From positions 1,067 to 65,066 of the forward strand of contig NZ_JBOITM010000084.1 in assembly GCF_050717535.1 (NCBI RefSeq): a stretch of DNA of 64,000 nucleotides, in the 5' to 3' direction. Shown piece after piece: positions 1 to 64,000 of the stretch. Positions within the stretch are counted from its first letter, which is position 1. Every line of letters begins with the position of its first letter. The translations under genes and the position numbers were made by a program. The DNA is from Clostridium sp. (lineage in GTDB: Bacteria > Bacillota > Clostridia > Clostridiales > Clostridiaceae). A model generated the notes under the pieces. It was not told the DNA's origin. It worked only from the letters and a program-made list of their open reading frames with translations, and searched no databases.

Positions 1-1
1 G

Positions 2-1516
2 GTAGGAGTTATGCATATGGGCATTGATAATGAGAATAATATTGCAGGTACTGGTGTACGTGATATTGCAAATGCTTGTCCAGAGTTAACAGCTATTATA
101 GCAGGACACATGCATAAGCTTGTTAAACAAGAAACCATAAATGGAGTATTAATTACTGAACCTAACAAATATGGATCTGCTTTATCAAAAATAGATTTAT
201 CATTTAGGAAAGTTAATGGGAAAATTGAATTAGATAAAAAGTCTAGTGATGCTATAGTGATTGACAGTAGTGTTCAATCGGATAAAGGGCTTGAAAAGTC
301 ACTGGAAACATTTCATAATATTGCTCGTGCGGATGCAAATACAGTTGTTGGGCAGTTAAAGGGAATAGATCTTGTTCCAACGAATGAAATAGAGGGAATA
401 CCTCAGGTGCAGATAGGGCAAACACCACTAGCAGATTTCTTTCAACAAGTTATGCTTTATTACAGTAAAGCTGATGTAGTAGGTATGCAAATTGATAATG
501 ACAAAGCAAAGCTTAATGTTGGACCAATAAAGAAAAAGGATATTTCATATAATTATCAGTATGCAGCTGGAGAAATAACGGTATTTGAATTAACAGGAAA
601 AGAGTTGAAGGAGTATATGGAGTGGTCTGCTGGTTATTTTAACTCAACGAGGCTTGGAGATGTTACTGTAAGTTTTAATAGTAAAAGGCGTGCATCAAAA
701 TATAGCACAAATGATATGTTTGGCGGAGTTAAATATGAAGTAGACCTTACAAATCAAGAAGGAAGCAGAATAGTAAATTTAAGACATATGAATGGAACTA
801 CAATAAAAAATGATGAAGTTCTGAAGCTTGGCATGAATGATTATAGAATGCAGGCATTAATAGGAAAAGGTGGAATATTTGAAGGAAAAATATTTAAGAA
901 ACTTTGGAGTTCAACAGATAAAACTGCTTTTGGTGAGGAACAAGGAACAATAAGAAATCTCGCAATTAAATATATAAAAGAAGTTAAAAAGGGTACTATA
1001 ACATCAAGTGTTCAAGATAACTGGAGAATACTGGGTGTCGATACAACTTCATCGGAAAGAAAAGCTATAGTTAAACTTGTAAATTCAGGAATACTTGAGG
1101 TAGCAAAAACTGCTGATGGAAAATATACAAATATAGCATCAATAAATATTAAGGATGCTGTAACGATGGATGAAATAAGTCAGCTATGCAAGAAGGCAAA
1201 TATAGAACCAGGGAAATTTACCGCTGGAACTAGTAAGGGTGAGTTCTACAATAAGCTAAATTCACTTGTTAATCCTGAGACGGTGATAGTTAAGCCAGAA
1301 AGACCAGCTCCAGTAAAGGAAAAAATAAATAAAACATACGGAGTAGTAACTTCATATGCTCTTAACGTTAGAAGTGGAGCTTCGGCAAAATCTAAGGTTA
1401 TTGGATACGTTGCTAAAGGGGATAAACTTGAAGTGCTAGGAATGACAAACAAGTGGATTAAAATCGCCTATAAAGGCAAAGTAGGATATGTTTATAGTTC
1501 ATATGTTAAGCTTTAA
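2..1516 (+). CDS. Bifunctional 2',3'-cyclic-nucleotide 2'-phosphodiesterase/5'-nucleotidase with C-terminal SH3b cell-wall domain (5' partial)
   Basis: Frame is open to the window edge (gta gga gtt atg). Metallophosphoesterase GHMH motif, 5'-nucleotidase C-domain-like middle, Pro/Lys linker, SH3b tail (LNVRSGAS...WIKI..KGKVGYV). Confidence 0.85.
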   Translation, partial: VGVMHMGIDNENNIAGTGVRDIANACPELTAIIAGHMHKLVKQETINGVLITEPNKYGSALSKIDLSFRKVNGKIELDKKSSDAIVIDSSVQSDKGLEKSLETFHNIARADANTVVGQLKGIDLVPTNEIEGIPQVQIGQTPLADFFQQVMLYYSKADVVGMQIDNDKAKLNVGPIKKKDISYNYQYAAGEITVFELTGKELKEYMEWSAGYFNSTRLGDVTVSFNSKRRASKYSTNDMFGGVKYEVDLTNQEGSRIVNLRHMNGTTIKNDEVLKLGMNDYRMQALIGKGGIFEGKIFKKLWSSTDKTAFGEEQGTIRNLAIKYIKEVKKGTITSSVQDNWRILGVDTTSSERKAIVKLVNSGILEVAKTADGKYTNIASINIKDAVTMDEISQLCKKANIEPGKFTAGTSKGEFYNKLNSLVNPETVIVKPERPAPVKEKINKTYGVVTSYALNVRSGASAKSKVIGYVAKGDKLEVLGMTNKWIKIAYKGKVGYVYSSYVKL

Positions 1517-1582
1517 TAGAAAATTAGTTTTTAGAAAGTAATAATTTCTAATTACGAATATAATATCTAAGGTCATTAAAAT

Positions 1583-1667
1583 AAAAAAGCACATATTACA
1601 TGAAATGCATTTAATAAGTCTTAGAATTAATTAAGACTAATGTATTTTCAGTAATATGTGTTTTTTT
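1583..1667. terminator. Long imperfect hairpin between convergent genes (bidirectional terminator)
   Basis: aaaaaagcacatattac pairs with gtaatatgtgttttttt; inner arms tgaaatgcatt/aatgtattttca and agtctta/taagact. Confidence 0.7.
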
Positions 1668-1688
1668 CTTAATGTACAAATTTTGATA

Positions 1689-2669
1689 TTATTTTGGTTT
1701 ACTCAAATTTTTCTTTATTCTTATATCCTCACAAAAGAATTTGCAAGCAGTAAAATTACCAAGTAATCTAGAGGTTATTCTTTCAGAATAGGTATTTGCT
1801 AAATTTCCAAGAGTTAAATTAGTAGATACTAGCATCTTCTTTTGTTTTAATAACTTTGTGTTAAGCAAATTAAACATTTCCATTTTAGTGAAATCTGAAA
1901 TTTGTTCAGTACCTAAATCATCTATAATAAGTAGATCACAATTTATTAGTAGTTCCTCTAAAGAATTATCACCATTAAAGCGAATTTCTTTTAAACCCTT
2001 TATAAGTTCCTCAGCAGTCCTATATACTACAAAAGAGCCTTTGTCCATTAATTCCTTTGTAATGCAGTGAGAAAGAAAAGTTTTACCCGTCCCAGGACCT
2101 CCGTAGAACAACAAGTTTTCATCAGAGTTGTTGAAATCTTTTAAAAATTTCATAGATGTAGATAAAATCTTTTCCATATTCTTTTTTGGAGATTCTGATG
2201 CATGTTCACTTTTTCTAGAAGGATAGTAGTCTAATTTAAAATTATCGAAATTATGAGTTTTTAACATGCTTTTAAGTTCAGAGCCTGTGTAATAAACATC
2301 TATAACCTTTTGCTTAAAACAGGTACATTTAGTATTTCCAATAAAGCCTGTATCTTTACATTTGTTACATCTATAATGTAAATTCAAGTATTCCATATCA
2401 AAACCATTAGAAACTAATAGTTCAGATTTTTTAACTCTTAGATCTACTATTTTTTCTCGCAGATCATGTAAATATTGATCTCTATTAGTAATACTTTTTA
2501 AAGCGCTAATAGATAATTCGATACATAGCCGCCCTATTTTGTGATCAAGTTCAATAATTTCAGGATGAGTCTTTTCTATATGAATTTTTCTTTGCCTAAA
2601 GTATGATTCTTCTTCTTGTCTTATTTTATCATATAAATCTAATATTTTAGTTTGATATCCTTTAATCAT
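1689..2669 (-). CDS. dnaC: DnaC/DnaI-like helicase loader ATPase (IstB-like AAA+)
   Basis: Zn-binding C..C...G......C.C, Walker A GGPGTGKT, Walker B LLIIDDLGTE; overlaps the DnaD-domain gene. Confidence 0.85.
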   Translation of the reverse strand: MIKGYQTKILDLYDKIRQEEESYFRQRKIHIEKTHPEIIELDHKIGRLCIELSISALKSITNRDQYLHDLREKIVDLRVKKSELLVSNGFDMEYLNLHYRCNKCKDTGFIGNTKCTCFKQKVIDVYYTGSELKSMLKTHNFDNFKLDYYPSRKSEHASESPKKNMEKILSTSMKFLKDFNNSDENLLFYGGPGTGKTFLSHCITKELMDKGSFVVYRTAEELIKGLKEIRFNGDNSLEELLINCDLLIIDDLGTEQISDFTKMEMFNLLNTKLLKQKKMLVSTNLTLGNLANTYSERITSRLLGNFTACKFFCEDIRIKKNLSKPK

Positions 2670-3648
2670 TCTTATCCCATCCTAGCAATTTTTTTTCTAG
2701 CTCGTCAAAGTCATAGGCTCTTTGTTCATAATCATTGAAACTTCCTTTGGCAGGTTTTGCACCAGCAGTAACTCCTTTAGTAGAAAGTAGTCTTTTTTTA
2801 TCTTTTTTCTCAATATCTTCTAAAGAGTTTATACCATCTTTAAACCAACTATTTAAAATGCCATCAATATATTTAAAATCAGCTCTGTTAAGTCTTGCAA
2901 AACAGATATCACAAGCTTTAAATATAATTTCTAAAGAAAATTTATAGACATTTATCCATTTGTCTAATATTTGCTCTTGAGGCTTCATTATTTCGGGGGC
3001 TTTTATTCCTAGGTAATTTAATATTTTCCTAATATTTATCCACTTATCCTCATGTTTTTTTATATAGGATTGGGCATCTTCAATATTTCTAATATTAGCA
3101 TCATGCCATGCAATTGCTATGGTCTCAATGTATCTATAGTCAACTTTACCTTTTGATACACAATATTGAATTAAGAGAAGTATTAGCTCAGGAGGAAAAC
3201 TATAATCCTTTTGCCAGCTTAAATACATTGTCATTTCTTTTGGTGAAAGGGGTTTAGCTAATAGTTTTTCAATATCTTGAAGCATACCTTTTATTGAAGA
3301 ATTGGTTAATTCTTCAATAAGATTTATATTTTGAATATTTTCATCGGGGATATCTAATAAATCCAAGAATTCAATATTAAAGTTGCCCATATTATCAATA
3401 GGAGTCATTTTAATTAGGTTCTCATCATTCCAATAGTTCCAAGCATTAACAACATCTGTTTCTAGAAGTCCAAGAGTATTGGCTATAACTGAAGAGGTGG
3501 CACCTATTTCTCCACATGTACAATACTTTAAACCAAGAAGGTAAACTTTAACGAATTCTCCCCTAGCTCTTGGCATAAATTTATCTATAAAAATATTACT
3601 CACGGGAGTATATCTATAATTTTCATTTTTAAACATGAAAGTACTCAT
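2662..3648 (-). CDS. dnaD: DnaD-domain primosome protein (two DnaD-like C-terminal domains)
   Basis: Two YIETIAIAW/YIDGILNSW motifs typical of DnaD/DnaB_2 domains; coupled to the loader ATPase. Confidence 0.85.
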   Translation of the reverse strand: MSTFMFKNENYRYTPVSNIFIDKFMPRARGEFVKVYLLGLKYCTCGEIGATSSVIANTLGLLETDVVNAWNYWNDENLIKMTPIDNMGNFNIEFLDLLDIPDENIQNINLIEELTNSSIKGMLQDIEKLLAKPLSPKEMTMYLSWQKDYSFPPELILLLIQYCVSKGKVDYRYIETIAIAWHDANIRNIEDAQSYIKKHEDKWINIRKILNYLGIKAPEIMKPQEQILDKWINVYKFSLEIIFKACDICFARLNRADFKYIDGILNSWFKDGINSLEDIEKKDKKRLLSTKGVTAGAKPAKGSFNDYEQRAYDFDELEKKLLGWDKND

Positions 3649-3891
3649 AAAGTCACTACCTTTCTTTTTATATTATAGAAATATGATTTTAAACTGTAAA
3701 ATCGTAGGTTATCTATATCTGGCTTATTCATATAATTTACTTAATATAGTATACACAGTATATTAGTATATAGAAATTTCATTGTTCAACCTATAGTATA
3801 CCATATAGTTAAACATAGAATTAAAAAAATATATTTCATTAATGTTTAAAATTAGATAAAAAGGGTATATTAAGTAAGTACCATAGGAGGT

Positions 3892-5097
3892 ATGATAGTG
3901 AACATTTTAAAAAGAAACAAAAGCAAGGTAGCAGTGATATTGATAACATTAATACTTACAGCTACCATTATGTATTTCAATATTTATAGATTTAGTGGTT
4001 ATAGTATTTCCATAGGAAATAATACTATAACATATGTAAAAAGTAAGAGTGAATTTAATAAAGCATATATGGAGTTAATTAAAGAAGTTAAATCGAGATA
4101 TAGCAAGGTAATTACAAAAGAGGATTTCGCATTAAATAAAGTGAAAGTAGATGACATTGCTATGTTTATTAGTGGTGAGGATCTTAAAAAAACAATGTTT
4201 AAAAAATTCAACATAGTAGTAAATGCATTTGTAATAAAATCAGATAATAAAAAATTGGCATATGTGATGAATGATAAACAAGGTACAGAAATTTTGAATT
4301 CTCTAAAAGATTATTATTCTAAGGGATCAAAATTAAATGGTATTACTAAAGTGGAGATTTTAAATAAAATAAGTTATGAGGCTGTGGTGGTTAAAACCGG
4401 GAATCTATATGAAAATTCTGAAATTGTAAAAGCATTAATAGAGTATAACAATAGAGTACAAAAACCACTTATAACTATTAAGGTAATAGGTAACGTAAGT
4501 AAAGAACAAACCATATATGCTACTACGGTTATAAAATCTTCGAGTACTCTAATGAATGGTGTTAACAAAACCATTTGTGAGGGAAAAGACGGAATAAAAA
4601 AAGTTACTACGGAGGTAATAGTTGTAAATAAGACTATCTTATCTGAGAGGGTTTTACAGACGAAAATTATAACTCCGGCGCAAAGCAAAGAGATATTCGT
4701 GGGAAATTATAAACCAAAAGTAGATCAACTGACATATAAGAATAGCCCATCAAGAGGGAGGATAAGTTCAAACTTTGGTATGAGATGGGGAAAAATGCAT
4801 AAGGGAATAGATATAGCAGCTAGCTATGGGGCTACAATAAGTGCCGTATTAGATGGAACAGTTAGTTATGCAGCTTGGGAGGACGGATATGGTAATGTAA
4901 TAAAAATCAATGATGGTGATGGAATAGAAACTATCTATGCACATTGTAGTGTTATTACTGTGAAAAAGGGTGAAGTTGTAAAAACCAGCGAAAAAATAGG
5001 AGAAGTAGGAAGTACCGGTAACAGTACAGGACCTCATGTTCATTTTGAAGTAAGAAAAAATGGGGAGGCTATAAATCCTGAAAAATACATAAAGTAA
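3892..5097 (+). CDS. Membrane-anchored M23 family peptidoglycan peptidase with G5-like domain
   Basis: N-terminal TM; HKGIDIA (HxxxD) and GPHVHFEV (HxH) M23 motifs; G5-like EGKDG.KKVT segment; ggagg RBS. Confidence 0.9.
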   Translation: MIVNILKRNKSKVAVILITLILTATIMYFNIYRFSGYSISIGNNTITYVKSKSEFNKAYMELIKEVKSRYSKVITKEDFALNKVKVDDIAMFISGEDLKKTMFKKFNIVVNAFVIKSDNKKLAYVMNDKQGTEILNSLKDYYSKGSKLNGITKVEILNKISYEAVVVKTGNLYENSEIVKALIEYNNRVQKPLITIKVIGNVSKEQTIYATTVIKSSSTLMNGVNKTICEGKDGIKKVTTEVIVVNKTILSERVLQTKIITPAQSKEIFVGNYKPKVDQLTYKNSPSRGRISSNFGMRWGKMHKGIDIAASYGATISAVLDGTVSYAAWEDGYGNVIKINDGDGIETIYAHCSVITVKKGEVVKTSEKIGEVGSTGNSTGPHVHFEVRKNGEAINPEKYIK

Positions 5098-5280
5098 AAA
5101 TGTATGTATGAATAAAATAATGTTAACAGTAAAAAATATAATTTAAAGGATTTTAATAGAGAGCTTTATGCTCTTTTTATTTTTCATAAGAATTTATTAG
5201 GAAAAAAATATTTTAATATTTTGCGAGTATATATGCATTTATATATGGATAGTATAATATTTAAAAGGAGAGATAAGTGT

Positions 5281-5508
5281 ATGCGTTTTAAGGGAAGAAA
5301 ATTAGGTAACGAGGAGGACAATAACGAAGAAGGCGTTAAGGATATAGATGTATTAGATAGATATGTTAAAATTCAAGGAATGCACAGTAAGCTAGTAAAT
5401 ATACCTACAATAGTTACAGGGCTTAATGAAGATGGTACCATAAGAGAAGAAAAAATTGAGCCTTACGCATATGAGATAGTTGACCAAAACAAAGGATTTA
5501 TAGATTAA
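5281..5508 (+). CDS. Hypothetical acidic small protein (75 aa)
   Basis: aggaga RBS before ATG 5281; downstream hairpin acagagca/tgctctgt. The track start at 5221 (TTG) is probably too long. Confidence 0.6.
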   Translation: MRFKGRKLGNEEDNNEEGVKDIDVLDRYVKIQGMHSKLVNIPTIVTGLNEDGTIREEKIEPYAYEIVDQNKGFID

Positions 5509-5549
5509 TAGTAAAAAGAATTACAGAGCATATAGCTTAGTTGTAAATT

Positions 5550-5735
5550 TTAGCTAGGTGCTCTGTTTTGTTTTGGTGTAAATTTAATACAAGATAAACC
5601 AGAGGATTGCTTTACAAGGATTGAAGGTAAATTCATAGATTTGAAACCATAAAATTTACAGCCCTTAGGGAATGCAGCATCCCAAGTTATATAGTAATAC
5701 TGACATTTATAACAATTTATTTTTTCGTTAACCAT
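5550..5735 (-). CDS. Small Cys-rich protein (family often auto-annotated 'uracil-DNA glycosylase' in clostridia; function unproven)
   Basis: CxxC..Y.ITWD..FP.GC..YGFKS...PS..V..SSG..C pattern; aggag RBS. Confidence 0.7.
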   Translation of the reverse strand: MVNEKINCYKCQYYYITWDAAFPKGCKFYGFKSMNLPSILVKQSSGLSCIKFTPKQNRAPS

Positions 5736-5872
5736 AAAACACTCCTTTATTAAAAGTATATATATGAAAATAAAACACAGTAAATCAATTCAATAATAGC
5801 ATATTTTAGTAAATAAAAAAATAGATATATGTTATTTAAAACTTATATCTATTATGGAACAAGGAAATTAAG

Positions 5873-6517
5873 CTAACCACCAAGGGTCACATCTTGGTCG
5901 TTATACCAAATTAAAGCCGCTGATAAATGTTCGGGTTTAAAATCAGGCCAAAAATCATCTATAACATAAAAATCAGAATATATGGATTGTAGCGGTAAAA
6001 ATCCACTAAGACGCCTTCGTCCACCCCAACGAATAATTAAATCTACTCTAGAAATATCTTTAGTTTTTATGCAATCAACTATATTACTTCTTTTACTGCT
6101 TTTATTTTTGTTTAAATTACTTAGGTCCCATTCCCAACCATAGTTTACAAGAAAATTTAGTTTTATTCCACCCTTACCAAAGGTTTTTCGCGTGGTATAA
6201 GGAAGCAGTTCTTTTGGAAACATAGGTGAATCACTATTTCCAACAACTAATAAATCGGCATCTTGCGTACTTAAAAGTTTTACTGCATCAACGCAGGCTT
6301 TAACAAAAGCTTCTCTCTGAAGGGGAGGTCTTTTTGTATTATCAGTAGTAAAACCATAATAAGTTATTTCCTTTACTCCTAAACTTTTGCAAAGTTTATA
6401 TAGTGATAAACCGGGATCTAATCCAAAAGTATATCCTTTATCTTTTGATAGTCCATTGTCTACACACCATCTTCTATTTCCATCGGGAATTACTCCAATA
6501 TGATTTGGTATTCTCAT
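5873..6517 (-). CDS. cis-prenyltransferase / undecaprenyl diphosphate synthase family protein
   Basis: HIGVIPDGNRRW and RWGGRRRLSGFL motifs. Confidence 0.9.
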   Translation of the reverse strand: MRIPNHIGVIPDGNRRWCVDNGLSKDKGYTFGLDPGLSLYKLCKSLGVKEITYYGFTTDNTKRPPLQREAFVKACVDAVKLLSTQDADLLVVGNSDSPMFPKELLPYTTRKTFGKGGIKLNFLVNYGWEWDLSNLNKNKSSKRSNIVDCIKTKDISRVDLIIRWGGRRRLSGFLPLQSIYSDFYVIDDFWPDFKPEHLSAALIWYNDQDVTLGG

Positions 6518-6636
6518 CTCATCACCCTTTATTTATAATTTTTAATGTATATAAATCATAGTATCCCCATTATTACTATATTAATCCATGTTTTTTATTG
6601 AAAATCTATTATAGGTAAGTAATCAATGACTGTACT

Positions 6637-7518
6637 TTAAATATCGTTAAATTGCTTTCTGTAGCCGCACTTTCTGCATAATTCTTCAACAACTTCTCTT
6701 CTGGAAAAACCATTGTAAATGTTGTTAGCCCTTTGACTTTCAATTATTTCAGAAAAAGGAGTTTCATGAATATTGCCTAGGTTAATTACACCTTCTCCAT
6801 CAAGGCAGCAAGGTATTACGGTACCATCAACTAATATGGCTGCTTGGTTTCTAAGACCGTAACAAAAACCGGGGCTATTGTCTTCTTGTACGGATAAATC
6901 TGGCCACTGAAATTCATGGTCTTGATTTAAATATACTTTATTACAAATCTTAATACCGTGACCTGGGTGTATTTCTTCTTCTATTTTATAAGGCAAATTA
7001 AAAGCCTTTTCAATTACAGACAGTAAATAACGATTTTTATTAGCCTGAAGATTTGTGGCATTATCTACATCGAGGTTCCATAACCTTAGGGAAAACAAAG
7101 TATCAGTTACATTAATGGCTTCTTTCACAAAGGAAATAATATTATTAATATATTCATCCTTATTAGATCCGCCTTCATTGCCATCAAAGCTGTGCAAAGA
7201 AAAATTAATTTGTCTTAAAGCGGGCTTTAAGATTATTTTTTTCCAAACTTTGTTTATTAGTGTTCCATTGGTGGTTATATTGACCTTAAAACCTTTTTCA
7301 TAACTTAAATCTAAGAATTCATCTAATTTCGGATGTAAAAGTGGTTCGCCTTTAACATGAAAATATATATATTCTGTATGAGGTTTTATTTGATCTAGTA
7401 TTTTGCTAAAGGTATCTAGGGTCATAAACTCAGGGGCCCTTTGTGTTTGTGGACAAAAGCTGCAGGAAAGATTACATACATTAGTAATTTCTATATAAAA
7501 TTTTTTAAATCTTTTCAT
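6637..7518 (-). CDS. Radical SAM protein with SPASM/twitch domain
   Basis: CNLSCSFC (CxxxCxxC), GEPLL, TTNG, C-terminal C...VDG.V.PCC...LGNI...CRKC. Start placed at the ATG following ggag. Confidence 0.9.
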   Translation of the reverse strand: MKRFKKFYIEITNVCNLSCSFCPQTQRAPEFMTLDTFSKILDQIKPHTEYIYFHVKGEPLLHPKLDEFLDLSYEKGFKVNITTNGTLINKVWKKIILKPALRQINFSLHSFDGNEGGSNKDEYINNIISFVKEAINVTDTLFSLRLWNLDVDNATNLQANKNRYLLSVIEKAFNLPYKIEEEIHPGHGIKICNKVYLNQDHEFQWPDLSVQEDNSPGFCYGLRNQAAILVDGTVIPCCLDGEGVINLGNIHETPFSEIIESQRANNIYNGFSRREVVEELCRKCGYRKQFNDI

Positions 7519-7754
7519 TTGACATACTCCAATCATAAATAAACTTTAGATGATTCACATTAAATATATAAATAGTATCCTACTGATTTTAACATAAAAT
7601 CGTTATAGAATGTATTATATAGAAAATTCAACTATTATGCATTATAAGAAAATCAATATAACTTTTGATTTTAATAAGGCTCTAAATTTATATATGAATA
7701 ATAATTTAGTATAAAGATAAAAATATATTTGAAATTCAAAAGGAGGAAGGAAAT

Positions 7755-8069
7755 ATGGCTTTATTAGGAAATCCATTTATTGCAAATGTACCTAGAAAAA
7801 TGTCAAATGAGGAGTTAGCGCAAGCAATTCGTGTGGACATTTCTGGTGAACTTGAGGCTATAATAGGTTATGAAGCTCATGTAATGTCTACAGATGATGA
7901 AAGGGTTAAAAAGGTACTAAATCACATCGCAGATGAAGAAAGAAGACATGTTGGAGAATTGGAAGAAGTTTTATATATGTTATCTCCAAAGGACTCCCAG
8001 TTTATGGAGGAAGGTAAACAAAAAATTAAAGATCAAAAGGCTCAAAATTTTCAAAACCCAATGCAGTAG
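7755..8069 (+). CDS. Short ferritin-like di-iron protein (demethoxyubiquinone hydroxylase/rubrerythrin-like half domain)
   Basis: E.EA...Y and HI..EE..H ligand pattern; aggagg RBS; terminator follows. Confidence 0.8.
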   Translation: MALLGNPFIANVPRKMSNEELAQAIRVDISGELEAIIGYEAHVMSTDDERVKKVLNHIADEERRHVGELEEVLYMLSPKDSQFMEEGKQKIKDQKAQNFQNPMQ

Positions 8070-8079
8070 TTGGGTTTTA

Positions 8080-8097
8080 GCCATCCTTTTGGATGGC
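8080..8097. terminator. Intrinsic terminator hairpin
   Basis: gccatcc-tttt-ggatggc between convergent genes. Confidence 0.7.
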
Positions 8098-8101
8098 ATT
8101 T

Positions 8102-8734
8102 TCACTTAACTTTGTGCCCACTTGACCCCGCTTTATAACTCTTTAAAAATAGATTGAAAAACTCATTTATTACTTGCGAACTTTCAAGTTCTCCATTTAC
8201 TTTTAATACTTCAATTGCAACTTCTATTGTGCATAAATTACCATCTACTACACCTCTTCTTAAATTATAATTAGACTTAAAATTTGGCTCTAATGAAATG
8301 ATTGGTAGTTTTTCTAGGTAAGCACTTTTTCTAAATATTTTTCGTGCTTCTTTCCATGTACCATCTATAATAATAAATGCAGGGATTTTTCCTGTATTCT
8401 TATATTCAACTTTACGGCTGGCTGTTTCATGTGTTTCTATAGGAAAAAGCAAGAAGGGCTCATATATTTCATTATCTAAATTTGCAATTAACTTTTCTGG
8501 TGATTTTGTTCTTTCCCAAAGAAAAATCTCTGTGGAATTTGGATTGACTAGTTTTAATATCCTTGCAGTATTAGATGGTCTGTAAAATTCTTTTTCTGTA
8601 GATAAAATCCAAATTTTTGCATGGGTTTTTATTTTAGGAGCTTTATCACAAAGGCAATTTATAATTGGTAAGCCACATGTGTTACAACTATCGTATAGAC
8701 TTGTTATTTGTTTAACTTTGTAAACTGAATTCAT
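8102..8734 (-). CDS. DTW-domain tRNA-uridine aminocarboxypropyltransferase (TapT-like)
   Basis: N-terminal CxxC...CxC, SNTA, IIIDGTW, Y.LR, LCTIE motifs. Confidence 0.9.
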   Translation of the reverse strand: MNSVYKVKQITSLYDSCNTCGLPIINCLCDKAPKIKTHAKIWILSTEKEFYRPSNTARILKLVNPNSTEIFLWERTKSPEKLIANLDNEIYEPFLLFPIETHETASRKVEYKNTGKIPAFIIIDGTWKEARKIFRKSAYLEKLPIISLEPNFKSNYNLRRGVVDGNLCTIEVAIEVLKVNGELESSQVINEFFNLFLKSYKAGSSGHKVK

Positions 8735-8790
8735 ATTTCCTCCTAAAACTTTTAGTTTTTTTGTACACGTAAATCTTCGACTTTAATAGC

Positions 8791-9216
8791 TTACATTTGA
8801 GATCCGTACCCTATTCTATTTACAAGCCCTTGTATTGATAATAAATTTTCTTTTTGTTTTTTAATTCCCATACAAACTTTGTTGGCCTTTAATTTTAACT
8901 TTGTACCATCTTCCAAAGTGAAATACAATTTCTTACCTATTCCAAACATCCAATTAGATACTTTTGTTGATTTAACATTTGACCTTGGTACAATGCTAAA
9001 TCCATTTGGTTTGCCTGACATACTCAAACCTATTAGTACTAACTCATCTTCATTAAGACCTACAATATAAGATTTATTTGCCAATCCAGCCAAGCTACCA
9101 AGAAGCATTGTCTTGCTAAAGTTAGCAGTTATAACACAATAGAAATAATAGTAGGGTTTTAGCTTGTACCCTGTGTATTCAGATAACATTGCTTCAATTT
9201 TTTCATCATTTAACAT
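8791..9216 (-). CDS. Hypothetical protein, possible bacterial PH-like fold
   Basis: Clean ORF with ggggag RBS; beta-rich YIVGLNEDELVLI...IVP..VKS.KV pattern. Fold is inferred. Confidence 0.6.
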   Translation of the reverse strand: MLNDEKIEAMLSEYTGYKLKPYYYFYCVITANFSKTMLLGSLAGLANKSYIVGLNEDELVLIGLSMSGKPNGFSIVPRSNVKSTKVSNWMFGIGKKLYFTLEDGTKLKLKANKVCMGIKKQKENLLSIQGLVNRIGYGSQM

Positions 9217-9266
9217 ATATAACTCCCCTTTGTGTTTTTTTAGTATTTAAATTTATTAAAAGGATT

Positions 9267-10088
9267 TTAGTTAAATCTATTAATTTGTAACCACTGTTTT
9301 GCAAAATCAACCCCTATTTTCAGAGGAAACAACTTACATTGGGCATTGCCAACATTACCAAGTGTTACGTTATTTGTTGCTTCGAATGCCTTGCCTATTT
9401 TCTCAAAATCATTATCTGAATTATAATCGAAATCTTCAAACCACTTCCAAATTCTTTTATTGTTTTCAATAATTGCCGCTCCCATTTTTGTTGTTGGCAT
9501 TTTTTCATTTAGCGCTTCTGCAAGGTGAAAGCATGTGCAAGAATCAAATCCTACTCCCAGTAGAAGTACTTTTGCATTTAAATTATACATTTTACCTAAG
9601 GGAGATTCCATTCCAAATTGAGGTGTTAATTTATGATTATTTGTAATGGCTAATGCAAATTTGCCTTGTGCTGCAAAGGAAACCTGTGGGTGATTGGATC
9701 TATATACCTCAGGCAAAGTTCTAAATAATTCAGCAATACTACCCATGCCCCTAGTTTGTGTGAGATTTACATCAAAGGCTGGCATACTATTATATATTGG
9801 TTGTATCCATTCCTTAGGAACAGGTGGATTTTCCCATTCTGCTGGGTCTGAGATTGCTCCGCTATGGGCGGGCATTATCAATGTTCCATTCTCATTAAGA
9901 ACTTTTCTAAGTGCAATTATAACTGATTGAGCAGCTCCACAAACCCAACCAATGCTGGATAGAGAAGAATGTACCAATAGAATATCGCAAGCTTCAACAC
10001 CGAGATTTAATAAATCATTATGTATAGTATCCACTGTATACATATTTTGAGTTAATTGAATTACACTTTGTTCACTCAATATTATCAT
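9267..10088 (-). CDS. Aminoglycoside N3-acetyltransferase family (AAC(3)/YokD-like) protein
   Basis: LLVHSSLSSIGWV.G, GT..MPA, MG.IAE.FR, RS.HP..SF, VLLLGVG...CT..HLAE motifs. Confidence 0.9.
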   Translation of the reverse strand: MIILSEQSVIQLTQNMYTVDTIHNDLLNLGVEACDILLVHSSLSSIGWVCGAAQSVIIALRKVLNENGTLIMPAHSGAISDPAEWENPPVPKEWIQPIYNSMPAFDVNLTQTRGMGSIAELFRTLPEVYRSNHPQVSFAAQGKFALAITNNHKLTPQFGMESPLGKMYNLNAKVLLLGVGFDSCTCFHLAEALNEKMPTTKMGAAIIENNKRIWKWFEDFDYNSDNDFEKIGKAFEATNNVTLGNVGNAQCKLFPLKIGVDFAKQWLQINRFN

Positions 10089-10166
10089 CCCCTTATTTTA
10101 TTCTATATGTAGCTTGTCAATTTGTCTACGGATTGGCTAAATTGTCTAGCCATCTTTTAATACATC

Positions 10167-10646
10167 TTAACTCCGATGGCTCCTTATTCCAGACAACATA
10201 GCCATAAAGGGCATAAAATTAAAAATTAAAAATACATAGGGATTATTGTTTCCAGTTTCATTAAGGATAAAAAAGGAATATCCATTATACATAGTATAAT
10301 GTTGCCATAATTGAGAATTTAACAAATGATTGCTTGGACCTATCCTATCCATAGTAAATGCGTTCGCCCAAAGCAATACTCCTAGTATCAATGTTAAGCT
10401 AACAGAAAATAAATTATTGTATACGGTTCCTTGATTAATTAAGTGTTTTCTTGCTAATAAATAGTATGAAATGACTGCTACAGCAATTGTAATAACTGCT
10501 ACAAACATCATATTATAGTGATGGTTTCTTGCCGCTGCTTCAGATGCCCATTTTGCTTGTGCCATATTAAAGATTATAAATACAAACATGGAAATAATAC
10601 TTACTATTATGTGTATTAATAATGATTTTAGATTATTTTTTACCAA
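10167..10646 (-). CDS. Hypothetical integral membrane protein (about 4 TM)
   Basis: Hydrophobic segments; TTG start with ggggg RBS. Confidence 0.7.
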   Translation of the reverse strand: MVKNNLKSLLIHIIVSIISMFVFIIFNMAQAKWASEAAARNHHYNMMFVAVITIAVAVISYYLLARKHLINQGTVYNNLFSVSLTLILGVLLWANAFTMDRIGPSNHLLNSQLWQHYTMYNGYSFFILNETGNNNPYVFLIFNFMPFMAMLSGIRSHRS

Positions 10647-10757
10647 GAAATTCCCCCCTAAGAAATAATAGTTAAGTTATAATTTAAAGAATTCTTACCA
10701 TATTTTTGTAAGTGGTTCATATTTTCTATATTTCTTATCCAACCAAAGCAAAAAAAT

Positions 10758-11138
10758 CTATAAACGTATTAATGCCAATAAAAATTTAAACATGTTAAAA
10801 TATAAGCCCATAAGCCCTATACCAGCAATACTGCCAGTAATAAACCTTCTGAAATTTGTAGACTGCTTAATATTTAAAAATTGAATTAACCAATCGCAGA
10901 ACATAATAAATAAAAATAAAAAACAAATATTTAATTTCAAAACTGTATTTGTTAAAAAGAATGGTATTGCAATAATTTGCCCAAGATAGACACCTGTACA
11001 CCTTGCGCATACTGGAAATTGCATATCAAAGGAGCGAAAACTTCTTTCGGGCATCTGGTGACATCCACCTGCAGCTCCTAGCCTATAAAGAAATAGCCAT
11101 GTCTTTTTAATATAATTTGGATAGTCAATGAATTTCAT
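10758..11138 (-). CDS. DUF2085-like membrane protein
   Basis: CHQ.PERSF....Q.PVCARCTG motif plus TM helices; the ATG at 11138 overlaps the upstream stop as TAATG. Confidence 0.8.
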   Translation of the reverse strand: MKFIDYPNYIKKTWLFLYRLGAAGGCHQMPERSFRSFDMQFPVCARCTGVYLGQIIAIPFFLTNTVLKLNICFLFLFIMFCDWLIQFLNIKQSTNFRRFITGSIAGIGLMGLYFNMFKFLLALIRL

Positions 11139-11323
11139 TAATCCATTACATGGCCACAATTAGCACAAACTCGTTTTATTTTACTTTTTCCCATACCGCA
11201 AAGTCCACATAATAAGCCCACCCATCCAAAGATTATGAATCCACAACAACCTTTTCCAGCCCCAAAACCTTTTGATTTAGATACTACTTGAATATTTTCA
11301 CTACCACAATTAGGACATGCCAT
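11138..11323 (-). CDS. Small zinc-ribbon protein with internal Gly/Cys-rich hydrophobic segment
   Basis: CPNCGS ... CANCG ends flank GCCGFIIFGWVGLLCGLCG; ggggg RBS. Confidence 0.75.
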   Translation of the reverse strand: MACPNCGSENIQVVSKSKGFGAGKGCCGFIIFGWVGLLCGLCGMGKSKIKRVCANCGHVMD

Positions 11324-11652
11324 GACAAGTTCCCCCTTAAAATTCCATTTTATATAGAACTATTCTATAGATAGTCAAAAAATCCTTCATAATTCTCTAA
11401 AAGTTTTAAAATTGTATTAAAGAATATTGCTCATATTTTTGTTTGATTTTACCATAACCACTAGTAAATCGAACCCAATAAGTTGGGGCTTATAATATGG
11501 ATACTATTAATAATTTAGATATGGAGCTAAAGGTGAGATCTTAAAAGCTGTTCAGTATGAAGAAGGTATAGAAGGCTTTACAAATAAAACAGAACATAAC
11601 AATACTTAGATTCATAATATACATAATATATTTATATTATGGAGGGAATGCT

Positions 11653-12099
11653 TTGAAAAAATTAAATCCTCAAAGTTTAAGTGTTAATTTTGGAATTGGG
11701 GCAAATAAGACAGAACCAATTATTCCTAGAAAATATACCCTTACTCATTCAGATATTACGGGAGAGTTATTTTTAACTATTGCGGAAAAATATGATTATG
11801 AGAAAATCACCGATATGAGGGACGAGGTGCTAGCAGAATGGATTATGGCTAATGATGACTATGCCTTGATGGTTAATGTCATGGTAGATAATGAGAGGAA
11901 TCCAGTAATGTCAGCTATTCGCAATGATATTTTTGTAAGAGAGCTCCCCTTAGCATTGGAGGCAATCATTTATGGCGATAGGGAGCTTTTAAAAACTAAT
12001 TCATTTTTATACAAGACACCTATTTATGTGAAATTTAATTCTGATTATCCCGTGTTTAATCGTTTAGAACTATGGGGAACGTTGTCAGATTACAAGTAG
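11653..12099 (+). CDS. Staygreen (SGR) family protein, Mg-dechelatase homolog
   Basis: PRKYTLTHSD.TGELFL.I, RDEVLAEW, ELPL.LEAI.YGD motifs. Confidence 0.9.
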   Translation: MKKLNPQSLSVNFGIGANKTEPIIPRKYTLTHSDITGELFLTIAEKYDYEKITDMRDEVLAEWIMANDDYALMVNVMVDNERNPVMSAIRNDIFVRELPLALEAIIYGDRELLKTNSFLYKTPIYVKFNSDYPVFNRLELWGTLSDYK

Positions 12100-12146
12100 A
12101 AATATTCGTCGTAGATTGTTAATATTACAAAGCGATAGGTGATGAT

Positions 12147-12641
12147 TTAATTCATCATCCATATAGCATAGTTCAAAACTCCAGCAAAGGAGACCCAAAC
12201 TATATAAGGGATCATAAGATAACCAGATGTCTTATCTATCCTATAAAACTCAAAACAAGTTAAAAGAATTAATACTAATAATAGAAGTAATTCTAAGAAA
12301 GCTATTGCATATAGCCTAAATCTAAAAAATATAATAGACCAAAGAAAGTTTAAAAATAACTGAGCACAATATAAAGTTAATGCTTTTGATACATCTTCTC
12401 CGGCTTTACCTTTCATCCAAATTCTATAAGCAGCTACAGCCATTAAAAAGAATAGAATTGTCCATACTACAGGAAAAACCCAGCCAGGGGGTGAAAAAGG
12501 TGGTTTATTGAAATTTGTATAATCACTAGAGGCGGTCATACTCAAAAGACCACTTAGTAAACCTACACCTTGTGCCAGTAGAATGCTAATAATAAGAGCA
12601 ACAATGTTTTTTTCACCGTTTACCTTGAAAATATTAAACAT
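12147..12641 (-). CDS. tspO: TspO/MBR family tryptophan-rich membrane protein
   Basis: KPPFSPPGWVFPVVWTIL, LNFLWSIIFF, PYIVWVSFA motifs. Confidence 0.92.
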   Translation of the reverse strand: MFNIFKVNGEKNIVALIISILLAQGVGLLSGLLSMTASSDYTNFNKPPFSPPGWVFPVVWTILFFLMAVAAYRIWMKGKAGEDVSKALTLYCAQLFLNFLWSIIFFRFRLYAIAFLELLLLLVLILLTCFEFYRIDKTSGYLMIPYIVWVSFAGVLNYAIWMMN

Positions 12642-12749
12642 ATTTTATCATCCTTTCTAATAATATTTAAATAGAGTTAATAGCTAAAATAAAACATTTT
12701 AACTACATACTTTATAATATATTTATTTAGGAGCTATTATATACCGGTA

Positions 12750-12904
12750 ATAACTAAGGAAGTTGTTTTTAGACTTGATGATTACTTAAATGAAATTCTT
12801 ATTTTGCCGTATTTTTTGACATACTTCATTATGAGAATATATCAAATGATAACATCAAAAAGCATATACATGATGAAGGAAAGACTGTATTTCAAAGAAT
12901 ATAA
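12750..12904 (+). pseudogene. 3' relic of a minimal nucleotidyltransferase (MNT/MntA-like) gene with a frameshift
   Basis: Hand translation ITKEVVFRLDDYLNEILILPYF, then after a one-T-short run, (F)DILHYENISNDNIKKHIHDEGKTVFQRI*. No start codon or N-terminal half present. Confidence 0.6.
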
Positions 12905-12908
12905 GAAC

Positions 12909-12958
12909 AAGTCCCCTTAATATAGTTGAAATTATTATAAACTATATTAAGGGGACTT
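12909..12958. terminator. Bidirectional terminator, perfect 19-bp inverted repeat
   Basis: aagtccccttaatatagtt ... aactatattaaggggactt. Confidence 0.85.
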
Positions 12959-13258
12959 TTATTTTTTAGAATTTTTTGAAGTGGGCCTAGCTGGTTTTAC
13001 AGTTTTCCACCTTTTTAACTTATAAGTATTTCTTGTTAAAAATTTTGCCACGAATTTAGGAAGCTTCATTTCTATTATTTTATTAGTCACTATTTCTTTC
13101 ATTTCAATCACAGTTATATCAGGTAAAGTAAATTCACCATTTTTATAGCAATGAAGGCAATACATTTCATTTAAGCTACCATCAGCTTCAGTTCCTGCAT
13201 ATTTTTCATCCTTATTTAAAGGCATTCCACAACTTTGACAATTGACATATTTCTTCAT
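12959..13258 (-). CDS. Putative zinc-ribbon domain protein
   Basis: CQSCGMPL...YC..CY..GEF...LKRW pattern. Confidence 0.85.
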   Translation of the reverse strand: MKKYVNCQSCGMPLNKDEKYAGTEADGSLNEMYCLHCYKNGEFTLPDITVIEMKEIVTNKIIEMKLPKFVAKFLTRNTYKLKRWKTVKPARPTSKNSKK

Positions 13259-13370
13259 AATAGTTCACTCCCCATCTCTAATATATAAATTAAACTGTTA
13301 ATCACATTTTAGCTTATAATATGTAACTTTAATATATAAATCTATAGGATTTTATGATTTATTAAAAAAG

Positions 13371-14324
13371 CTAGTTATCAAACCATCCTTTACGTTTAAA
13401 CCATAAAAACATTTCTACTGCAATAATAGCCATAATCAATAAAATTATTAAATAACCATACTTCCAGGTAAGTTCAGGCATGATTTCAAAATTCATACCA
13501 TAAACCCCTACTATAAATGTTAATGGTATAAATATACTTGATATAACAGTTAAAACCATCATATGTTTATTCATCCGAGATGAATTTACGGATAAGTAAT
13601 TGTCACGCATATCCGAGGTTAGTTCCCTGTTAGAAGCTATCATATCCGACAGTTTAACTAAGTGATCATAAATATCAGAAAAATATAATTTATGCTCAAA
13701 AAAGCCTATTAACCTTTCGGAGTTTGTTATTCTATATAATAAGTCACGCATAGAATTTATGGTTCTGCGCATTTTTAACAAGTCGCTTCTTATATCAAAA
13801 ACTTCATCTAGAAGGTTTCGAATATGTTTTCTTGAAACGTTATTTTCGATTTCATCTAATTTATCTTGAATTTTATTAATTGCGGGAAAGAAGTAATCAA
13901 CTATATTATCTAATATTTTATGGGCAATATAAGAAGGTCCCTTATCCCAATTTTTATTATCTGTTTTTATATTTTTCCAAGCTTCATCTAGTTCATTTAA
14001 TTCAGTAGTGTGATAAGAGACAATGTATTTATTGTCTACAAAAAGCGAGATTTCTACTGGAGCTAAAGTATTTTGATCTAGTGCGTTAAGCACAAAATAA
14101 TTATAATTATCATAATAATCTAGTTTGGGGTTATTAAAAGAAAAAACACAATCTTCTATGGATAACTGATGAAAATGAAAATGGGTTGATAATAAGGATA
14201 TTTCCTCTTCCGTAGGATTATTAAAATCCATCCAATACCACATTATGTTATCTTTTAATAGATCATCTAAAGGTAAATCACAAACCAGCTTTAAATCTTT
14301 TGTAATGGCTATTACGCGAATCAA
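13371..14324 (-). CDS. corA: CorA family Mg2+/Co2+ transporter
   Basis: PLTFIVGVYGMNF signature, MPEL, two C-terminal TMs. Confidence 0.95.
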   Translation of the reverse strand: MIRVIAITKDLKLVCDLPLDDLLKDNIMWYWMDFNNPTEEEISLLSTHFHFHQLSIEDCVFSFNNPKLDYYDNYNYFVLNALDQNTLAPVEISLFVDNKYIVSYHTTELNELDEAWKNIKTDNKNWDKGPSYIAHKILDNIVDYFFPAINKIQDKLDEIENNVSRKHIRNLLDEVFDIRSDLLKMRRTINSMRDLLYRITNSERLIGFFEHKLYFSDIYDHLVKLSDMIASNRELTSDMRDNYLSVNSSRMNKHMMVLTVISSIFIPLTFIVGVYGMNFEIMPELTWKYGYLIILLIMAIIAVEMFLWFKRKGWFDN

Positions 14325-14580
14325 ATAAATCCATCCTTTCTATAGTGTTTTTAATTTCAATACAAATAATCTACATATTAAAAACTTAATATTTTTTGGT
14401 TATACGAAAATATGAACAATAATTATTTCATAACAATTTAATTATAATACAATAATTACTAAAAACAATTAAAATATGTACTAATAAATAATTTTCAAAA
14501 CATAGTAAATACTAAGAAGTATGGAAAGATAAAACTTTATTTTAATTAATCTACTAAGATAGTTATAAAATACTTTTATC

Positions 14581-14640
14581 TTGACATATACTATAAAAAT
14601 ATATATACTTTGATTATCAAACTATTTGAAAATCAAAGTA
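14581..14640 (+). promoter_or_regulatory. SigA promoter with tandem FabT/MarR-type operator
   Basis: TTGACA(14581)-17 bp-TATACT(14604), overlapped by tactttgattatcaaactatttgaaaatcaaagta (14606-14640). Confidence 0.85.
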
Positions 14641-14656
14641 AAGGGAGAGGATAATT

Positions 14657-15730
14657 ATGAAGTTACCTCCTTTAAAAATTGGAGAATTAATAGCACGTGT
14701 TCCTATAATTCAAGGTGGTATGGGTGTGGGAGTATCTCTGTCCTCATTAGCATCAGCAGTTGCAAATGAAGGTGGAATTGGGATAATATCTACTGCTCAA
14801 ATTGGGTATAGGGAAAAAGACTTTGGAACTGATGCAAAAGAGGCAAACAAAAGAGCATTAAGAAATGAAATTATAAAAGCTAGAGAGTTAAGTCCTAAAG
14901 GAATTATAGGAATAAATATTATGGTAGCTATGAATAACTATGAGGAATTAACAACAGTTGCTTTAGAAGAGGGCATAGATATAATAATATCTGGCGCAGG
15001 TCTTGCACTTAATCTACCTAAAATAGCTAAAGGATTCAAAACAAAACTTGCGCCTATAGTATCATCAGCAAAGGCAGCTACAGTTATATCGAAAATGTGG
15101 GATAGAAAAGATAAATGCGCCGCAGATTTAATTGTTGTAGAAGGGCCAGAAGCTGGAGGACATCTTGGGTTCTCTATGGAGTCACTTATAGAAAACAAAG
15201 CTCAAGACTTATTGGACATAGTCAAAGAAGTTATTGAAGCAATTAAGCCGTTTGAAGAGAAGTATAATAAAAAAATACCAGTAGTAGCTGCTGGTGGAGT
15301 ATATACTGGAGCTGATATTGCAGAACTTATAAAAATCGGTGCTGCAGGAGTACAAATGGCTACTAGATTTGTTGCTACTGATGAATGTGATGCTAGTTTA
15401 GCATTTAAAATGGCATATATTAATTCAAAAAAAGAAGATATAAAGATAGTAAAAAGCCCTGTAGGCATGCCTGGAAGAGCTATTAATAATAATTTTATGA
15501 AGAGTGTTCAGGAAAATGGTTGTAAGGTAGATAAATGCTATTTATGCATTAAGGACTGTAATCCAAAACAAACCCCTTATTGTATTACAGAAGCGCTTAT
15601 ACAAGCGGTAAAAGGAAACTTAGATAAGGGACTTATTTTTGTAGGAAGCAACGCGGCCAAGGTAGAAAAGATTGTTTCTGTTAAAGAACTTATGAGTGAA
15701 TTAGTAACAGAAGCAGAACTTGCTCTTTAA
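14657..15730 (+). CDS. Nitronate monooxygenase-family flavoprotein, FabX/UfaA-like (C-terminal 4-Cys cluster motif)
   Basis: PIIQGGMGVGVS, EGPEAGGHLG, GVQMATRF, and CYLCIKDC-x7-C, which the canonical FabK downstream lacks. Confidence 0.8.
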   Translation: MKLPPLKIGELIARVPIIQGGMGVGVSLSSLASAVANEGGIGIISTAQIGYREKDFGTDAKEANKRALRNEIIKARELSPKGIIGINIMVAMNNYEELTTVALEEGIDIIISGAGLALNLPKIAKGFKTKLAPIVSSAKAATVISKMWDRKDKCAADLIVVEGPEAGGHLGFSMESLIENKAQDLLDIVKEVIEAIKPFEEKYNKKIPVVAAGGVYTGADIAELIKIGAAGVQMATRFVATDECDASLAFKMAYINSKKEDIKIVKSPVGMPGRAINNNFMKSVQENGCKVDKCYLCIKDCNPKQTPYCITEALIQAVKGNLDKGLIFVGSNAAKVEKIVSVKELMSELVTEAELAL

Positions 15731-15817
15731 CAGCACATATGCACAGAAGAATTAAATTTTCTTTAGATATTAAAACTTTAAATAAATGGTGATATTTTTA
15801 TGTTTAAAGTAAAAATA

Positions 15818-15877
15818 TTGACAAATAACTGGTATACAGATATACTTTGATTATCAAAGTATTTGAAAATCAAAGTA
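15818..15877 (+). promoter_or_regulatory. SigA promoter with tandem FabT/MarR-type operator (second copy)
   Basis: TTGACA(15818)-17 bp-TATACT(15841); operator 15843-15877 differs from the 14606-14640 copy at one base. Confidence 0.88.
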
Positions 15878-15895
15878 TAGGAAATGGTGATAAAC

Positions 15896-16348
15896 ATGAG
15901 CAAATGTGTTGGAGTTGTCAATGAACTTCTAGTAGAAACCTTTAATGATATAATGCAAATAGAACAGAAGGCTCTTAAAGAAGGGGTACTTAATGATTTA
16001 TCAATAACAGAAATTCATACTATTGATGCTATAGGAATGTACGAATTTAGAACTATGACACAAGTATCCCAAGATCTTAAAATAACTTTAGGCACTCTTA
16101 CTACAGCTATAAGCAAACTTATGAAAAAGGGTTATGTAGATAGAAAAAGAGGCGAAGAAGATAGAAGATCAGTAATGATTGCTCTTACTAGAAAAGGAAA
16201 ACTAGCCTATAGAATACATAACAAATTTCATTCAAATATGGTGCATGCAACTATAGATGGTCTTAATGATGAAGAAGAAGAGATATTAATAAAATCTCTT
16301 GAAAAATTAAACAATTTCTTCAAAGAAAAATACAAATTAGAAGGTTAA
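15896..16348 (+). CDS. fabT: MarR-family fatty-acid biosynthesis repressor (FabT-like)
   Basis: MarR wHTH (DLSITEIHTIDAIG...KKGYV.R.R..EDRR.V...LT.KG); first gene of the fab operon, palindromic operator upstream. Confidence 0.85.
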   Translation: MSKCVGVVNELLVETFNDIMQIEQKALKEGVLNDLSITEIHTIDAIGMYEFRTMTQVSQDLKITLGTLTTAISKLMKKGYVDRKRGEEDRRSVMIALTRKGKLAYRIHNKFHSNMVHATIDGLNDEEEEILIKSLEKLNNFFKEKYKLEG

Positions 16349-16366
16349 TGAAAGGAGCGCTAAGTA

Positions 16367-17350
16367 ATGAATGAGGTACAAATAATTGGTACAGGAAGTT
16401 ATGCTCCTCTAAATATAATGACTAATAATCAGTTATCAGAAATTGTAGATACTTCTGATGAATGGATAATTTCAAGAACCGGCATCAAGCAAAGACATAT
16501 ATCACAAGGGGAGAACACTTCTGATTTAGCCACAAAAGCAGCATTAGAGGCATTAAAAGATGCTAATATTAAAGCTGAAGATATAGATTTAATAATCCTT
16601 GCAAGTACATCCCCAGATCAATTTGTTCCAGCTACTGCATGCATAGTTCAAGGGAATATAGGAGCTGTTAACGCTATGGCCTTTGATATATCAGCAGCAT
16701 GCACAGGTTTTATATTTGCTCTTAATATAGCAATGCAATTCTTAAAAACTGGTAACCGTAAGCACGCATTAATAATAGGTGCAGAGGTATTATCAAAGAT
16801 TGTTGATTGGACAGATAGAAATACTTGTATACTATTTGGGGATGGTGCAGGAGCAGCAGTACTTGAAGCAGGTAGTGTAAGAGGAATTATTTCCGTGGAT
16901 TCAGCTTCAGAAGGACAAAAATCTCATTTTTTAACTTGTTCAACTGTAGATGTGAAAAATACTTTTACAAGTGGACATGAAGATTTTAAAGCTACAATAA
17001 GTATGGATGGCAAGGAAATCTTTAAGTTTGCAGTAAATACTATTGTAAAAAGTATAAATAAAATCTTAAATGATAATAATTATACTTTAGAAGATATTAA
17101 ATATGTGGTTTGCCATCAAGCAAATTTCAGAATAATAGATTTTGTTGTAAAAAGATTGAAAGCTGACAAAGACAAGTTCTTTGTAAACTTAGATAAGTAT
17201 GGAAATACTTCAGCAGCAAGTATAGCTATAGCATTAGACGAAATGAATAAAACAAATTTACTTACAGCTGGAGATAAAATTATACTTGTAGGCTTTGGTG
17301 GTGGATTAACCTACGGAGCTTCATTAATAGAATGGACAATTAACAAATAA
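16367..17350 (+). CDS. fabH: 3-oxoacyl-ACP synthase III
   Basis: AACTGF, CHQAN, YGNTSAAS catalytic motifs. Confidence 0.97.
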   Translation: MNEVQIIGTGSYAPLNIMTNNQLSEIVDTSDEWIISRTGIKQRHISQGENTSDLATKAALEALKDANIKAEDIDLIILASTSPDQFVPATACIVQGNIGAVNAMAFDISAACTGFIFALNIAMQFLKTGNRKHALIIGAEVLSKIVDWTDRNTCILFGDGAGAAVLEAGSVRGIISVDSASEGQKSHFLTCSTVDVKNTFTSGHEDFKATISMDGKEIFKFAVNTIVKSINKILNDNNYTLEDIKYVVCHQANFRIIDFVVKRLKADKDKFFVNLDKYGNTSAASIAIALDEMNKTNLLTAGDKIILVGFGGGLTYGASLIEWTINK

Positions 17351-17370
17351 AATATTAGGAGGAATTAATA

Positions 17371-17601
17371 ATGGTATTTGAAAAAGTTAAAAAGGTAATA
17401 GTTGAACAATTAGGAATAGATGAGGTAGAGGTTACAATGGAGGCAAATTTTGCAGATGATTTAGGAGTAGATTCTCTTGAAATATTTGAAATTGTAATGT
17501 CACTTGAGGAAGCTTTTGAGATTGAAATACCAAATGAAGATATAGAAAATATTAATGATGTAAAAGGAATTGTTAAATATATAGAAGCAAAACTTAAATA
17601 A
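17371..17601 (+). CDS. acpP: Acyl carrier protein
   Basis: DLGVDSLE phosphopantetheine site. Confidence 0.97.
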
Positions 17602-17611
17602 TAGAAATTGT

Positions 17612-17740
17612 GGGTTAGATAATTATAGAGCTGAACTACTAAGTATAATAAAATTTAGTTTTTTTCAGTATGTTAAAAAGTATATATTACATTAAATGTA
17701 GTTCGGTAATATATACTTTTTTTCTATAATTATCTAGCCC
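17612..17740 (+). other. Structured intergenic RNA element (nested inverted repeats) between acpP and fabK
   Basis: Outer arms 17612-17629/17723-17740; perfect 16-bp inner stem 17675-17690/17706-17721; competing pairing 17631-17639 with 17698-17706. Confidence 0.65.
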
Positions 17741-17777
17741 TAACTATATGGTTTTAAGGAATCAAAGGAGGGGTAAA

Positions 17778-18710
17778 ATGTTTAATTCTGTATTTTTTGA
17801 AGATTTAGGTATAAAGTATCCAATAATACAAGGTGGAATGGCTTGGGTTGCAGATAGTAGTTTGGCATCAGCAGTATCTAATGCAGGGGGCCTCGGTATT
17901 ATAGCAGCAGCAAATGCGCCCACTGATTATATAAGAGATGAAATTAGAAAAGCAAAGAAGTTAACAGATAAACCTTTTGGTGTGAATATAATGCTACTAA
18001 GTGATAACGCAGAAGAAATTGCACATCTTGTATGCGAAGAAGGGGTTAAGGTAGTAACTACAGGGGCAGGTAATCCAGGAAAATACATGGATCTTTGGAA
18101 AGAACATGGGATTAAGGTAATACCAGTAGTAGCTTCTGTAGCATTGGCTAAGCGTATGGAGAGAGCTGGAGCAGATGCAGTCATTGCAGAAGGTTGTGAA
18201 TCTGGAGGACATATAGGTGAACTTACTACTATGGCACTAGTTCCTCAAGTTGTTGATGGAGTTAATATTCCAGTAATTGCAGCAGGTGGCATAGGGGATG
18301 GGCGTGGCGTGGCAGCAGCATTTATGCTTGGAGTACAGGGAGTTCAAGTAGGAACAAGATTTTTAGTAGCAAATGAGTGTACAATTCATGAGAATTACAA
18401 AAAAAAGGTATTAGGAGCAAAGGACATAGATTCTGTGGTTACAGGAAGACCTACAGGCCACCCAGTTAGGGTTTTAAAAAATAAGTTATCAAGACAATTT
18501 CAGAAGCTTGAAAAGGAAAATGTATCAGTAGAGGTTTTAGAAGAACTTGGACGAGGATGTCTACAAAGGGCAGTTAAAGAAGGCGATATCGAGATGGGAT
18601 CCGTTTTGGCAGGACAAATTGCAGGTCTTGTAAAGAAAGAACAAAGTTGCAAAGAAATTATAGAAGAGATGTTTACTCAGGCAGAGGAAACTATAAAAAA
18701 ACTTAGATAA
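17778..18710 (+). CDS. fabK: Enoyl-ACP reductase II
   Basis: PIIQGGMAWV, EG.ESGGHIG, GVQVGTRF, GHPVR; aggagggg RBS before ATG 17778. Confidence 0.95.
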   Translation: MFNSVFFEDLGIKYPIIQGGMAWVADSSLASAVSNAGGLGIIAAANAPTDYIRDEIRKAKKLTDKPFGVNIMLLSDNAEEIAHLVCEEGVKVVTTGAGNPGKYMDLWKEHGIKVIPVVASVALAKRMERAGADAVIAEGCESGGHIGELTTMALVPQVVDGVNIPVIAAGGIGDGRGVAAAFMLGVQGVQVGTRFLVANECTIHENYKKKVLGAKDIDSVVTGRPTGHPVRVLKNKLSRQFQKLEKENVSVEVLEELGRGCLQRAVKEGDIEMGSVLAGQIAGLVKKEQSCKEIIEEMFTQAEETIKKLR

Positions 18711-18757
18711 AAAATAATGATATTATTTCACATAGATGATAATAAGGGAGGAAAATT

Positions 18758-19714
18758 ATGAGTAAAATTGCTTTTATTTTTCCAGGACAGGGAGCTCAAT
18801 ATATTGGAATGGGTAAGGAATTATTTGAGAATATAGAGGTTTGTAAAAATATATTTAAGATTGCAGATAAAGAGCTGGGTTTTGAATTAAGCAAACTTTG
18901 TTTCGAAGGAACACAAGAGGAACTAAATATTACGGAGAATACTCAACCGGCTATTTTAACTACTAGTATAGCAGCTCTTATGGCATTAGCTCAGCATGGT
19001 ATAAAGTGCGATGTAACTGCAGGACTTAGTCTTGGAGAGTATTCAGCACTAGTTTGCAGTGGAGTTATGGATTTTGTGGATGCTGTAAAACTTGTTAAAA
19101 AGCGTGGGAAATTTATGCAAGAGGCAGTGCCAGTAGGAATAGGAACTATGGCAGCTATAATAGGCCTTACGACAGGTTGTGTTGAAGAAATTTGTAGTGA
19201 GGCTAGAACTTCTGGCATAGTAGAGATCTCTAATTTAAATTGCCCAGGGCAAATAGTAATTGCCGGGGAAATAGTTGCGGTAGAACATGCTTGCGCAGCA
19301 GCAATAGAAAAAGGTGCAAGAAAAGCAGTTATTTTACCAGTAAGTGCACCTTTTCATACTTCTATGTTAAAACCCGCAGCAGAAAAATTGGAAATTGAGC
19401 TTAAAAATATAAATCTTAAAGAAATGACTATTCCAGTAATGTCAAATGTAAACGGTGATTATGTAAAGAGTAAGGGCGATATAAAATCTAATTTAAAACT
19501 TCAAGTTATGAGTTCTGTTTTATGGGAAACAATTATAAGAAATATGATAAAGGATGGTGTTGATACCTTCGTAGAGATAGGACCAGGCAAGGTATTACGT
19601 GGCTTTATTAAAAATATAGATAGAAAACTTACAGTGGTGAATGTAGAAGATATGGCATCTTTAGACAAAGCTGTCTCCACATTAAATAAAGTAGTACAAT
19701 TACATAAACAGTAG
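18758..19714 (+). CDS. fabD: Malonyl-CoA:ACP transacylase
   Basis: FPGQGAQ, GLSLGEY, SAPFH motifs. Confidence 0.97.
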   Translation: MSKIAFIFPGQGAQYIGMGKELFENIEVCKNIFKIADKELGFELSKLCFEGTQEELNITENTQPAILTTSIAALMALAQHGIKCDVTAGLSLGEYSALVCSGVMDFVDAVKLVKKRGKFMQEAVPVGIGTMAAIIGLTTGCVEEICSEARTSGIVEISNLNCPGQIVIAGEIVAVEHACAAAIEKGARKAVILPVSAPFHTSMLKPAAEKLEIELKNINLKEMTIPVMSNVNGDYVKSKGDIKSNLKLQVMSSVLWETIIRNMIKDGVDTFVEIGPGKVLRGFIKNIDRKLTVVNVEDMASLDKAVSTLNKVVQLHKQ

Positions 19715-19815
19715 AATTACTTAAATTCCAAAATTCATTAATTAACAAAACTGTTTAATAAGCACAACTAATGAAGAGATAAAATCACTATAAACATGTA
19801 AAGGAGCACGGATAT

Positions 19816-20559
19816 ATGTTAAAGGGAAAAACAGCAGTAGTAACAGGAGCTAGTCGAGGCATTGGAAGAGCCATAGCAATAAAGCTAGCAAAACTTGGAG
19901 CAAATATAGTTGTTAATTATAGAAATAGTGTAGATGCGGTGCAGGAAGTAGTTAAAGAAATAGAAGCTTTTGGAGTTAAAGCACTAGCTGTTCAGGCTGA
20001 TATAAGTAGTTATAGTGATGTAGAGTTTATGATGAAAAAATGTATTGAAGAATTCGGAAGTTTAGATATTCTAGTTAATAATGCTGGCATAACAAAAGAT
20101 GGGCTTTTAATGAGAATGAAGGAAGAGGACTTTGATAGTGTTATAGATATTAATCTAAAGGGTGCTTTTAATTGCACAAGGCATGTATCATCCATAATGC
20201 TTAAACAAAGAAGTGGGAGAATAATAAATATATCCTCAGTGTCTGGACTTACAGGTAATGCTGGCCAAGTAAATTACTGCGCTGCTAAGGCAGGAGTAAT
20301 AGGAATGACTAAGGCTGTGGCTAGAGAATTTGGGGGTCGCGGAGTTACTTGTAATGCAGTAGCACCAGGATATATTCAAACAGACATGACTGTGGCTTTG
20401 CCTGCGAAAGTAGTGGATGTTATAATGAGCACTATTCCACTAAAGAGACTTGGCATGCCTGAAGATGTAGCAAATGCAGTAGCATTTTTAGCCTCAGAGG
20501 AAGCGGCGTATATAACAGGTCAGGTTATAAATGTAGATGGCGGAATGGTAATGCAGTAG
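19816..20559 (+). CDS. fabG: 3-oxoacyl-ACP reductase
   Basis: TGASRGIG, NNAG, Y.AAK SDR motifs. Confidence 0.97.
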   Translation: MLKGKTAVVTGASRGIGRAIAIKLAKLGANIVVNYRNSVDAVQEVVKEIEAFGVKALAVQADISSYSDVEFMMKKCIEEFGSLDILVNNAGITKDGLLMRMKEEDFDSVIDINLKGAFNCTRHVSSIMLKQRSGRIINISSVSGLTGNAGQVNYCAAKAGVIGMTKAVAREFGGRGVTCNAVAPGYIQTDMTVALPAKVVDVIMSTIPLKRLGMPEDVANAVAFLASEEAAYITGQVINVDGGMVMQ

Positions 20560-20611
20560 AAAAGACGGTTAATATAGCACTTATAGGTGATATTAAAGGA
20601 GGTTTCATTTT

Positions 20612-21853
20612 ATGAAAAATAGAGTTGTTATAACAGGAATGGGAGCAGTTACTCCTATAGGAAATGATGTAGTTAATTTTTGGGATAATGTAAAACTAGG
20701 CACTTGTGGCATAGATATAATTAAGTCTTTTGATATTTCAGAATACAAATGTAAAATGGGTGCAGAGGTCAAAGACTTTGATGTAACAGTTGCACTTGGC
20801 ATTAGAGAAGCTAGAAAAATGGATAAATATTGTCAATATGCAATGGTGGCTGCTGATGAAGCAGTTAAAAATTCTGGACTTGACCTACAAGCTATAGATA
20901 GTGAAAAATTAGCAGTAATAGTTGGATCAGGAATAGGTGGAATTGGAACTATTGAGAAAGAGCATGCAAAGCTTATGGAAAAAGGGCCGAGCAGAGTATC
21001 TCCATATTTAATACCTATGATAATAGGCAATATGGCAGCTGGAAACATTGCAATAAAGTATGGTGCTAAAGGTATGTGCTCAAGTGTAGTTACGGCTTGC
21101 GCCACAGGAACTAATGCAATAGGAGATGCTTTTCACCTCATTCAAGATGGAAGAGCAGACATAATAATAGCTGGAGGGGCAGAAGGGTCAATAACACCAC
21201 TTGCACTGGCGGGATTTACCTCTTTAACAGCTTTAACTAAAAGTGAAGATCCACTAAGAGCATCTATTCCTTTTGATAAAGAAAGGTCTGGTTTTGTTAT
21301 GGGAGAGGGCGCAGGTATAGTTATACTTGAATCTTTAGAGCATGCAAAAAAAAGAAATGCAAAAATATATGCTGAGATGAAGGGTTATGGTGCAACTTGT
21401 GATGCCTATCATATTACTTCACCATCACCAGATGGCGATGGTGCAGCAAGAGCAATGATAATGGCGCTTAAAGATGCAGATGTTAAGCCTTGCGAAGTAT
21501 CATATATCAATGCACATGGAACAAGTACTCCATACAATGACAAGTTTGAAACTGTAGCTATAAAATCTGCCTTTGGAGAATCTGCATATAAAATACCTAT
21601 AAGTTCAACAAAATCTATGACTGGACACCTACTTGGAGCATCAGGAGCAATAGAAGCCATAGTATGTATAAAAGCCTTAGAAGAAGGTTTTATACCAGCA
21701 ACTATAGGATATAGTGTTCCAGATGAAGATTGTGATTTAGATTACGTTCCAAACATTGGAAGAGAGCAGCAGCTTAAATATACAATGTCAAATTCACTAG
21801 GATTTGGTGGTCACAATGCTTCAATATTATTTGAAAAATGGGATGGTAAATAA
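20612..21853 (+). CDS. fabF: 3-oxoacyl-ACP synthase II
   Basis: TACATG, NAHGTST, GHLLGA, SNSLGFGG motifs. Confidence 0.97.
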   Translation: MKNRVVITGMGAVTPIGNDVVNFWDNVKLGTCGIDIIKSFDISEYKCKMGAEVKDFDVTVALGIREARKMDKYCQYAMVAADEAVKNSGLDLQAIDSEKLAVIVGSGIGGIGTIEKEHAKLMEKGPSRVSPYLIPMIIGNMAAGNIAIKYGAKGMCSSVVTACATGTNAIGDAFHLIQDGRADIIIAGGAEGSITPLALAGFTSLTALTKSEDPLRASIPFDKERSGFVMGEGAGIVILESLEHAKKRNAKIYAEMKGYGATCDAYHITSPSPDGDGAARAMIMALKDADVKPCEVSYINAHGTSTPYNDKFETVAIKSAFGESAYKIPISSTKSMTGHLLGASGAIEAIVCIKALEEGFIPATIGYSVPDEDCDLDYVPNIGREQQLKYTMSNSLGFGGHNASILFEKWDGK

Positions 21854-21855
21854 TT

Positions 21856-22374
21856 ATGGATTATAAAAATATTGAAGAGTTAATAAAAACCGTTAGTGAT
21901 TCACAGCTTACATTATTTGAAATTGAGACAGAAGGTATTAAAATAAAGATGGAGAAAAAAGAGAAGCAGGTAGTGGTAGAGAGAGCGCCTGCATCGGAAG
22001 TGCCTGCTAAATCAGTTATTGAGGATTCAATAACTAGCAAAAATATAGCTACCAATCCAATGATAGCAGAAAACCTAGATAGCAAAACAGCTAGTGCTAT
22101 TGAAAATGTAGCCGAGATAATACCAGATAAAAATATATTTATAGTTAAATCACCTATTGTTGGGACTGTGTATTCTTCACCTAGCGCAGAATTACAAAAC
22201 TTTGTTGAAATTGGTTCTGTAGTTAAAAAGGGAGATATTCTTTGTATTTTAGAAGCTATGAAGCTTATGAATGAGATTGAAAGTGAAGTAGATGGAGAAG
22301 TTGTAGAAGTATTAGTTTCAAATGAAGATATGGTAGAGTACGGACAGCCACTATTTAAAATACGTAAAAAATAG
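21856..22374 (+). CDS. accB: Acetyl-CoA carboxylase biotin carboxyl carrier protein
   Basis: EAMKLMNEI biotin site. Confidence 0.97.
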   Translation: MDYKNIEELIKTVSDSQLTLFEIETEGIKIKMEKKEKQVVVERAPASEVPAKSVIEDSITSKNIATNPMIAENLDSKTASAIENVAEIIPDKNIFIVKSPIVGTVYSSPSAELQNFVEIGSVVKKGDILCILEAMKLMNEIESEVDGEVVEVLVSNEDMVEYGQPLFKIRKK

Positions 22375-22437
22375 GTGCTAAAAGTCAATTTTAAAATATC
22401 AGTTGTCCATTGATTTAATTTTTAGAAAGGTGGAAGA

Positions 22438-22893
22438 ATGTATATGGAAGATATAAAAGGTACTACTTTAAATATAAAACAAATTCAAGAGATTATCCCT
22501 CATAGATATCCATTTTTATTTGTGGATAAAATAGAGGAATTAGAGCCAGGAAAAAGAGCTGTAGGCTATAAGAATATTACTATGAATGAGTATTTCTTTC
22601 AAGGTCATTTTAAAGCGGAGCCTATACTACCAGGAGTCATAATTATTGAAGCTCTAGCACAGGTTGGAGCAGTGGCACTTTTAAGTATGGAAGACTATAA
22701 AGGTAAAATTGCTTACTTTGGTGGAATAAATAAAGCTAGATTCAGAAAAAAAGTTGTTCCTGGAGATGTGCTTAGACTGGAAGTAGAAATAATCAAAATG
22801 AAGGGACCTGTTGGAATTGGTAAGGCAGTAGCTACAGTAAATGGAGAAAAGGTTGCAGAAGCTGAAATTACGTTTGCAGTAGGGATTGAATAA
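22438..22893 (+). CDS. fabZ: 3-hydroxyacyl-ACP dehydratase
   Basis: PHRYPFL.VD, GHF...P..PGV..IEALAQ motifs. Confidence 0.97.
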
Positions 22894-22922
22894 TAATTTT
22901 GAGTGCAGGGAAGGTAAATAAT

Positions 22923-24269
22923 ATGTTTAAGAAGATATTAATTGCTAATAGAGGCGAAATAGCAGTAAGAATAATTAGGGCTTGTCATGAAATGGGTATT
23001 CAAACTGTGGCAGTATATTCTGAGGCTGATAAAACTGCTCTTCATACACAAATGGCAGATGAGGCAGTTTGTATTGGACCTGCTAAATCGAAGGATAGTT
23101 ATTTAAATATGCAAAACATTTTAAGTGCCACAGTGCTTACAGGTGCAGAGGCAATTCATCCGGGTTATGGGTTCTTATCTGAAAATAGTAAGTTTGCACA
23201 GATGTGTGAGGAATGTAATATAAAATATATAGGGCCAAGTTCCCAGAATATTGATAATATGGGTAACAAGTTAAAGGCAAGAGAAATTATGATAATAGCT
23301 GGTGTGCCAGTAGTTCCTGGGTCAGATGGATCAATTGACTCTGAAATAGAAGCAATAAGTTCTGCGCAAAAAATAGGATACCCTGTAATGATAAAGGCTT
23401 CAGCAGGTGGAGGCGGACGTGGGATAAGGGTTGTTACAAAAGAAGAAGATCTTATACCTGCATATAATACCGCAAGAGCAGAATCAAAAACTGCATTTGG
23501 TGATGACACGATGTACATGGAAAAATTTATTGAAGAGCCAAGACATATAGAGTTTCAAATACTTGCAGATGAGCATGGAAATATTGTTCATCTTGGTGAA
23601 CGTGATTGTTCTGTTCAAAGGAGAAATCAGAAGGTAATAGAAGAGGCGCCAGGAGCTGCAATGACCCGAGAACTTAGAAAACAGATGGGTGAGGTTGCGG
23701 TTAAGGCGGCTAAATCTATTAATTATAAAAATGCTGGGACTATAGAGTTTTTATTAGATAAGCATGGAAAATATTATTTTATGGAGATGAATACTCGTAT
23801 ACAGGTAGAGCATCCAATAACAGAGATGATCACTGGGGTAGATTTGGTTAAAGAACAGATAAACATTTCTTCGGGACAAGTGCTCAAATATAAACAAGAG
23901 GACATAAAAATTCAGGGGCATGCTATAGAATGTAGGATAAATGCAGAAAATCCTAATAGAAATTTTATGCCTTGTCCAGGTGAAATAAAATCACTTCATC
24001 TTCCTGGAGGAAATGGAGTAAGAATTGATAGTGCGGCATATCAAGGATACAAAATTCCACCTACTTATGACTCTATGATAGGGAAACTTATTGTTCATGG
24101 AAGAGATAGAAACGAGGCGCTATGTAAAATGAGAAGGGCCTTAGGGGAATTTATAATAGAAGGTGTTGATACTAATATAGATTTCCAATTTAAAATAATA
24201 AATAATGAAAACTTTATTAAAGGAAAATTTGATACTAGTTTTATAAGTAAAGAATTTAAGGATCTTTAA
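22923..24269 (+). CDS. accC: Acetyl-CoA carboxylase biotin carboxylase
   Basis: ANRGEIA, HPGYGFLSEN, GGGGRG, EMNTRIQVEH motifs; start moved to the ATG after aaggt. Confidence 0.97.
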   Translation: MFKKILIANRGEIAVRIIRACHEMGIQTVAVYSEADKTALHTQMADEAVCIGPAKSKDSYLNMQNILSATVLTGAEAIHPGYGFLSENSKFAQMCEECNIKYIGPSSQNIDNMGNKLKAREIMIIAGVPVVPGSDGSIDSEIEAISSAQKIGYPVMIKASAGGGGRGIRVVTKEEDLIPAYNTARAESKTAFGDDTMYMEKFIEEPRHIEFQILADEHGNIVHLGERDCSVQRRNQKVIEEAPGAAMTRELRKQMGEVAVKAAKSINYKNAGTIEFLLDKHGKYYFMEMNTRIQVEHPITEMITGVDLVKEQINISSGQVLKYKQEDIKIQGHAIECRINAENPNRNFMPCPGEIKSLHLPGGNGVRIDSAAYQGYKIPPTYDSMIGKLIVHGRDRNEALCKMRRALGEFIIEGVDTNIDFQFKIINNENFIKGKFDTSFISKEFKDL

Positions 24270-24333
24270 AAAGTAGCTAAATGCATGCATCCATTGTAGG
24301 TAGTGTAGTGTGTTTTTAGAAAGGGGTAGTTAT

Positions 24334-25194
24334 ATGTTTGAGTTTAACCGTATATTTAAAAAGAGTAGATATATTGAGGTTAAAAACACAGAAGATGAAG
24401 ATGGCGAAAAAAAACCTAATATCCCCACCGGAATGTGGGTTAAATGTGAAACTTGCGGTAAGATACTTTACAGTAAGGATTTAGAAAACAGTATAATGAC
24501 CTGTGAAAATTGTAGAACCCATTTCAGAATTGGTTCTAGAGAAAGAATAAATTACACCATAGACAGTGGAACTTTTATAGAATACGATAAGAATATGATT
24601 TCAGATAATCCAATAGATTTTGATGGATATGAAGAAAAACTTCAAGAGTTAAGAGATAGAACATTATTAAATGAAGCTGTAATAACTGGAGAAGGAAAGA
24701 TAAATGGTCAGGATACAATAATTGCAGTAATGGATAGTAATTTCATGATGGGAAGTATGGGATCTGTTGTTGGGGAAAAAATTACAAGGGCTATTGAAAA
24801 AGCTACAGAAACCAAAAAACCAATTATTATATTTACAGCTTCAGGGGGGGCTAGGATGCAGGAAGGCATATACTCTCTAATGCAAATGGCGAAAACTAGT
24901 GCGGCGATTGCAAGGCATAATAAAAAGGGCGGCCTTTATATAACTGTTCTTACAGATCCAACTACCGGAGGAGTTACAGCGAGTTTTGCAATGCTTGGAG
25001 ATATAATAATAGCTGAGCCTAATGCATTAATAGGTTTTGCAGGTAAAAGAGTTATTGAACAAACAATAAAGCAGCAATTGCCTGAGGGCTTTCAAAGGGC
25101 AGAATTTTTGCTTGAAAAGGGTTTTATAGATAAGGTAGTTGATAGAAAAGCTATGAAGGATACTTTAACGGAGATACTAAAAATTCATTCATAG
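24334..25194 (+). CDS. accD: Acetyl-CoA carboxylase carboxyltransferase beta
   Basis: C..C...C..C zinc finger, [15 protein letters not shown] motifs. Confidence 0.97.
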
Positions 25195-25224
25195 CTAATA
25201 GTAACACGTTGGGAGTGAGATTTT

Positions 25225-26175
25225 ATGGTTACTTTACCTTTTGAAAAGCACATGTACGAACTTAAGAGTAAAATAGATGAATTAAAAAATTTAGCAACAG
25301 ACCAAAATTTGGATTTAGAAAAAGAAATAAGGCAAATGGAAGTTAAGCTCTATAATATGCAAAAGGAAGCTTATAAAAATTTAACTGCTTGGGATAAGGT
25401 AAGTATAGCAAGACTTGTAGAGCGGCCTACTGCTCTTGATTATATAAACCTAATCTTTGACTCCTTTATTGAGCTACATGGAGATAGATATTATGGAGAT
25501 GATGCGGCTATTGTAGGTGGAATTGCATATTTAAGTGGTATTCCTGTAACTGTTATAGCTCAACAAAAGGGAAATAATACTAAGGAAAACATAAAGAGAA
25601 ACTTTGGTATGCCTAGTCCTGAAGGATATAGAAAAGCTTTAAGACTTATGAAACAGGCGGAAAAATTCAGCAGACCTGTTATTTGCCTTGTGGATACCCC
25701 AGGGGCATATTGTGGACTTGGTGCAGAAGAAAGAGGCCAAGGAGAAGCAATTGCTAGAAATCTTATGGAGATGTCAACATTAAAAACCCCAATAATCTCA
25801 ATAGTTATAGGAGAGGGTGGAAGTGGTGGAGCTTTAGCAATGGCTGTAGCAGATGAGGTTTGGATGTTAGAACATGCGATTTATTCTATTTTATCACCAG
25901 AGGGTTTTGCTTCTATATTATTTAAAGATGCGAGTAGGTCAAAAGAAGCAGCCAATGTAATGAAAATAACAGCTCAAGATTTAATTGAATTTGGAATAAT
26001 AGATAGAATTATAAAAGAACCTCTAGGTGGAGCGCATACAAATGTAGATGAGATGGCAGCCAGCATTAAACGTAATTTAGAGGAATCAATTAATAGATTA
26101 ATATGGGAACCTATAGAATCATTACTTACTAAGAGATACTACAAATTTAGAAAGATTGGCAAGGTAGTAGAATAA
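25225..26175 (+). CDS. accA: Acetyl-CoA carboxylase carboxyltransferase alpha
   Basis: [35 protein letters not shown] motifs. Confidence 0.97.
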
Positions 26176-26220
26176 TTAATAAGATTAAAGGTTGAATAAA
26201 AGGCTGATTTCTAGGTGTTT

Positions 26221-26250
26221 AAGAAAAGTATATATGCTTTTCTTTTTTTT
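26221..26250 (+). terminator. Terminator of the fab/acc operon
   Basis: aagaaaagta/tgcttttctt stem followed by a long T run. Confidence 0.7.
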
Positions 26251-26330
26251 TGGTATTGAAGTGTATGTATAAATCATACATAATAGAGTAGAGAATAATA
26301 TTTATGAGAAGGGTAAAGGGGAATTAAGTT

Positions 26331-27212
26331 ATGAGTAAAACACTTAGTGACACAATTTTAGTAATAGATTCAGGATGCGATTTACCTTTAGATTATATAG
26401 GGCAAGAAAATATAGTACCCATAGGTTTAGTGTGCAATTTTAAAGGTGAAACAATAGAGGATGACTTTGGTAAAAAATTTATTCGTAAAGACTTTTATGA
26501 TGCATTAAGGCAAGGAGAAATGCCTACTACTTCACAGATAAATAGCCAAAGATATCAAGAGGTTTTTAGAAAGTATGTGAAGGAAGGAAAGCCTATTATA
26601 TATATTGTTATGTCTTCTGGAATATCCGGAACTATAAATAGTGCAAATTTAGCAAAAGAAACTATACTTGAAGAGTTCCCTGATTCTAATATAAGTATAG
26701 TTGATAGTAAATGTGCAAGTCTTGGGCAAGGACTTTTAGTTTATTATGCTTATGAAATGTTAAAAAAAGGAAAAACAAAAGATGAAATAGTTACCTGGCT
26801 AGAGGAAAACAAGCTTAGAATTAACCATTGGTTTACAGTTAATGATTTAAATCATTTAAAAAGAGGTGGAAGAATTTCAAGTTCTGCTGCAACAGTTGGT
26901 ACTTTGCTTAATATAAAACCTGTTTTGTTTATGGATAATGATGGACGACTAATTCCTTTTTCTAAATGTAGAGGAAGAAAAAAGGCAATACACACCTTAG
27001 CTGAAAAATTCATAGAAAGATCAGACCCAAATGTAAAACAAGTTATTGCCATAGGCCATGGGGATTGCATTGAAGATGCATTGACTCTGGAGGAGTTGGT
27101 TCGCGAAAATGGAAATGTTGAAGATGTCATTTTAAATTATGTAGGAACGGCAATAGGATCTCATACGGGACCAGAAATATTAGGATTATATTTTATAGCT
27201 AAGGAAAGATAA
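26331..27212 (+). CDS. degV: DegV/FakB fatty-acid-binding protein
   Basis: DS.CDLP, TSQ, SS..SGT..SA, L.RGGRIS, H.GP motifs. Confidence 0.95.
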   Translation: MSKTLSDTILVIDSGCDLPLDYIGQENIVPIGLVCNFKGETIEDDFGKKFIRKDFYDALRQGEMPTTSQINSQRYQEVFRKYVKEGKPIIYIVMSSGISGTINSANLAKETILEEFPDSNISIVDSKCASLGQGLLVYYAYEMLKKGKTKDEIVTWLEENKLRINHWFTVNDLNHLKRGGRISSSAATVGTLLNIKPVLFMDNDGRLIPFSKCRGRKKAIHTLAEKFIERSDPNVKQVIAIGHGDCIEDALTLEELVRENGNVEDVILNYVGTAIGSHTGPEILGLYFIAKER

Positions 27213-27266
27213 GCGCACTTATATTAAGGGGAAGAATATTGTAATTATAATTTTATTTAATAAAGT

Positions 27267-27297
27267 AAAGGGAGATGCCCACGATACATCTCCCTTT
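27267..27297. terminator. Bidirectional terminator
   Basis: aaagggagatg ... catctcccttt between degV and the small minus-strand ORF. Confidence 0.8.
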
Positions 27298-27301
27298 AAA
27301 A

Positions 27302-27448
27302 CTACTTTGTTTCTTTTCCTAATTTCTTGGACTCTTTAGAAACTCCTATTTCATTGGCAGTTTCCATTTTCATTTTAGATAATTCTTGTTTTGTTTTTGG
27401 ATTAGCCTTTTTATTATCTTTGCTATTTTTGTTATCTTTATGTGACAT
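27302..27448 (-). CDS. 48-aa small acid-soluble spore protein-like peptide (alpha/beta SASP N-terminal helix only)
   Basis: Not in track. Hand translation MSHKDNKNSKDNKKANPKTKQELSKMKMETANEIGVSKESKKLGKETK*; aggagg RBS; LSKMKMETANEIGV resembles the SASP L..MK.E.A.E.GV helix. Confidence 0.7.
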   Translation of the reverse strand: MSHKDNKNSKDNKKANPKTKQELSKMKMETANEIGVSKESKKLGKETK

Positions 27449-27681
27449 TGAATAAACCTCCTTGTATCGTTTAAGGGTAGTAACAATTATTAATTGTTAT
27501 TCCTATTTCTATTTTACATTTCAATAATAATATAACCAAATTTATAAAATATATGCAAAAAATATGTTTTTATAATAATTTAATAAATAGATTATTTTGA
27601 TGGTCTATTATTTATTTTAATGTACTATTTAGTGATATAATTAGTATTATTTTAAAAAATTACTTATGAGGAAGTGGGTAG

Positions 27682-28491
27682 ATGAATAAAACAATAGGAT
27701 TTATAGGCTGTGGAAATATGGCGCGAGCTATGATAGGTGGGATAGTAAAATCGAATTTAGTTCCTAGTGAAAAGGTAATAGCAAGTAATCCATCAGATAA
27801 GAACTTAGATAAGGTAAAAGAAGAATATAATATTTTAGTAACTAATGATAATGTAGAAGTTGCAAAGTATGCTGATATAGTAATACTTGCTATAAAGCCT
27901 GAAAAGTATTTTGAGGTTATTGAGGGAATAAAACTATATTTAAAGAAGGATGTAATTATAGTAACAATAGCTGCAGGTATACCACTAGATGGTATGAGGG
28001 ATGCACTAGGAGCCTCTGCGAAGGTAGTAAGAACTATGCCAAATACTCCTGCGCTTGTAGGTGAGGGAATGAGTGCGTTGTGTGCTAATAAAAATGTAAC
28101 TAAAGAAGAATTACAAGAGGTAATAGATATATTTGAAAGCTTTGGTAAAATAGAAATATTAGAGGAAAATATTATTGATGTAGTTCCTGCGGTAAGCGGT
28201 TCATCTCCTGCTTACGTGTATATGTTTATTGAAGCATTAGGCGATGGGGCTGTGCTCCAAGGTATGCCAAGAGATAAAGCATATAGAATGGCAGCTCAAG
28301 CAGTGCTAGGGGCAGCTAAAATGGTGCTTGATACTGGAGAGCATCCGGGAAAACTTAAAGATAATGTATGCTCACCAGGGGGATCTACTATAGCGGCAGT
28401 ATATAATTTAGAAAAAAATAATTTTAGGGGCTCAGTTATTTCAGCTATGGAGAGTTGTACAGAAAAAATAATTAAAATGGGGGAAAAATAA
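27682..28491 (+). CDS. proC: Pyrroline-5-carboxylate reductase
   Basis: GFIGCGNMA, RTMPNTP, SGSSPAY, SPGGST motifs. Confidence 0.97.
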   Translation: MNKTIGFIGCGNMARAMIGGIVKSNLVPSEKVIASNPSDKNLDKVKEEYNILVTNDNVEVAKYADIVILAIKPEKYFEVIEGIKLYLKKDVIIVTIAAGIPLDGMRDALGASAKVVRTMPNTPALVGEGMSALCANKNVTKEELQEVIDIFESFGKIEILEENIIDVVPAVSGSSPAYVYMFIEALGDGAVLQGMPRDKAYRMAAQAVLGAAKMVLDTGEHPGKLKDNVCSPGGSTIAAVYNLEKNNFRGSVISAMESCTEKIIKMGEK

Positions 28492-28523
28492 TACTTCATA
28501 AAAATAAAATAAGAAATAATTTA

Positions 28524-28549
28524 GAGGTGTAATAAAATTATTACACCTC
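28524..28549. terminator. Bidirectional terminator
   Basis: gaggtgtaataa-aa-ttattacacctc. Confidence 0.75.
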
Positions 28550-28649
28550 AAATACGCTTGAAAGACTGCTTATTTTTTGCTTATTCAATAATATTAGTGC
28601 TATTGCCTAACTCAATAACTGCTGCTTTCTCATTGCCTAGTAAATTATA
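28548..28649 (-). pseudogene. Relic of a SpoIIP-like domain C-terminus
   Basis: Minus-strand hand translation YNLLGNEKAAVIELGNSTNIIE*AKNKQSFKRI*, echoing FNQDLSNNSALIELGNDKSS..EIEA in the adjacent gene. Confidence 0.5.
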
Positions 28650-28650
28650 A

Positions 28651-30417
28651 TTAGTTAGATGAAATCTTTTGAGTAATCTTTAATGCAGAAACCAGTGCAT
28701 TTACAGAGGCTTCAATTTCACTGTCACTGGATTTATCATTTCCAAGCTCAATAAGAGCCGAATTGTTAGATAAATCTTGATTAAAATAAGATATTCCAAA
28801 GGTATACAAGTATATTTCTGATTTAATTCCACTTGTAGTTTTAATATTGGCTATTAGGTTGTCTACGAGTTTCTTATTTGTTTTATAGTGAGGGCTCTTT
28901 TTAGTAAGGTCAAAATGTATTTTTACCGCATCAGATTTGTTTTTTACCGTTATATCACGATGTATGTCTAATAAAATAGTATTTGAATATGACTTTACAT
29001 TTTTTGTTATTAAGTCACGTGAAGTTTGATATGATTTATTATAATCTGTAGATGGGTCAATTTTTATGAAATGGCTATTAAAACCTTCACTAATAAGCTT
29101 ATCATTGAGTAAAGCACCTACATCAGTTACTTTTATTCCAGAGGGGTAAGCTTCATCAGGATGACTATTATAAATCACTATGTCAGATGAAAATGGTACT
29201 ATAGGATTTGTATTAGCTTTTGATGATTTTTTTAGAGTAAGTGCTGACGCATTTGGTGTACTATTAACTGTAATTTTAGAAGATACCACTGGCGTTTTCA
29301 CTTTCAATACTGTAGCTTTACCGATATTTTTATCTGAGCTTATATTTGAAGAGTTTAGTGCAATTCCTAGGCTTCCTATAATTATGACAACTACTGAACC
29401 AAGTAATATACCCTTAATATTTATCTTTTTATACTTTGAAATCATAATAATCCTCCTTTTTAATTCTGAACTATTCATAACCATTGGGGTAGTCCCAATA
29501 AGTCTATTACTGCTGCGAGCCAGCTCTAATACTCGTATTAATGCATTACCATATTCCAGATGACCACCTTGCTCTAAAAGTGAAATCACTCCACTATCAC
29601 AGGAGAACTCACAGTCTTGTCTCATTCTATGAAAGGCATAGAGTAAAATTGGATTAAACCAGTAAATAATTGACAACAGTGTTATAACCCAATTTATAAA
29701 CATGTCTTTGTTTTTCAAATGGGTTAATTCGTGCATTACTATATACTTAAATTCCTCATCACAAACATTAACCTCTACACTCAATGGAATTAGTATCGTT
29801 GGTTTAATTAGTCCACATAAGGAAGGACTGACTATTTTTGTAGAATATGAGAGCTCTACCTCAGTTCTTATATTCATAGTTTTCATGCAGTCATATAGGA
29901 GTTCACTATGTGCGATAGTTACAGTTTTTATAGAAGTTCTAATGATTTTTCTGAGCTTTTTATGTCCTGCAAATAATATACATATTAATAACAAAATCCC
30001 AGAGAACCATATTGTACAGAATATTTTTTTCATGTTAATATTGGTGTTTGAAGGTATATTCATAGATTGCTTAATTAAACTTTTATTTGAAGTCTCAAAA
30101 GCACTTATTGATATTGAATCCCCTAAGTTAGAACTAATAAGTTGCTCTGAACAGTTAATTTGTGATTTCTGGTTGCTTTCATTTATTGTGGACTGCACAT
30201 ATGAATTTTCATATAGATTAGAAATATTTAAAGGGGTTTGTGGTCCAAAAGGAATTATTAATTTTATGAGCAAGATTAACCATATATAATAATGAAAAGT
30301 TGGACTTAATTTATTTTTAAATATTGTTTTAGCAATTAATATTATTAGTACGATTACACCACCAATTAAAGATGAAAGTACAATCTTATCAAATATATTT
30401 ACTATAACCATACACAT
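28651..30417 (-). CDS. BlaR1/MecR1-type M56 metallopeptidase fused to a C-terminal SpoIIP-like amidase domain
   Basis: N-terminal TMs, SP...G..KP.I.IP, HELTH (HExxH), E..CD; after the last TM come IYNSHPDEAY, LDIHRD, NQDLS..ALIELG. ATG overlaps the blaI stop (TGATG). Confidence 0.85.
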   Translation of the reverse strand: MCMVIVNIFDKIVLSSLIGGVIVLIILIAKTIFKNKLSPTFHYYIWLILLIKLIIPFGPQTPLNISNLYENSYVQSTINESNQKSQINCSEQLISSNLGDSISISAFETSNKSLIKQSMNIPSNTNINMKKIFCTIWFSGILLLICILFAGHKKLRKIIRTSIKTVTIAHSELLYDCMKTMNIRTEVELSYSTKIVSPSLCGLIKPTILIPLSVEVNVCDEEFKYIVMHELTHLKNKDMFINWVITLLSIIYWFNPILLYAFHRMRQDCEFSCDSGVISLLEQGGHLEYGNALIRVLELARSSNRLIGTTPMVMNSSELKRRIIMISKYKKINIKGILLGSVVVIIIGSLGIALNSSNISSDKNIGKATVLKVKTPVVSSKITVNSTPNASALTLKKSSKANTNPIVPFSSDIVIYNSHPDEAYPSGIKVTDVGALLNDKLISEGFNSHFIKIDPSTDYNKSYQTSRDLITKNVKSYSNTILLDIHRDITVKNKSDAVKIHFDLTKKSPHYKTNKKLVDNLIANIKTTSGIKSEIYLYTFGISYFNQDLSNNSALIELGNDKSSDSEIEASVNALVSALKITQKISSN

Positions 30418-30800
30418 CAACCTTTCGTTTTACTTGATTGTTCTAGTATGTTTTTTAATTCTGCTATATCTGTTTCGGATATTTCCTCTGACTGGGCGAA
30501 GGTTAAAAGCATAGATTTAATAGAGCCATTAAATACCCTATTGACAAAGGACACACTTTCTAATTTTATGCATTCATCTTCTGATATCAAAGGAAAATAG
30601 AAGTATTCATAACCTAATTTATTAAATCCAATTACATTTTTATTTAACAATCTGTTTATCAGGCTTTTAACTGTTGCTGGTTTCCACTGGGATTTATCTT
30701 TTAGATGCTGCATAATATTGATTGATGAGATTTCGGGATTATTCCATATTATTTTCATTACTTCCCATTCAGCATTTGATATTTTAGGAATTTCAACCAT
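30417..30800 (-). CDS. BlaI/MecI/CopY family repressor
   Basis: ISNAEWEVMKIIW, W...TVKSLINRL..K..I, F.GS...M motifs; ggagg RBS before ATG 30800. Confidence 0.93.
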   Translation of the reverse strand: MVEIPKISNAEWEVMKIIWNNPEISSINIMQHLKDKSQWKPATVKSLINRLLNKNVIGFNKLGYEYFYFPLISEDECIKLESVSFVNRVFNGSIKSMLLTFAQSEEISETDIAELKNILEQSSKTKG

Positions 30801-30821
30801 TGTTATATCATCCTCCATTTC

Positions 30822-30837
30822 AATTACAATTGTAATT
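30822..30837. promoter_or_regulatory. BlaI/CopY-type operator (TACA-NN-TGTA)
   Basis: Perfect palindrome aattacaattgtaatt, 21 nt upstream of the blaI start. Confidence 0.8.
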
Positions 30838-30975
30838 TGCATTGTTTATATACTATATTCTTCAATATAATAATTATTACATTTTTATTTAAATCTACAA
30901 TTTAAATTGCTTTATTTTCTTATTTATTATAGTTATAAAAGGAACTAGAGATCCTTTGCCATAAATAGTAATAAA

Positions 30976-31003
30976 GTTTATACTTTGTTTATAATTTGTT
31001 TAT
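30976..31003 (+). promoter_or_regulatory. Three GTTTAT direct repeats at 11-bp period (candidate OmpR-family binding site)
   Basis: gtttat at 30976, 30987 and 30998; candidate -10 taaaat at 31025-31030. Confidence 0.55.
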
Positions 31004-31090
31004 GAAAAGTAGAGACATGTACTTTAAAATAGAATTATGGAAGGCTTCCATGTTCAAAAGCAAATTTAAAACAAAAGGGGATTTTATATA

Positions 31091-32338
31091 ATGAAATTAA
31101 AAAAGAAAACCGCAACAATTATAAGTTTTGCTATAGGTACTATAATGTTTACAACTACAGCTATGGCTCAAGTATTAACCAAAAGTGGATATGATCAACT
31201 TAAAGATTCATTTAAATATACAGCAGAAAGTTGCACCACTAAACTTTCAAGTTATACTGCTGACATGTCAGTTAGTCTAAAGGACAATGGTAATGTTATT
31301 TTTTCTGAGGATGCACTTTATAAAGTTGATGTATCAACTGGAGCAAAGGAAACTCTAACAACAGGACTTGATGGTTCGAAAAAGACAGAAAGTTATAATT
31401 ACTCTGATAAAAAAGGTTCTATATATAAAGGTAGCGAACAAAATGTTTATTATTCAACTGAATTTATAAATCCTCATGAAAATGCAACATCAAAAAACCC
31501 TTTTAAAGAAGAAAGAGCAGGAGATATAGAAAAAATTGCAGATGCTATAGTGGGTAATTTAAAAGATGCCGTTGTAGTTACTGAAAATGCAGATGGAACG
31601 AAGACTTTATCTGGCTCTTTAAGTGAAACTCAAATACCGGCACTTATTAATGCGGTGGTATCGCTTTCGTCTAAGCAGGCATTTGATAATAATAATCCTA
31701 ATAATGAGAGTAGTATGCCTAAAATAACAAATGATATATTTATAAAAGAAGTTAAGGGAAATATGGTAACAACTAAAGATGGATTAATTCAAAGTATTCT
31801 TGGCAGTGGAGTGATTTCTGGTAAAGATGCAATTGGCAAAGAGCACAAATTAACATTCGAGATATTAGGAAAATTAACCAATGTCAACTCAACTAAAGTT
31901 AGTAAACCTAATCTTACTGGTAAAAAAGTAGAAAAAAATATAGAAAAAGATTATAACAAATTATCTAATCCAGAAAAATATATAGGAAAATATAAAACAA
32001 ATATTTTAATAGAAAAGGATAATAAATTCGTAAAAATAGGCGAAAAATTCATAGATGTTACTACAGTAGACGACAACAGTATTAGTGGAAGATATTATGA
32101 AGAATATACGAAGGGATACGAAGAATACGCAACGAATAAAAAAGACTTTAAGTTTGATGTAAAATTCGAAAAGGATCAGCAGTTGAATGGGGCATTTAAT
32201 GCAAAAGACTCTTCAAATGATACCATCAAAGGTAATATATCAATAGACCAAGGTTCAGCACAAATATATTTTAACATAAATGAAAGCAGAAGTGGCAACA
32301 TGTTATTTAACGATCAATACAGTAAAGTTTTTAACTAA
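31091..32338 (+). CDS. Secreted protein of unknown function
   Basis: Basic/hydrophobic signal peptide ending AMA; first gene of the ABC/TCS run. Confidence 0.8.
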   Translation: MKLKKKTATIISFAIGTIMFTTTAMAQVLTKSGYDQLKDSFKYTAESCTTKLSSYTADMSVSLKDNGNVIFSEDALYKVDVSTGAKETLTTGLDGSKKTESYNYSDKKGSIYKGSEQNVYYSTEFINPHENATSKNPFKEERAGDIEKIADAIVGNLKDAVVVTENADGTKTLSGSLSETQIPALINAVVSLSSKQAFDNNNPNNESSMPKITNDIFIKEVKGNMVTTKDGLIQSILGSGVISGKDAIGKEHKLTFEILGKLTNVNSTKVSKPNLTGKKVEKNIEKDYNKLSNPEKYIGKYKTNILIEKDNKFVKIGEKFIDVTTVDDNSISGRYYEEYTKGYEEYATNKKDFKFDVKFEKDQQLNGAFNAKDSSNDTIKGNISIDQGSAQIYFNINESRSGNMLFNDQYSKVFN

Positions 32339-32436
32339 TAATAAATAAGGCATATGAAAATAAATAGCAAGTCAAATACAGTAAAAAACTGACTTACTAT
32401 TTATTTAAATGTGGCAGTAATTTTGGGGGTATATAA

Positions 32437-33162
32437 ATGGAGAAAGTTATTGAAATTAAAAACCTTTCCAAGGTATATAAGAATGGAAGAGGGATAACAG
32501 ATATTAATATTGATATACATAAAGGTGAAATCTTTGGGTTTTTAGGACCTAATGGTGCTGGTAAAACTACTGCTATGAAAATAATGACTGGACTTATAAA
32601 ACCAGACAGTGGCGATGTCAAAATACTGGGGCATAGTGTTTTGGAAGAATACGAGAAAGTAATGAAAAGCGTAGGTTGTATTATAGAAACTGCAGAATCC
32701 TATCTTTATTTAACAGCTTATGAAAATTTAAAACAAGTTTCGAGATATTATAAAGATGTTGATGAAGAGAGAATCCATGAAGTTTTAGAAATGACAGGAA
32801 TGTTAAAATACAAAAATGAAAAACCAAGAAAATTTTCGCTTGGTATGAAGCAGAGACTAGGAATAGCTGCTGCAATTTTACCACGGCCAGAAGTAATTAT
32901 TCTAGATGAACCACTAAATGGGCTTGACGTTGAAGGTATGATATCTATGAGAAATATAATAAAAGATTTGGTAGAAAAAGAAAATGCCACATTTTTTATC
33001 TCAAGCCATCTTATCCACGATGTTGAACTTACTTGTACCCATATTGGTGTATTATATAATGGACGAATGCTTAATGTAGACACAATGAAAAATATATTAA
33101 ATAATTATTCGTCACTAGAAAATTATTTTGTTAGCGAGGTAGAAAGAAATGGTAGAATTTAA
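32437..33162 (+). CDS. ABC transporter ATP-binding protein (BcrA/LanF-like)
   Basis: GPNGAGKT, FSLGMKQRL, ILDEP, SSH motifs. Confidence 0.95.
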   Translation: MEKVIEIKNLSKVYKNGRGITDINIDIHKGEIFGFLGPNGAGKTTAMKIMTGLIKPDSGDVKILGHSVLEEYEKVMKSVGCIIETAESYLYLTAYENLKQVSRYYKDVDEERIHEVLEMTGMLKYKNEKPRKFSLGMKQRLGIAAAILPRPEVIILDEPLNGLDVEGMISMRNIIKDLVEKENATFFISSHLIHDVELTCTHIGVLYNGRMLNVDTMKNILNNYSSLENYFVSEVERNGRI

Positions 33163-33901
33163 AGCTACTTTATTAAATGAAATTGAAAAATTATATAAAA
33201 GGAAAAAAGTTTTAGTTGCAGTAATTATATCACTTATTTTCATAATACTAGGGCAGTTGTCTATGCTAGTATTAAGAACTGGTTTTGGACTTCGAGGGGT
33301 CTCAAGTATGGATTTTCCTATACTTGTACTATCTATAGTTGTTAATACAATTCTTCCCCTATTTACGGCACTTGTAACAATAGAAAGTTTTTCGGGAGAA
33401 TTTTCACAAAACACTATGAAAATTGCACTTACAAGGCCCATCACAAGGTTAAAATTTTATACGGCGAAGTTAACTGCAATTATGTTATTCATCCTTGCAA
33501 ACCTTTTATTTTTAATGATTTTTTCAATACTCGCTGGGTGCTTTTTTAATTCAAATTCCTTCACATTTAGTAGTGTTATTAAAATCCTGATTTCTTATAT
33601 TGTTACACTGCTACCTATGGTGATTTTATCAATAATTATTGCATTTTTTGCAAACATAATTAGAAGTGGTATAGGTGTATTTTTTCTGTCAATTTTTGTT
33701 TTCGTCGCTTTTAAAGGATTAGGGATAATTTTCTATAGATTTTCGGGGGTGTTTATTACATCTATGATGAGTTGGTATACACTATTTATTATGGAAACTA
33801 TTCCAACTTTTAAAATTTTTCTTCAGTTTATGATGATGCTCAGTTATGGTATAATATTTTTTACAGCAGGATATTATTTATTTGATAAAAAAGAATTTTA
33901 G
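33149..33901 (+). CDS. ABC-2 type permease
   Basis: About 6 TMs, E...GEFSQ.T....L.RP motif; overlaps the ATPase end. Confidence 0.9.
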   Translation: MVEFKATLLNEIEKLYKRKKVLVAVIISLIFIILGQLSMLVLRTGFGLRGVSSMDFPILVLSIVVNTILPLFTALVTIESFSGEFSQNTMKIALTRPITRLKFYTAKLTAIMLFILANLLFLMIFSILAGCFFNSNSFTFSSVIKILISYIVTLLPMVILSIIIAFFANIIRSGIGVFFLSIFVFVAFKGLGIIFYRFSGVFITSMMSWYTLFIMETIPTFKIFLQFMMMLSYGIIFFTAGYYLFDKKEF

Positions 33902-33944
33902 AAGTCGCTTTTAAGTGAACTCAGTGGATTTTTGAGGTGGAAAA

Positions 33945-35387
33945 ATGAATATAAAAAAACGGTTAATTCTTTCTAATACTATAACTATAGTAATTCCTTT
34001 TTTCATTACTATTATAGCAGCATTCTTATTTGTTTTTGTTTCCTCAAGAGTTTTTAATAAGGATGTAAGTTATGATAATTTTAAAAAATTTATGTTTATA
34101 AAAACGGAACTGTCTAATACTAAAAGTGCTATATGGAAACAAAATTCTGAGGATATGGAAGATCCAGTCTATCAGAAGTATTTGTACCAAAAGCTGTCCA
34201 ATATCGATGGAGAGCTCATAATTCTTAAAAACAATACTGCTATTTTCACATCTAAGGATGTAAATAAAATAGATATAGAAAAATGTTTATTAGAATCTAA
34301 AGTTAAATCACAAAGAAAAGTAGTTGAAATTGATGCTGTTGATTACAGAGTTGAAGTAGCACCAATTAGGTTCAAGGATGAGGCGTTAGGTAGTGCCATA
34401 TTATTGGCACCAACTTTTGAGTATGCAGGTATCCTTGAAATATTTATTATATTTATCATTGGTGTATTCCTTGTTACTTTTATAGGGGTCAACATATTTA
34501 TGTCTTATCTGCTTTCAAAAAGAATAATAAAACCCTTATCACTTTTAAAGACAGCGGTTGGAGATATTAGTAAAGGGGATTTAAGTCTGGAAATAATTGA
34601 AGCTGGAGACCAAGAAATTGTGGAGTTATGCGCTGATTTTGAAAAGATGAGAATACAACTTAAGGATGCTGTTAGTTTGAAAAAAAAGTATGATGATAAT
34701 AGGAAGATGTTAGTTTCTAGTATATCCCATGATCTTAAAACTCCTTTAACTTCAATAAAAGGTTATGTTAAAGGTATTTTGGATGGAGTGGCAAATACTC
34801 CTGAAAAAGCAGAACGATATTTAAAGACTGTTTATTCTAAAGCTGAGGGTATGGATGTTATGATTAATGATTTACTTTTATATTCAAAATTAGATTTAAG
34901 TCAGCTTCCCTTTAACTTTGAAAAAACAGATATTATAGATTACTTTAATTACTGTATTCATGAAAGTACAATTGAACTTGAAAAATATAATATAAAGATT
35001 TCTTTGATAAATGACTTAAAAGGATCAATATACGTTAAGATTGATAGAGAAAGACTGATGAGGGTTATACTAAACATTATTGATAATGCTCGTAAATATA
35101 TGGATAAAGAGAAAGGTGAAATTACTATACTACTTAGGGAAACTAATTCTAGTATTATTATTGAGATAAGAGATAACGGTTCTGGCATTGATAAGAATGA
35201 TGCAAATAAAATTTTTGACAGGTTTTATAGAGCAGATACTGCAAGGAGTGAAGCGAATGGAAGTGGACTTGGACTTGCCATTGCAAAACAAATTGTGGAG
35301 GGACACAAAGGGAAAATATGGGCTATAAGCCATGAAAGCAAGGGTACAAGTATTTTGATGTCATTTGGAAAAATATCAGAAGGGTAG
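33945..35387 (+). CDS. HAMP-domain sensor histidine kinase
   Basis: Two TMs, HAMP, SHDLKTPLT H-box, N/D/G boxes (DNGSGI, GSGLGLAI). Confidence 0.96.
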   Translation: MNIKKRLILSNTITIVIPFFITIIAAFLFVFVSSRVFNKDVSYDNFKKFMFIKTELSNTKSAIWKQNSEDMEDPVYQKYLYQKLSNIDGELIILKNNTAIFTSKDVNKIDIEKCLLESKVKSQRKVVEIDAVDYRVEVAPIRFKDEALGSAILLAPTFEYAGILEIFIIFIIGVFLVTFIGVNIFMSYLLSKRIIKPLSLLKTAVGDISKGDLSLEIIEAGDQEIVELCADFEKMRIQLKDAVSLKKKYDDNRKMLVSSISHDLKTPLTSIKGYVKGILDGVANTPEKAERYLKTVYSKAEGMDVMINDLLLYSKLDLSQLPFNFEKTDIIDYFNYCIHESTIELEKYNIKISLINDLKGSIYVKIDRERLMRVILNIIDNARKYMDKEKGEITILLRETNSSIIIEIRDNGSGIDKNDANKIFDRFYRADTARSEANGSGLGLAIAKQIVEGHKGKIWAISHESKGTSILMSFGKISEG

Positions 35388-35396
35388 AGGATTAAT

Positions 35397-36092
35397 ATGA
35401 AGAGAATTTTAATAGTCGAAGATGATGAAAGCATTGCTGAACTTGAAAAAGACTATTTAGAGATTGAGGGATTTGAAGTTAAAATCTGTAACAATGGTGT
35501 GGATGGGTTAAATGCATTAAAAACAAACAAATTTGATTTGTTAATTCTTGATGTTATGCTTCCTAAAATTGATGGATATACTATTCTACGTAGTCTCCAA
35601 GAGGAAAAGGATATTCCGGTTTTGATGGTTTCTGCAAAAAAAGAAGATATTGATAAAATAAAGGGGCTTAGTCTTGGTGCGGATGACTATATTACAAAGC
35701 CATTTAACCCCAGCGAATTAGTTGCTAGAGTTAAGTCGCATCTTCGGAATTATGAAAGAATAAAAAACAAATTTAAGAGTGAAGCCCCTAATAGTACAGT
35801 TATAATAAGAGGCCTAGAAATAAGGAAAGACTGCAGACAAGTATTTATGAACGGCATTGAAATAAATCTAGCACAAAAGGAATTTGAACTATTGCTGTAT
35901 CTGGCCGAAAACCCTAATAGAGTATTTAGCAAAGAGGAATTATTTGAAAGAATCTGGGGATTTGATGCTATAGGAGATACTGCAACTGTTACAGTACATA
36001 TTGGTAGAGTTAGAGAGAAAATTGAGGTATCTACGTCTGTTCCTCAATATATTGAAACTGTTTGGGGAACTGGGTACAGGCTTAGGGTATAA
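35397..36092 (+). CDS. OmpR-family response regulator
   Basis: EDD, LDVMLP..DG, GADDY..KPF, IETVWG.GY motifs. Confidence 0.96.
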   Translation: MKRILIVEDDESIAELEKDYLEIEGFEVKICNNGVDGLNALKTNKFDLLILDVMLPKIDGYTILRSLQEEKDIPVLMVSAKKEDIDKIKGLSLGADDYITKPFNPSELVARVKSHLRNYERIKNKFKSEAPNSTVIIRGLEIRKDCRQVFMNGIEINLAQKEFELLLYLAENPNRVFSKEELFERIWGFDAIGDTATVTVHIGRVREKIEVSTSVPQYIETVWGTGYRLRV

Positions 36093-36155
36093 AACATACT
36101 TTAAACCTGTGCCTATTAATTTTTATTCACTATTATTAAAAATTTATAAAATCTA

Positions 36156-36184
36156 TTGACTTGCGAACAAACGTTCGCTATAAT
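36156..36184 (+). promoter_or_regulatory. SigA promoter with Firmicute LexA (SOS) box in the spacer
   Basis: TTGACT(36156)-17 bp-TATAAT(36179); CGAAC-AAAC-GTTCG at 36164-36177 matches CGAACN4GTTCG exactly. Confidence 0.9.
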
Positions 36185-36328
36185 ATGAATATAGTTTTAA
36201 AAGTAAAAATACCTGTAAAGTATTTTAAATATATATATATATTGTATTTTATAACAGCATGAATTTACAGAGAAGCTGTATTTTTAAAGCACCACTTTAG
36301 TGGATTATTTAACTGGGGGTAAAACAAT

Positions 36329-36586
36329 ATGGAAACAAAGGATTTATGGGTTAAGATAAATTATTCGCAAGAGGGTAGTGATAGTTTAGCAATAACGTAT
36401 ACTGCTAGTACTAATAAGGTTAATCATTCTTCTAAGTATTTAATTTGTGGGGGAAGGTACAATAGAAATGGTGGAACTATAACGTTTAAGGCGAAAAATA
36501 TGGAAGAAGCTACTGAAATAGCTAATAATAACTTGGTAGCTAATGCAGGTACTAATAAATATGAGTATCTTAAAAGGATTATATAA
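36329..36586 (+). CDS. Small YciI/YCII-like protein (degenerate)
   Basis: ggggg RBS; GG....GG.I.FKA.N.EEA..IA.N pattern; typical YciI His and DP residues absent. Confidence 0.65.
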   Translation: METKDLWVKINYSQEGSDSLAITYTASTNKVNHSSKYLICGGRYNRNGGTITFKAKNMEEATEIANNNLVANAGTNKYEYLKRII

Positions 36587-36625
36587 TCAGTAATATATAG
36601 GAAAGCAAATTAATTAATGATTTTT

Positions 36626-36673
36626 AATATTATAGAGGATATTATGATATTTCAGAATATCCTCTATAATATT
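36626..36673. terminator. Bidirectional terminator, perfect 18-bp inverted repeat
   Basis: aatattatagaggatatt ... aatatcctctataatatt. Confidence 0.8.
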
Positions 36674-36720
36674 ACATACAAATATTAAATACAAATATTA
36701 CATACAAATATTAAATTACA
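36668..36720. repeat. Four tandem ~13-bp units
   Basis: aatattacataca / aatattaaataca / aatattacataca / aatattaaattaca, overlapping the HD-GYP stop codon. Confidence 0.75.
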
Positions 36721-37829
36721 AATTCAATATTTTCGATTACAATATCTAACTGTTTTATCAATGAAACAGTTTCACCAATCTCTTGTGCATTGACATTGGT
36801 TCCCTTCTTTATGATTTTAACTTGAGGTCTTAAAGCAAAATTAGGGAATATAGCTGTTACCACACCTATATCACCAGTGCTTAGTCTTACTAGTGTTCCA
36901 GGTGGGTAAGGAACAACTGCCTTTGAAAATGCTTTAACCATTTCATAATCAAATTGAGTATCACCATGGGAAAGTATGTATTCTACAGCATCATTAGGAT
37001 TCATGGCTTTTCGATAAGGCCTGTCCGAAGTAAGTGCATCATATACATCTGCAATAGCAACAATTCTCGCAAATCTGTTTATAGATTTATCCTTTATATT
37101 ATCTGGATATCCGGATCCATTCATTTTTTCATGATGCTGAAGTGCCACGATTCTAGAGGGTGCAGATATATCTAAGCATCCTTTTAAATAATCATAGCCT
37201 TTTGTAGTATGTTCTTTTATAGTTTCAAATTCTTCATCAGTTAAGGGACCAGGCTTTAGTACTATATCTACTGGAATAAGAACTTTACCTATATCATGTA
37301 TTAATGCGCCCATACATAAAGTATAAAGGTCATTTTGATTTAGCTGTAATTGAACACCCAACACTAGAGATATTACAGCTACGTTTACACTATGTTGGTA
37401 GGTATAATTATCCATGCTTTTAATGTCTACTAAATTAATCATTACGTTTTTCTTGCTTATAATTTCGTCAATTATATCTCTAGCAATACTTCCTATAGAT
37501 TCAAAATAGGCATGTTTTTCTTTCGCAAATTTTTTTTCGTTGAAATTTATATTATTTGAATATAAATCATATTTTTCAAAACTATAGAAGGTTTCTTTTA
37601 TAGCTTTTATAGCATTTTGACGGAGTTCAGGCTTTATAATATCCTCAATTATAATTTCGCTATATTCATCATTAATATATACAGAATAAATCTGTAACCG
37701 TTTAATTTTTACTAAGAAAGTTTCCGTTAATATAACACCTTCTCTTAATAAAACCCGTCCATCGTTATCAAATATAGTTTTGGCCAAATAATTTCCTGGT
37801 TTTGCAAATTCGATTGGTACAAGTCGCAT
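36711..37829 (-). CDS. HD-GYP domain c-di-GMP phosphodiesterase
   Basis: HSVNVA, HDIGK, HT..GY, HHEKMNGSGYP, ADVYDALTSDRPYRK motifs all present. Confidence 0.93.
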   Translation of the reverse strand: MRLVPIEFAKPGNYLAKTIFDNDGRVLLREGVILTETFLVKIKRLQIYSVYINDEYSEIIIEDIIKPELRQNAIKAIKETFYSFEKYDLYSNNINFNEKKFAKEKHAYFESIGSIARDIIDEIISKKNVMINLVDIKSMDNYTYQHSVNVAVISLVLGVQLQLNQNDLYTLCMGALIHDIGKVLIPVDIVLKPGPLTDEEFETIKEHTTKGYDYLKGCLDISAPSRIVALQHHEKMNGSGYPDNIKDKSINRFARIVAIADVYDALTSDRPYRKAMNPNDAVEYILSHGDTQFDYEMVKAFSKAVVPYPPGTLVRLSTGDIGVVTAIFPNFALRPQVKIIKKGTNVNAQEIGETVSLIKQLDIVIENIEFVI

Positions 37830-38095
37830 AAATATATCACACCCTTAGCATAAAAAATTAAGTCATTTCAATATATTTTACACCATTTATATTTAAAATC
37901 ACACTATTAATTACAAAGAACATACATATAATATATTTTAAAACAAAATATGTATTTTTTAGTAAAAATATATACAATACTGTTCGAAATATGAAATAAA
38001 TATATTTACAAATATTATACAATTATGCTACAAAATGGTATAATGTTAATTATAACTAATTTTCATTTAATTAATTTGTAAAGTGGTGATATATT

Positions 38096-39400
38096 ATGAA
38101 AAAATCAAATCAAATACTAATAATCATATGCATCTTTATAGCCTCCATTATCAGTACATTAATTATCAATATCCAAGGTGATAATTATCAAATAAGCAAA
38201 AATGAGGGTATTAAAAAGCAAGAGATTAAAGATCTAGAGGTTAAAGAGAATTTAACTGTAAATAAAAATCTAGAATATGATGTTGCAAACATTGTAGCGG
38301 TAGGCGATATAATAATTCATGAGGATCAGTTAAAAGCACAATTAGATGAGGCTACAGGAGAGTATAATTTCTACAATAATTTTAAATATGTAAAATCACA
38401 TATAATTTCAGGCGATATTGCTTTAGCAAATTTAGAAACCACTTTAGCTGGAGAAAACCAGAAGTATACAGGATATCCTAGTTTTAATTCTCCAAGTAGC
38501 ATAGCAGATGCAATGGTAGACAGTGGCTTTGATATTTTATCTATAGTTAATAATCATACTATAGATAGGGGTAGTGCGGGGGTTTTTAGCACTATGTCAG
38601 AACTTCAAAAGAGAAATATTAAAGAAATTGGAGCAAGGGAAAGTGTAGATAAAAAGCCTTACCTAATACAAGAGGTTAAAGGCATAAAAATGGGATTTAT
38701 AAGCTATAGTTATGAAACACCAAGAAAGGGAGAAAGGAAGACACTAAACGCAATAGAAATACCTAGTGACGTTGTAAATTTATTAAATACGTTTAGTTAT
38801 GAACATATTGATGAGGATTTAAATAAAATAAAAACACAAATTGATGAAATGAAAAGTCAAGGCGCACAAGCAATTATCTTCTTTATTCATTGGGGTAATG
38901 AATATGAGAGAGTGCCCAATGTGCATCAAAAGAGTATTGCAAGGTCACTATGTGATTATGGGGTAGATGTTATTTTAGGAAGTCATCCACATGTTGTTCA
39001 ACCTATGGAATTTATAACCTCAGAAAAAACAGGTAAAAGATCTTTGGTGGTTTACTCAATGGGGAATTTTATTTCCAATCAGCAATATGAGAGAACTAAT
39101 AATAGATACACGGAGGATGGGGTTATTGTAAATATAGAAATTAAGAAGAGTAAGTTATCTAATGATATTACAATAAGTGAGGTGTCGTATATACCTACTT
39201 GGGTGCATAGATATACTGATAATAATAAGTTTGTTTATGAAGTTTTACCGTTAACTGATGCATTAGCAAGCAAAGGGAAATATAATCTTAATGAGAGTGG
39301 GTCGGTATGGAGAGCTGAAAATTCTGAGAAGAGTACCCGAATGCTAATGGGGGGCAGTAATGAAATAATAGAGGCAGGTGTAAAAGCAGTTATGAATTAA
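38096..39400 (+). CDS. CapA (poly-gamma-glutamate synthesis) family metallophosphatase-like protein
   Basis: AVGDIIIH, NLET, NNH..D.G, IHWG.EY, GSHPHV, YSMGNF motifs; N-terminal TM. Confidence 0.92.
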   Translation: MKKSNQILIIICIFIASIISTLIINIQGDNYQISKNEGIKKQEIKDLEVKENLTVNKNLEYDVANIVAVGDIIIHEDQLKAQLDEATGEYNFYNNFKYVKSHIISGDIALANLETTLAGENQKYTGYPSFNSPSSIADAMVDSGFDILSIVNNHTIDRGSAGVFSTMSELQKRNIKEIGARESVDKKPYLIQEVKGIKMGFISYSYETPRKGERKTLNAIEIPSDVVNLLNTFSYEHIDEDLNKIKTQIDEMKSQGAQAIIFFIHWGNEYERVPNVHQKSIARSLCDYGVDVILGSHPHVVQPMEFITSEKTGKRSLVVYSMGNFISNQQYERTNNRYTEDGVIVNIEIKKSKLSNDITISEVSYIPTWVHRYTDNNKFVYEVLPLTDALASKGKYNLNESGSVWRAENSEKSTRMLMGGSNEIIEAGVKAVMN

Positions 39401-39670
39401 ATCATCATATTATGATTAGATGTTAAGTTAATTGCATAGGTGGAATTATTTATTTGATTATTTTATACATTATATTAAGGTGATTTACAAAAAAATATGC
39501 ATAATAAGGTTGAATACTTGCAATTATAAACTATAATTAAAAGTGAGAATATCAATATAGCATGTAACATTGAAATTTGTGCTTGCTTAGAAATAAACAT
39601 ATGTCTTAGGATATAAAAATAAATGTAGTTAACATTGATATTTGAATAATTCTAATTGGGAGGAAATATA

Positions 39671-40534
39671 ATGACTATTTTAACACGAAATGATATCTGT
39701 TGGTGTGGCAGTGGTAAAAAATATAAAAAATGTCACATGGATCAGGATATATTTATAAGTAATATAGAGAAAAAAGTAGGTTATAAAATACCGAGGGACA
39801 TCATGAAAACAGAGGAACAAATAGATGGTATTAGAAAAAGTTGTAAACTAACGCATGATGTAATTGACATGGTTTCTGAGAGAATAAAAGTTGGAGTAAC
39901 TACTAATGAAATAAATACTTGGGTGCATGAGTATACTGTTGAGCATAATGCATATCCAGCACCACTAGGCTATGGTGGTTTTCCTAAGAGTGTATGTACG
40001 TCAATAAATAATGTAATATGCCATGGTATACCTGATGACACGGTTTTAAAAGACGGCGATATAGTTAATGTAGATGTGACTTGCATACTAGATGGCTATT
40101 ATGGGGATGCCAGTAGAATGTTTATAATAGGAGAAGCTTCTAAAGAAGCAATAGATTTAGTCCGTGTATCAAAGGAATGCCTAGAACTCGGCATGCAGCA
40201 GGTAAAACCTTACAATACTCTTGGAGATATAGGGAATGCTATCCAAGAGCATGCAGAGAGCCTTGGATATTCTGTGGTATATGATTATGGCGGCCATGGA
40301 GTTGGGGTTGAGTTTCATGAAGACCCTTTTGTAGCTCATATAGGCAAAAGGAGAGAAGGTATGATAATATTACCTAATATGACCTTTACCATTGAGCCCA
40401 TGATCAATATTGGAAGTCCAGAAACTGATGTACTTGAAGATGATTGGACAGCAGTTACAACAGATGGATCATTATCATCTCAATGGGAACATACCATACT
40501 TGTTACTGAAACCGGGTATGAAATACTAACATAA
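39671..40534 (+). CDS. map: Type I methionine aminopeptidase with N-terminal SEC-C zinc motif
   Basis: [17 protein letters not shown]; S.N..ICHGIP, DVT...DGYYGD, GHG.G..FHE, FTIEP, QWEHT motifs. Confidence 0.95.
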   Translation: MTILTRNDICWCGSGKKYKKCHMDQDIFISNIEKKVGYKIPRDIMKTEEQIDGIRKSCKLTHDVIDMVSERIKVGVTTNEINTWVHEYTVEHNAYPAPLGYGGFPKSVCTSINNVICHGIPDDTVLKDGDIVNVDVTCILDGYYGDASRMFIIGEASKEAIDLVRVSKECLELGMQQVKPYNTLGDIGNAIQEHAESLGYSVVYDYGGHGVGVEFHEDPFVAHIGKRREGMIILPNMTFTIEPMINIGSPETDVLEDDWTAVTTDGSLSSQWEHTILVTETGYEILT

Positions 40535-40543
40535 CTCAGTATT

Positions 40544-40587
40544 ATATACTAAAAACACCTCCATTAGTGGGGGTGTTTTTAGTATAT
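40544..40587. terminator. Intrinsic terminator after map
   Basis: atatactaaaaacacctcca / tgggggtgtttttagtatat. Confidence 0.85.
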
Positions 40588-41068
40588 TTATGAGAGCTGA
40601 ATTTTTTATATAAAAAAACTATTCTACTTTTATAAAGTAGGTAATTTCATCTATGGGTATAGGTTCTTTTTTCCAAATTTTATAATAAGCAAAGTGTATT
40701 TTGCATTCACCGCATTTTAAAGGCTTGAACTTCCCAATAATCTGATGATGGCCACCTAGTATATTTATAATTCTTACTATTGTCTCTTTAATATTTTTTT
40801 TATTCATGTAACAATATCATTGTAAATGTTGTTTTAGTATTGATATTTGACGTTATATAATAAAAAAAGATAAAGCATATATTACTTTGGTATAATGATA
40901 GATAAGTACAAATTTTAAAGGCATTATAAAATATTGAAAAAATAGAATATTTTTATTTAAATTTATAATAATATACAAGAAATATGGTTTATTTATATTA
41001 GCTTAGTTTATTAAGTGTATTTTTAGAATTAATGTAAATATTTAATTGATATTGAGGAAGTGATTGAA

Positions 41069-44000
41069 ATGGAGATTATTAATAATAGGTATAGAGTAGT
41101 AAAATGTATAAAACAAAACAGAGTAGTTTCCAGTTATGCAGTTAATGACATAATAAAAAATTATGATACTATACAATTAAATATTCTTAATTCAGAATAT
41201 TTACAAAAGGGATTAATAGAATTCTATACAAAAGAGTTTATGAGTTTAACTAACCTATCCTGTGAAAATATGATATCAGTGTATGATTTTAATTTGGTTA
41301 ATCTTTTAGATAATAAAAAATTAAATGATAAAGTGTATTTTTACACAAATGAATACCTTCAAAATAACACTAGTATTTTAGATATTGTAGGGGACATGCA
41401 AAGTGAAGAATTATTAGATTTATTTATAGAGATTTGCCAAAGTATAAATTATATTCATTTAAAGGGTTTTATTTATGGAAATATAAATTTATCTAATATT
41501 ATAGTTTCAAATACGGTTTTTAATAAAAAAATTTCTATTAAATTTAAAGATTTTGCTACAGTTGAACTTGAAAAGCAGGAGTTTTGGAAGGACGAAAATA
41601 AGGTGGATTATTTTAAGGCACCAGAAATATCAAAAGGGGAAATATGTAGTGTTTTTAGCGATATATATTCTCTAGGAGTATTATTATTTGTTATGTATAT
41701 GAAAAGTAAAGATTATAATATCTCCATTAATGATGAAATTAAATCTTTCGATGATGTAAAACTTGAAGAAATATTCAATAGTAATGAGGATTTCAATGTG
41801 GATTTTAAAAATATTATTGAAAAAATGACCTATAGTGATGCTGATAAAAGATATAGAAGTATTTCAGAATTAGTAATGGATATAAATATGATTTTTAATA
41901 AACAGTATGTACCGCATAGAAAAAAAGAAATAGAAAAATTGAACTTTAATTTGAAAATGATAGGCAGAGATGAAGAAGTTAATAAAATTATGGATATTTA
42001 CGAATCTATTAAAAATAAAAACAATTATAATTCTACTATTTTAATCCATGGAGAATCAGGTATTGGTAAAACTCGTTTTCTTGATTCACTAAAATATCTC
42101 TTTTCTTTAAAAAAAGTAAATGCTTATAGCAGTTTTACTCTAGATGCATCTACTAAAGATAGTAATAAGGCTTTTATAGATATATTAAAGCAATTTATTT
42201 CTGAATGCCAAGGAGAAGTGTTAGAAAGATATGAGTCGGAATTAGTTAAATTCCTACCTGAACTTGGTGGTAAAAAAAACATAATTCCATCTGAATCATT
42301 AAGTGGTGATAAAGAAAAATTTAGACTTATACATTCCGCAATGGGATTTATAGAAGAGTGTATAAACAGTAAACCTATAGTTATAATTATTGATAATTTT
42401 CACCTAGCGGATGATTTTACTATAGAACTAATGGAATATATTATAAGGAAAAAATCACCTAATAAAAATATAATGACCATATTATCCTATTGTGATGGAG
42501 AATGTTTAGTAAATAAGAAATTTATAGAATTTACAAAAAATATATCACACAATAGTGGTGAAACTAATATTTTTTTAAAAGAACTAGGTGAAAAAGAAGT
42601 AGGTGAGATGATTCAAAATATTTTATGTATGCCTGAAATACCCTATAAGTTTACAGATAGTATATATGAAAAGACAAAGGGAAATCCGTTATTTGTGCAA
42701 GAAATTATAAAGAGCTTTTTTAATGAAAAGTATATTTATGTAGATAGTGAAGATGGATGCTGGAGTAGGGATTGTGAATATTCTAAATTTATAGTGCCTA
42801 CAGATATGCATGGAGTATTATTAAATCAAGTTAAAGAAATGGAAGAAACAAATTACAATATTTTAACAGTAATATCTATATTTAATAGCGCTGTTTCTTT
42901 AGAAATAATTAAGAGCTTTATTAAAAATGAGAATAATGATTTAGAGAAAGCTATCGAAGGGCTTATTTCCTCGGGAATATTATGCAAAAAAATTGAGGAC
43001 AGAGGATTTGTATTTGATTTTTACAATAAATTTCTTAAAAGCCTTATGTATGAGAAAATTAGGCTTGAAGATAGAAAAGTTATGCATAGATTAGCCTCAG
43101 TAGCACTTGAAAATCAATATAAAAAGGGTGGAACAGAATATGTTTATGAACTAATTTATCATTTAGAAAAATCTAATCAAGAGGGAAAGATTATTGATTA
43201 TTGCATTGAAAATGCTGAAAAAATGAAACTTCTAAAAAATAGAAGTGATGCAATAAAAAATTTAACTAAAGCTGAATCTATTTTAGACTATTCTTTTGAT
43301 TCGATTAAAAATATAAAGCTCATTATGGATCTTGCTAATTTACACGAACAAGAAGGTCATATTGATTTAGCTATAAAATACTATTTATCAATAGGAAAGT
43401 ATAAGCAGCATGCTGCGCTACATAAGTACATAATAGATAGCTTAATTAAAGTAGCAAAAGTATATCTAAATAAAAATGATATAGAAAGTACTGTATATTA
43501 TATTGAAGAAATTAAGGTTATGCTTTCCAAAGTAGATTATGTTTCAGGGATGCTTAGATGTGAAGGAATCCTAGCTGCTGTATATGACATAAAGCAGGAT
43601 TATAAAAGTGTACAAACTATATGTAACACTTGTTTAGAGCTTTGCACTGGGGAATATGAAGAACTGAAAACTAAATTTTATAACTATAAGGGCTTATATT
43701 ATTTAAGAAGTGGTAGAGCTGACAAAGCATTAGCGATTTTTGAAGAAAATATAGAGGTATGTAGTAAATATAATAATATTAGGGGCATAATAAAATCTTT
43801 AAATAGAATAGGTGTTATTTATGGAGATTACTATCAAGATGATAATAAAGCCATAAAATATTTTATAAAGATGAAGGATATCTGTGAAAAAAATAATATG
43901 AGCTCAGAGGTGGTACTTGCTTTAATAAATATAGGTGCTACATATTTTTCAATGGGAAAGTATGAAATATCCTTACAGTATTTTATAGAGACACTAGAAA

Positions 44001-46519
44001 CATGCAAAAAGTATGATGATGAATTCCATGTGTTTTATTGTTATAGTTCAATTTCTAGTGCAAATTTGAAATTAGGTTATTATGATAATGCATATAAATA
44101 TTATGAACTTTGCCTTAAAGAGTTAGAGAATTATCCTAACCAAGGAAAAGAAATAGGTGAATTTTACTTTGTAGCTTCCCAGATTAATTATAAATTTGGG
44201 GATTTGAACAAGGCCCAATTTTATATAAATAAAACATTAGATATATATGATCATGATGAATGTATTTTTAAATGGAACGCACAGGTTTTAAATGAATATA
44301 TAAAATTTCATTTAGAAAAAAATGATGCAAAATTAATTGAAAGTCTTGAAAACATTATAACTATTGTTGATAAAATAGCCTCATTGACTAGCAAACTTAA
44401 TATTTTCTACGAGGTTGCAATTTATTTATATGAAAATGATAAAAAAGAATATGCATCTGTTTTTCTTAGTGAAATTAAAAATATTGATATTGACTTAAAA
44501 GACAATAGATTGTATGTTAAAAAACTTTATCTTGGTGGTTTAATTGAAAAAAAGAAGAACATTAAAATTTTCAGTGAAGCCTTGAAATATTCGAAAAAAT
44601 ATAAAGAAGTTGATGTATATTGGAGAATATACTCTTCAATGGGTGATTATTATTTTGATAAAAAAGATTATTTATATGCGGTAATTTATTATTTTGAGGC
44701 CTGTGGAATATTAAAGGATATAATTTTTAAATTACCAGCAGAATATAGATTGACTTATGTTAAGTTAAATAATGCCTTGAAGCCTTTCAATAAATTTTTA
44801 ATTATTAATAATCATTATAAGCAAAATAAAGATAGTTCGATGTTAGAATTTGAACCCGTTAATGTAAGTGATGAAGGTGGGTTATTAGATTTATTAGAGA
44901 GAGTAAATCATAAAGACATTTTAAAAAATAAGAATTTTATAAAATCTATAAAAAAGATATATTCATCTTCCCTTCACGAAGATATCCATGACATAAGTGA
45001 TGTGCTAGAAAATTTACAAGGTGATAATTCTAAAAACTTGGAACTTATACTGGATTATTTATGCTATACAACACTAGCAACAAGGGGAACTATTATTATA
45101 AATGGTGATGACAATGATAAAGAATATAAAGTTATTGCATCTAGTGATAGAAGATATGAGCTTCCACAAGACCAAGAAGGATTATCTAAAATTCTAAGTG
45201 TGCAGACACCAGTTCTAGTAACGGACTATTCTCTAGAGAGAAATATAAATGGAGATATAAATAATATTCATAATACTTTAAAAGCTTTTATTTGTATTCC
45301 CATTGTTATGGAAAATGCCAATGAAAAAGGGTTTATTAAAAATGAAAGAAGAAAAAACATTCAGGATAGTAAGCATGTAATTGGATATATATATATAGAA
45401 TCACAAAGGGAATTAAATAATATTAATAAGGATAGCATGAAAAAATGTATGGAGCTTAGCAAAATTATAGGTATAATAATTGAAAAATACAAGTTTAAAT
45501 TAAGTGCGTCTATTGATAAATTGACAGGAACTCTTACTAGAAAATATCTAGAGGAGGCTTTAGGCGAACAAATTGAAGCATCCAGCCAAATAAGTAGTGA
45601 ATTTTCTCTTATTATGTATGATTTAGATCATTTTAAATTAGTAAATGATAAGTTTGGACATCGCACAGGAGATTATGTATTAAAAAGGGTTTGCGATGTT
45701 GTTATGAGTAATTTAAGAGAAACTGATATTGTAGGTAGATATGGTGGGGAAGAGTTTATTGTTATTCTTCCAGGGACAGGTATTTGTGATGCCCAGCTTA
45801 TAGCTGAAAAACTACGATGTAAAATAGAAGAAGAAAAAATACTAGACAATAGACGAGATGTCACTGTAAGTTTGGGGGTTGCTACCTATCCACTTCATGG
45901 TGAGTGGCAAGAGGAATTAGTTGAGCGAGTTGATCAAGCCTTATATGTGGCAAAGGAACAAGGAAGAAATAGGTATGCTATTTGGAATAGTGAATTCTCT
46001 AAAAAAGCTAAAAGAACAGATAAGCTTACTGGAATAATATCTGGCAATGCAATTCAAGATCATAGAAATGTACTTGCCATGATAGAATTAATTGAGCTTA
46101 TAAATATAAAGGGTGAAAGAGAAGATAAAATATATAGTTTACTTGGAAGAATTATTGAAATCACAGAGGCGCAAAAGGGCACTTTGTTCATTATGGACAG
46201 TGAAAAAATCAAAGATAAATATTCAAGAGTGATTTTCAGAAATGAGTGGATGGATGTAGATACCTATAATGAAAAAATAATAAAATCTGTAGTTAATAGT
46301 AAACAGGGAGTATGCAAGATAGATTGGGATACAATAATTGAGTATGATACAGTTACAGGTGTTCCAAATTGGCAGTCGGTTATGGCTATTCCACTAATTC
46401 AAGATGAAGTAGTAAAAGGAGTATTATATTTAACAGAATCTACGGTGACAAAAGAGTTTGGTTTTGAGGACTTTAACTTTGTGAATACTTTGGGAAAGAT
46501 AATAGTTCAAATACTATAG
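41069..46519 (+). CDS. Multidomain diguanylate cyclase: pseudokinase - STAND/AAA NTPase - TPR-like repeats - GAF - GGDEF - GAF
   Basis: Kinase fold with YGNINLSN replacing HRDLKPSN, plus DFA, APE, SDIYSLG; GESGIGKT and IIIDNFH; KGNPLF; long helical repeats; RETD..GRYGGEEF; GVLYL GAF tail. Confidence 0.9.
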   Translation: MEIINNRYRVVKCIKQNRVVSSYAVNDIIKNYDTIQLNILNSEYLQKGLIEFYTKEFMSLTNLSCENMISVYDFNLVNLLDNKKLNDKVYFYTNEYLQNNTSILDIVGDMQSEELLDLFIEICQSINYIHLKGFIYGNINLSNIIVSNTVFNKKISIKFKDFATVELEKQEFWKDENKVDYFKAPEISKGEICSVFSDIYSLGVLLFVMYMKSKDYNISINDEIKSFDDVKLEEIFNSNEDFNVDFKNIIEKMTYSDADKRYRSISELVMDINMIFNKQYVPHRKKEIEKLNFNLKMIGRDEEVNKIMDIYESIKNKNNYNSTILIHGESGIGKTRFLDSLKYLFSLKKVNAYSSFTLDASTKDSNKAFIDILKQFISECQGEVLERYESELVKFLPELGGKKNIIPSESLSGDKEKFRLIHSAMGFIEECINSKPIVIIIDNFHLADDFTIELMEYIIRKKSPNKNIMTILSYCDGECLVNKKFIEFTKNISHNSGETNIFLKELGEKEVGEMIQNILCMPEIPYKFTDSIYEKTKGNPLFVQEIIKSFFNEKYIYVDSEDGCWSRDCEYSKFIVPTDMHGVLLNQVKEMEETNYNILTVISIFNSAVSLEIIKSFIKNENNDLEKAIEGLISSGILCKKIEDRGFVFDFYNKFLKSLMYEKIRLEDRKVMHRLASVALENQYKKGGTEYVYELIYHLEKSNQEGKIIDYCIENAEKMKLLKNRSDAIKNLTKAESILDYSFDSIKNIKLIMDLANLHEQEGHIDLAIKYYLSIGKYKQHAALHKYIIDSLIKVAKVYLNKNDIESTVYYIEEIKVMLSKVDYVSGMLRCEGILAAVYDIKQDYKSVQTICNTCLELCTGEYEELKTKFYNYKGLYYLRSGRADKALAIFEENIEVCSKYNNIRGIIKSLNRIGVIYGDYYQDDNKAIKYFIKMKDICEKNNMSSEVVLALINIGATYFSMGKYEISLQYFIETLETCKKYDDEFHVFYCYSSISSANLKLGYYDNAYKYYELCLKELENYPNQGKEIGEFYFVASQINYKFGDLNKAQFYINKTLDIYDHDECIFKWNAQVLNEYIKFHLEKNDAKLIESLENIITIVDKIASLTSKLNIFYEVAIYLYENDKKEYASVFLSEIKNIDIDLKDNRLYVKKLYLGGLIEKKKNIKIFSEALKYSKKYKEVDVYWRIYSSMGDYYFDKKDYLYAVIYYFEACGILKDIIFKLPAEYRLTYVKLNNALKPFNKFLIINNHYKQNKDSSMLEFEPVNVSDEGGLLDLLERVNHKDILKNKNFIKSIKKIYSSSLHEDIHDISDVLENLQGDNSKNLELILDYLCYTTLATRGTIIINGDDNDKEYKVIASSDRRYELPQDQEGLSKILSVQTPVLVTDYSLERNINGDINNIHNTLKAFICIPIVMENANEKGFIKNERRKNIQDSKHVIGYIYIESQRELNNINKDSMKKCMELSKIIGIIIEKYKFKLSASIDKLTGTLTRKYLEEALGEQIEASSQISSEFSLIMYDLDHFKLVNDKFGHRTGDYVLKRVCDVVMSNLRETDIVGRYGGEEFIVILPGTGICDAQLIAEKLRCKIEEEKILDNRRDVTVSLGVATYPLHGEWQEELVERVDQALYVAKEQGRNRYAIWNSEFSKKAKRTDKLTGIISGNAIQDHRNVLAMIELIELINIKGEREDKIYSLLGRIIEITEAQKGTLFIMDSEKIKDKYSRVIFRNEWMDVDTYNEKIIKSVVNSKQGVCKIDWDTIIEYDTVTGVPNWQSVMAIPLIQDEVVKGVLYLTESTVTKEFGFEDFNFVNTLGKIIVQIL

Positions 46520-46616
46520 TATAGACAGGATAAAAATGAGGAAACATACACATATGAAAGGATTTATGTTGTTAGCAGTATGGAATAAAGTGGTGTATAA
46601 TGAATATTAAATACTA

Positions 46617-46650
46617 GGTGCCACGCACCTTGACGTGGCAAGTGTCAAGT
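46617..46650 (+). repeat. GC-rich REP-like palindromic repeat, copy 1
   Basis: ggtgccacg-caccttga-cgtggcaagtgtcaagt; 7-bp stem tgccacg/cgtggca. Confidence 0.7.
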
Positions 46651-46720
46651 TCAAGTTTTCGGGAGATGGAACATTACATAAGTGTTTCAAATTTTCAAAG
46701 GAAATATAAGGAGGACAAAA

Positions 46721-49651
46721 ATGAAGTTTACAATTGGCAGTATATATCATGGCTTTAAATTAATCCAGGAGAAAAAAATAGAAGAGATTAATTCAGTTAC
46801 AAGAGTATTTGAACATGAAAAAAGTGGAGCTAGACTAATGCATTTAGAAAATGATGATGATAACAAAGTGTTTTCTATTGGATTTAGAACACCACCTAAA
46901 GATAGTAATGGACTTCCACATATTCTTGAGCATTCAGTACTTTGCGGATCAAGAAAATTTCCAACAAAGGAACCCTTTGTTGAACTCATAAAGGGATCGT
47001 TAAATACATTTTTAAATGCTATGACTTTTTCTGATAAAACAATATATCCTCTAGCTAGTAAAAATGAAAAAGATTTTTTCAATCTTATGGATGTATATTT
47101 AGATGCAGTTTTTCATCCTAATATTTATTCTAAACCCGAAATATTAATGCAAGAGGGTTGGCATTATGAATTGGAAAAGAAGGAAGATAAACTAACTTAT
47201 AAAGGTGTAGTTTATAATGAAATGAAGGGTGCTTTTTCTTCTCCGGAAGGATGCCTTATGCGTAAAGTTCAAGAATCTTTATTTCCAGAAACCTCTTATG
47301 GTGTTGAATCTGGTGGAGATCCAGAATTTATACCGGATTTAACTCAGGAGGAGTTTTTAGAGTTTCATAAAAAATACTATCATCCTTCAAATAGTTATAT
47401 ATTCCTATATGGAGATGGAGACATTGATAAAGAGCTACAATTTATTAGTGAAAAATATTTAAATGATTTTGATAGAATTGTTGTAGATTCAGCTATTGCC
47501 CTACAAAAACCTTTTAGCAGTATGAAAGAACTTAAAATAGAGTATCCTATTTCATCAGATGATGATGAGAAAGACAAAAGCTTCTTGAGTATGAACTTTG
47601 TATGTGGGGATAATATTAGTAAGCCAGAACATCATTTAGCCTTTGAAATTTTAGAATATTTATTGCTAGAAAGTGCTGCAGCGCCTTTGAAAAGAGCGCT
47701 TGTAGAAGCAGACCTTGGAAAAGATGTATTTGGAAGCTTTGATAACAGCATCTTGCAACCAGTTTTTAGTATAGTAGTAAAAAACTCTAATGAAAGCCAA
47801 AAGGAAAAATTTAAAGAAGTTGTGTTTACAACTCTAAAGAATTTAGTTAAAGACGGCTTAGATAAAAAGCTAATAGAAGCATGTATAAATATTACGGAAT
47901 TTAAGTTAAGGGAAGCCGATTTAGGAGGTTTTCCAAAAGGATTATTCTATTATATAACTAGTATGGACAGTTGGCTTTATGATAAAGATCCAACTATGCA
48001 TTTAGAATATGAAAGTTATTTAAGTAAAATAAAAGCTGCATTAACTACTAATTATTTTGAAAGCCTTATAGAGGAGTACCTAATAAATAATGCACATAGT
48101 TCATTTGTTATTTTGAATGGTAAAAAGGGCCTAGCAGAGCAAAAGTCAAAGGCAGTAGAAGAAAAGCTAGCTAAGTATAAGGCGAGTCTTTCAGAAAAAC
48201 AAATAGATGAAATAATAGGAGGAACTAAAGCTCTTAAAGAAAGACAAATGACACCAGATACTGTGGAAGTACTAGAAACAATACCACTACTTGAACTTTC
48301 AGATATTGAAGTTCCAGTAGAGCACTTACCTTTAAAGGAAAAGGATGAAAAGGGAGTAAAGGTATTATCTCATAATATATTTACTAATAAAATAGCTTAT
48401 ATAAATGTGTTATTTGACGCTAAAAAAGTAGATATGACGTTATTACCTTATGTAACTTTACTATCAACTCTTTTAGGAAGAGTAAGTACCCAAAATACTA
48501 AATATTCAGATTTATCTAATGAAATTAATATCCATACAGGTGGAATTCATTTTACAACAGAGATATATGGAGATAATAAAAATTTTGAAAAATACAGTCC
48601 AAAGCTTGTAGTAAAAACTAAAGCATTAGTTCCAAAGCTTCCTAAACTATTTGATCTTATGGCAGAGATAATTAATACCACTGTGTTTGATGATAAGAAG
48701 CGTTTGAAGGAACTAATTCAGCAATTGAAATCAAGGCAGGAAATGAAAATCCTTGATAGAGGACATATGGCAGCAGCTGGAAGACTTACTTCTTACTTTT
48801 CACCAGCTTCAGCTTATATAGAAAAAACTACAGGAATAGCTTTTTATGAATTCATAAGTGGAATAGAAAGAGACTTTGATAATAAAGCGCAGGATATTAT
48901 TGAAAACTTAAAAAAGGTATCAAAGCTTATATTCAACAAGAACAATCTTATGATAAGTGTTACAGGAGAAGAGGATGTATATGATGCTTTTGCTGTGGAA
49001 TTACCTAAGATTATAAGTATATTAGGAGAAGAAAAATTACCAGATGCAGAGTATAATTTTGAACTTAATAAAAACAACGAAGGATTATTATCTTCCTCAG
49101 ATGTTCAGTATGTAGCTAAAGGATATAACTTCATTAAGAAGGGCTATTCTTATTCAGGTAAAATGCTAGTACTTAAAACTATAGCAAGTTTAGACTATTT
49201 ATGGAATAGAGTACGTGTGCAAGGTGGAGCCTATGGCGGTTTTGCAAACTTAGCTAGGAGTGGTAACATTGTTTTTGTATCTTATAGAGATCCTAATGTA
49301 AAAGAGACACTAGTGGCTTACGACGGAATATGTGATTATATAGGAAGCTTTGAAGCTTCTGAAAGAGAAATGACCAAATATATAATAGGAACAATAAGTG
49401 AGCTTGATTCACCTTTATCACCTTCTATGAAGGGTGAGAGGGCTACAGCATATTATATAAGAGGTATTTCAGAGGCGCAAAGACAAGTGGAAAGAGACGA
49501 AGTATTAAGCACAAAGTCAGAGGACATTAAGTCTTTTAAATCACTATTAGATGACATTATAAAAGAAAATTGTTTTTGTGTACTGGGAAATGAGACAAAA
49601 CTTAAAGACAACAAAGATATATTCACGAGTTTAGTGAATGTATTTAAATAA
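46721..49651 (+). CDS. M16C family metallopeptidase (insulinase/presequence protease-like)
   Basis: HILEHSVLCGS (HxxEH), LNAMT..DKT.YP, VRVQGGAYG, SYRDPN motifs; aggagg RBS before ATG 46721. Confidence 0.95.
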   Translation: MKFTIGSIYHGFKLIQEKKIEEINSVTRVFEHEKSGARLMHLENDDDNKVFSIGFRTPPKDSNGLPHILEHSVLCGSRKFPTKEPFVELIKGSLNTFLNAMTFSDKTIYPLASKNEKDFFNLMDVYLDAVFHPNIYSKPEILMQEGWHYELEKKEDKLTYKGVVYNEMKGAFSSPEGCLMRKVQESLFPETSYGVESGGDPEFIPDLTQEEFLEFHKKYYHPSNSYIFLYGDGDIDKELQFISEKYLNDFDRIVVDSAIALQKPFSSMKELKIEYPISSDDDEKDKSFLSMNFVCGDNISKPEHHLAFEILEYLLLESAAAPLKRALVEADLGKDVFGSFDNSILQPVFSIVVKNSNESQKEKFKEVVFTTLKNLVKDGLDKKLIEACINITEFKLREADLGGFPKGLFYYITSMDSWLYDKDPTMHLEYESYLSKIKAALTTNYFESLIEEYLINNAHSSFVILNGKKGLAEQKSKAVEEKLAKYKASLSEKQIDEIIGGTKALKERQMTPDTVEVLETIPLLELSDIEVPVEHLPLKEKDEKGVKVLSHNIFTNKIAYINVLFDAKKVDMTLLPYVTLLSTLLGRVSTQNTKYSDLSNEINIHTGGIHFTTEIYGDNKNFEKYSPKLVVKTKALVPKLPKLFDLMAEIINTTVFDDKKRLKELIQQLKSRQEMKILDRGHMAAAGRLTSYFSPASAYIEKTTGIAFYEFISGIERDFDNKAQDIIENLKKVSKLIFNKNNLMISVTGEEDVYDAFAVELPKIISILGEEKLPDAEYNFELNKNNEGLLSSSDVQYVAKGYNFIKKGYSYSGKMLVLKTIASLDYLWNRVRVQGGAYGGFANLARSGNIVFVSYRDPNVKETLVAYDGICDYIGSFEASEREMTKYIIGTISELDSPLSPSMKGERATAYYIRGISEAQRQVERDEVLSTKSEDIKSFKSLLDDIIKENCFCVLGNETKLKDNKDIFTSLVNVFK

Positions 49652-49653
49652 TG

Positions 49654-49699
49654 AAAAGATGCCTGGTGCCACCCACGTGGCAAGTGGCATCTTTTTTTT
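49654..49699 (+). terminator. Terminator whose loop and right arm are formed by the REP-like repeat
   Basis: aaaagatgcc/ggcatctttt arms enclosing tggtgccacccacgtggcaagt, followed by a T run. Confidence 0.75.
49664..49689 (+). repeat. GC-rich REP-like palindromic repeat, copy 2
   Basis: tggtgccacccacgtggcaagtggca, the exact reverse complement of 50788-50813. Confidence 0.85.
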
Positions 49700-49803
49700 A
49701 AAAACCAGAAAAGTTTTTATGAATTTTCATAAAATATAGGAGGTAACCGGTTCTATGTGTAGTATATTATAAAGTAATAGTTTAATATAAGGGGGCAATT
49801 TCC

Positions 49804-50751
49804 ATGGCAATTAAGGCACTTTTTACATATAACTACGGCGGAGAGAAAATGAAAGATATAGAAACTTTTGGATATGATATAAAAGTAGTTAAAGAGCAAG
49901 ATTTAATTTATAGTGATGATTTAGATGATGTAGAGGTTTTAATTTGTTATGACCCCTTTAAAACCCTAGAAATAGAGAAAATGAAAAAGCTAAAATGGAT
50001 TCAATTATCTAGCATAGGAATTGATCAGCTACCTATTGATTATGTTAAAAACACTTCTATTATGATTACTAATAATAAAGGTGGTTATAGCATACCTATG
50101 GGCGAATGGATTGTATTAAAAGCACTAGAGTTATTTAAGAATAGTATGGGGCTATATGAAAATCAAACCAATAGGAAATGGAAAATAGATACAAGCATTA
50201 TGGAGTTATATGGAAAGACTATTGGTTTTGTTGGAACAGGTACTATAGCGGTGGAAGCAGCTAAAAGATTTCAGGGCTTTGGGGTAAACATTGTAGGGGT
50301 GAATACAGATGGTAGAGATATTAAACATTTTAATAGATGTTATGCAATGTCAGATCTAAATGAAATGCTTAAATTATGCGATGTCGTTGTAGGTACGATA
50401 CCATATACAAAAGCAACCCATCATTTAATTAATGAAGAGAGATTTGTGGCAATGAAAAAAGGAGCTTATTTCATAAATGTTTCTCGGGGAAATATTGTAG
50501 ATGAAGTATGTCTAATAGAAAATTTGAAAAATGGGAAATTAGCAGGAGCGGCTTTAGACGTGTATGAAGAAGAACCTTTAAAAGAAAATAATGCACTATG
50601 GGATTTAAATAATGTTATATTAACCTCCCATAATTCCTGGATTTCAGAGATGAGAAATGAGAGAAGGTTTGACCTTATCTATAGGAATATGAAAAAATAT
50701 GCACAAAGTGAAGAGTTAATAAATGTAGTAAATCTAAAAAAAGGGTACTAA
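49804..50751 (+). CDS. D-2-hydroxyacid dehydrogenase family protein
   Basis: GFVGTGTIA Rossmann motif, NVSRG, ALDVYEEEP, TSHNS. Confidence 0.93.
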   Translation: MAIKALFTYNYGGEKMKDIETFGYDIKVVKEQDLIYSDDLDDVEVLICYDPFKTLEIEKMKKLKWIQLSSIGIDQLPIDYVKNTSIMITNNKGGYSIPMGEWIVLKALELFKNSMGLYENQTNRKWKIDTSIMELYGKTIGFVGTGTIAVEAAKRFQGFGVNIVGVNTDGRDIKHFNRCYAMSDLNEMLKLCDVVVGTIPYTKATHHLINEERFVAMKKGAYFINVSRGNIVDEVCLIENLKNGKLAGAALDVYEEEPLKENNALWDLNNVILTSHNSWISEMRNERRFDLIYRNMKKYAQSEELINVVNLKKGY

Positions 50752-50756
50752 AATAC

Positions 50757-50813
50757 TACGTGGTAGCAGTGGCATTTATTTGAAACTTGCCACTTGCCAC
50801 GTGGGTGGCACCA
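50757..50813 (-). repeat. GC-rich REP-like repeat, copy 3 (inverted) plus facing partial copy
   Basis: tgccacttgccacgtgggtggcacca at 50788-50813; partial tacgtggtagcagtggca at 50757-50774 can pair with it. Confidence 0.8.
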
Positions 50814-50826
50814 GAAGGAGAAAGTT

Positions 50827-52056
50827 ATGAAAGCAGAAATATTGGCAGTAGGAACGGAAATATTATTAGGGGATATAGTAAATACAAATGCACAATACAT
50901 TGCTAAGAGACTTGCAGACTTAGGAATATCAGTTTACCATCAGTCAGTAGTTGGAGACAATCCACAAAGACTATTTGAGGCATATAGACTAGCATTTAGT
51001 AGAGCTGACTTAGTTATAGCTACTGGGGGACTTGGACCTACAAAGGATGATTTAACAAAGGAAGTAGCCTTTGAATATTTTGGAAAACAAAGTGTAGTTC
51101 ATAAACCTTCTCTAGAAATTATTGAAAATTATTTTAAATTTATGGATAGACCAATGGTTAAAAGTAATATTAAACAGGCATATTTCCCAGTAGATGCAGT
51201 TATTCTTCCTAATAATAATGGCACAGCGCCAGGATGCATAATTGATGAAAATGGGAAGATGGTTGTACTTTTACCTGGACCACCTAGAGAAATGAAGCCT
51301 ATGTTTGAGGAGGCTGTAGTTCCTTATCTTCAAGAGTATCAGCAGGGGGTACTAGTTTCAAAGGTACTTAGGGTTATTGGAGTAGGAGAGAGCAGCGCCG
51401 AAGAAATGATTAAAGATATATTAGATAATCAAAGCAATCCTACTGTGGCACCTTATGCTAAAGATGGAGAAATGATTTTTAGAATGACAGCAAAGGCAAA
51501 TTCGCAGCAGCAAGGTATAAAGCTCTTGGAGCCTATGGAAGCACAAATACGTAGCAAGTTAGGCACAAACATTTATGGGGAAGGTGATACAACCTTAGAG
51601 AATGTACTTGGAGGGATGCTCATAGATAAAAAGCTAACCATAGCCACTGCTGAATCCTGTACAGGAGGTATGGTAGCAGCAAAACTTATAAATTACCCAG
51701 GTATATCTTCTGTGTTTATGGATGGTGCCGTGACTTATAGCAATGAAGCTAAAATCAATAGATTAGGAGTTTCCAAAGAAACCTTAGATAAGTATGGTGC
51801 AGTAAGTAGTGAAGTAGCAGCAGAGATGGCACAAGGCATAGCAAAAACTGCAGGCACTGATATTGGAATTTCTACCACGGGAATTGCAGGCCCAGATGGT
51901 GGAAGCGATGAAAAACCAGTGGGACTTGTATATGTAGGTCTATATATGAAGGGTGAAGTTAAAACAAAAATGTTCAAATTATCTGGAGATAGACAGAGAA
52001 TAAGAGAAAGAGCGACTATGCAACTTTTAGATTGGGTTAGACGAGAACTATTATAA
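50827..52056 (+). CDS. cinA: Competence/damage-inducible protein CinA (MoCF-like domain + NMN deamidase)
   Basis: AVGTEILLG.IVNTNA, GGLGPT.DD.T, AESCTGG, STTGIAGP.GG motifs; aggag RBS before ATG 50827. Confidence 0.96.
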   Translation: MKAEILAVGTEILLGDIVNTNAQYIAKRLADLGISVYHQSVVGDNPQRLFEAYRLAFSRADLVIATGGLGPTKDDLTKEVAFEYFGKQSVVHKPSLEIIENYFKFMDRPMVKSNIKQAYFPVDAVILPNNNGTAPGCIIDENGKMVVLLPGPPREMKPMFEEAVVPYLQEYQQGVLVSKVLRVIGVGESSAEEMIKDILDNQSNPTVAPYAKDGEMIFRMTAKANSQQQGIKLLEPMEAQIRSKLGTNIYGEGDTTLENVLGGMLIDKKLTIATAESCTGGMVAAKLINYPGISSVFMDGAVTYSNEAKINRLGVSKETLDKYGAVSSEVAAEMAQGIAKTAGTDIGISTTGIAGPDGGSDEKPVGLVYVGLYMKGEVKTKMFKLSGDRQRIRERATMQLLDWVRRELL

Positions 52057-52114
52057 ATTATAAATATAAGCTATAGAAGCTACTATTTACATGCCAATAA
52101 AAGGTGGGATATAA

Positions 52115-53152
52115 ATGCATAATAAAGAAATAAATATATGCTTAGTGGGATTTGGAAATGTAGCGCAAGAATTTTGTAGAATGTTAATAACTAAAAACCT
52201 AGAGCTTAAAGAGAGTACTGGATATGATATTAAAGTGACAGCTATTGCAGGTAAGTCTAAAGGCGGAATTATTAATGCCAAAGGAATAGACCTTACGAGG
52301 ATCCTAAGAGATGAAAAAAATAGGGGGTGCTTTAATCCTACTGCAGAGGATAGCGTGACTATGGAAACATTACAAGTTATAAGGCACTGCAATGCTAACT
52401 TGTTAGTTGAACTAAGCAGTTTATCTATTTATGATGGACAGCCAGCAATAGCTCATATAGAAGCTGCTTTTGAGAGGGGCATGCATGTTATAACAGCAAA
52501 CAAAGGTCCTATAGCATGGAATTATCAAAAGCTTCGTGATAATTCAAAGCAGAGAGGTCTTCAATTTTTATATGAAACCACTGTCATGGATGGGTGTCCT
52601 ATTTTTAATCTTGTTAACCAAACACTACCTGGATGCAAAGTTTTATCCTTTAGAGGAATTCTAAACTCTACCACCAATTTTGTATTGGGAGAAATGGAAA
52701 GTGGAAGCAGTTATGAAGGGGCTATTAGAGAGGCTAAAATAAGAGGATTTGCAGAAGCTGACCCATCAATGGACATTGATGGGTGGGATGCCGCTGCAAA
52801 AACTTCAGCCTTACTAAATGTGTTAATGGATGCAAATATAAATCCTACAGAAATAGATAGACAAGGAATATCACATATTACTTTAGAAGATATTGAAAAG
52901 TCCAAAGAAAAACAGTGCAAAATTAAACTTTTATGTGAAGGATATATTGAGGATAATATAGTAAAAGGCAAGGTTCATCCTGCTAACATAAACTATGACG
53001 ATATCTTTAGTAATATAGATGCTACCTCTTCTATATTAGCTATCACAACAGATTTAATGGGAGAAATACAAGTAATAGAAAAAAATCCTGAAATTCAACA
53101 AACTGCTTATGGTATATATAGTGATTTACTTACACTTATAAAGAATTTATAA
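52115..53152 (+). CDS. hom: Homoserine dehydrogenase (no ACT domain)
   Basis: GFGNV, TANKGP, GILNSTTNF, GFAEADPS.DIDGWDAAAK motifs. Confidence 0.92.
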   Translation: MHNKEINICLVGFGNVAQEFCRMLITKNLELKESTGYDIKVTAIAGKSKGGIINAKGIDLTRILRDEKNRGCFNPTAEDSVTMETLQVIRHCNANLLVELSSLSIYDGQPAIAHIEAAFERGMHVITANKGPIAWNYQKLRDNSKQRGLQFLYETTVMDGCPIFNLVNQTLPGCKVLSFRGILNSTTNFVLGEMESGSSYEGAIREAKIRGFAEADPSMDIDGWDAAAKTSALLNVLMDANINPTEIDRQGISHITLEDIEKSKEKQCKIKLLCEGYIEDNIVKGKVHPANINYDDIFSNIDATSSILAITTDLMGEIQVIEKNPEIQQTAYGIYSDLLTLIKNL

Positions 53153-53157
53153 AATGA

Positions 53158-53187
53158 AAGGCACATATCAACATTGATATGTGCCTT
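53158..53187. terminator. Bidirectional terminator
   Basis: aaggcacatatcaa-ca-ttgatatgtgcctt. Confidence 0.8.
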
Positions 53188-53242
53188 AAACAATAACTAA
53201 ACTAATTTAGTTATATATGTTACTTGTATGAATTTATACGTT

Positions 53243-53755
53243 TTATCTAGTAGTAACAGGTGGAACAAAAACTCTTGCTGCCATTTCTGTATCTAGTAGA
53301 TAAAGACTTGTAGGGTCATCTTTAATTCTTTGGAGTCTTTTTATTATGCGACTAAAGTTGGCTTCTTCTTCTACTTGCTCATCAATAAACCATTTAAGTA
53401 AGCTTATTGTAGCATGTTCTCTCTCCTGCGTAGCAATATCAGTAAGATTGTAGATTTTGCTAGTTACAATTTTCTCATGAGCATAGGATATTTCAAAAGC
53501 ATCAAGAAGTGATTTATACTCATTTTGAGGGTCAGGCATACCTTCTAGAACTATCCTTCCGTTCATTTCATTTACATAATTATAAAATTTCATAGCATGA
53601 AATTTTTCTTCTTCAGCTTGAACTTTAAAGAAATTAGCAAAGCCATCAAAATCCTCTGCGGCACAGTAAGCAGCCATAGCTAAATAAAGGTGTGCAGAAT
53701 AAAATTCGAAGTTTATTTGCTTGTTTATTTCATAGAGTAATTTTTCGCTTATCAT
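53243..53755 (-). CDS. ftnA: Non-heme ferritin
   Basis: QIN.EFYSA.LYL.M, Q..EE..HA, W...EQVEEE ferroxidase residues; ggagg RBS before ATG 53755. Confidence 0.95.
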   Translation of the reverse strand: MISEKLLYEINKQINFEFYSAHLYLAMAAYCAAEDFDGFANFFKVQAEEEKFHAMKFYNYVNEMNGRIVLEGMPDPQNEYKSLLDAFEISYAHEKIVTSKIYNLTDIATQEREHATISLLKWFIDEQVEEEANFSRIIKRLQRIKDDPTSLYLLDTEMAARVFVPPVTTR

Positions 53756-53847
53756 AATAATAATCCTCCTCGTGTTCCTCTGTGGCACAAAATAATAATT
53801 ATGCCCTTTAAAACGTGTATTTTAAATAGTATATAATATTGTTTTGT

Positions 53848-53877
53848 ATTGATAATTATTTTTAATTAATTATCAAT
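53848..53877. promoter_or_regulatory. Fur/PerR-like AT-rich inverted repeat upstream of ferritin
   Basis: attgataatt-N10-aattatcaat (GATAAT...ATTATC half-sites). Confidence 0.5.
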
Positions 53878-53975
53878 ATTAAAGAATAACATTATTATAC
53901 ACCTAATAAATTACACTGTATATATTATTGCCAAATGTTAAAAATATATTAATATATTACTTTCATAAGGAAGAT

Positions 53976-55169
53976 TTAAGGCAGTAATCTTTCTAAATCT
54001 ATAATTCCGGCACCTTGCATATATTTGGGAGAATTTATTAAACTGGATGATACTTTTAGTAAGGCTAGGATATCTTTGAAAGATAAATTATTATTGTTTT
54101 CATAGAGCAGAGCACATATACCACTTATAAAAGCAGCTGAACATGAAGTTCCTGAGTAGGTGGTATATAAATTAGTGATATGAGTAGGGTAAAGCTTCAT
54201 ACCGTTTTTTTCAGAAACAAATTGCGTGTCTGATATTAAGGAACATATATTAACACAGGCAGAAATTAAATTTGGCTTATCCTGTTTTTTAAAAGGACCA
54301 CAGGAAGAATAGTCATATATTTTTGGAATTCCTATACTATCATAGCCACCTACAGTTATACAATTACTAAGGGTTGCTATGCCTCTTATTGAACTTTTAA
54401 TATTTTTATTACTTCCACTAGGAAGGATTACTACCAGACCCTTTGAAATAGCAAGGCCAAAAAGTTTTGAAAACAATGAAAGCACAAATTCATCAGTTTC
54501 CATGGTTTCAAAAGGAAGGAGAAGAATTTTGATATTAAAATCATTGCACTCGTTAATTAAAGTATCTATTGAAAATAAAATATCAGATATAAAGCCCTTT
54601 CCTAGTTTATTAAAGGCCTTAATCATATAAATATGGCTACCACTAGCAACCCCTTTGTACATACCTTTTGATCCATAGCCACTCCCACAAATAAGTCCAC
54701 TCATAAAGGTACCATGACCATTATCATCATAAGGATAGTTTGAATTGTTAACAACATCCACAAATTTTTTAATCTTATTATTAGGATTTAATAAATCACA
54801 ATGGGGATACACCCCACTATCAACTATTCCAACACCAATACCTTTTCCAGTAAGGTCATAGTTAGTTTGGAAGGATACACCATTAGAGGCCAGGATGCTA
54901 TTGCCACATAAATATGCATAGGAATCAAAAGTTATATATGATACCTGTGGATATTCTAGTAATCTATCAATAGCAACAGAGGTTAAGATAGCACAAATAC
55001 AGTTTACTCCTGGAATATGCCTTAGAATATCACATTTTAGGGATTTAATTTTATCAATGGTTTTACTTTCAAGGGATTTGCAGTATATTATTACCCTATA
55101 GTTTTCATATAGGTTACTTGTCAAAGCATGTCTCAAACTGGAATCTAACTTGTTTTTAAAGGAAAACAT
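53976..55169 (-). CDS. S8 subtilisin-like serine protease (AprX-like, N-terminal prodomain, no signal peptide)
   Basis: VGIVDSG, DDNGHGT, YSGTS catalytic triad motifs. Confidence 0.9.
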   Translation of the reverse strand: MFSFKNKLDSSLRHALTSNLYENYRVIIYCKSLESKTIDKIKSLKCDILRHIPGVNCICAILTSVAIDRLLEYPQVSYITFDSYAYLCGNSILASNGVSFQTNYDLTGKGIGVGIVDSGVYPHCDLLNPNNKIKKFVDVVNNSNYPYDDNGHGTFMSGLICGSGYGSKGMYKGVASGSHIYMIKAFNKLGKGFISDILFSIDTLINECNDFNIKILLLPFETMETDEFVLSLFSKLFGLAISKGLVVILPSGSNKNIKSSIRGIATLSNCITVGGYDSIGIPKIYDYSSCGPFKKQDKPNLISACVNICSLISDTQFVSEKNGMKLYPTHITNLYTTYSGTSCSAAFISGICALLYENNNNLSFKDILALLKVSSSLINSPKYMQGAGIIDLERLLP

Positions 55170-55369
55170 GTATGCCTCCTAATGTATTGTTACATTATTA
55201 TAGTATATGTAATTTTTCAAAATATGTTAACAACATTTTTACATTGAGAATTATAAGTAGCTTGAAAGGATATGATTTAAAAAAAAAGAGCATATAATAC
55301 TAAAATGAATTTCAGTATTATATACTTTTATTAAGGGTTTCAAGGATAAGAATTACAAAACTTTAATTC

Positions 55370-56275
55370 TTATTCTTCATATTCTACAAGTGAAAACATT
55401 TCCTTGCACATGTTAAAGAAAGCATTAGCAATAGGGGTCAGGGTACGCTTTGAGTTGATAATCAAATACAGATTCCTTTTTAAGAGTAAATCTTTAATTT
55501 TACTTATTTTAATTTTACTAGTATCAATATAATCCAAAGATATTTTCTCGGAAATAATAGATACTCCTGTTCCTAGTTTTACAAATTGAAGAAGGTTGTC
55601 CAACGTATTTACTTCACAAAATACGTTTAACAATTCGGGATTTATACCCTTTGATTCAAGAGCCACATCAAGGGTACTTCTAGTTGCTGAATTTTTCTCT
55701 CTAATTATAAATTTATATTTTAATAAATCCTTTAAATATATTTCGTCAGGAACATTCATATCAGTACTAGAAATTAAAACTAAATTATCTTCCATAAGTT
55801 TATAACTTTTTATTTTACAATTTTTAATTGTAGTTCCAACTATTGCAATTTCGCAGTTAAGATCTAAAATTTCTCTTATTATATCTCCAGAACTTTGTTC
55901 CGTAATATTAAAACGAACATCTGGGTAAAGATGGCTGAACCTCTTTATAAGATCTGGAACTAATGAGTTACAGGGGGTAGTGCTAGCTGATAAATTTAGA
56001 TTTCCTGATATTACAGTATTAAAATTAGAAAGATTAGAAATAGCATTATTACGTGTGTTTACTATATTAATTGCATATTCTAAAAAAGATTTTCCAGCAG
56101 GTGTTAAGTAAACTTCTTTAGAGGTTCTGTCAAAAAGTTGAACATTTAATTCTCTTTCTAAACTAGCTATATGAGAACTTATTGTGGGTTGAGATAAAAA
56201 AATTGTACTAGCGGCCTTAGAAAAACTTTTAAACCTGGCTACACTAATGAAAGCTTCAATCTGTTTGAAATCCAT
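55370..56275 (-). CDS. LysR family transcriptional regulator
   Basis: SFSKAA....SQPTIS.HI..LE.EL...LFDR HTH; RE.NSATR. Confidence 0.95.
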   Translation of the reverse strand: MDFKQIEAFISVARFKSFSKAASTIFLSQPTISSHIASLERELNVQLFDRTSKEVYLTPAGKSFLEYAINIVNTRNNAISNLSNFNTVISGNLNLSASTTPCNSLVPDLIKRFSHLYPDVRFNITEQSSGDIIREILDLNCEIAIVGTTIKNCKIKSYKLMEDNLVLISSTDMNVPDEIYLKDLLKYKFIIREKNSATRSTLDVALESKGINPELLNVFCEVNTLDNLLQFVKLGTGVSIISEKISLDYIDTSKIKISKIKDLLLKRNLYLIINSKRTLTPIANAFFNMCKEMFSLVEYEE

Positions 56276-56433
56276 AAGGGTCCTCCTTGCATAATAAATA
56301 TATATAAATAGTAGTTCTTTCTAAAATTTAACATGAATGATTTTCATCTATAATTATGAAGGCGTTTTTGGTTAATTTCAATAGGTAAGTTAAAAAAATA
56401 ACACTTATTTACAGAAAAAACAGAAAGAGAATA

Positions 56434-56862
56434 TTACCCTTTCCATTTAAAGACTACTATACCAACTATCATTATACCAATTCCTATAAACTTAGATAAG
56501 GTGAATTTAATTTGCTCCGCACCAAATATTCCAAAGCTATCAATTATACCTGCAGTTAAAAGTTGAGCTATTAATATAGTTGCAATGGAGTAAGTTGGTC
56601 CTAAATCTGTTATACCTTGCATAACAGAAAATATAATTATGGCACCTAGAACTCCACCTAGTAAGTATAATTTATTTACCTCTTTTATTGCTTTGAAATT
56701 ACCATTGCCGATGAAAAAGAGTATTATTAAGGTTAGAATTAGACCAGTTCCTTGAACAAAAACGTTAGTTTCCCAAAACCCAATTTTTTCACTAACCCTT
56801 GTATTAAAAACCCCTTGAAAACTCATGCAGATACCTGCAATTATAGAAAATATCAAACCCAA
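56434..56862 (-). CDS. DMT family transporter (YdcZ/DUF606-like)
   Basis: Q...N..., LLGGVLG, AQL.....ID.FG.FG motifs; about 5 TMs. Confidence 0.88.
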   Translation of the reverse strand: MGLIFSIIAGICMSFQGVFNTRVSEKIGFWETNVFVQGTGLILTLIILFFIGNGNFKAIKEVNKLYLLGGVLGAIIIFSVMQGITDLGPTYSIATILIAQLLTAGIIDSFGIFGAEQIKFTLSKFIGIGIMIVGIVVFKWKG

Positions 56863-56947
56863 TTACAATCACACTCCTCTGGGATAGTTTACCCAGAATG
56901 TAATGTAATATTAAAAAAATAGTTATAAGACTTCAAATATTGATAAT

Positions 56948-57433
56948 TTAATATCCATTATCTTGTCTTTCATGATTAATGTTGTTTTTATATAAGTATG
57001 CATTTTGAATATCTTCTTTGGAAAATCCTAAATTTTCGCCTAAGCACAAGAAATTCTGAAAAATGTTAAGATAGTTATCTAATGAAGAACAAATTACAAA
57101 TTCTGAAATGTTTATATATAAATCTAAGAATTGTTCGGATAATTCGTCATCAATGTGTTTTACACTTAAAGTAATATCTTCAAAGCCTTTTTCTAATCCA
57201 ATGCTTAAAATAAAATGTATACAATCCACATACTCCTCAAGAATCATATTCTTACTTGAAGGTTTTTTTGTACTCCAAAATTTGAAACAACGAGTTTCAT
57301 TTGCAAGTTCGCCAAGTTCCACTTGAAGAGATAGTATTTTTTTTCGTAACAACGGAATTCCAGCTAGAGTATGTTCTGATTCAATTCGTTTATCTAAAGC
57401 ATCTTGCATTTCAAACAATTTTTGTAAGTCCAT
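56948..57433 (-). CDS. Dimeric (all-alpha) dUTPase
   Basis: MQ..LD..I, VELGELANE.RCFK.WS, LEEYVD..HF.LSIG motifs. Confidence 0.92.
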   Translation of the reverse strand: MDLQKLFEMQDALDKRIESEHTLAGIPLLRKKILSLQVELGELANETRCFKFWSTKKPSSKNMILEEYVDCIHFILSIGLEKGFEDITLSVKHIDDELSEQFLDLYINISEFVICSSLDNYLNIFQNFLCLGENLGFSKEDIQNAYLYKNNINHERQDNGY

Positions 57434-57473
57434 TTTTAAACCGCCTTTTCCTTTGATTATGTATATGCATTTT

Positions 57474-58022
57474 TTATAAAGTATATTTTTTAACTACCAT
57501 TTCAGCAGAATTATTTATAGGTTTCCATAGTTCAATAGAATTTACTCTTATAGTTTTTGAGAAATTTTCATCTTTGGCTAGACTGCAAGCAGATAAATAT
57601 TCGCTGTCAGACCATTCTCTATCAGCAAAATTCGTATTAGCTAGTGAAATATGTAAATTCCAATTTTCAATATGTTCTCTTACCACAAATCCTTGTGAAT
57701 TTAAAATAGAGTTTAAATTTTTAGATAACTCATAAACAGTACCTTTATTTTCAATGTTTAAATTTACAGATTTATATGGAGGGGCAAAACAAATTACACC
57801 GTTTAATTCAACTTCAAACTCAACATAGTCCAAAAGGATTTTTTTTAAACAATCATCTAAATTCTGAAGGTCTGGATCAGTTATTATCTCTAGAGTTATG
57901 TGAAGTTTAGGTAAATCTGTGGTAGGGTTGTATAAACTATACTTTTCACAAATTGACTTTTGCAATGATTCTATATGTTTATAAGAAACTATATCAAATA
58001 ATCCAACTAAGTAGTAAGTCAT
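57474..58022 (-). CDS. 2H phosphoesterase (2'-5' RNA ligase superfamily), both HxT/S motifs intact
   Basis: LHITL and LHISL motifs about 80 aa apart. Confidence 0.85.
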   Translation of the reverse strand: MTYYLVGLFDIVSYKHIESLQKSICEKYSLYNPTTDLPKLHITLEIITDPDLQNLDDCLKKILLDYVEFEVELNGVICFAPPYKSVNLNIENKGTVYELSKNLNSILNSQGFVVREHIENWNLHISLANTNFADREWSDSEYLSACSLAKDENFSKTIRVNSIELWKPINNSAEMVVKKYTL

Positions 58023-58060
58023 TTTTATCACCTTTCAATTTAAAGCATATTTTATGGTTT

Positions 58061-58609
58061 TTAGTATTCTCTTAGATTATAAGTTTTAACTACCATTTCT
58101 TTTTTATTACTAACCTGTTTCCATAATTCAAGCCTAGTAACCTTTGCAAATTTAAAAAAATCATCCTTATCTAAAGTAGAATCAATACAAATTGATCCTC
58201 CATTAGATGATTTTTTAATGATGTGATTGGCATTAGCTAGTAAAATGCGTAAATCAATATTATCGCCTTCGCTCTTAACATTAAATCCATGTAAATCTAA
58301 GGTATCAGTAATTATTCTTGCTAATCGATAAATATACCCTTTGTCTTCAACCTTAAGATTAACTTGACTAAAGTTTTCACTTAAATTAATAGCATTATTT
58401 ATGTTAACTTTGAAATTTTTATAAGGAACCATGATTTTAGAAATAACAACATCTAATTTTTCTAAATCGGGGTTAGTTATAGAACTTATACATATATAAA
58501 GATTAGGAGAGCTTTTGTATAGTTTATATTTTCTACAAATATCTCTTTGTATATTTTGTATTGTGGTATTAGATCCGTCATCAAATAAAGCAACTAAAAA
58601 ATATTTCAT
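58061..58609 (-). CDS. 2H phosphoesterase paralog with both catalytic His lost
   Basis: Collinear with the neighbour (Y..V.LFD, I..IQ..IC.KY.LY, ELWK.V.N..EMVVK.Y.L) but LYICI and LRILL replace the HxT motifs; ggagg RBS before ATG 58609. Confidence 0.75.
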   Translation of the reverse strand: MKYFLVALFDDGSNTTIQNIQRDICRKYKLYKSSPNLYICISSITNPDLEKLDVVISKIMVPYKNFKVNINNAINLSENFSQVNLKVEDKGYIYRLARIITDTLDLHGFNVKSEGDNIDLRILLANANHIIKKSSNGGSICIDSTLDKDDFFKFAKVTRLELWKQVSNKKEMVVKTYNLREY

Positions 58610-58799
58610 ATTTTTCCTCCGAATAAAATTAATAACCAAGATTGGTTAACGTTATTTTGATTAAATTATAAATATATTATAACATAATTTTTGAGTTTTG
58701 TATTTTCCATGTAAATTTATGTATACACTTATTTTTAGCATAATTAATATTATTTATGTGAATAATAACTTTGTAATAAATTAAGGAGGTGCTTTTCAA

Positions 58800-58958
58800 A
58801 TGGAGCATAATAATAGTATTGGGTGTACAGTAACTGAATGTAAATTTCATTGTCAGCATGATAATTATTGTACTTTAAACAAAATCGAAGTCATAAAACA
58901 TGAAAGTGTTGCCAAAACAGTAGAATGTACAGACTGTGCAAGTTTTAAAACATTATAA
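58800..58958 (+). CDS. DUF1540-like small Cys-rich protein (52 aa)
   Basis: Not in track. MEHNNSIGCTVTECKFHCQHDNYCTLNKIEVIKHESVAKTVECTDCASFKTL*; aggagg RBS; IGC.V..C.FH....YC....I.V...TDC.SF pattern. Confidence 0.85.
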   Translation: MEHNNSIGCTVTECKFHCQHDNYCTLNKIEVIKHESVAKTVECTDCASFKTL

Positions 58959-58987
58959 TAATATAAAAATCATTAGCTAAAAAGCTG

Positions 58988-59077
58988 GTCACTGAAAAAA
59001 ACTTTTTTTCAGTGACGTATTCAAACTTAAACAGAAAAAGCATGAAATATTCATATTTTGAATATTTCATGCTTTTT
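58988..59077. terminator. Two back-to-back perfect inverted repeats
   Basis: gtcactgaaaaaa/ttttttcagtgac (58988-59016) and aaaaagcatgaaatattca/tgaatatttcatgcttttt (59035-59077). Confidence 0.75.
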
Positions 59078-59544
59078 AACTTAATTATTCTCTTTGGATT
59101 TGACCAACAACTTTCTTAGAATAAGCGGCATCTTATATCCAATAACTTCTTTAACCATAACATTAGCTTCTCTTTTTTTAATTAAGGTTGGGATTTCATC
59201 CTCATCTTTTGATAGTTTTACATTTTCTATGTGATTATTAATAGCTTCATTTAAATAGTTTAATTTAATAGAACTAATGATTTTTATATTATTATGAAAA
59301 AGATAAGCTTGATTTTAAAAACACGTGGATTTAATAAAACAATTTAGTTTCACATTTTTAAAATAAATGTGAAATGTAATTTAAATATGTTATAATAACA
59401 TGTATATAAAAAATAAAAATAATTTTAATATGTTATTAGGTCAATTATCCACTATCCTAAAGGGATAGTGATTTTATACTTGAATTTATAAAGATAAAAA
59501 TAAAAATAATGAAATATATAATATATAGTGAGGATGATACAAAA

Positions 59545-60801
59545 ATGGATAAATTAGTAATTAACGGAGGTCAACCTCTAATTGGTCAAGTAGAAATAAG
59601 CGGTGCAAAAAATGCAGCAGTAGCAATTTTACCAATAGCAATAATTGCAAGTAGGGGTAGATGTATCATTGAAAATATTCCTGATATAGAAGATGTAAAC
59701 TGTATCGAAAGAATATTGGAGAGTTTAGGTTGTAAAATTAAAAGAGAAAAAGATTCAGTTTCTATAGATAGTACAAACATAAATAGTATGGATGCTAATT
59801 CAGAAGATGTAAGAGCAATGAGAGCATCATATTATTTGATTGGTGCACTTTTAGCTAGATTTAAAAGAGCTAAAGTAGATTTGCCAGGGGGTTGCCCAAT
59901 AGGGGTAAGACCTATAGACCAACATATAAAAGGGTTCGAGGCACTTGGAGCAACTGTAACTATTGAGAATGGTGCTGTAAATGTTCAGGCAGATAGACTA
60001 ATTGGAACTAGTATTTACTTTGATGTTGTCAGTGTTGGTGCAACCATAAATGTAATGGCTGCAGCAACACTTGCAGAAGGTACAACTATTTTAGAAAATT
60101 CTGCAAAAGAACCCCATGTAGTTGACGTAGCTAACTTTTTAAACTCAATGGGAGCTAATGTTAAAGGCGCAGGTACTGATGTTATAAGAATAATAGGGGT
60201 AAAAGAATTAACAGGATGTAGTTACAGTGTAATTCCAGATCAAATTGAGGCGGGTACTTTTATGATAGCAGCCGCTGCTTGTGGTGGAGAAGTAACTGTA
60301 AATAATGTTATCCCAAAACATCTTGAGTCAATTTCTGCAAAACTTATGGAAATGGGAGCAGAGGTACATGAAGGTGGAGACAGTGTTACGGTTAAATCTA
60401 GTGGAAGACTTAAGGCTGTAAATATTAAGACCCTTCCTTACCCTGGATTTCCAACGGATGTGCAACAACCAATGAATACATTGTTGTGTATTTCTGAGGG
60501 TAGAAGCATAATAAATGAAAGCATCTGGGAAGCTAGATTTAAACATGTGGATGAACTTATAAAAATGGGTGCTAAGCTAAAAGTTGAAGGAAGTGTAGTT
60601 ACAGTAGATGGTGTAGATAGGCTTACTGGAGCCGTGGTAATAGCATCTGATTTAAGAGCAGGGGCAGCATTAGTTATAGCGGGACTTATAGCAGAAGGTA
60701 CTACTGAAATTTTAGGAATAGAACACATTGATAGAGGATATCCCAATATTGAAGAAAAATTTAGGAGGATAGGGGCAGATATAAGTAGAGTTAAGGGATA
60801 A
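59545..60801 (+). CDS. murA: UDP-N-acetylglucosamine 1-carboxyvinyltransferase
   Basis: SGAKNA, MRASY, LPGGC.IG.RPID.H (Cys retained), PYPGFPTD.Q motifs; start moved to the ATG after gagga. Confidence 0.97.
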
Positions 60802-60826
60802 CAATATAAAATTAAAGGAGACAATT

Positions 60827-61612
60827 ATGATTTTTTGTCCATTATATAGTGGGAGTAGTGGAAATAGTGTATTTGTAGCTTCACAAGAAACAAAAATTTT
60901 AGTGGATGTTGGGATGCCAGGAAAAAGCATTGAAAGTGCTCTTAAACATATTGATCAAAATCCTAATGATATTGATGGTATTTTTATTACTCATGAACAT
61001 TCTGACCACATAAAAGGTGCAGGAATTGTTTCTAGAAGATATAACATACCAATATATGCGAATGAAGATACTTGGAAAGCTATGAAAAGTAAAATAGGTA
61101 ATATAAAAGAACATAATATAAAAATTATTAATAATAATTTTGTGGATATAAATGATATGCATATAGTAAACTATAATATATCACATGATGCTGTGGCACC
61201 TATAGGGTATGCTTTTTATAGTGGTAAAAAGAAGGCTTGTATAGCTACAGATTTAGGCTATTTTTCTGATGAAGTAAAGAATATAATAAAAGATGCAGAT
61301 GTAATTCTACTGGAGAGTAATCATGATGTTGAAATGGTAAAGTTTGGGCCATATCCTTATCCTTTAAAAAGAAGAATATTAAGTGATGTGGGTCATTTAT
61401 CAAACGATGCATGTGGTCAAGCTATAGTAGATATAATGAATGATAAACAAAAGCATATTATTCTAGGTCATTTAAGTAAAACAAATAATTTCCCTGATTT
61501 AGCCTATCAGACAGTAATAAATATACTTAAAGATAATTATATTGAAATCGGAAGGGACATTTCTTTGAATTTAGCTAGGAGGGACATGCCAAGTGATGTA
61601 ATTGATTTTTGA
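60827..61612 (+). CDS. yycJ: MBL-fold metallo-hydrolase (YycJ/WalJ-like)
   Basis: SGSSGN, THEHSDH, SHDA, LESNHD, GHLSN, HLS..NN motifs. Confidence 0.92.
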   Translation: MIFCPLYSGSSGNSVFVASQETKILVDVGMPGKSIESALKHIDQNPNDIDGIFITHEHSDHIKGAGIVSRRYNIPIYANEDTWKAMKSKIGNIKEHNIKIINNNFVDINDMHIVNYNISHDAVAPIGYAFYSGKKKACIATDLGYFSDEVKNIIKDADVILLESNHDVEMVKFGPYPYPLKRRILSDVGHLSNDACGQAIVDIMNDKQKHIILGHLSKTNNFPDLAYQTVINILKDNYIEIGRDISLNLARRDMPSDVIDF

Positions 61613-61626
61613 AGGAGAGGTCAAAT

Positions 61627-62190
61627 ATGAAAAAAGCAATAAAAATATTATTATGTTCATTGCTAATTGTTTCAACAGTATCGTTTTTGGGGTGCGAAAA
61701 AAAGAATCAAAAGAGTGTTACAAATAAAGAAAAACTTGAAAATCTGACACTTCCTCTAGAGAAAGATGACTTCATCCAAGTAGGTATTTATTTTGATGGT
61801 ACTAAAGATGATTCTAATGTGCAAGTAGTTAAAGAAGAGAGAATCATCAATAAAGAAGAGCTTATTGGCGAAATTATTATGCAAGAAATTATAAAAGGAC
61901 CTAGTGTAAAAAGTGGACTAAAACCAATACTGCCCAAAGAAACTAGGCTATTAAGTTTTTCTATTAAAGATAGTATTGCCTATGTTAATTTAAGTAAAGA
62001 AGCTAAAACAACTATGTCAATCGCAAAAGAAAAAAGTTGTTTAGAAAGTATAGCTTCGTCACTTATTCAATTACCATCTGTAGTAAAAGTAAAAATAAAA
62101 ATGGAAAATAAGGATATAGATACTTTGGGTGGAAACTTCAATATATCCAAGCCCTTTAGTAAAGGGGAAGTAGTACCTATCAAAAAATAG
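61627..62190 (+). CDS. GerMN-domain lipoprotein
   Basis: Lipobox FLGC; L.KGP......LP..T.LL......IAYVNLS. Confidence 0.85.
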   Translation: MKKAIKILLCSLLIVSTVSFLGCEKKNQKSVTNKEKLENLTLPLEKDDFIQVGIYFDGTKDDSNVQVVKEERIINKEELIGEIIMQEIIKGPSVKSGLKPILPKETRLLSFSIKDSIAYVNLSKEAKTTMSIAKEKSCLESIASSLIQLPSVVKVKIKMENKDIDTLGGNFNISKPFSKGEVVPIKK

Positions 62191-62314
62191 GTGCTTAACT
62201 GTAAAAAGTGCATTTTATTTAAGAGTTTTAAACATATATGTTGAAAATTAATGAAATATTTATTATAATAACGTTATATAACAAAATACATTATCATTCG
62301 AAGGAGACTAGATC

Positions 62315-62812
62315 ATGAGTTTATATAAAGAGTGGACAGATATGGTGGTTGACTATGTTAAACGTAGAGGAGAACCTGCATTTTGGCAAGAATACGGAGA
62401 AGTAGAAAAACGCATATACACTAAATTATTATCAAACCATAAAGACGAATTTAAAGGTACCATAGAAGAACTTGCAAAACGTTTTGATGTATCTACAATT
62501 TATTTTATGGGATTTACTGATGGAATAAACGACAGTCTTTTAAAAACTATAGTACTAGAAGAAACTGAGACTGATACTGAAGTAGAATTTAAAATAGACT
62601 ATGAAAAACTTTATTTCAATATGTTAGATGCAAAAGCAGATTATTTATATGAACTTCCTCAATGGGAAGGTATTTTCTCTAAAGAAAAAAGAAAAGAAAT
62701 TCAAAAGGCTTATAAAGATTCCAAAACAGTAGTTAATACTGAGAAAATTGGAAGAAATGACTTATGCCCTTGCGGAAGCGGTAAAAAATATAAAAAATGT
62801 TGTGGAAAATAA
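62315..62812 (+). CDS. SEC-C metal-binding domain protein
   Basis: C-terminal [18 protein letters not shown]. Confidence 0.92.
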
Positions 62813-62949
62813 TTCGCGCATAACTATATAAAATTATAAATGCATTATAATAAATGAAACTTTGCACTATTGTGGAAGGTTTTATTTACTTTTTTGATTT
62901 TTTTAATTAATTATAGACAAAATAATAAAACATAGATACATAAAAAATA

Positions 62950-62978
62950 TTGACCGATATGGTCAAAAATGATATAAT
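62950..62978 (+). promoter_or_regulatory. SigA promoter with palindromic (TetR-type) operator over the -35
   Basis: TTGACC(62950)-17 bp-TATAAT(62973) with extended TG; ttgacc-gatat-ggtcaa palindrome at 62950-62966. Confidence 0.8.
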
Positions 62979-63040
62979 ACTTTTATTAAAGTACTATAAT
63001 AATATTTAGGTAATTATAAATTAGGAAGTGCGGTGAATTT

Positions 63041-63664
63041 ATGTTTTCAAAGTTCTTAAACTTAAAACCAGAAAAACAAGAGAGAATATTACAGGCAGTC
63101 ATTAAAGAATTTGCAGATAAAGGCTTTGATAAAGCATCTACAAATGACATTGTGAAAGAAGCAGGAATATCAAAGGGAATTTTATTTCATTATTTCCAAA
63201 ACAAAAAAACACTATTCTTGTTTGTGTTTGATTACTGCGTGAAGATCTGTATGGATGAATTTAATGAAAAGGTTGATGAAAAAGAAAATGATATTTTCGG
63301 AAAATTACGTCAAATATCTTCCTTTAAACTGGAGCTCTTGTACAAATATCCTAGTATTTTTAAATTTTTAGAAACTGCCATAGGTGAGGGTTGTAGTGAG
63401 GTAAAAAGTGAAATAGAAGAAAAAAAGAAAGTGCTTTCTGATAGTAACTACAGTAAAGTATTTAATAATATTGATAAAACGAAATTTCGTGATGGTGTTG
63501 ATGTAAGTAGGGTCATCAATATTATAATGTGGACACTTGACGGGTTTGGCACAAGCGAACTACAAAAGGCAAAAGCATCTGCAGCTAAACAAATGGACTA
63601 TGAAAAAGTTTTTCAAGAGATGGATAGTTATATAGATATATTTAAAGATAGTTTTTATAAATAG
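63041..63664 (+). CDS. TetR/AcrR family regulator
   Basis: F..KGF..AST..I..EAGISKG.LFHYF..K..L HTH. Confidence 0.95.
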   Translation: MFSKFLNLKPEKQERILQAVIKEFADKGFDKASTNDIVKEAGISKGILFHYFQNKKTLFLFVFDYCVKICMDEFNEKVDEKENDIFGKLRQISSFKLELLYKYPSIFKFLETAIGEGCSEVKSEIEEKKKVLSDSNYSKVFNNIDKTKFRDGVDVSRVINIIMWTLDGFGTSELQKAKASAAKQMDYEKVFQEMDSYIDIFKDSFYK

Positions 63665-63726
63665 TAATAAGGCTTCCGAAAGTATTTTTAAGTGAGCACA
63701 AAATAAATTCCATGGGAGGTTAAAAT

Positions 63727-64000
63727 ATGAATGTTATTGAAATTAAGAATTTGACTAAAAGTTACGGGAAGGCAAGAGGAATTATAGATGTGAGTTTTGA
63801 TGTTGAGCAGGGAGAAATTTTTGGGTTTATTGGACCTAATGGTGCCGGCAAATCAACACTAATAAGAACACTATTAGCTCTTATTTATCCGACTTCTGGC
63901 AGTGCTACAATTTTTGGTAAGGACTGTGTGAAATTTGGACCGGAGATAAAAAAAGAAATAGGATATCTACCCTCAGAGGTTTTTTATTATGACAATATGA
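63727..64000 (+). CDS. ABC transporter ATP-binding protein (3' partial)
   Basis: Not in track. gggagg RBS, MNVIEIKNLTKSYG...GFIGPNGAGKST, runs off the window end. Confidence 0.92.
   Translation, partial: MNVIEIKNLTKSYGKARGIIDVSFDVEQGEIFGFIGPNGAGKSTLIRTLLALIYPTSGSATIFGKDCVKFGPEIKKEIGYLPSEVFYYDNM

Follow-up and report, generated by a model that had tools for sequence, protein, structure and literature searches.

The open reading frame at positions 14657 to 15730 (+ strand) of the window, the 64,000-nucleotide stretch of Clostridium sp. DNA analysed here, encodes 357 amino acids and is preceded by a ribosome-binding site (14643 to 14650, +). The predicted protein, hereafter called the FabX-like protein, is labelled nitronate monooxygenase (NMO) in databases and has a Pfam NMO match; profile searches, alignment and a structure model identify it as a FabX/UfaA-type FMN/[4Fe-4S] protein of the NMO family. 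Its closest named homologue, from C. bowmanii, is 96 % identical, the source organism belonging to the C. estertheticum group. When compared with close orthologues, synonymous codon changes exceed non-synonymous ones 2 to 3 fold, indicating that the gene is under selection. The N-terminal GGMGVG and the C-terminal CxxCxxxC-x7-C to which the initial annotation drew attention are both present, whereas the FabK encoded at 17778 has GGMAW. In alignments, GGMGVG (residues 20-25; 14714 to 14731, +) corresponds to the FMN/tunnel loop G22-G27 of Helicobacter pylori FabX, and His169 (15161 to 15163, +) to its catalytic His182. A basic helix of residues 136-152 (15062 to 15112, +), containing K139, K146 and K151, is the equivalent of the ACP-docking helix alpha-7 of FabX as judged from alignment mapping, the model and conservation. 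The four cysteines, spaced C294-x2-C297-x3-C301-x7-C309 (15536 to 15583, +), correspond to C300/C304/C308/C320 of H. pylori FabX and are predicted from the profile alignment and their conservation to be [4Fe-4S] ligands.

The neighbouring fab cluster, on the + strand, contains the gene of a MarR-family FabT-like repressor (15884 to 16348; NF050133, 166 bits, below the cut-off of 200), fabH and acpP (16367 to 17601; profile match) and fabK (17778 to 18710), a true enoyl-ACP reductase gene according to TIGR03151 and to C. difficile FabK as the top solved-structure match of its product. Downstream of fabK the cluster extends from 18758 to 26175 (ORF calls, profile matches and genome searches). 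A gene of the DegV/FakB fatty-acid-binding family follows directly after accA at 26331 to 27212, and the source genome has at least seven DegV-family genes. Elsewhere in the window are an 1819-amino acid protein with protein kinase, AAA ATPase, TPR and GGDEF domains (41060 to 46519), a BlaR1-type M56 peptidase fused to a SpoIIP-like domain (28651 to 30420, - strand), and a Staygreen-family gene convergent with a TspO/MBR gene (11653 to 12641).

The two top-scoring promoter-like sites of the region are both of the sigma-70 type, with 11 of 12 positions matching. P1 (14581 to 14609, +), consisting of TTGACA, 17 nt and TATACT, precedes the fabX-like gene, and P2 (15818 to 15846, +), with the same hexamers and spacing, is located in front of fabT. 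A tandem palindromic operator, O1 (14606 to 14640), recognised by repeat analysis and from the regions upstream of orthologues, covers the -10/+1 region of P1 and consists of two 17-bp imperfect inverted repeats about 16 bp apart. A near-identical tandem operator found by repeat analysis, O2 (15843 to 15877), covers P2. The O1 and O2 blocks have 49 of 61 bases in common, and the 15-mer operator core occurs exactly twice on the 4.45 Mb genome, at O1 and O2. The earlier proposal that the gene has its own promoter with the same operator as the fab operon is thus borne out. Other single operator-like sites in the genome do not have the tandem/promoter layout. A single operator-like site with a ribosome-binding site before a homoserine-dehydrogenase-like gene (L133:2200-3267; G000:C88) has no tandem partner and is probably a chance occurrence. 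The MarR protein encoded next to the fabX-like gene is presumed to be the FabT-like repressor controlling both operators, and would do so by binding the tandem palindrome. No terminator was found between the fabX-like gene and fabT, the spacer folding no better than shuffled sequences (z -1.1), so P1 may read through into the fab operon and also transcribe it.

The palindrome was found just upstream of the fabX-like gene in 48 of 79 related loci, compared with 8 matches in about 3000 random windows, and a -35/-10 geometry like that of P1 is kept upstream of orthologues in many genera. The operator also stays with the gene at loci where it sits away from the fab cluster. In twelve further loci from Clostridium species, among them C. 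tetani, C. sporogenes and C. tyrobutyricum, there is a single operator, and fabT closely follows the fabX-like gene, which is the first cistron. The second promoter, P2, is present throughout the estertheticum group and sporadically elsewhere. A connection with cold adaptation was considered and rejected, since possession of the gene is a general feature of the family and P2 is found also outside the psychrotolerant group (L095, L116, L120, L121); the fabX-like gene is not special to the source genome or to cold-living clostridia. At Romboutsia/Peptostreptococcaceae loci (L040, L043, L046-L049, L051, L056, L058) a different 17-bp imperfect palindrome, which we take to resemble the FapR box, is found at a fixed distance, about 65-80 bases upstream of the homologue. 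As a lead only, given that the loose pattern matches 3-9 times per locus, this homologue may be controlled by a second, unrelated fatty-acid regulator.

The initial annotation had assigned the protein to FabX/UfaA rather than to FabK, and sequence, profile, quick tree, structure model and comparative genomics all agree with this assignment. The two paralogues of the cluster have 31 % identity, and against the FabK profile TIGR03151 (cut-off 453.1) the protein encoded at 17778 scored above the cut-off (517.6 bits) and the FabX-like protein below it (131.5 bits). In the alignment with H. pylori FabX and FabK that had been proposed as a check, the top solved-structure match of the FabX-like protein was H. 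pylori FabX (7E1Q, E about 8e-74 to 9e-74), the best FabK reaching 1e-28; when 102 homologues were combined in a profile, FabX was matched at 1e-101 and FabK at 8e-39, with the four cysteines aligned one to one with C300, C304, C308 and C320. The AlphaFold model (pLDDT 95) superimposed on 7E1Q with TM 0.89, Z 49.8 and rmsd 1.7 Å over 345 residues (41 % identity), as against TM <=0.74 and Z <=37.7 on FabK structures and Z 28-35 on true NMO structures, a fit not wholly independent of the sequence match, since the known structure of FabX may have influenced the model. In a quick tree, FabK was split off by a branch of 2.69 changes per column (SH-aLRT 100), and the homologues from Parabacteroides, Fusobacterium, Neisseria, beta-proteobacteria and cyanobacteria were on the side of the FabX-like protein, the Fusobacterium and Neisseria branches being long. 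The tree was built without H. pylori FabX, whose residues were mapped through the alignments to structure and profile matches. Close homologues are also found in gut Lachnospiraceae and Bacteroidales, that of P. distasonis being 51 % identical. The protein encoded at 14657 is confirmed to be an NMO flavoprotein of the FabX/UfaA subfamily, not a FabK.

No variation was seen among 200 homologues at His169, E162, N87, S267, the four cysteines, I310, L314 and F328, nor at the FMN residues. Conserved in all 200 are thus both H169 and S267, which correspond to His182 and the supporting Ser273 of H. pylori FabX, and the four cluster cysteines, which occur in none of 38 FabK sequences. The H. pylori FMN residues G22, G23, M24, G25, N99, E175, G180, G220, G221, Q240, T243, F339 and G341 all have identical counterparts, and the protein is likely to bind FMN and a [4Fe-4S] cluster. 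In the model the ACP-docking helix spans residues 138-152, with K139, V143 and K146 kept (K152, I156 and K159 in H. pylori). Other ACP-contact residues are changed (H. pylori R160 to M147, R164 to K151 and T130 to L118), as are residues of the tunnel (G50 to Q48 and Y277 to M271, with a shorter 74-75 region).

Short homologues of about 310-324 amino acids, from Bacillus cereus-group plasmids (L125:2983-3954) and Cetobacterium (L129:2049-2936), have four cysteines spaced CxxCxxxC-x4-C and GGMGVG/GGMGI, but do not have the ACP-docking helix extension. The cysteine motif therefore marks the subfamily and not the function, and the GGMGVG and cysteine motifs, which had earlier been taken as diagnostic of FabX function, do not serve as such on their own. 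Homologues in Cupriavidus adjoin U32-peptidase/SCP2 (UbiUVT-like) and Crp/Fnr genes, and those on cyanobacterial plasmids are found near psbA, in Pseudanabaena also near a heme oxygenase gene; these settings (L128:242-4140; L130:1788-4976; L124:3992-7889) look like low-oxygen gene clusters.

No fabA, fabB, fabM, fabN, fatty-acid desaturase or PfaD/Pfa synthase gene was found in the whole source genome, which is 99 % complete; the absence of fabA, fabB and fabM noted earlier for the cluster is thus true of the genome. There is one gene with the FabA/FabZ fold and one fabF, and the single crotonase-family gene is crt-like and located beside a rex-like gene. Neither in the fab cluster nor with the tandem operator was another candidate enzyme for unsaturated fatty acid (UFA) synthesis found. 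It was in a clostridium that the anaerobic UFA pathway was originally proposed. C. acetobutylicum and E. coli make the same UFAs; FabF of C. acetobutylicum has FabB activity, its FabZ is without isomerase activity, and the enzyme introducing the cis double bond was declared unknown in 2009 (PMC2700279). A FabX-type protein heading the fab operon would fill a gap of this kind.

The fabX-like gene is present in 166 of 185 fully scored Clostridiaceae genomes (about 90 %) and usually heads the fab operon. Across families it is found next to fab clusters in several layouts, as the first gene, after accA or divergent from fabH. No match was found in 19 of the 185, and most of the few of these that were checked had no obvious substitute. 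One Clostridiaceae genus without the gene (3 of 3 genomes; G043, G086, G117; L142, L143) has PfaD-type genes instead; in this genus Pfa-like multi-domain genes with FabA-type dehydratase and PfaD domains were observed.

Sixteen genomes have the fabX-like gene and no FabK match, and a FabV-type reductase is present in 15 of these, from five genera, compared with 27 of the 150 genomes with both the fabX-like gene and FabK, a tally which is not a statistical test, related genomes not being independent and the swap representing about five lineages. In one FabK-less genome (L109) FabV and the fabX-like gene are neighbours with an operator at each. FabV-type genes of FabK-less Clostridiaceae have the same operator upstream (L090:1211, L092:1181, L109:10461), and FabV appears to have been recruited into the regulon of the operator. 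Since genomes that have lost FabK carry FabV even though they retain the fabX-like gene, the FabX-like protein is probably not the enoyl reductase, in line with the earlier view that it is not a redundant FabK.

The FabX fold and residues, the position at the head of the fab cluster, the shared operator and the lack of another known UFA route in the genome make it quite probable that the protein encoded at 14657 is the source of the cis-3-acyl-ACP from which clostridia form unsaturated fatty acids, and it would then be the branch-point enzyme of their synthesis. C10 acyl-ACP, and perhaps also C12, would dock on the basic helix, and the cis-3-enoyl-ACP released, which FabK would be unable to reduce, would be elongated by the single FabF, while the FabT-like repressor would control the fabX-like gene together with the fab operon. 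Helicobacter FabX, suggested earlier as the model, is apt in that FabA, FabB and FabM are absent there too, but its need for O2 had been overlooked: dehydrogenation by H. pylori FabX requires O2 as electron acceptor, and isomerisation does not (PMC8626469). In a strictly anaerobic host the clostridial enzyme would have to do without the O2-consuming step, and O2-dependent dehydrogenation of acyl-ACP is unlikely in vivo.

The bypass could take two forms. The FabX-like protein may isomerise the trans-2-enoyl-ACP made by FabZ, in competition with FabK and with no net redox change, which is the favoured form, with a probability a little short of even. As a close second, possible although less than probable, it may also dehydrogenate acyl-ACP, with electrons leaving through the near-surface cluster to an acceptor other than O2, as presumed for Neisseria UfaA. 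No co-regulated electron-acceptor gene was found. In classical labelling work with C. butyricum, decanoate reportedly entered the delta-7/delta-9 series rather than delta-9 16:1, a pattern which isomerisation without backtracking would fit. Low-potential clostridial carriers are poor acceptors for the acyl/enoyl-thioester couple. For this reason, and because isomerisation by FabX does not need O2 (PMC8626469), isomerisation is preferred over dehydrogenation. By extension, and with the balance tilted somewhat against it, the Firmicute/Bacteroidota subfamily with CxxCxxxC-x7-C may be an oxygen-independent FabX variant that does nothing but isomerise trans-2- to cis-3-enoyl-ACP, FMN and the cluster taking part with no net redox change.

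Against a role in UFA synthesis count the identity to FabX of only about 41 %, with partly changed ACP-contact and tunnel residues, the occurrence of the cysteine motif in the short Bacillus and Cetobacterium homologues, the 19 Clostridiaceae that gave no match, and two observations from F. nucleatum: another enzyme, FnFabM, has been linked to monounsaturated acid synthesis (PMC11753016), and overexpression of fabX led to an eightfold higher MIC of a FabK inhibitor (PMC11091888). The latter, a partial offset of FabK inhibition, would suit a second enoyl-ACP reductase, FabK-like in function and for instance chain-length specific or fed by ferredoxin or flavodoxin through the Fe-S cluster instead of by NADH. 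The FabX-like protein does share its barrel, FMN site and His with FabK and belongs to the same regulon, and in a clostridium thermodynamics favours reduction. A second reductase is nevertheless unlikely, as the protein fails TIGR03151, its Fe-S subdomain sits at the position of the NAD(P)H motif of FabK (PMC8626469), FabV accompanies the fabX-like gene in all but one of the FabK-less genomes, and the clostridial UFAs would be left without an enzyme.

The changed tunnel and ACP-contact residues could also reflect another lipid redox role within the fab regulon, such as modifying or editing of acyl-ACP (e.g. handling of 2,4-dienoyl or cis-enoyl groups), the double bond being made by a different enzyme. 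Homologues do occur in varied low-oxygen gene clusters, and FMN with [4Fe-4S] is the cofactor set of FadH as well (PMC12691678). Both members with a tested UFA role, FabX and UfaA, make UFAs, however, and the lack of a further candidate in the cluster or with the tandem operator argues in the same direction, so that this role is if anything a shade less probable than the reductase. A true nitronate monooxygenase or generic flavin oxidoreductase, located beside the fab operon by chance, would agree with the database names and the Pfam NMO match, but H. pylori FabX itself bears the NMO label in its PDB sequence file. With solved NMOs matching far more weakly (Z 28-35 compared with 49.8), below FabX and below FabK, with fab linkage and operator conserved, and with NMO needing O2, this is highly improbable. 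The preferred reading remains that of an enzyme of UFA synthesis.

The FabX/UfaA family, its solved structures, the naming by homology in other anaerobes and the 2011 proposal for anaerobes lacking FabA are already known; added here are the evidence on the regulon, the replacement of FabK by FabV and the problem posed by oxygen. No biochemical or genetic test of a clostridial FabX/UfaA was found in a literature search, although the role may already be proposed or tested in Isabella and Clark 2011, Bi et al. 2016 or a 2024 review. The FabX-like protein is the best candidate for the long-sought O2-independent double-bond enzyme of clostridia. The surprise would be modest, the family and the general idea being known. 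If the proposal is true, a "nitronate monooxygenase" gene of about 90 % of Clostridiaceae gains a core function, with a bearing on membrane fluidity in solvent-producing and in cold-growing spoilage clostridia, and the question is raised of how FabX-type catalysis proceeds in the absence of O2. The reported rarity of FabX homologues in gut bacteria, a claim based on a 50 % identity threshold (PMC8626469), would also have to be qualified. A pure-isomerase variant, if true, would be the enzyme underlying the Goldfine-Bloch pathway of clostridia, and gut and soil anaerobes would commonly make their unsaturated membrane lipids by this route.

Among known systems, H. pylori FabX (HP0773; 7E1Q/7E1R/7E1S; PMC8626469) is similar in its NMO TIM barrel, FMN site, catalytic His, four-Cys C-terminal subdomain and basic alpha-7 helix, with about 41 % identity, rmsd 1.7 Å and a host without FabA, FabB and FabM. 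It differs in its cysteine spacing, CxxxCxxxC-x11-C instead of CxxCxxxC-x7-C, and in residues R160, R164, G50 and Y277, which are M, K, Q and M, respectively, in the FabX-like protein. It needs O2 and makes superoxide, whereas the clostridial host is a strict anaerobe, and H. pylori has no FabK, whereas here the fabX-like gene is encoded together with FabK in a FabT-type regulon. UfaA of N. gonorrhoeae (NGO1024) is of the same subfamily and, according to PMC11300592 and PMC4549310, is required for anaerobic UFA synthesis, the acceptor being unknown. The N. gonorrhoeae homologue compared here (L127), an unannotated record taken to be UfaA, has 33.6 % identity, is longer and has another cysteine spacing. 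Going by the title of Isabella and Clark 2011, the UfaA idea was already extended there to obligate anaerobes lacking FabA. The FabX homologues of Bacteroidales and Fusobacterium are likewise from anaerobes and were named by homology, at 40-51 % identity to HP0773, the phenotypes shown being antibiotic tolerance only (PMC11300592, PMC11091888).

FabK (C. difficile 7L00, S. pneumoniae 2Z6I and the gene at 17778, which is 31 % identical and in the same cluster) shares the barrel, FMN and His, but has no Cys cluster, a GGMAW loop and a short alpha-7, forms a separate long-branched clade and catalyses the opposite reaction. Streptococcal FabM differs in being a cofactor-free enzyme of the crotonase fold, the only crotonase-family gene here being crt-like; if isomerisation is the true reaction of the FabX-like protein, the two would be alike in converting trans-2 to cis-3 in competition with FabK and under FabT-type control.

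Follow-up and report, generated by a model that had tools for sequence, protein, structure and literature searches.

How can a BlaI/BlaR-type switch operate when its outer domain resembles a peptidoglycan amidase and not a beta-lactam sensor? The question is raised by a locus in a 64,000-nucleotide stretch of Clostridium sp. DNA (the window), for which the original prediction described an operator, a repressor gene and a coupled M56 protease with SpoIIP motifs in its outer domain. All of these elements are present where they were described (Table 1). From them and from their relatives we conclude that the locus probably encodes a self-repressed regulated-proteolysis switch of the BlaI/BlaR type, whose SpoIIP-like input module would recognise peptidoglycan.

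The repressor, which had been called blaI-like, matches Penicillinase_R (PF03965) across the whole profile (positions 1-115 of 115, E 3.6e-32, Pfam search), and it aligns end to end with the S. aureus MecI and BlaI structures 1SD6, 1OKR and 1SD4 (E 3e-22 to 4e-19). Translation most likely begins at the ATG at 30800 (MVEIPK...) and not at 30842, where the mechanical ORF starts, so that the operator lies upstream of the gene instead of within it. The known cleavage site of S. aureus BlaI, N101/F102 in the C-terminal dimerisation helix, aligns to T100/F101 of the window repressor (LLT/FAQ): the Phe is kept, and the Asn is replaced by Thr. A CopY-type copper repressor was considered and ruled out, because the CxCxxxxCxC tail is absent and the TIGR02698 score (97.8 bits) falls below the cut-off of 121.95; the sole cysteine of the protein is C77, in SEDECIK.

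The predicted TACA-NN-TGTA operator is found as TACAATTGTA at 30825-30834, within the palindrome AATTACAATTGTAATT, 5 nt upstream of the GGAGGA ribosome-binding site and downstream of the candidate promoter. The bare pattern TACANNTGTA occurs 3 times in the window against 1.7 expected, a count that 25 of 100 shuffles reach; the exact 16-mer occurs once in the 4.45-Mb genome. A TTAC-N4-GTAA dyad stands at the same place, at the ribosome-binding site, in all 16 orthologous loci compared, the flanks of which have otherwise diverged. Family loci often have two copies of the dyad, the upstream one of which overlaps a TTGACT-17-TAAACT promoter. The spacer of the candidate promoter in the window carries an imperfect inverted dyad, TGTAATAATTAT (30870-30881); C. 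bowmanii and Clostridium sp. CF012 have the same promoter, and there the dyad is an exact GTAATAATTAC.

The second gene is linked to the first by an overlap of the blaI stop codon TGA with the TTG/ATG start cluster of the fusion gene (TTGATG, 30420-30415), an arrangement that indicates translational coupling, as had been proposed; the database copy of its product (P0003) has 586 aa. The M56 assignment and the HELTH motif likewise hold. Residues 12-335 of the fusion protein align to residues 3-303 of BlaR1 (8EXP/8EXS), the hydropathy profile agrees with four TM helices, and the M56 core includes a loop aligning to the BlaR1 self-cleavage site. The match to the NCBIfam profile blaR1_generic ends at position 322 of 585 (213 bits against a cut-off of 400), and PF00905 finds no match in the fusion protein, in agreement with the claim that an SxxK penicillin-binding domain is lacking; for want of this domain the protein is BlaR-like, not BlaR1. 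The claim that no beta-lactamase lies nearby also proved correct, since neither PF13354 nor PF00905 matches anywhere on the 71.5-kb contig of the window (C84); no beta-lactamase or transpeptidase-domain gene was found on this contig or in the syntenic C. bowmanii locus.

Table 1. Features of the blaI/M56-SpoIIP locus, with positions in the window.
Feature	Position	Strand	Basis
Intrinsic operon terminator, GAGGTGTAATAATTTTATTACACCTC then T-run	28524..28549	(-)	Same hairpin ends the three-gene operon in C. bowmanii
Probable 3'-terminal relic of a SpoIIP paralog once downstream and now deleted, reading ..AAVIELGNSTN..	28572..28649	(-)	SpoIIP-core HMM and synteny break
M56 protease/SpoIIP-like fusion protein, 586-589 aa by start (TTG 30420, ATG 30417, ATG 30411)	28651..30420	(-)	Pfam/NCBIfam searches
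Extracellular SpoIIP-like domain, Amidase_3-type fold; H420-x-x-E423, H487-R-D, N547/D549/S551, E558	28654..29220	(-)	PF07454, AF2, Foldseek
TM4 (residues 333-355), then a flexible, poorly conserved Ser/Thr/Asn/Lys-rich tether of ~45 aa	29206..29424	(-)	Hydropathy
Peptidase_M56 core, residues 14-327, TM1-3 included	29440..30381	(-)	Pfam PF05569, E 3.7e-65
ELKRR loop of M56 core	29452-29466	(-)	
Conserved Glu of M56 core, in QDCEFSCD	29596-29619	(-)	
HELTH, residues 230-234	29719-29733	(-)	
Extracellular loop EL1 of M56 core	30025-30246	(-)	
blaI, BlaI/MecI-family winged-helix repressor, 127 aa	30417..30800	(-)	PF03965 match and alignment to MecI/BlaI structures
blaI ribosome-binding site, GGAGGA	30811..30816	(-)	Read from sequence; 10 nt ahead of the ATG at 30800
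Predicted BlaI-type operator, perfect 16-bp palindrome AATTACAATTGTAATT, core TTACAATTGTAA	30822..30837	.	Palindrome and conservation in 16 of 16 loci
Candidate sigma-70-type promoter, TTTAAA - 18 nt - TATATT	30864..30893	(-)	Consensus scan only

The outer domain is related to SpoIIP, as had been read from its motifs. It matches PF07454 (SpoIIP) with E 1.9e-25 (90.3 bits, cut-off 24.4) over residues 401-580 and profile positions 70-268 of 269, and it carries YNSHPDEAY (417-425), DIHRD (485-489), FNQDLS (546-551) and LIELG (556-560). An AF2 model of the ectodomain (pLDDT 89.6, pTM 0.87) has an Amidase_3-type fold, so the structural check agrees with an amidase-like domain. The best PDB matches found by Foldseek (5EMI, 8C0J, 7RAG, 4RN7 and 4M6G; E 7e-7 to 5e-6) are all Amidase_3-type peptidoglycan amidases (AmiC2, AmiB, CwlD, Rv3717). 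With 7B3N included, the solved Amidase_3 enzymes span E 7e-7 to 6e-5 and TM 0.54-0.61; after them come zinc hydrolases of the HxxE...H kind, aspartoacylase among them. By sequence, the ectodomain matches neither PF01520 nor any PDB chain; PDB searches with the ectodomain alone and with the family profile returned chance matches only (adenylosuccinate synthetase, YacP).

The domain is not, however, a canonical SpoIIP. The fusion protein scores 89.3 bits with TIGR02867, under the cut-off of 123.15; the alignment shows that the N-terminal ~130 aa and two inserts of the canonical protein are missing; and a tree places the ectodomain in a separate "short SpoIIP-like" clade with support 100. Positions invariant in 44 canonical SpoIIPs are all kept in the window protein, with the exception of H418N: the His ahead of HxxE, the first of YH[ST]H, is His in 41 of the 44 and Asn here. 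On the sequence evidence the ectodomain is a member of the Pfam SpoIIP superfamily and not an equivalog-level or canonical SpoIIP. It is under purifying selection (dN/dS 0.34-0.53), while EL1 and the linker after TM4 drift (for the linker, mean pairwise identity 0.37 and dN/dS 0.7-0.9).

Does the domain still need to be an enzyme? Across the fusion family, H420 and H487 are conserved in 86 of 86 clusters and E423 in 85, and the N-x-D-x-S motif is invariant or nearly so. Compared with canonical SpoIIP, R488 and D489 are relaxed, many members lacking the R and D of HRD, and the Glu of LIELG (E558), intact in the window protein, is replaced by D, N, G or Q in 19 of the 86 clusters (~22%). Since this Glu is lost so often while the H/E/H triad is essentially invariant, catalysis is probably dispensable for the core function of the family. 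We favour the HxxE His of YH[ST]H, which is invariant where the preceding His is variable, as the presumed counterpart of C. difficile H142 and B. subtilis H189, on grounds of conservation and of the B. subtilis spacing. H142 and H222 are catalytically essential in C. difficile SpoIIP (PMC6221140); amidase/endopeptidase activity and essential His residues have been shown only for the C. difficile and B. subtilis proteins (PMC6221140). According to the original prediction, the putative Zn ligands and the catalytic Glu are apparently retained: the HxxE...H triad and the LIELG Glu are indeed present, but the label "Zn ligands" is an assumption, because no metal was detected in C. difficile SpoIIP after purification (PMC6221140).

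A census of the M56-SpoIIP architecture, which had been proposed as a check, gave ~90 protein clusters (~77 at 90% identity, plus further fusions at 32-41% identity), and every named member is from Clostridium. Within the GTDB genus, the system is found in 10 of 30 species, and the C. frigoris copy is split; this patchiness and the split gene indicate that the system is dispensable. In 15 of 16 fusion loci examined, blaI adjoins the fusion gene directly upstream, and 12 of the 16, the window locus included, have no linked effector gene. We found no conserved neighbour families around the fusion loci or around the loci of stand-alone short SpoIIP-like proteins. When sequencing reads were searched for words of the locus, only three metagenome DNA runs shared even 5-6% of them, and no RNA-seq or isolate reads for the organism were found.

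The most informative context, which the original prediction had missed, is a co-operonic SpoIIP paralog in sister species. In four of them (C. bowmanii, Clostridium sp. CF012, C. estertheticum and one MAG) a full-length paralog, SpoIIP2, lies 43-91 bp downstream of the fusion gene. No terminator precedes the end of SpoIIP2 in C. bowmanii, where the hairpin that also occurs in the window ends the blaI/M56-SpoIIP/SpoIIP2 unit. Homology between C. bowmanii and the window stops ~10 nt past the fusion stop codon and resumes at the last SpoIIP2 codons and the terminator; the intervening stretch in the window, a probable relic, weakly matches SpoIIP-core HMM positions 147-172 (6.7 bits). The SpoIIP2 of this genome is on another contig (C23) and is 82% identical to the C. 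bowmanii downstream gene, the level of an ortholog. The comparison suggests that SpoIIP2 was deleted from the window operon and moved to C23, leaving the relic and the shared terminator, a history that we consider probable. Upstream of the relocated gene no operator was found, so that the only recognisable output here is the sensor-enzyme together with its repressor. The two-gene arrangement without a linked SpoIIP2 is also that of most of the family. The canonical spoIIP of this genome adjoins gpr on contig C69 (L001), a second paralog is L002, and the fusion gene is not adjacent to gpr.

The operator scan for a regulon, also proposed with the original prediction, recovered the operator of the locus itself and no second target gene in the genome. 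ATTAC-N4-GTAAT occurs 22 times against 21 expected. Intergenic matches of the TACA/TGTA type comprise, besides the locus's own site, one at the blaI paralog on contig C66, another on C81 and three copies identical to each other; the last were rejected, as they form the loop of a long hairpin that ends a repeated mobile element beside a serine recombinase. On C66 an M56-NAGPA sensor gene is followed by a free NAGPA paralog, 49% identical to the sensor's ectodomain.

These observations suggest how the proposed peptidoglycan-responsive switch may work. Judged from its fold and residues, the ectodomain would bind a peptidoglycan feature in its metal/active-site cleft; candidate ligands are a MurNAc-linked or free stem peptide, or wall that is damaged, uncross-linked or being remodelled. 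Occupancy of the cleft, possibly with slow turnover, could then activate the cytoplasmic protease, by analogy with beta-lactam acylation in BlaR1. The protease would cut the repressor near T100/F101 and the operon would be derepressed. In the ancestral operon, which is still intact in the four sister species, the output may have been the co-transcribed full-length SpoIIP paralog, an autolysin of the amidase/endopeptidase type.

A different answer would be that the sensor is itself the effector: a membrane-tethered, inducible peptidoglycan amidase/endopeptidase, for which the BlaI/M56 feedback sets dosage only, with no separate regulon, and more hydrolase is delivered when substrate or product appears. 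It would fit that the majority of family loci consist of the two genes alone and lack a conserved neighbour, that the genome yielded no other gene with the operator, and that the window protein keeps every canonical SpoIIP active-site residue, E558 included. We nevertheless regard this answer as unlikely, given that about a fifth of the family has lost the Glu, and many members the R and D of HRD, yet all the while the metal triad and the M56 core are kept, and given that the sister species have a dedicated full-length SpoIIP effector in the operon. The relaxed constraint on R488, D489 and E558 relative to canonical SpoIIP could be taken further, to an ectodomain that is a pseudo-enzyme receptor for a ligand other than peptidoglycan (a protein partner such as machinery of the SpoIID, SpoIIM or SpoIIP2 type, a lytic enzyme of a competitor or phage, or a non-wall small molecule), with the SpoIIP fold as a mere scaffold. 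The absence of the canonical N-terminal region and of the two inserts would fit such a receptor, and the ligand domains of published BlaR-like sensors are very diverse, their ligands not being predictable (PMC13492132). This reading would be hard to reconcile with an H-x-x-E...H triad and an N-x-D-x-S motif that are invariant or nearly so, as expected of a substrate cleft in use, and with the SpoIIP paralog to which the fusion gene is linked in sister species, a linkage that points to a common wall-derived ligand; we therefore think it highly improbable.

Could the pair in this genome simply be an orphaned remnant, decaying since its target SpoIIP2 left the operon? The probable relic of that deletion, the patchy distribution with a split C. 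frigoris gene, and dN/dS values that are somewhat higher against C. bowmanii than in more distant comparisons are what such decay might leave. Both ORFs are nevertheless intact with all their motifs, dN/dS is below 1 in all domains, and the operator, here a palindrome without mismatches, surpasses its C. bowmanii counterpart. Moreover, as most family members function without a linked SpoIIP2, the two-gene unit is a normal state, and we consider it very unlikely that the pair in this genome is such a remnant.

The peptidoglycan-responsive switch that we prefer invites a bolder version, which we put forward tentatively and consider rather doubtful: that the ectodomain is an active peptidoglycan amidase, or one with slow turnover, and signals by engaging its substrate, much as BlaR1 does when a beta-lactam acylates it, and that input domain and effector of BlaR-like systems belong, as a rule, to the same family. 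Two pairs of this kind were observed: a SpoIIP-like domain with SpoIIP2 in the sister species, and in this genome a NAGPA sensor domain with a free NAGPA. If the amidase reading were true, the cell would sense the chemical state of its own wall directly through the fusion protein, and regulated proteolysis would connect this receptor to an autolysin of the SpoIIP type. If the rule were true, the input domain of a BlaR-like sensor would be recruited from the enzyme family of the effector that the sensor controls, and the neighbouring gene could reveal the ligand of many orphan BlaIR systems; only ~6% of the ~15,000 catalogued BlaR-like proteins are able to bind beta-lactams. The family is a favourable test case: the sensor is folded and enzyme-like, its ligand class is predictable (peptidoglycan stem peptide or MurNAc-L-Ala), members with the putative catalytic Glu and members lacking it both occur in nature, and the presumed output, a SpoIIP-type autolysin, is still co-operonic in the sisters. 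Orthologs occur in genetically tractable solventogenic clostridia such as C. beijerinckii, which makes the ligand of a non-beta-lactam BlaR directly testable; such a test would show whether bacteria monitor their own wall by a hydrolase-derived receptor.

How does the locus compare with systems already described? M56 proteins with hydrolase-type C-domains are recurrent, and M56+Amidase_3, M56+M23 and M56+DUF4825 have been catalogued (PMC13492132); M56+SpoIIP is not among the nine M56 architectures with at least 100 entries (PMC13492132). The M56-SpoIIP fusion is a variant of a class already catalogued in 2026, that of BlaR-like M56 proteins with a C-domain of the peptidoglycan-hydrolase type. 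Our literature searches found no characterised example of, or reported experiment on, an M56 fusion with a peptidoglycan-hydrolase domain, in line with the original prediction. BlaR-like systems that lack a penicillin-binding domain take part in controlling the cell envelope (PMC13492132), and depletion of CenIR of C. difficile induces the amidase Cwp6 (Kurtz et al. 2026, PMC13492132). The tail of CenR is short and largely disordered, and no domain can be identified in it (PMC13492132), whereas the ectodomain of the window protein is folded and resembles an enzyme, which hints at a ligand.

With BlaI/BlaR1 and MecI/MecR1 of S. aureus and B. licheniformis (8EXP-8EXT, 1SD4, 1OKR) the locus shares the order of repressor then sensor-protease, a winged-helix repressor that aligns over its full length, and TACA/TGTA-type dyads at its own promoter. 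The protease shares with BlaR1/MecR1 the four-TM M56 core, HExxH, the downstream Glu, the cleavage-loop region and an outside sensor after TM4. The two differ in that the window sensor is a SpoIIP-like Amidase_3-fold domain and not a penicillin-binding/class-D-like one, that the window holds no beta-lactamase or PBP target gene, and that T/F stands in place of N/F at the position aligned to the repressor cleavage site; the window proteins also score below the BlaR1/BlaI NCBIfam cut-offs (NF000326, NF033108 and NF033109 for BlaR1/MecR1). With SpoIIP of B. subtilis and C. difficile (PF07454, TIGR02867) the ectodomain has in common HxxE, (D)xHRD, NQDLS and (L)IE(x)G, and it differs in YN[ST]H versus canonical YH[ST]H and in its trimmed layout. 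Its nearest relatives, at 46-56% identity, are stand-alone "short SpoIIP-like" exported Clostridium proteins of ~200-260 aa (for example P0083-P0090, L022, L026-L034). In contrast to the fusion, these are signal-anchored single domains; neither an M56 nor a BlaI gene lies within 8 kb of theirs, and their active-site residues are more often degenerate, but they have the same trimmed domain layout and the same YN[ST]HxxE motif as the ectodomain.

The original prediction described a BlaI-type repressor gene coupled to that of an M56 protease with a SpoIIP outer domain, and matches to PF03965, PF05569 and PF07454, together with the TTGATG overlap between the two genes, confirm this arrangement. 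The mechanically called start of the repressor frame, at 30842, is probably not the one used: the Pfam repressor domain begins only at residue 21 of that frame, and it is the ATG at 30800 that the ribosome-binding site serves. The palindrome therefore lies upstream of blaI, not within it.

Features of the switch locus and of related loci in the same genome (window positions unless a contig, C, or locus, L, is named)
Feature	Position	Strand	Remarks
Divergent block	31091-36092	+	divergent from blaI
Candidate promoter TTTAAA-18-TATATT	30893-30864	-	consensus scan only
Perfect 16-bp palindrome AATTACAATTGTAATT	30837-30822	-	minus-strand reading; between candidate promoter and ribosome-binding site
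Ribosome-binding site GGAGGA	30816-30811	-	
BlaI-family repressor, 127 aa	30800-30417	-	PF03965, E 3.6e-32
M56-SpoIIP-like fusion protein, 586-589 aa	ends 28651	-	start codons overlap repressor stop (TTGATG)
Probable relic of SpoIIP2	28572-28649	-	between fusion stop and terminator
Intrinsic terminator	28549-28524	-	faces end of proC
Full-length paralog SpoIIP2	C23:12535-13659 (L002:1228-2352)		
Second BlaI/M56 pair and following genes	C66:18803-23229 (L004 and beyond)		NAGPA ectodomain
Large serine recombinase, 568 aa	C84:69479-71185		adjoins a hairpin copy

The M56 core of the fusion protein is complete (PF05569, E 3.7e-65, residues 14-327), with hydrophobic segments at residues 12-30, 38-56, 133-151 and 337-355, HELTH at 230-234, and the conserved Glu of the core within QDCEFSCD. 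S. aureus BlaR1 (8EXP/8EXS) aligns to residues 12-335, and the counterpart of the BlaR1 self-cleavage loop is kept across the fusion family. The reading that neither a penicillin-binding domain nor a nearby beta-lactamase is present also held: blaR1_generic matches just the first 322 of its 585 profile positions, with a score below the cut-off, and the 71.5-kb contig was found to contain neither a class A beta-lactamase nor a transpeptidase-domain gene. TM4 is followed by a poorly conserved tether of ~45 aa. Against three orthologs, dN/dS is 0.34-0.53 for the ectodomain, 0.17-0.31 for the protease core and 0.69-0.87 for the tether; the ectodomain is under purifying selection that is weaker than that on the core and stronger than that on the tether.

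Pfam SpoIIP matches the ectodomain at residues 401-580 (E 1.9e-25). When the 200 C-terminal residues were searched against 1.8 billion representative proteins, 232 matches were obtained at E <= 0.001; the nearest relatives are other M56 fusions and signal-anchored stand-alone proteins of 200-260 aa (46-56% identity), while canonical SpoIIPs (340-400 aa) match only at E ~1e-13 and weaker. In the alignment, the fusion domains and short stand-alone proteins lack the N-terminal ~130 aa of canonical SpoIIP and its inserts of ~14 aa after HxxE and ~8 aa after HRD, and they have YN[ST]HxxE in place of the canonical YH[ST]HxxE. The window ectodomain was placed with FastTree, using local support values, in a tree of 148 domains: it belongs to a 64-member clade that has a local support of 100, is made up of 39 short proteins, 24 fusions and a single protein of canonical length, and is separate from the canonical SpoIIPs. 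To explain the fusion label, no fewer than four changes on well-supported branches of this tree are needed, so fusion or fission occurred more than once. Since the ectodomain scores below the cut-off of TIGR02867 (spore_II_P), and a canonical spoIIP adjoining gpr is present in the genome, as is a second full-length paralog, we conclude that the ectodomain is related to SpoIIP but is not the engulfment SpoIIP.

There is no SpoIIP structure in the PDB, and PDB sequence searches found no match for the ectodomain. The AlphaFold2 model, built from a 26-sequence alignment, is confident (pLDDT 89.6, pTM 0.87). Its top 18 Foldseek matches in the PDB, which include AmiC2, AmiB, CwlD, AmiP, Rv3717, Ami1 and a phage endolysin domain, are all Amidase_3-type peptidoglycan amidases (E 7e-7 to 4e-5, TM 0.51-0.61), in agreement with the amidase-like C-terminal domain originally proposed; HxxE...H zinc hydrolases, e.g., aspartoacylase and M14 carboxypeptidases, come next. 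In the model, H420-x-x-E423 comes after strand 1, and H487 and E558 stand at the ends of the ILLDIHRD and ALIELG strands, respectively; we take H420, E423, H487 and E558 to occupy the sites of the metal ligands and general base in Amidase_3 and M14-type enzymes.

Number of clusters retaining each active-site residue, with the three classes aligned to one HMM
Class	n	H420	E423	H487	R488	D489	E558
Canonical-length SpoIIP	44	44	44	44	44	44	43
M56 fusions	86	86	85	86	74	57	67
Short stand-alone	80	72	75	71	52	46	54

All six of these residues, including E558, are present in the window protein, as the original prediction had supposed of its active site, and so are Y417, Y425, D485, N547, D549, S551 and G560; the single departure is N418, where 41 of the 44 canonical proteins have His. 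Of the 19 fusion clusters without E558, 8 have D, 6 have N, 2 have G, 1 has Q and 2 have other residues. The alignment thus indicates that in the fusion family the putative metal- or ligand-binding triad is strictly constrained, while the presumed general base is not, a pattern to be expected of a receptor that has to bind its ligand without a need for turnover. In purified C. difficile SpoIIP, zinc was not detectable, yet H142 and H222 are essential (PMC6221140).

Proteins combining PF05569 and PF07454 form about 77 clusters at 90% identity, and every named cluster is from Clostridium, including C. bowmanii (83% identity over the C-terminal domain), C. estertheticum, C. tagluense, C. sediminicola, C. 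beijerinckii and C. chromiireducens. Deeper fusions (32-41% identity, one form 876 aa long) are Clostridium wherever named, and the fusion is present in 10 of the 30 species of the organism's GTDB genus. At the C. frigoris locus (L016, 6814-8570) two overlapping ORFs, 168 and 425 aa long, take the place of the single gene; either this is a pseudogene with a frameshift or the split is an error of sequencing. Directly upstream of the fusion gene lies blaI in 15 of 16 loci examined, and no further neighbor is conserved among the 16.

The best-conserved non-coding feature of these loci is the operator. A TTAC-N4-GTAA dyad, mostly TTACAATTGTAA, stands immediately 5' of the ribosome-binding site in all 16, and the perfect palindrome of the window occupies the same site, which supports its predicted role as operator. 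In many loci a second dyad lies 26 bp upstream and overlaps a TTGACT-17-TAAACT promoter, giving the two-dyad layout that is classic for BlaI and MecI. Two dyads ~26 bp apart (TTACAATTGTAA ... TTTCAATTGTAA) are seen in the relatives at L009, L014 and L016, whereas the window (compared over 30822-30860), C. bowmanii and the sister species Clostridium sp. CF012 have a single dyad, a state suggestive of a deletion between two direct repeats in which the TAAACT -10 box was lost as well. A TGTAA-N6-TTACA dyad immediately upstream of the -35 box is conserved in more distant members of the family.

In C. bowmanii, CF012, C. estertheticum and one MAG, a full-length SpoIIP paralog (SpoIIP2; 361-387 aa, N-domain plus core) follows the fusion gene on the same strand after a gap of 43-91 bp. 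No terminator separates the two genes in C. bowmanii; the sole terminator lies 3' of the paralog and is the same hairpin that is found 3' of the window fusion gene. The two loci are syntenic on one side through a response regulator, histidine kinase, ABC transporter and 416-aa protein, and on the other through proC, SASP, DegV and ACC. Homology ends ~10 nt past the fusion stop codon and restarts at the last codons of the paralog, and ~60 nt of the window between the fusion stop and the terminator have no C. bowmanii counterpart. One frame of this stretch reads ..YNLLGNEKAAVIELGNSTNIIE up to a stop (including AAVIELGNSTN), resembling the NQDLS...LIE(V/L)G end of the SpoIIP domain, and it matches the SpoIIP core HMM weakly (6.7 bits). 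Synteny and this match suggest that the stretch is probably a relic of a deleted SpoIIP2.

The genome has three SpoIIP-domain genes, the same number as its sisters. The second paralog, located on contig C23, shares 82% identity with the operon gene of C. bowmanii, against 61% with the gpr-linked spoIIP. Because the locus of this SpoIIP2 is unrelated and its upstream region differs, with no BlaI-type dyad in it, the presumed output gene is uncoupled from the switch. The simplest reading of these comparisons is that the subclade ancestor had a three-gene operon (blaI, M56-SpoIIP-like sensor, SpoIIP2), and that here SpoIIP2 moved to another locus and its original copy was lost by deletion. The block divergent from blaI encodes an exported 415-aa protein with no Pfam or NCBIfam match, then an ABC ATPase, ABC-2 permease, histidine kinase and response regulator; it is probably unrelated to the switch, since its synteny with C. 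bowmanii does not extend to other family loci.

The second BlaI/M56 pair of the genome, on contig C66, has a NAGPA (phosphodiester glycosidase) ectodomain and is followed by a free NAGPA paralog (335 aa, 49% identical to the ectodomain) and an exported protein of 342 aa, a trio also present in C. estertheticum (L009). The dyad of its blaI, ATATTACATGTGTAATAT, is similar to that of the window. A sensor together with a free paralog of its ectodomain is the apparent design of the ancestral SpoIIP2 operon, here intact. In all, the genome has four such pairs (C66, C84, C20 and C67; loci L004-L007), with NAGPA, SpoIIP-like, DUF4830+DUF4367 and DUF4825 ectodomains; none contains a penicillin-binding domain, so the organism is without any canonical BlaR1. 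The loop of the hairpin CCCTTTTAATGAATTACATTTGTAATAAATTCATTAAAAGGG was rejected as a BlaI dyad, being a chance mimic. Three identical long copies of this hairpin, outside the window at C84:71443, C27:21234 and C94:57175, each lie within about 90-175 nt of contig ends, and one adjoins a large serine recombinase; a repeated mobile element probably ends in this hairpin.

By homology with BlaI/BlaR1, a repressor dimer sitting on the dyad would block its own operon, and a signal at the ectodomain would switch on the cytoplasmic zinc protease, which would cut the repressor and derepress the operon. The site cleaved in BlaI and MecI, between N101 and F102, aligns to T100 and F101 of the window repressor. 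The sequence analysis shows the parts list, its conservation and the operator; we infer the identity of the signal, the cleavage of the repressor and the output. As to the output, the induced ectodomain may itself serve this role instead of a separate gene; no separate output gene is recognizable in this genome or in most of the family, and a genome-wide operator scan, proposed earlier as a way to the regulon, found no further convincing operator, which together make this alternative viable. As to the signal, our best guess is a peptidoglycan-derived ligand, given the fold, the cleft residues that are still present and the SpoIIP paralog that shares the operon in sister species. The variable Glu suggests that binding of such a ligand, and not turnover, is the conserved requirement.

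Both sensor and target differ from those of canonical BlaR1 and MecR1. C. difficile CenIR is a BlaIR family member, has no beta-lactam domain, and its depletion induces the amidase Cwp6; its sensor, in contrast to the one described here, is a disordered tail whose signal is unknown (PMC13492132). An InterPro census in the same study counted 254 M56 architectures, with M56+Amidase_3 and M56+M23 among the nine that have 100 or more entries, and concluded that ligands are not predictable (PMC13492132). According to a review of M23, a role of M56 in peptidoglycan cleavage has not been demonstrated. Our literature search found no paper pairing SpoIIP with BlaR1, consistent with the earlier remark that no characterized example was known. 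The system is of value as a test case: its ligand class is predictable, natural variants of its catalytic residues exist, sister species keep the three-gene operon intact, and genetically tractable clostridia carry orthologs. Because BlaR1/MecR1, CenIR and the catalogued M56+Amidase_3 and M56+M23 architectures are already known, the M56-SpoIIP-like switch is an uncharacterized variant of a known switch type, not a new kind of system.

Follow-up and report, generated by a model that had tools for sequence, protein, structure and literature searches.

Probable relics of a REP family and its Y1 transposase in the genus Clostridium

The GC-rich palindromes around the genes of an M16C peptidase, a dehydrogenase and CinA in the window (the whole 64-kb stretch of Clostridium sp. 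DNA that was analysed) very probably belong to the REP (repetitive extragenic palindrome) family of a single-copy Y1 transposase of the RAYT/TIRYT type, the gene of which has been lost in this genome, leaving the copies as relics, one of which probably now serves as a terminator. The finding is real but concerns an ordinary kind of small mobile-DNA relic, and the kind as such is already known.

A previous sequence-only reading of this DNA had described three palindromes in consecutive gaps, one in a leader, one in a terminator and one abutting the cinA ribosome-binding site, plus a partial copy at 50757, and these descriptions hold, including the gene names, which agree with the Pfam matches, and the partial copy, which is a real, degenerate (+) fragment (Table 1). 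The 25-mer GGTGCCACCCACGTGGCAAGTGGCA is found exactly at 49665-49689 (+) and 50788-50812 (-), with no match in 100 shuffles, and with their flanks the two copies (49663-49689 and 50788-50814) are identical over 27 bp (CTGGTGCCACCCACGTGGCAAGTGGCA), so that the inverted identity noticed earlier is borne out. The core GTGGCAAGTGKCA has four matches in the window versus 0.07 expected, and it is found also at 46635-46647, inside the diverged copy at 46617-46651, whose loop is enlarged. Searches of the whole 64-kb window with the 25-mer and the core gave no copy beyond those at 46617-50814, just as had been stated.

Table 1. Features in and around the three gaps with palindromes (coordinates of the window)
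Feature	Position	Strand	Details
Promoter-like site	46572..46601	+	TTAGCA-18-TATAAT, upstream of the M16C peptidase gene; consensus scan, predicted function
Diverged REP copy	46617..46651	+	GGTGCCAC-gcaccttgac-GTGGCAAGTGTCAAGTT; M16C leader; nhmmer score 16.4
M16C/PreP-type peptidase gene	46721..49651	+	Pfam M16C_assoc, PreP_C, Peptidase_M16
Intrinsic-terminator-like hairpin	49654..49699	+	Outer stem AAAAGATGCC/GGCATCTTTT; inner stem TGCCAC/GTGGCA from the REP copy; T8 run 49692-49699
D-isomer-specific 2-hydroxyacid dehydrogenase gene	49804..50751	+	Pfam 2-Hacid_dh_C, 2-Hacid_dh
Degenerate partial REP	50756..50775	+	CTACGTGGTAGCAGTGGCA; left half of a tail-to-tail doublet
Full REP copy	50782..50814	-	Reverse complement CTGGTGCCACCCACGTGGCAAGTGGCAAGTTTC; 5' end 3 nt upstream of the cinA ribosome-binding site
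cinA gene	50827..52056	+	Pfam CinA, MoCF_biosynth, CinA_KH

The palindromes do not form a local family, as had been assumed. The genome-wide count that the sequence-only reading had called for gives about 59 copies in the 4.45-Mb genome (nhmmer), in both orientations and nearly all intergenic (51 of 59, with 84% of the genome coding, by the ORF calls of this analysis), and the trio in the window is a chance-sized cluster of this dispersed family. Relative to the replication strand, there is no more than a hint of an orientation bias (21:36 in this genome, 12:26 in the relative G009). With up to 2 mismatches from a 24-mer, 37 copies are found in the genome and 0 to 105 in each of 24 congeners, while the reversed control pattern has no match in any genome compared. 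The 16 genomes from other genera have no copies, bar one 2-mismatch match in G039, and among GTDB species genomes exact 24-mers are almost confined to Clostridium. These counts refute a chance convergence of GC-rich terminator hairpins, which had been named as the outcome that would speak against a repeat family: the ancestral terminator of the second gap, GGTGCC-TTAT-GGCACC, does start like the repeat, but an exact identity over 27 bp that shuffles never gave, 37 genomic copies against none of the control, and a consensus that is conserved across species make such a convergence practically negligible.

The family consensus is (T/A)(A/G)-GTGCCACCCACGTGGCAAGTGGCA-AGTT(T/G), and the conserved unit of about 31 nt consists of a 6-bp GC-rich hairpin, TGCCAC/GTGGCA with the loop CCAC, and of a second GTGGCA behind it. 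It is thereby a short (20-40 bp) imperfect palindrome that can form a stem-loop, it is extragenic, and it is present in many dispersed, lineage-specific copies, as REPs are, and judged by these sequence properties the palindromes are copies of a REP family of the genus Clostridium. The GTAG/CGTC end tag of the REP superfamilies (Di Nocera 2013) is absent from the logo of 143 exact copies, in which position -2 is T/A, position -1 is A/G, and position -3 is G in only 11%. GTAG is confined to a subfamily of about 12 copies in which the conservation reaches further, over roughly 100 bp. Singlets are the majority, and the doublets are tail-to-tail in 14 cases and head-to-head in none.

The sequence-only reading had also proposed to look for a RAYT next to other copies, and a Y1 gene bracketed by the repeats is indeed present in four relatives. 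In G009, G004, G043 and G019, exact inverted copies enclose an ORF for a Y1/HUH transposase of 286-290 aa, with a REP(+) 80-115 bp upstream and a REP(-) 10-80 bp downstream (flanks GTGCCACCCACGTGGCA...), and such a bracketing of a Y1 gene by inverted dispersed repeats is what characterises a REPtron. The ORF matches PF01797 Y1_Tnp with 49 bits (cut-off 23), it shows the HUH motif NHYHLL and the Tyr motif RYIHRNP, and its C-terminus carries an HTH_38 domain (residues 251-283, 31.9 bits, cut-off 27). The best NCBIfam match is REP_Tyr_transpos NF047646, the 68.2 bits of which compare with 17 bits for IS200 and lie below the equivalog cut-off for RAYT (80 bits); a phmmer search of the protein against solved structures gave no match. 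There is one copy per genome, with 79-80% identity between genomes, always between a SNF2 helicase gene and a 137-aa ORF, and with remnants at the same site in other genomes the gene is, like a RAYT, single-copy, vertically inherited and fixed in its locus. As far as sequence can tell, gene and repeats are arranged as in REP-associated (RAYT/TIRYT) transposase systems. Judged from E. coli TnpA-REP and the TnpA of IS200/IS605, the enzyme would recognise the REP hairpin on single-stranded DNA, and it may cut and rejoin next to the hairpin and in this way spread copies into intergenic DNA.

The repeats could also be MITE-like remnants of a conventional (DDE) IS or of a TnpB-carrying IS200/IS605 element and have no relation to a REP/RAYT system, and the subfamily of about 100 bp as well as the behaviour of the repeats as terminal inverted repeats around a gene would agree with such an origin. 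It is nevertheless very unlikely, as no recurring transposase was found when ORFs of at least 100 aa were clustered from 115 loci of 8 kb around copies in other species, as tblastn with the Y1 proteins of the window's genome detected none in these 115 loci, as Rfam has no match of any kind, omega-RNA included, in the window region, and as the Y1 gene with its HTH is the only gene that is repeatedly bracketed by the repeat. The earlier description as a REP/MITE-like element is borne out and can be narrowed down to a genus-wide REP family with a putative cognate Y1 transposase, whose gene has these repeats on both sides in four related genomes.

In the window's genome, the syntenic site (C88:2187-2284) contains only a gene remnant, about 45 nt from the 3' end, plus 'aggccaattggcagcaag', a decayed repeat, and most of the gene was probably lost by deletion. 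Similar 3' remnants with differing deletion end-points are present in 12 other congeners, and 7 congeners have nothing. The four genomes with the Y1 gene have 42, 61, 53 and 27 exact copies versus 0-38 in the 26 genomes without it (Mann-Whitney p=0.0013, not corrected for phylogeny); as some genomes without the gene are still rich in exact copies (G002 38, G008 37, G017 31), this correlation is loose, and it is confounded by phylogeny as well. Copies are clustered at the locus, with 11 of 39 exact copies of G009 within +-100 kb of the Y1 gene (p=1e-7) and, in the window's genome, 9 of the 59 copies on the contig with the remnant, which is 66 kb long (p=2e-7). The remnant, the copy-number association and the clustering together suggest that the repeats of the window are orphaned REP elements, and with the loss of the transposase gene the about 59 copies would be immobile, slowly decaying relics. 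The link between gene and repeat is one that we infer from arrangement, correlation and analogy. Points against this explanation are the score under the RAYT cut-off, the missing GTAG/CGTC tag, the plain terminal inverted repeats around the protein's relatives in other Clostridia, and the lack of significant compensatory variation for either candidate helix.

With the promoter-like site, the -35/-10 block of which ('ttgttagca...ggtgtataat') is kept in nearly all congeneric loci, the first copy of the window would come to lie at about +9 to +45 of the M16C leader. Its RNA fold is no better than that of shuffles (z -0.7), orthologous copies, some of them exact, are present at this site in about 12 congeners, and it is an old orthologous insertion, decaying in the window's genome as well as in G006. 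In the third gap, between the dehydrogenase gene and cinA, the element is a decayed doublet of the partial (+) copy tail-to-tail with the full (-) copy; the fragment can pair with 50787-50804 (-26.7 kcal/mol, z -2.9), the nearest relative G006 has a similar fragment, and about 13 congeners have the (-) copy at the equivalent spot relative to the cinA ribosome-binding site, even with differing upstream sequence. For the copies in the M16C leader and at the cinA ribosome-binding site no role is demonstrated. In the second gap, between the peptidase and the dehydrogenase gene, at least 8 congeners are empty, with just the simple terminator GGTGCCTTATGGCACC-T7 ahead of the ribosome-binding site, and in others an insert of about 40 nt carries the REP, which is letter-perfect in three species among those with coding DNA only 80-86% identical. 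All three copies of the window are old insertions common to other species.

The hairpin in the second gap begins 3 nt past the M16C stop codon, its RNA fold of -26.6 kcal/mol (z -6.5) was reached by 0 of 200 shuffles, and it is a GC-rich hairpin with a T run as in intrinsic terminators; as weak evidence, the depth falls from 38 to 0.35 across the site in metatranscriptome contigs of relatives. The REP copy at 49663-49689, set into the outer stem and followed by T8, may thus now provide the terminator of the peptidase gene. The earlier idea that the element has been co-opted for RNA processing is plausible only for individual copies like this one at 49665. That the hairpins as a family are regulatory, selected by the host as terminators, stabilisers of mRNA ends or sites for host proteins and spread or kept for that function, with an incidental presence around the Y1 gene, is improbable. 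Such an explanation could point to the strong terminator-like fold, to the conservation of the copies of all three gaps at orthologous sites in species with coding DNA only 80-86% identical, to the enrichment at gene 3' ends (17 copies in convergent versus 6 in divergent gaps of the window's genome), and to the many copies that persist in genomes without the transposase, but the consensus unit is followed by AGTT(T/G) and not by a T run, of the copies in tandem gaps 10 are oriented with transcription and 16 against it, compensatory variation among the copies of the window's genome is not significant for either candidate helix, and the leader copy decays in two genomes. It also would have to account for 0 to 105 copies among congeners of the same gene content and for the exact inverted copies that enclose the Y1 gene in each of the four genomes with that gene.

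The second possibility raised by the sequence-only reading, that the palindromes are sites at which a site-specific recombinase excises or inverts the bracketed single genes, is even less probable than the MITE origin. The direct pair does bracket the peptidase gene and the inverted pair the dehydrogenase gene, and there are metagenome joints 49690->50783; these have sides of only 27 nt, though, and fit to REP doublets elsewhere. A comparison at the locus, as had been suggested, showed that the presence of the repeats varies among 29 congeners, but in all 29 the genes for the peptidase, the dehydrogenase and CinA keep their order and strand, with or without repeats and with no inversion, and cassette excision or inversion is therefore unsupported. 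An attC-like cassette also would need a recombinase, for which no gene is adjacent, and genome-wide the repeats are single in unrelated intergenic gaps.

The REP family with its Y1 gene resembles several known systems. REP/RAYT systems ('REPtrons') of Proteobacteria are represented by REP/BIME with TnpA-REP in E. coli and by REPIN-RAYT in Pseudomonas (Nunvar 2010; Bertels & Rainey 2011, PMC3116915; Ton-Hoang 2012, PMC3333891), and for E. coli TnpA-REP, binding and cleavage of REPs on single-stranded DNA have been shown biochemically (PMC3333891). Like these, the Clostridium repeat is a short GC-rich imperfect palindrome that is extragenic, lineage-specific and dispersed in tens to about 100 copies, the Y1/HUH gene is single-copy, vertically inherited and bracketed by inverted copies, and there are some inverted doublets as well as individual copies that form terminator-like hairpins. 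Unlike these, the host is a Gram-positive, the repeat has no GTAG or CGTC tag, the transposase has a C-terminal HTH_38 and scores under the RAYT equivalog cut-off, and most species of the genus, that of the window among them, no longer have the Y1 gene; moreover, singlets outnumber doublets. In REPINs (Bertels & Rainey), the inverted doublet is the predominant replicating unit, and the Clostridium family does have doublets of a fixed geometry, but with singlets in the majority.

The TIRYT or 'TIRtron' elements (Di Nocera 2013, PMC3733652), which correspond to TnpA-REP subclass 2.1 (Quentin 2018, PMC6006769), share with the Clostridium protein the length (about 290 aa), the C-terminal helix-turn-helix, and inverted repeats at similar distances. 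Among their TIR families are self-complementary ones that recur in moderate numbers, singly, as dimers or in groups (Di Nocera 2013, PMC3733652), and no REP-like sequences were found beside subclass 2.1 genes (Quentin 2018, PMC6006769). Such TIRs (e.g. GGGGTCAGGC..., GTGCCAGGCAC...), which are plain terminal inverted repeats and not hairpin REPs, flank the closest relatives that the Y1 protein has in other Clostridia (identity 33-40%). The GGGGWSAS motif is found beside some Y1 homologues and beside four Y1 genes of about 305 aa in the window's genome, but not in the Clostridium flanking repeat, which in contrast to TIRYT repeats is itself a hairpin and dispersed in up to about 100 copies. With IS200/IS605 and their miniature derivatives, the system would share the Y1/HUH chemistry, the recognition of single-stranded hairpins, and possibly a bias for one replication strand. 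Those elements, however, have two different subterminal hairpins as ends, are multi-copy together with their gene, and encode a TnpA of about 150 aa without HTH, and the Clostridium protein fits the RAYT model with 68 bits and the IS200 model with only 17.

The biology of REPs and RAYTs has been worked out almost wholly in Proteobacteria. With some reserve, since the odds are slightly against it, the system described here may be the first REPtron to be recognised in Clostridium, or even among Bacillota as a whole, and also the first hairpin REP family of an HTH-bearing Y1 enzyme of the TIRYT clade (subclass 2.1-like). An annotation of this genome should call the repeats REP elements, and neither recombination sites nor regulatory RNAs. 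If the assignment is true, the genus is a natural series for the fate of a REP population after the death of its transposase, from the intact gene over at least 12 independent-looking deletions to 3' remnants up to complete loss, with repeats from about 100 down to 0 and some orphan copies apparently fixed as terminators and leader hairpins. A genus in which the transposase gene is intact, degraded or absent, with repeat populations to match, would make it possible to test directly whether REPs depend on the RAYT to persist, and at which rate orphan copies decay or are exapted, and the system would link the hairpin-REP branch of the Y1 transposases to the TIR-flanked (TIRYT) branch.

The sequence-only reading had described three copies and a partial one of a GC-rich palindrome (REP) around the peptidase, dehydrogenase and cinA genes, and had seen no other copy in the 64 kb. 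Both points are confirmed by the sequence, as searches of the window gave none beyond those listed in the table. The exact core had no match in 100 shuffles, and the copies at 49665 and 50788 together with their flanks have 27 identical bases in common. No Rfam family matched in the REP region. The peptidase is of the M16C/PreP type and the dehydrogenase acts on D-2-hydroxyacids by its family, and a homoserine dehydrogenase gene lies downstream. Directly 5' of the first copy lies an 1819-aa ORF (41060-46519) with protein kinase, AAA_16 ATPase, TPR repeat and GGDEF domains.

Coordinates of REP copies in the window and of Y1 genes and composite-type copies on contigs (C) of the window's genome
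Feature	Location	Strand	Remark
Exact REP core GGTGCCACCCACGTGGCAAGTGGCA	window 49665-49689	+	exact search
Exact REP core GGTGCCACCCACGTGGCAAGTGGCA	window 50788-50812	-	exact search
Diverged REP copy	window 46617-46651		core search; loop enlarged
Degenerate REP fragment	window 50756-50775	+	pairs with neighbouring (-) copy in RNA fold
TIRYT-type Y1 gene	C13:15231-16148		
TIRYT-type Y1 gene	C4:42556-43497		
TIRYT-type Y1 gene	C66:64450-64779	-	
TIRYT-type Y1 gene	C86:37793-38776		
Short RAYT-like Y1 gene	C45:1561-1887	-	
Short RAYT-like Y1 gene	C17:4425-4970		
Short RAYT-like Y1 gene	C72:101551-101886	-	
Short RAYT-like Y1 gene	C91:623-1051		
Composite-type copy	C75:59018-59118		example
Composite-type copy	C75:55755		example
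Composite-type copy	C79:43961		example
Composite-type copy	C91:38402	-	example
Composite-type copy	C73:94605		example
Composite-type copy	C66:88293	-	example
Composite-type copy	C68:145579	-	example
Composite-type copy	C31:18813	-	example

A profile built from exact cores and searched with nhmmer gave about 59 copies in the window's genome assembly (4.45 Mb, 31% GC). With up to two mismatches allowed, 37 of them match the 24-mer GTGCCACCCACGTGGCAAGTGGCA, against zero matches for its reversal, used as a control. By our own ORF calls, coding sequence makes up 84% of the genome and 51 of the 59 copies fall between genes, more of them in convergent than in divergent gaps (17 vs 6). The copies are found in either orientation relative to transcription, and inverted doublets share one geometry, 14 being tail-to-tail and none head-to-head. 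The unit spans about 31 nt, (T/A)(A/G)-core-AGTT(T/G), and the flanks further out are random in a logo of 143 exact copies; two alternative helices were tested for covariation in the window's genome, and compensatory variation was not significant. In about 12 copies, REP is the leading part of a longer conserved composite (~100 bp), ...GGCAAAATTGACAAGCTCTAGCGTATAAATATTATCCACAGCCACTTCCGCAAGCTGTTTCCTATACAATAAAAAAA, which other species have as well. The opposite strand of the composite has an RBS-like AGGAAACAGC and, after it, a frame of 10-11 codons that starts with TTG, and this frame is preserved by the indels in a few composite copies.

Across 24 genomes of the genus there are 0-105 copies per genome with up to two mismatches, and 16 genomes from other genera of the order have none except for one two-mismatch match in G039. 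Exact matches in GTDB species genomes are nearly all from Clostridium (C. pascui, C. peptidivorans, C. frigoriphilum, C. bowmanii, C. tagluense and unnamed species). The exact 24-mer is also present on contigs of a Bacillota bacterium MAG (locus L060) and of a MAG labelled Gloeobacterales cyanobacterium (locus L061, JACMIX010000096.1), the latter probably being a mis-binned Clostridium contig. When copies of other species were compared with empty sites in the window's genome, the intergenic DNA was mostly unalignable, so that neither a target-site duplication nor precise boundaries emerged.

The cognate gene was traced by a genus-wide PF01797 scan, in which a 288-aa Y1 ORF of the comparison genome G009 falls between two REP copies, and three similar loci were then fetched. 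The search for a REP-associated tyrosine transposase (RAYT) gene beside other copies, as suggested from the sequence alone, thus gave a REP-bracketed Y1 gene of 286-290 aa in four congeners (G009, G004, G043 and G019), with a (+) copy 80-115 bp upstream and a (-) copy 10-80 bp downstream, and in all four the unit is flanked by a SNF2 helicase gene and an ORF of 137-151 aa. The gene is present once per genome, is 79-80% identical among the four, and does not occur in the other 26 genomes. Its protein has a Y1_Tnp domain (49 bits) and a C-terminal HTH_38 domain (32 bits), each above its cut-off, and the HUH (NHYHLL) and tyrosine (RYIHRNP) motifs. Among NCBIfam models, that of the REP-associated tyrosine transposase scores highest, with 68 bits against an equivalog cut-off of 80, IS200 reaching 17 bits, and phmmer found no match among PDB sequences. 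In G009, the 3' REP of the locus abuts the RBS of the downstream 137-aa ORF (L155:4655-4700), as does the (-) copy in the window at the cinA RBS (50788-50830), and such copies could reflect a preference for insertion beside purine-rich RBS sequence.

In the window's genome, only 93 bp separate the helicase gene from the small ORF on contig C88, and this gap contains recognisable traces of the final ~45 nt of the transposase gene, followed by a decayed REP. At the syntenic site, the gene is intact in four genomes of the genus, 12 more have 3' remnants with varying deletion end-points, in most cases still followed by the 3' repeat, and in seven the site is down to 43-54 bp that are unrelated or fully decayed. 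Five of these seven were counted at up to two mismatches and have 0, 0, 1, 1 and 15 copies, exact copies being absent in all but one. In support of a functional link, genomes with the gene have 42, 61, 53 and 27 exact copies, and the 26 genomes without it have 0-38 (16 in the window's genome; Mann-Whitney p=0.0013, phylogeny not corrected for). Copies are also clustered at the locus, as 11 of 39 exact copies in G009 lie within +-100 kb of the gene (p=1e-7), and 9 of 59 copies in the window's genome lie on the remnant-bearing 66-kb contig (p=2e-7). By local comparison, most G009 copies are also present in the window's genome and therefore are old. Relative to the leading strand, the orientation of copies leans the same way in the window's genome (21:36) and in G009 (12:26), which is only suggestive of a replication-strand bias.

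Other candidate partners are the nine Y1_Tnp genes of the window's genome, none of which is near a REP copy. Four of about 305 aa (303-325 aa) match TIRYT/'TIRtron' elements, TIRYT being the TIR-flanked relative of RAYT, and represent a family distinct from REP: the C-terminus is weakly Bac_DnaA_C-like, and the genes have their own GGGGACGGTTAACA inverted repeats at the flanks, the 14-mer of which occurs 17 times in the genome, in some cases as hairpin pairs. The 10-mer TTGGACAAGC, shared by these genes on their downstream side, was rejected as a link to REP with only 16 occurrences, most of them inside genes. Four short RAYT-like genes (143-212 aa) were likewise rejected; three of them adjoin the repeat GGTGACAGGCACTTGT, and those on C17 and C91 adjoin a conserved non-REP repeat, ...CAAGTTCGTCGGCAAACCTCCTCACTAGGGTGACAGGCACTTGTAAAA, that the genome contains six times. 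Around copies of other species, 115 loci were searched: tblastn with the Y1 proteins of the window's genome gave no matches, and ORF clustering in the same loci gave no transposase but only large paralogous families (ABC transporters, sensor proteins).

From the sequence alone, the window copies had been regarded either as a REP-like element or as recombination sites for excising or inverting single genes. The first part is supported by the dispersed family and the bracketed Y1 gene, whereas the second is not, since the peptidase, dehydrogenase and cinA genes keep their order and strand in 29 of 29 congeners, with no sign of excision or inversion. Metagenome joints at 49690-50783, considered as a sign of excision, have sides of only 27 nt and fit REP doublets elsewhere.

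The three gaps were taken from genomes in which both flanks could be anchored. Between peptidase and dehydrogenase, the gap is empty in some congeners and REP-filled in others: at least eight genomes have a simple terminator, GGTGCCTTATGGCACC-T7, and then the RBS, G001, G005, G007 and G014 have an insert of ~40 nt containing REP, and G018 has a degraded form of it. In the window's genome, G017 and G004, the REP lies within an outer stem GATGCC...GGCATC followed by T8, and G008 has this arrangement plus a second tandem REP; the nearest relative, G006, has no REP here. Possibly, the REP inserted into the loop of the ancestral terminator or took the place of that loop. The window structure folds with -26.6 kcal/mol (z -6.5), and metatranscriptome data from relatives show contig depth dropping across it, from 38 to 0.35, the public sequencing runs being from relatives of the organism only, which weakly points to termination. 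The outer stem (49658-49663/49686-49691) differs from GGTGCC/GGCACC of REP-free genomes (L138-L148) in a compensatory manner in both arms.

In about 12 genomes, the gap upstream of the peptidase gene has a REP just 3' of a promoter-like block, which is conserved, and this copy is decaying in the window's genome and in G006. Before cinA, the (-) copy is found a few bases 5' of the RBS in about 13 genomes, differing upstream DNA notwithstanding. Some congeners have extra DNA between dehydrogenase and cinA, ~1.8 kb or 200-535 bp (G008, G041, G013, G019; loci L130/L131 of G009 and G004), and in the enlarged gaps extracted from G009 and G004 the (-) REP remains directly 5' of the cinA RBS. As the copies of all three gaps occur orthologously across congeners, all three are old, common insertions.

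The arrangement of REP and Y1 gene matches that of REP/RAYT 'REPtrons' (PMC3116915, PMC3333891, PMC3733652), but the Clostridium REP lacks their GTAG/CGTC tag, and the HTH domain sets the protein apart from REPtron RAYTs, while it resembles the TIRYT branch. Relatives of the protein in other Clostridia (33-40% identity, 10 of 401 genomes of the class) have plain inverted repeats at their flanks, such as GGGGTCAGGC... or GTGCCAGGCAC..., in place of REP. Subclass 2.1 genes have been reported by Quentin et al. without REP-like sequences alongside (PMC6006769), whereas the Clostridium gene has REP at both sides. Di Nocera et al. described some TIR families beside TIRYT genes as self-complementary and moderately repeated (PMC3733652), and therefore the kind is already known; a literature search found no paper on such a system in Clostridium, an absence that is not proof. 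Gene arrangement, gene loss, the correlation with REP copy number, the clustering of copies and the RNA fold are demonstrated by the data, whereas mobilisation by the Y1 enzyme and what the three window copies do in vivo are what we infer. Very probably, the window copies are orphans of a REP family, of which the Y1 transposase is still present in four related species, with one copy exapted as a terminator.
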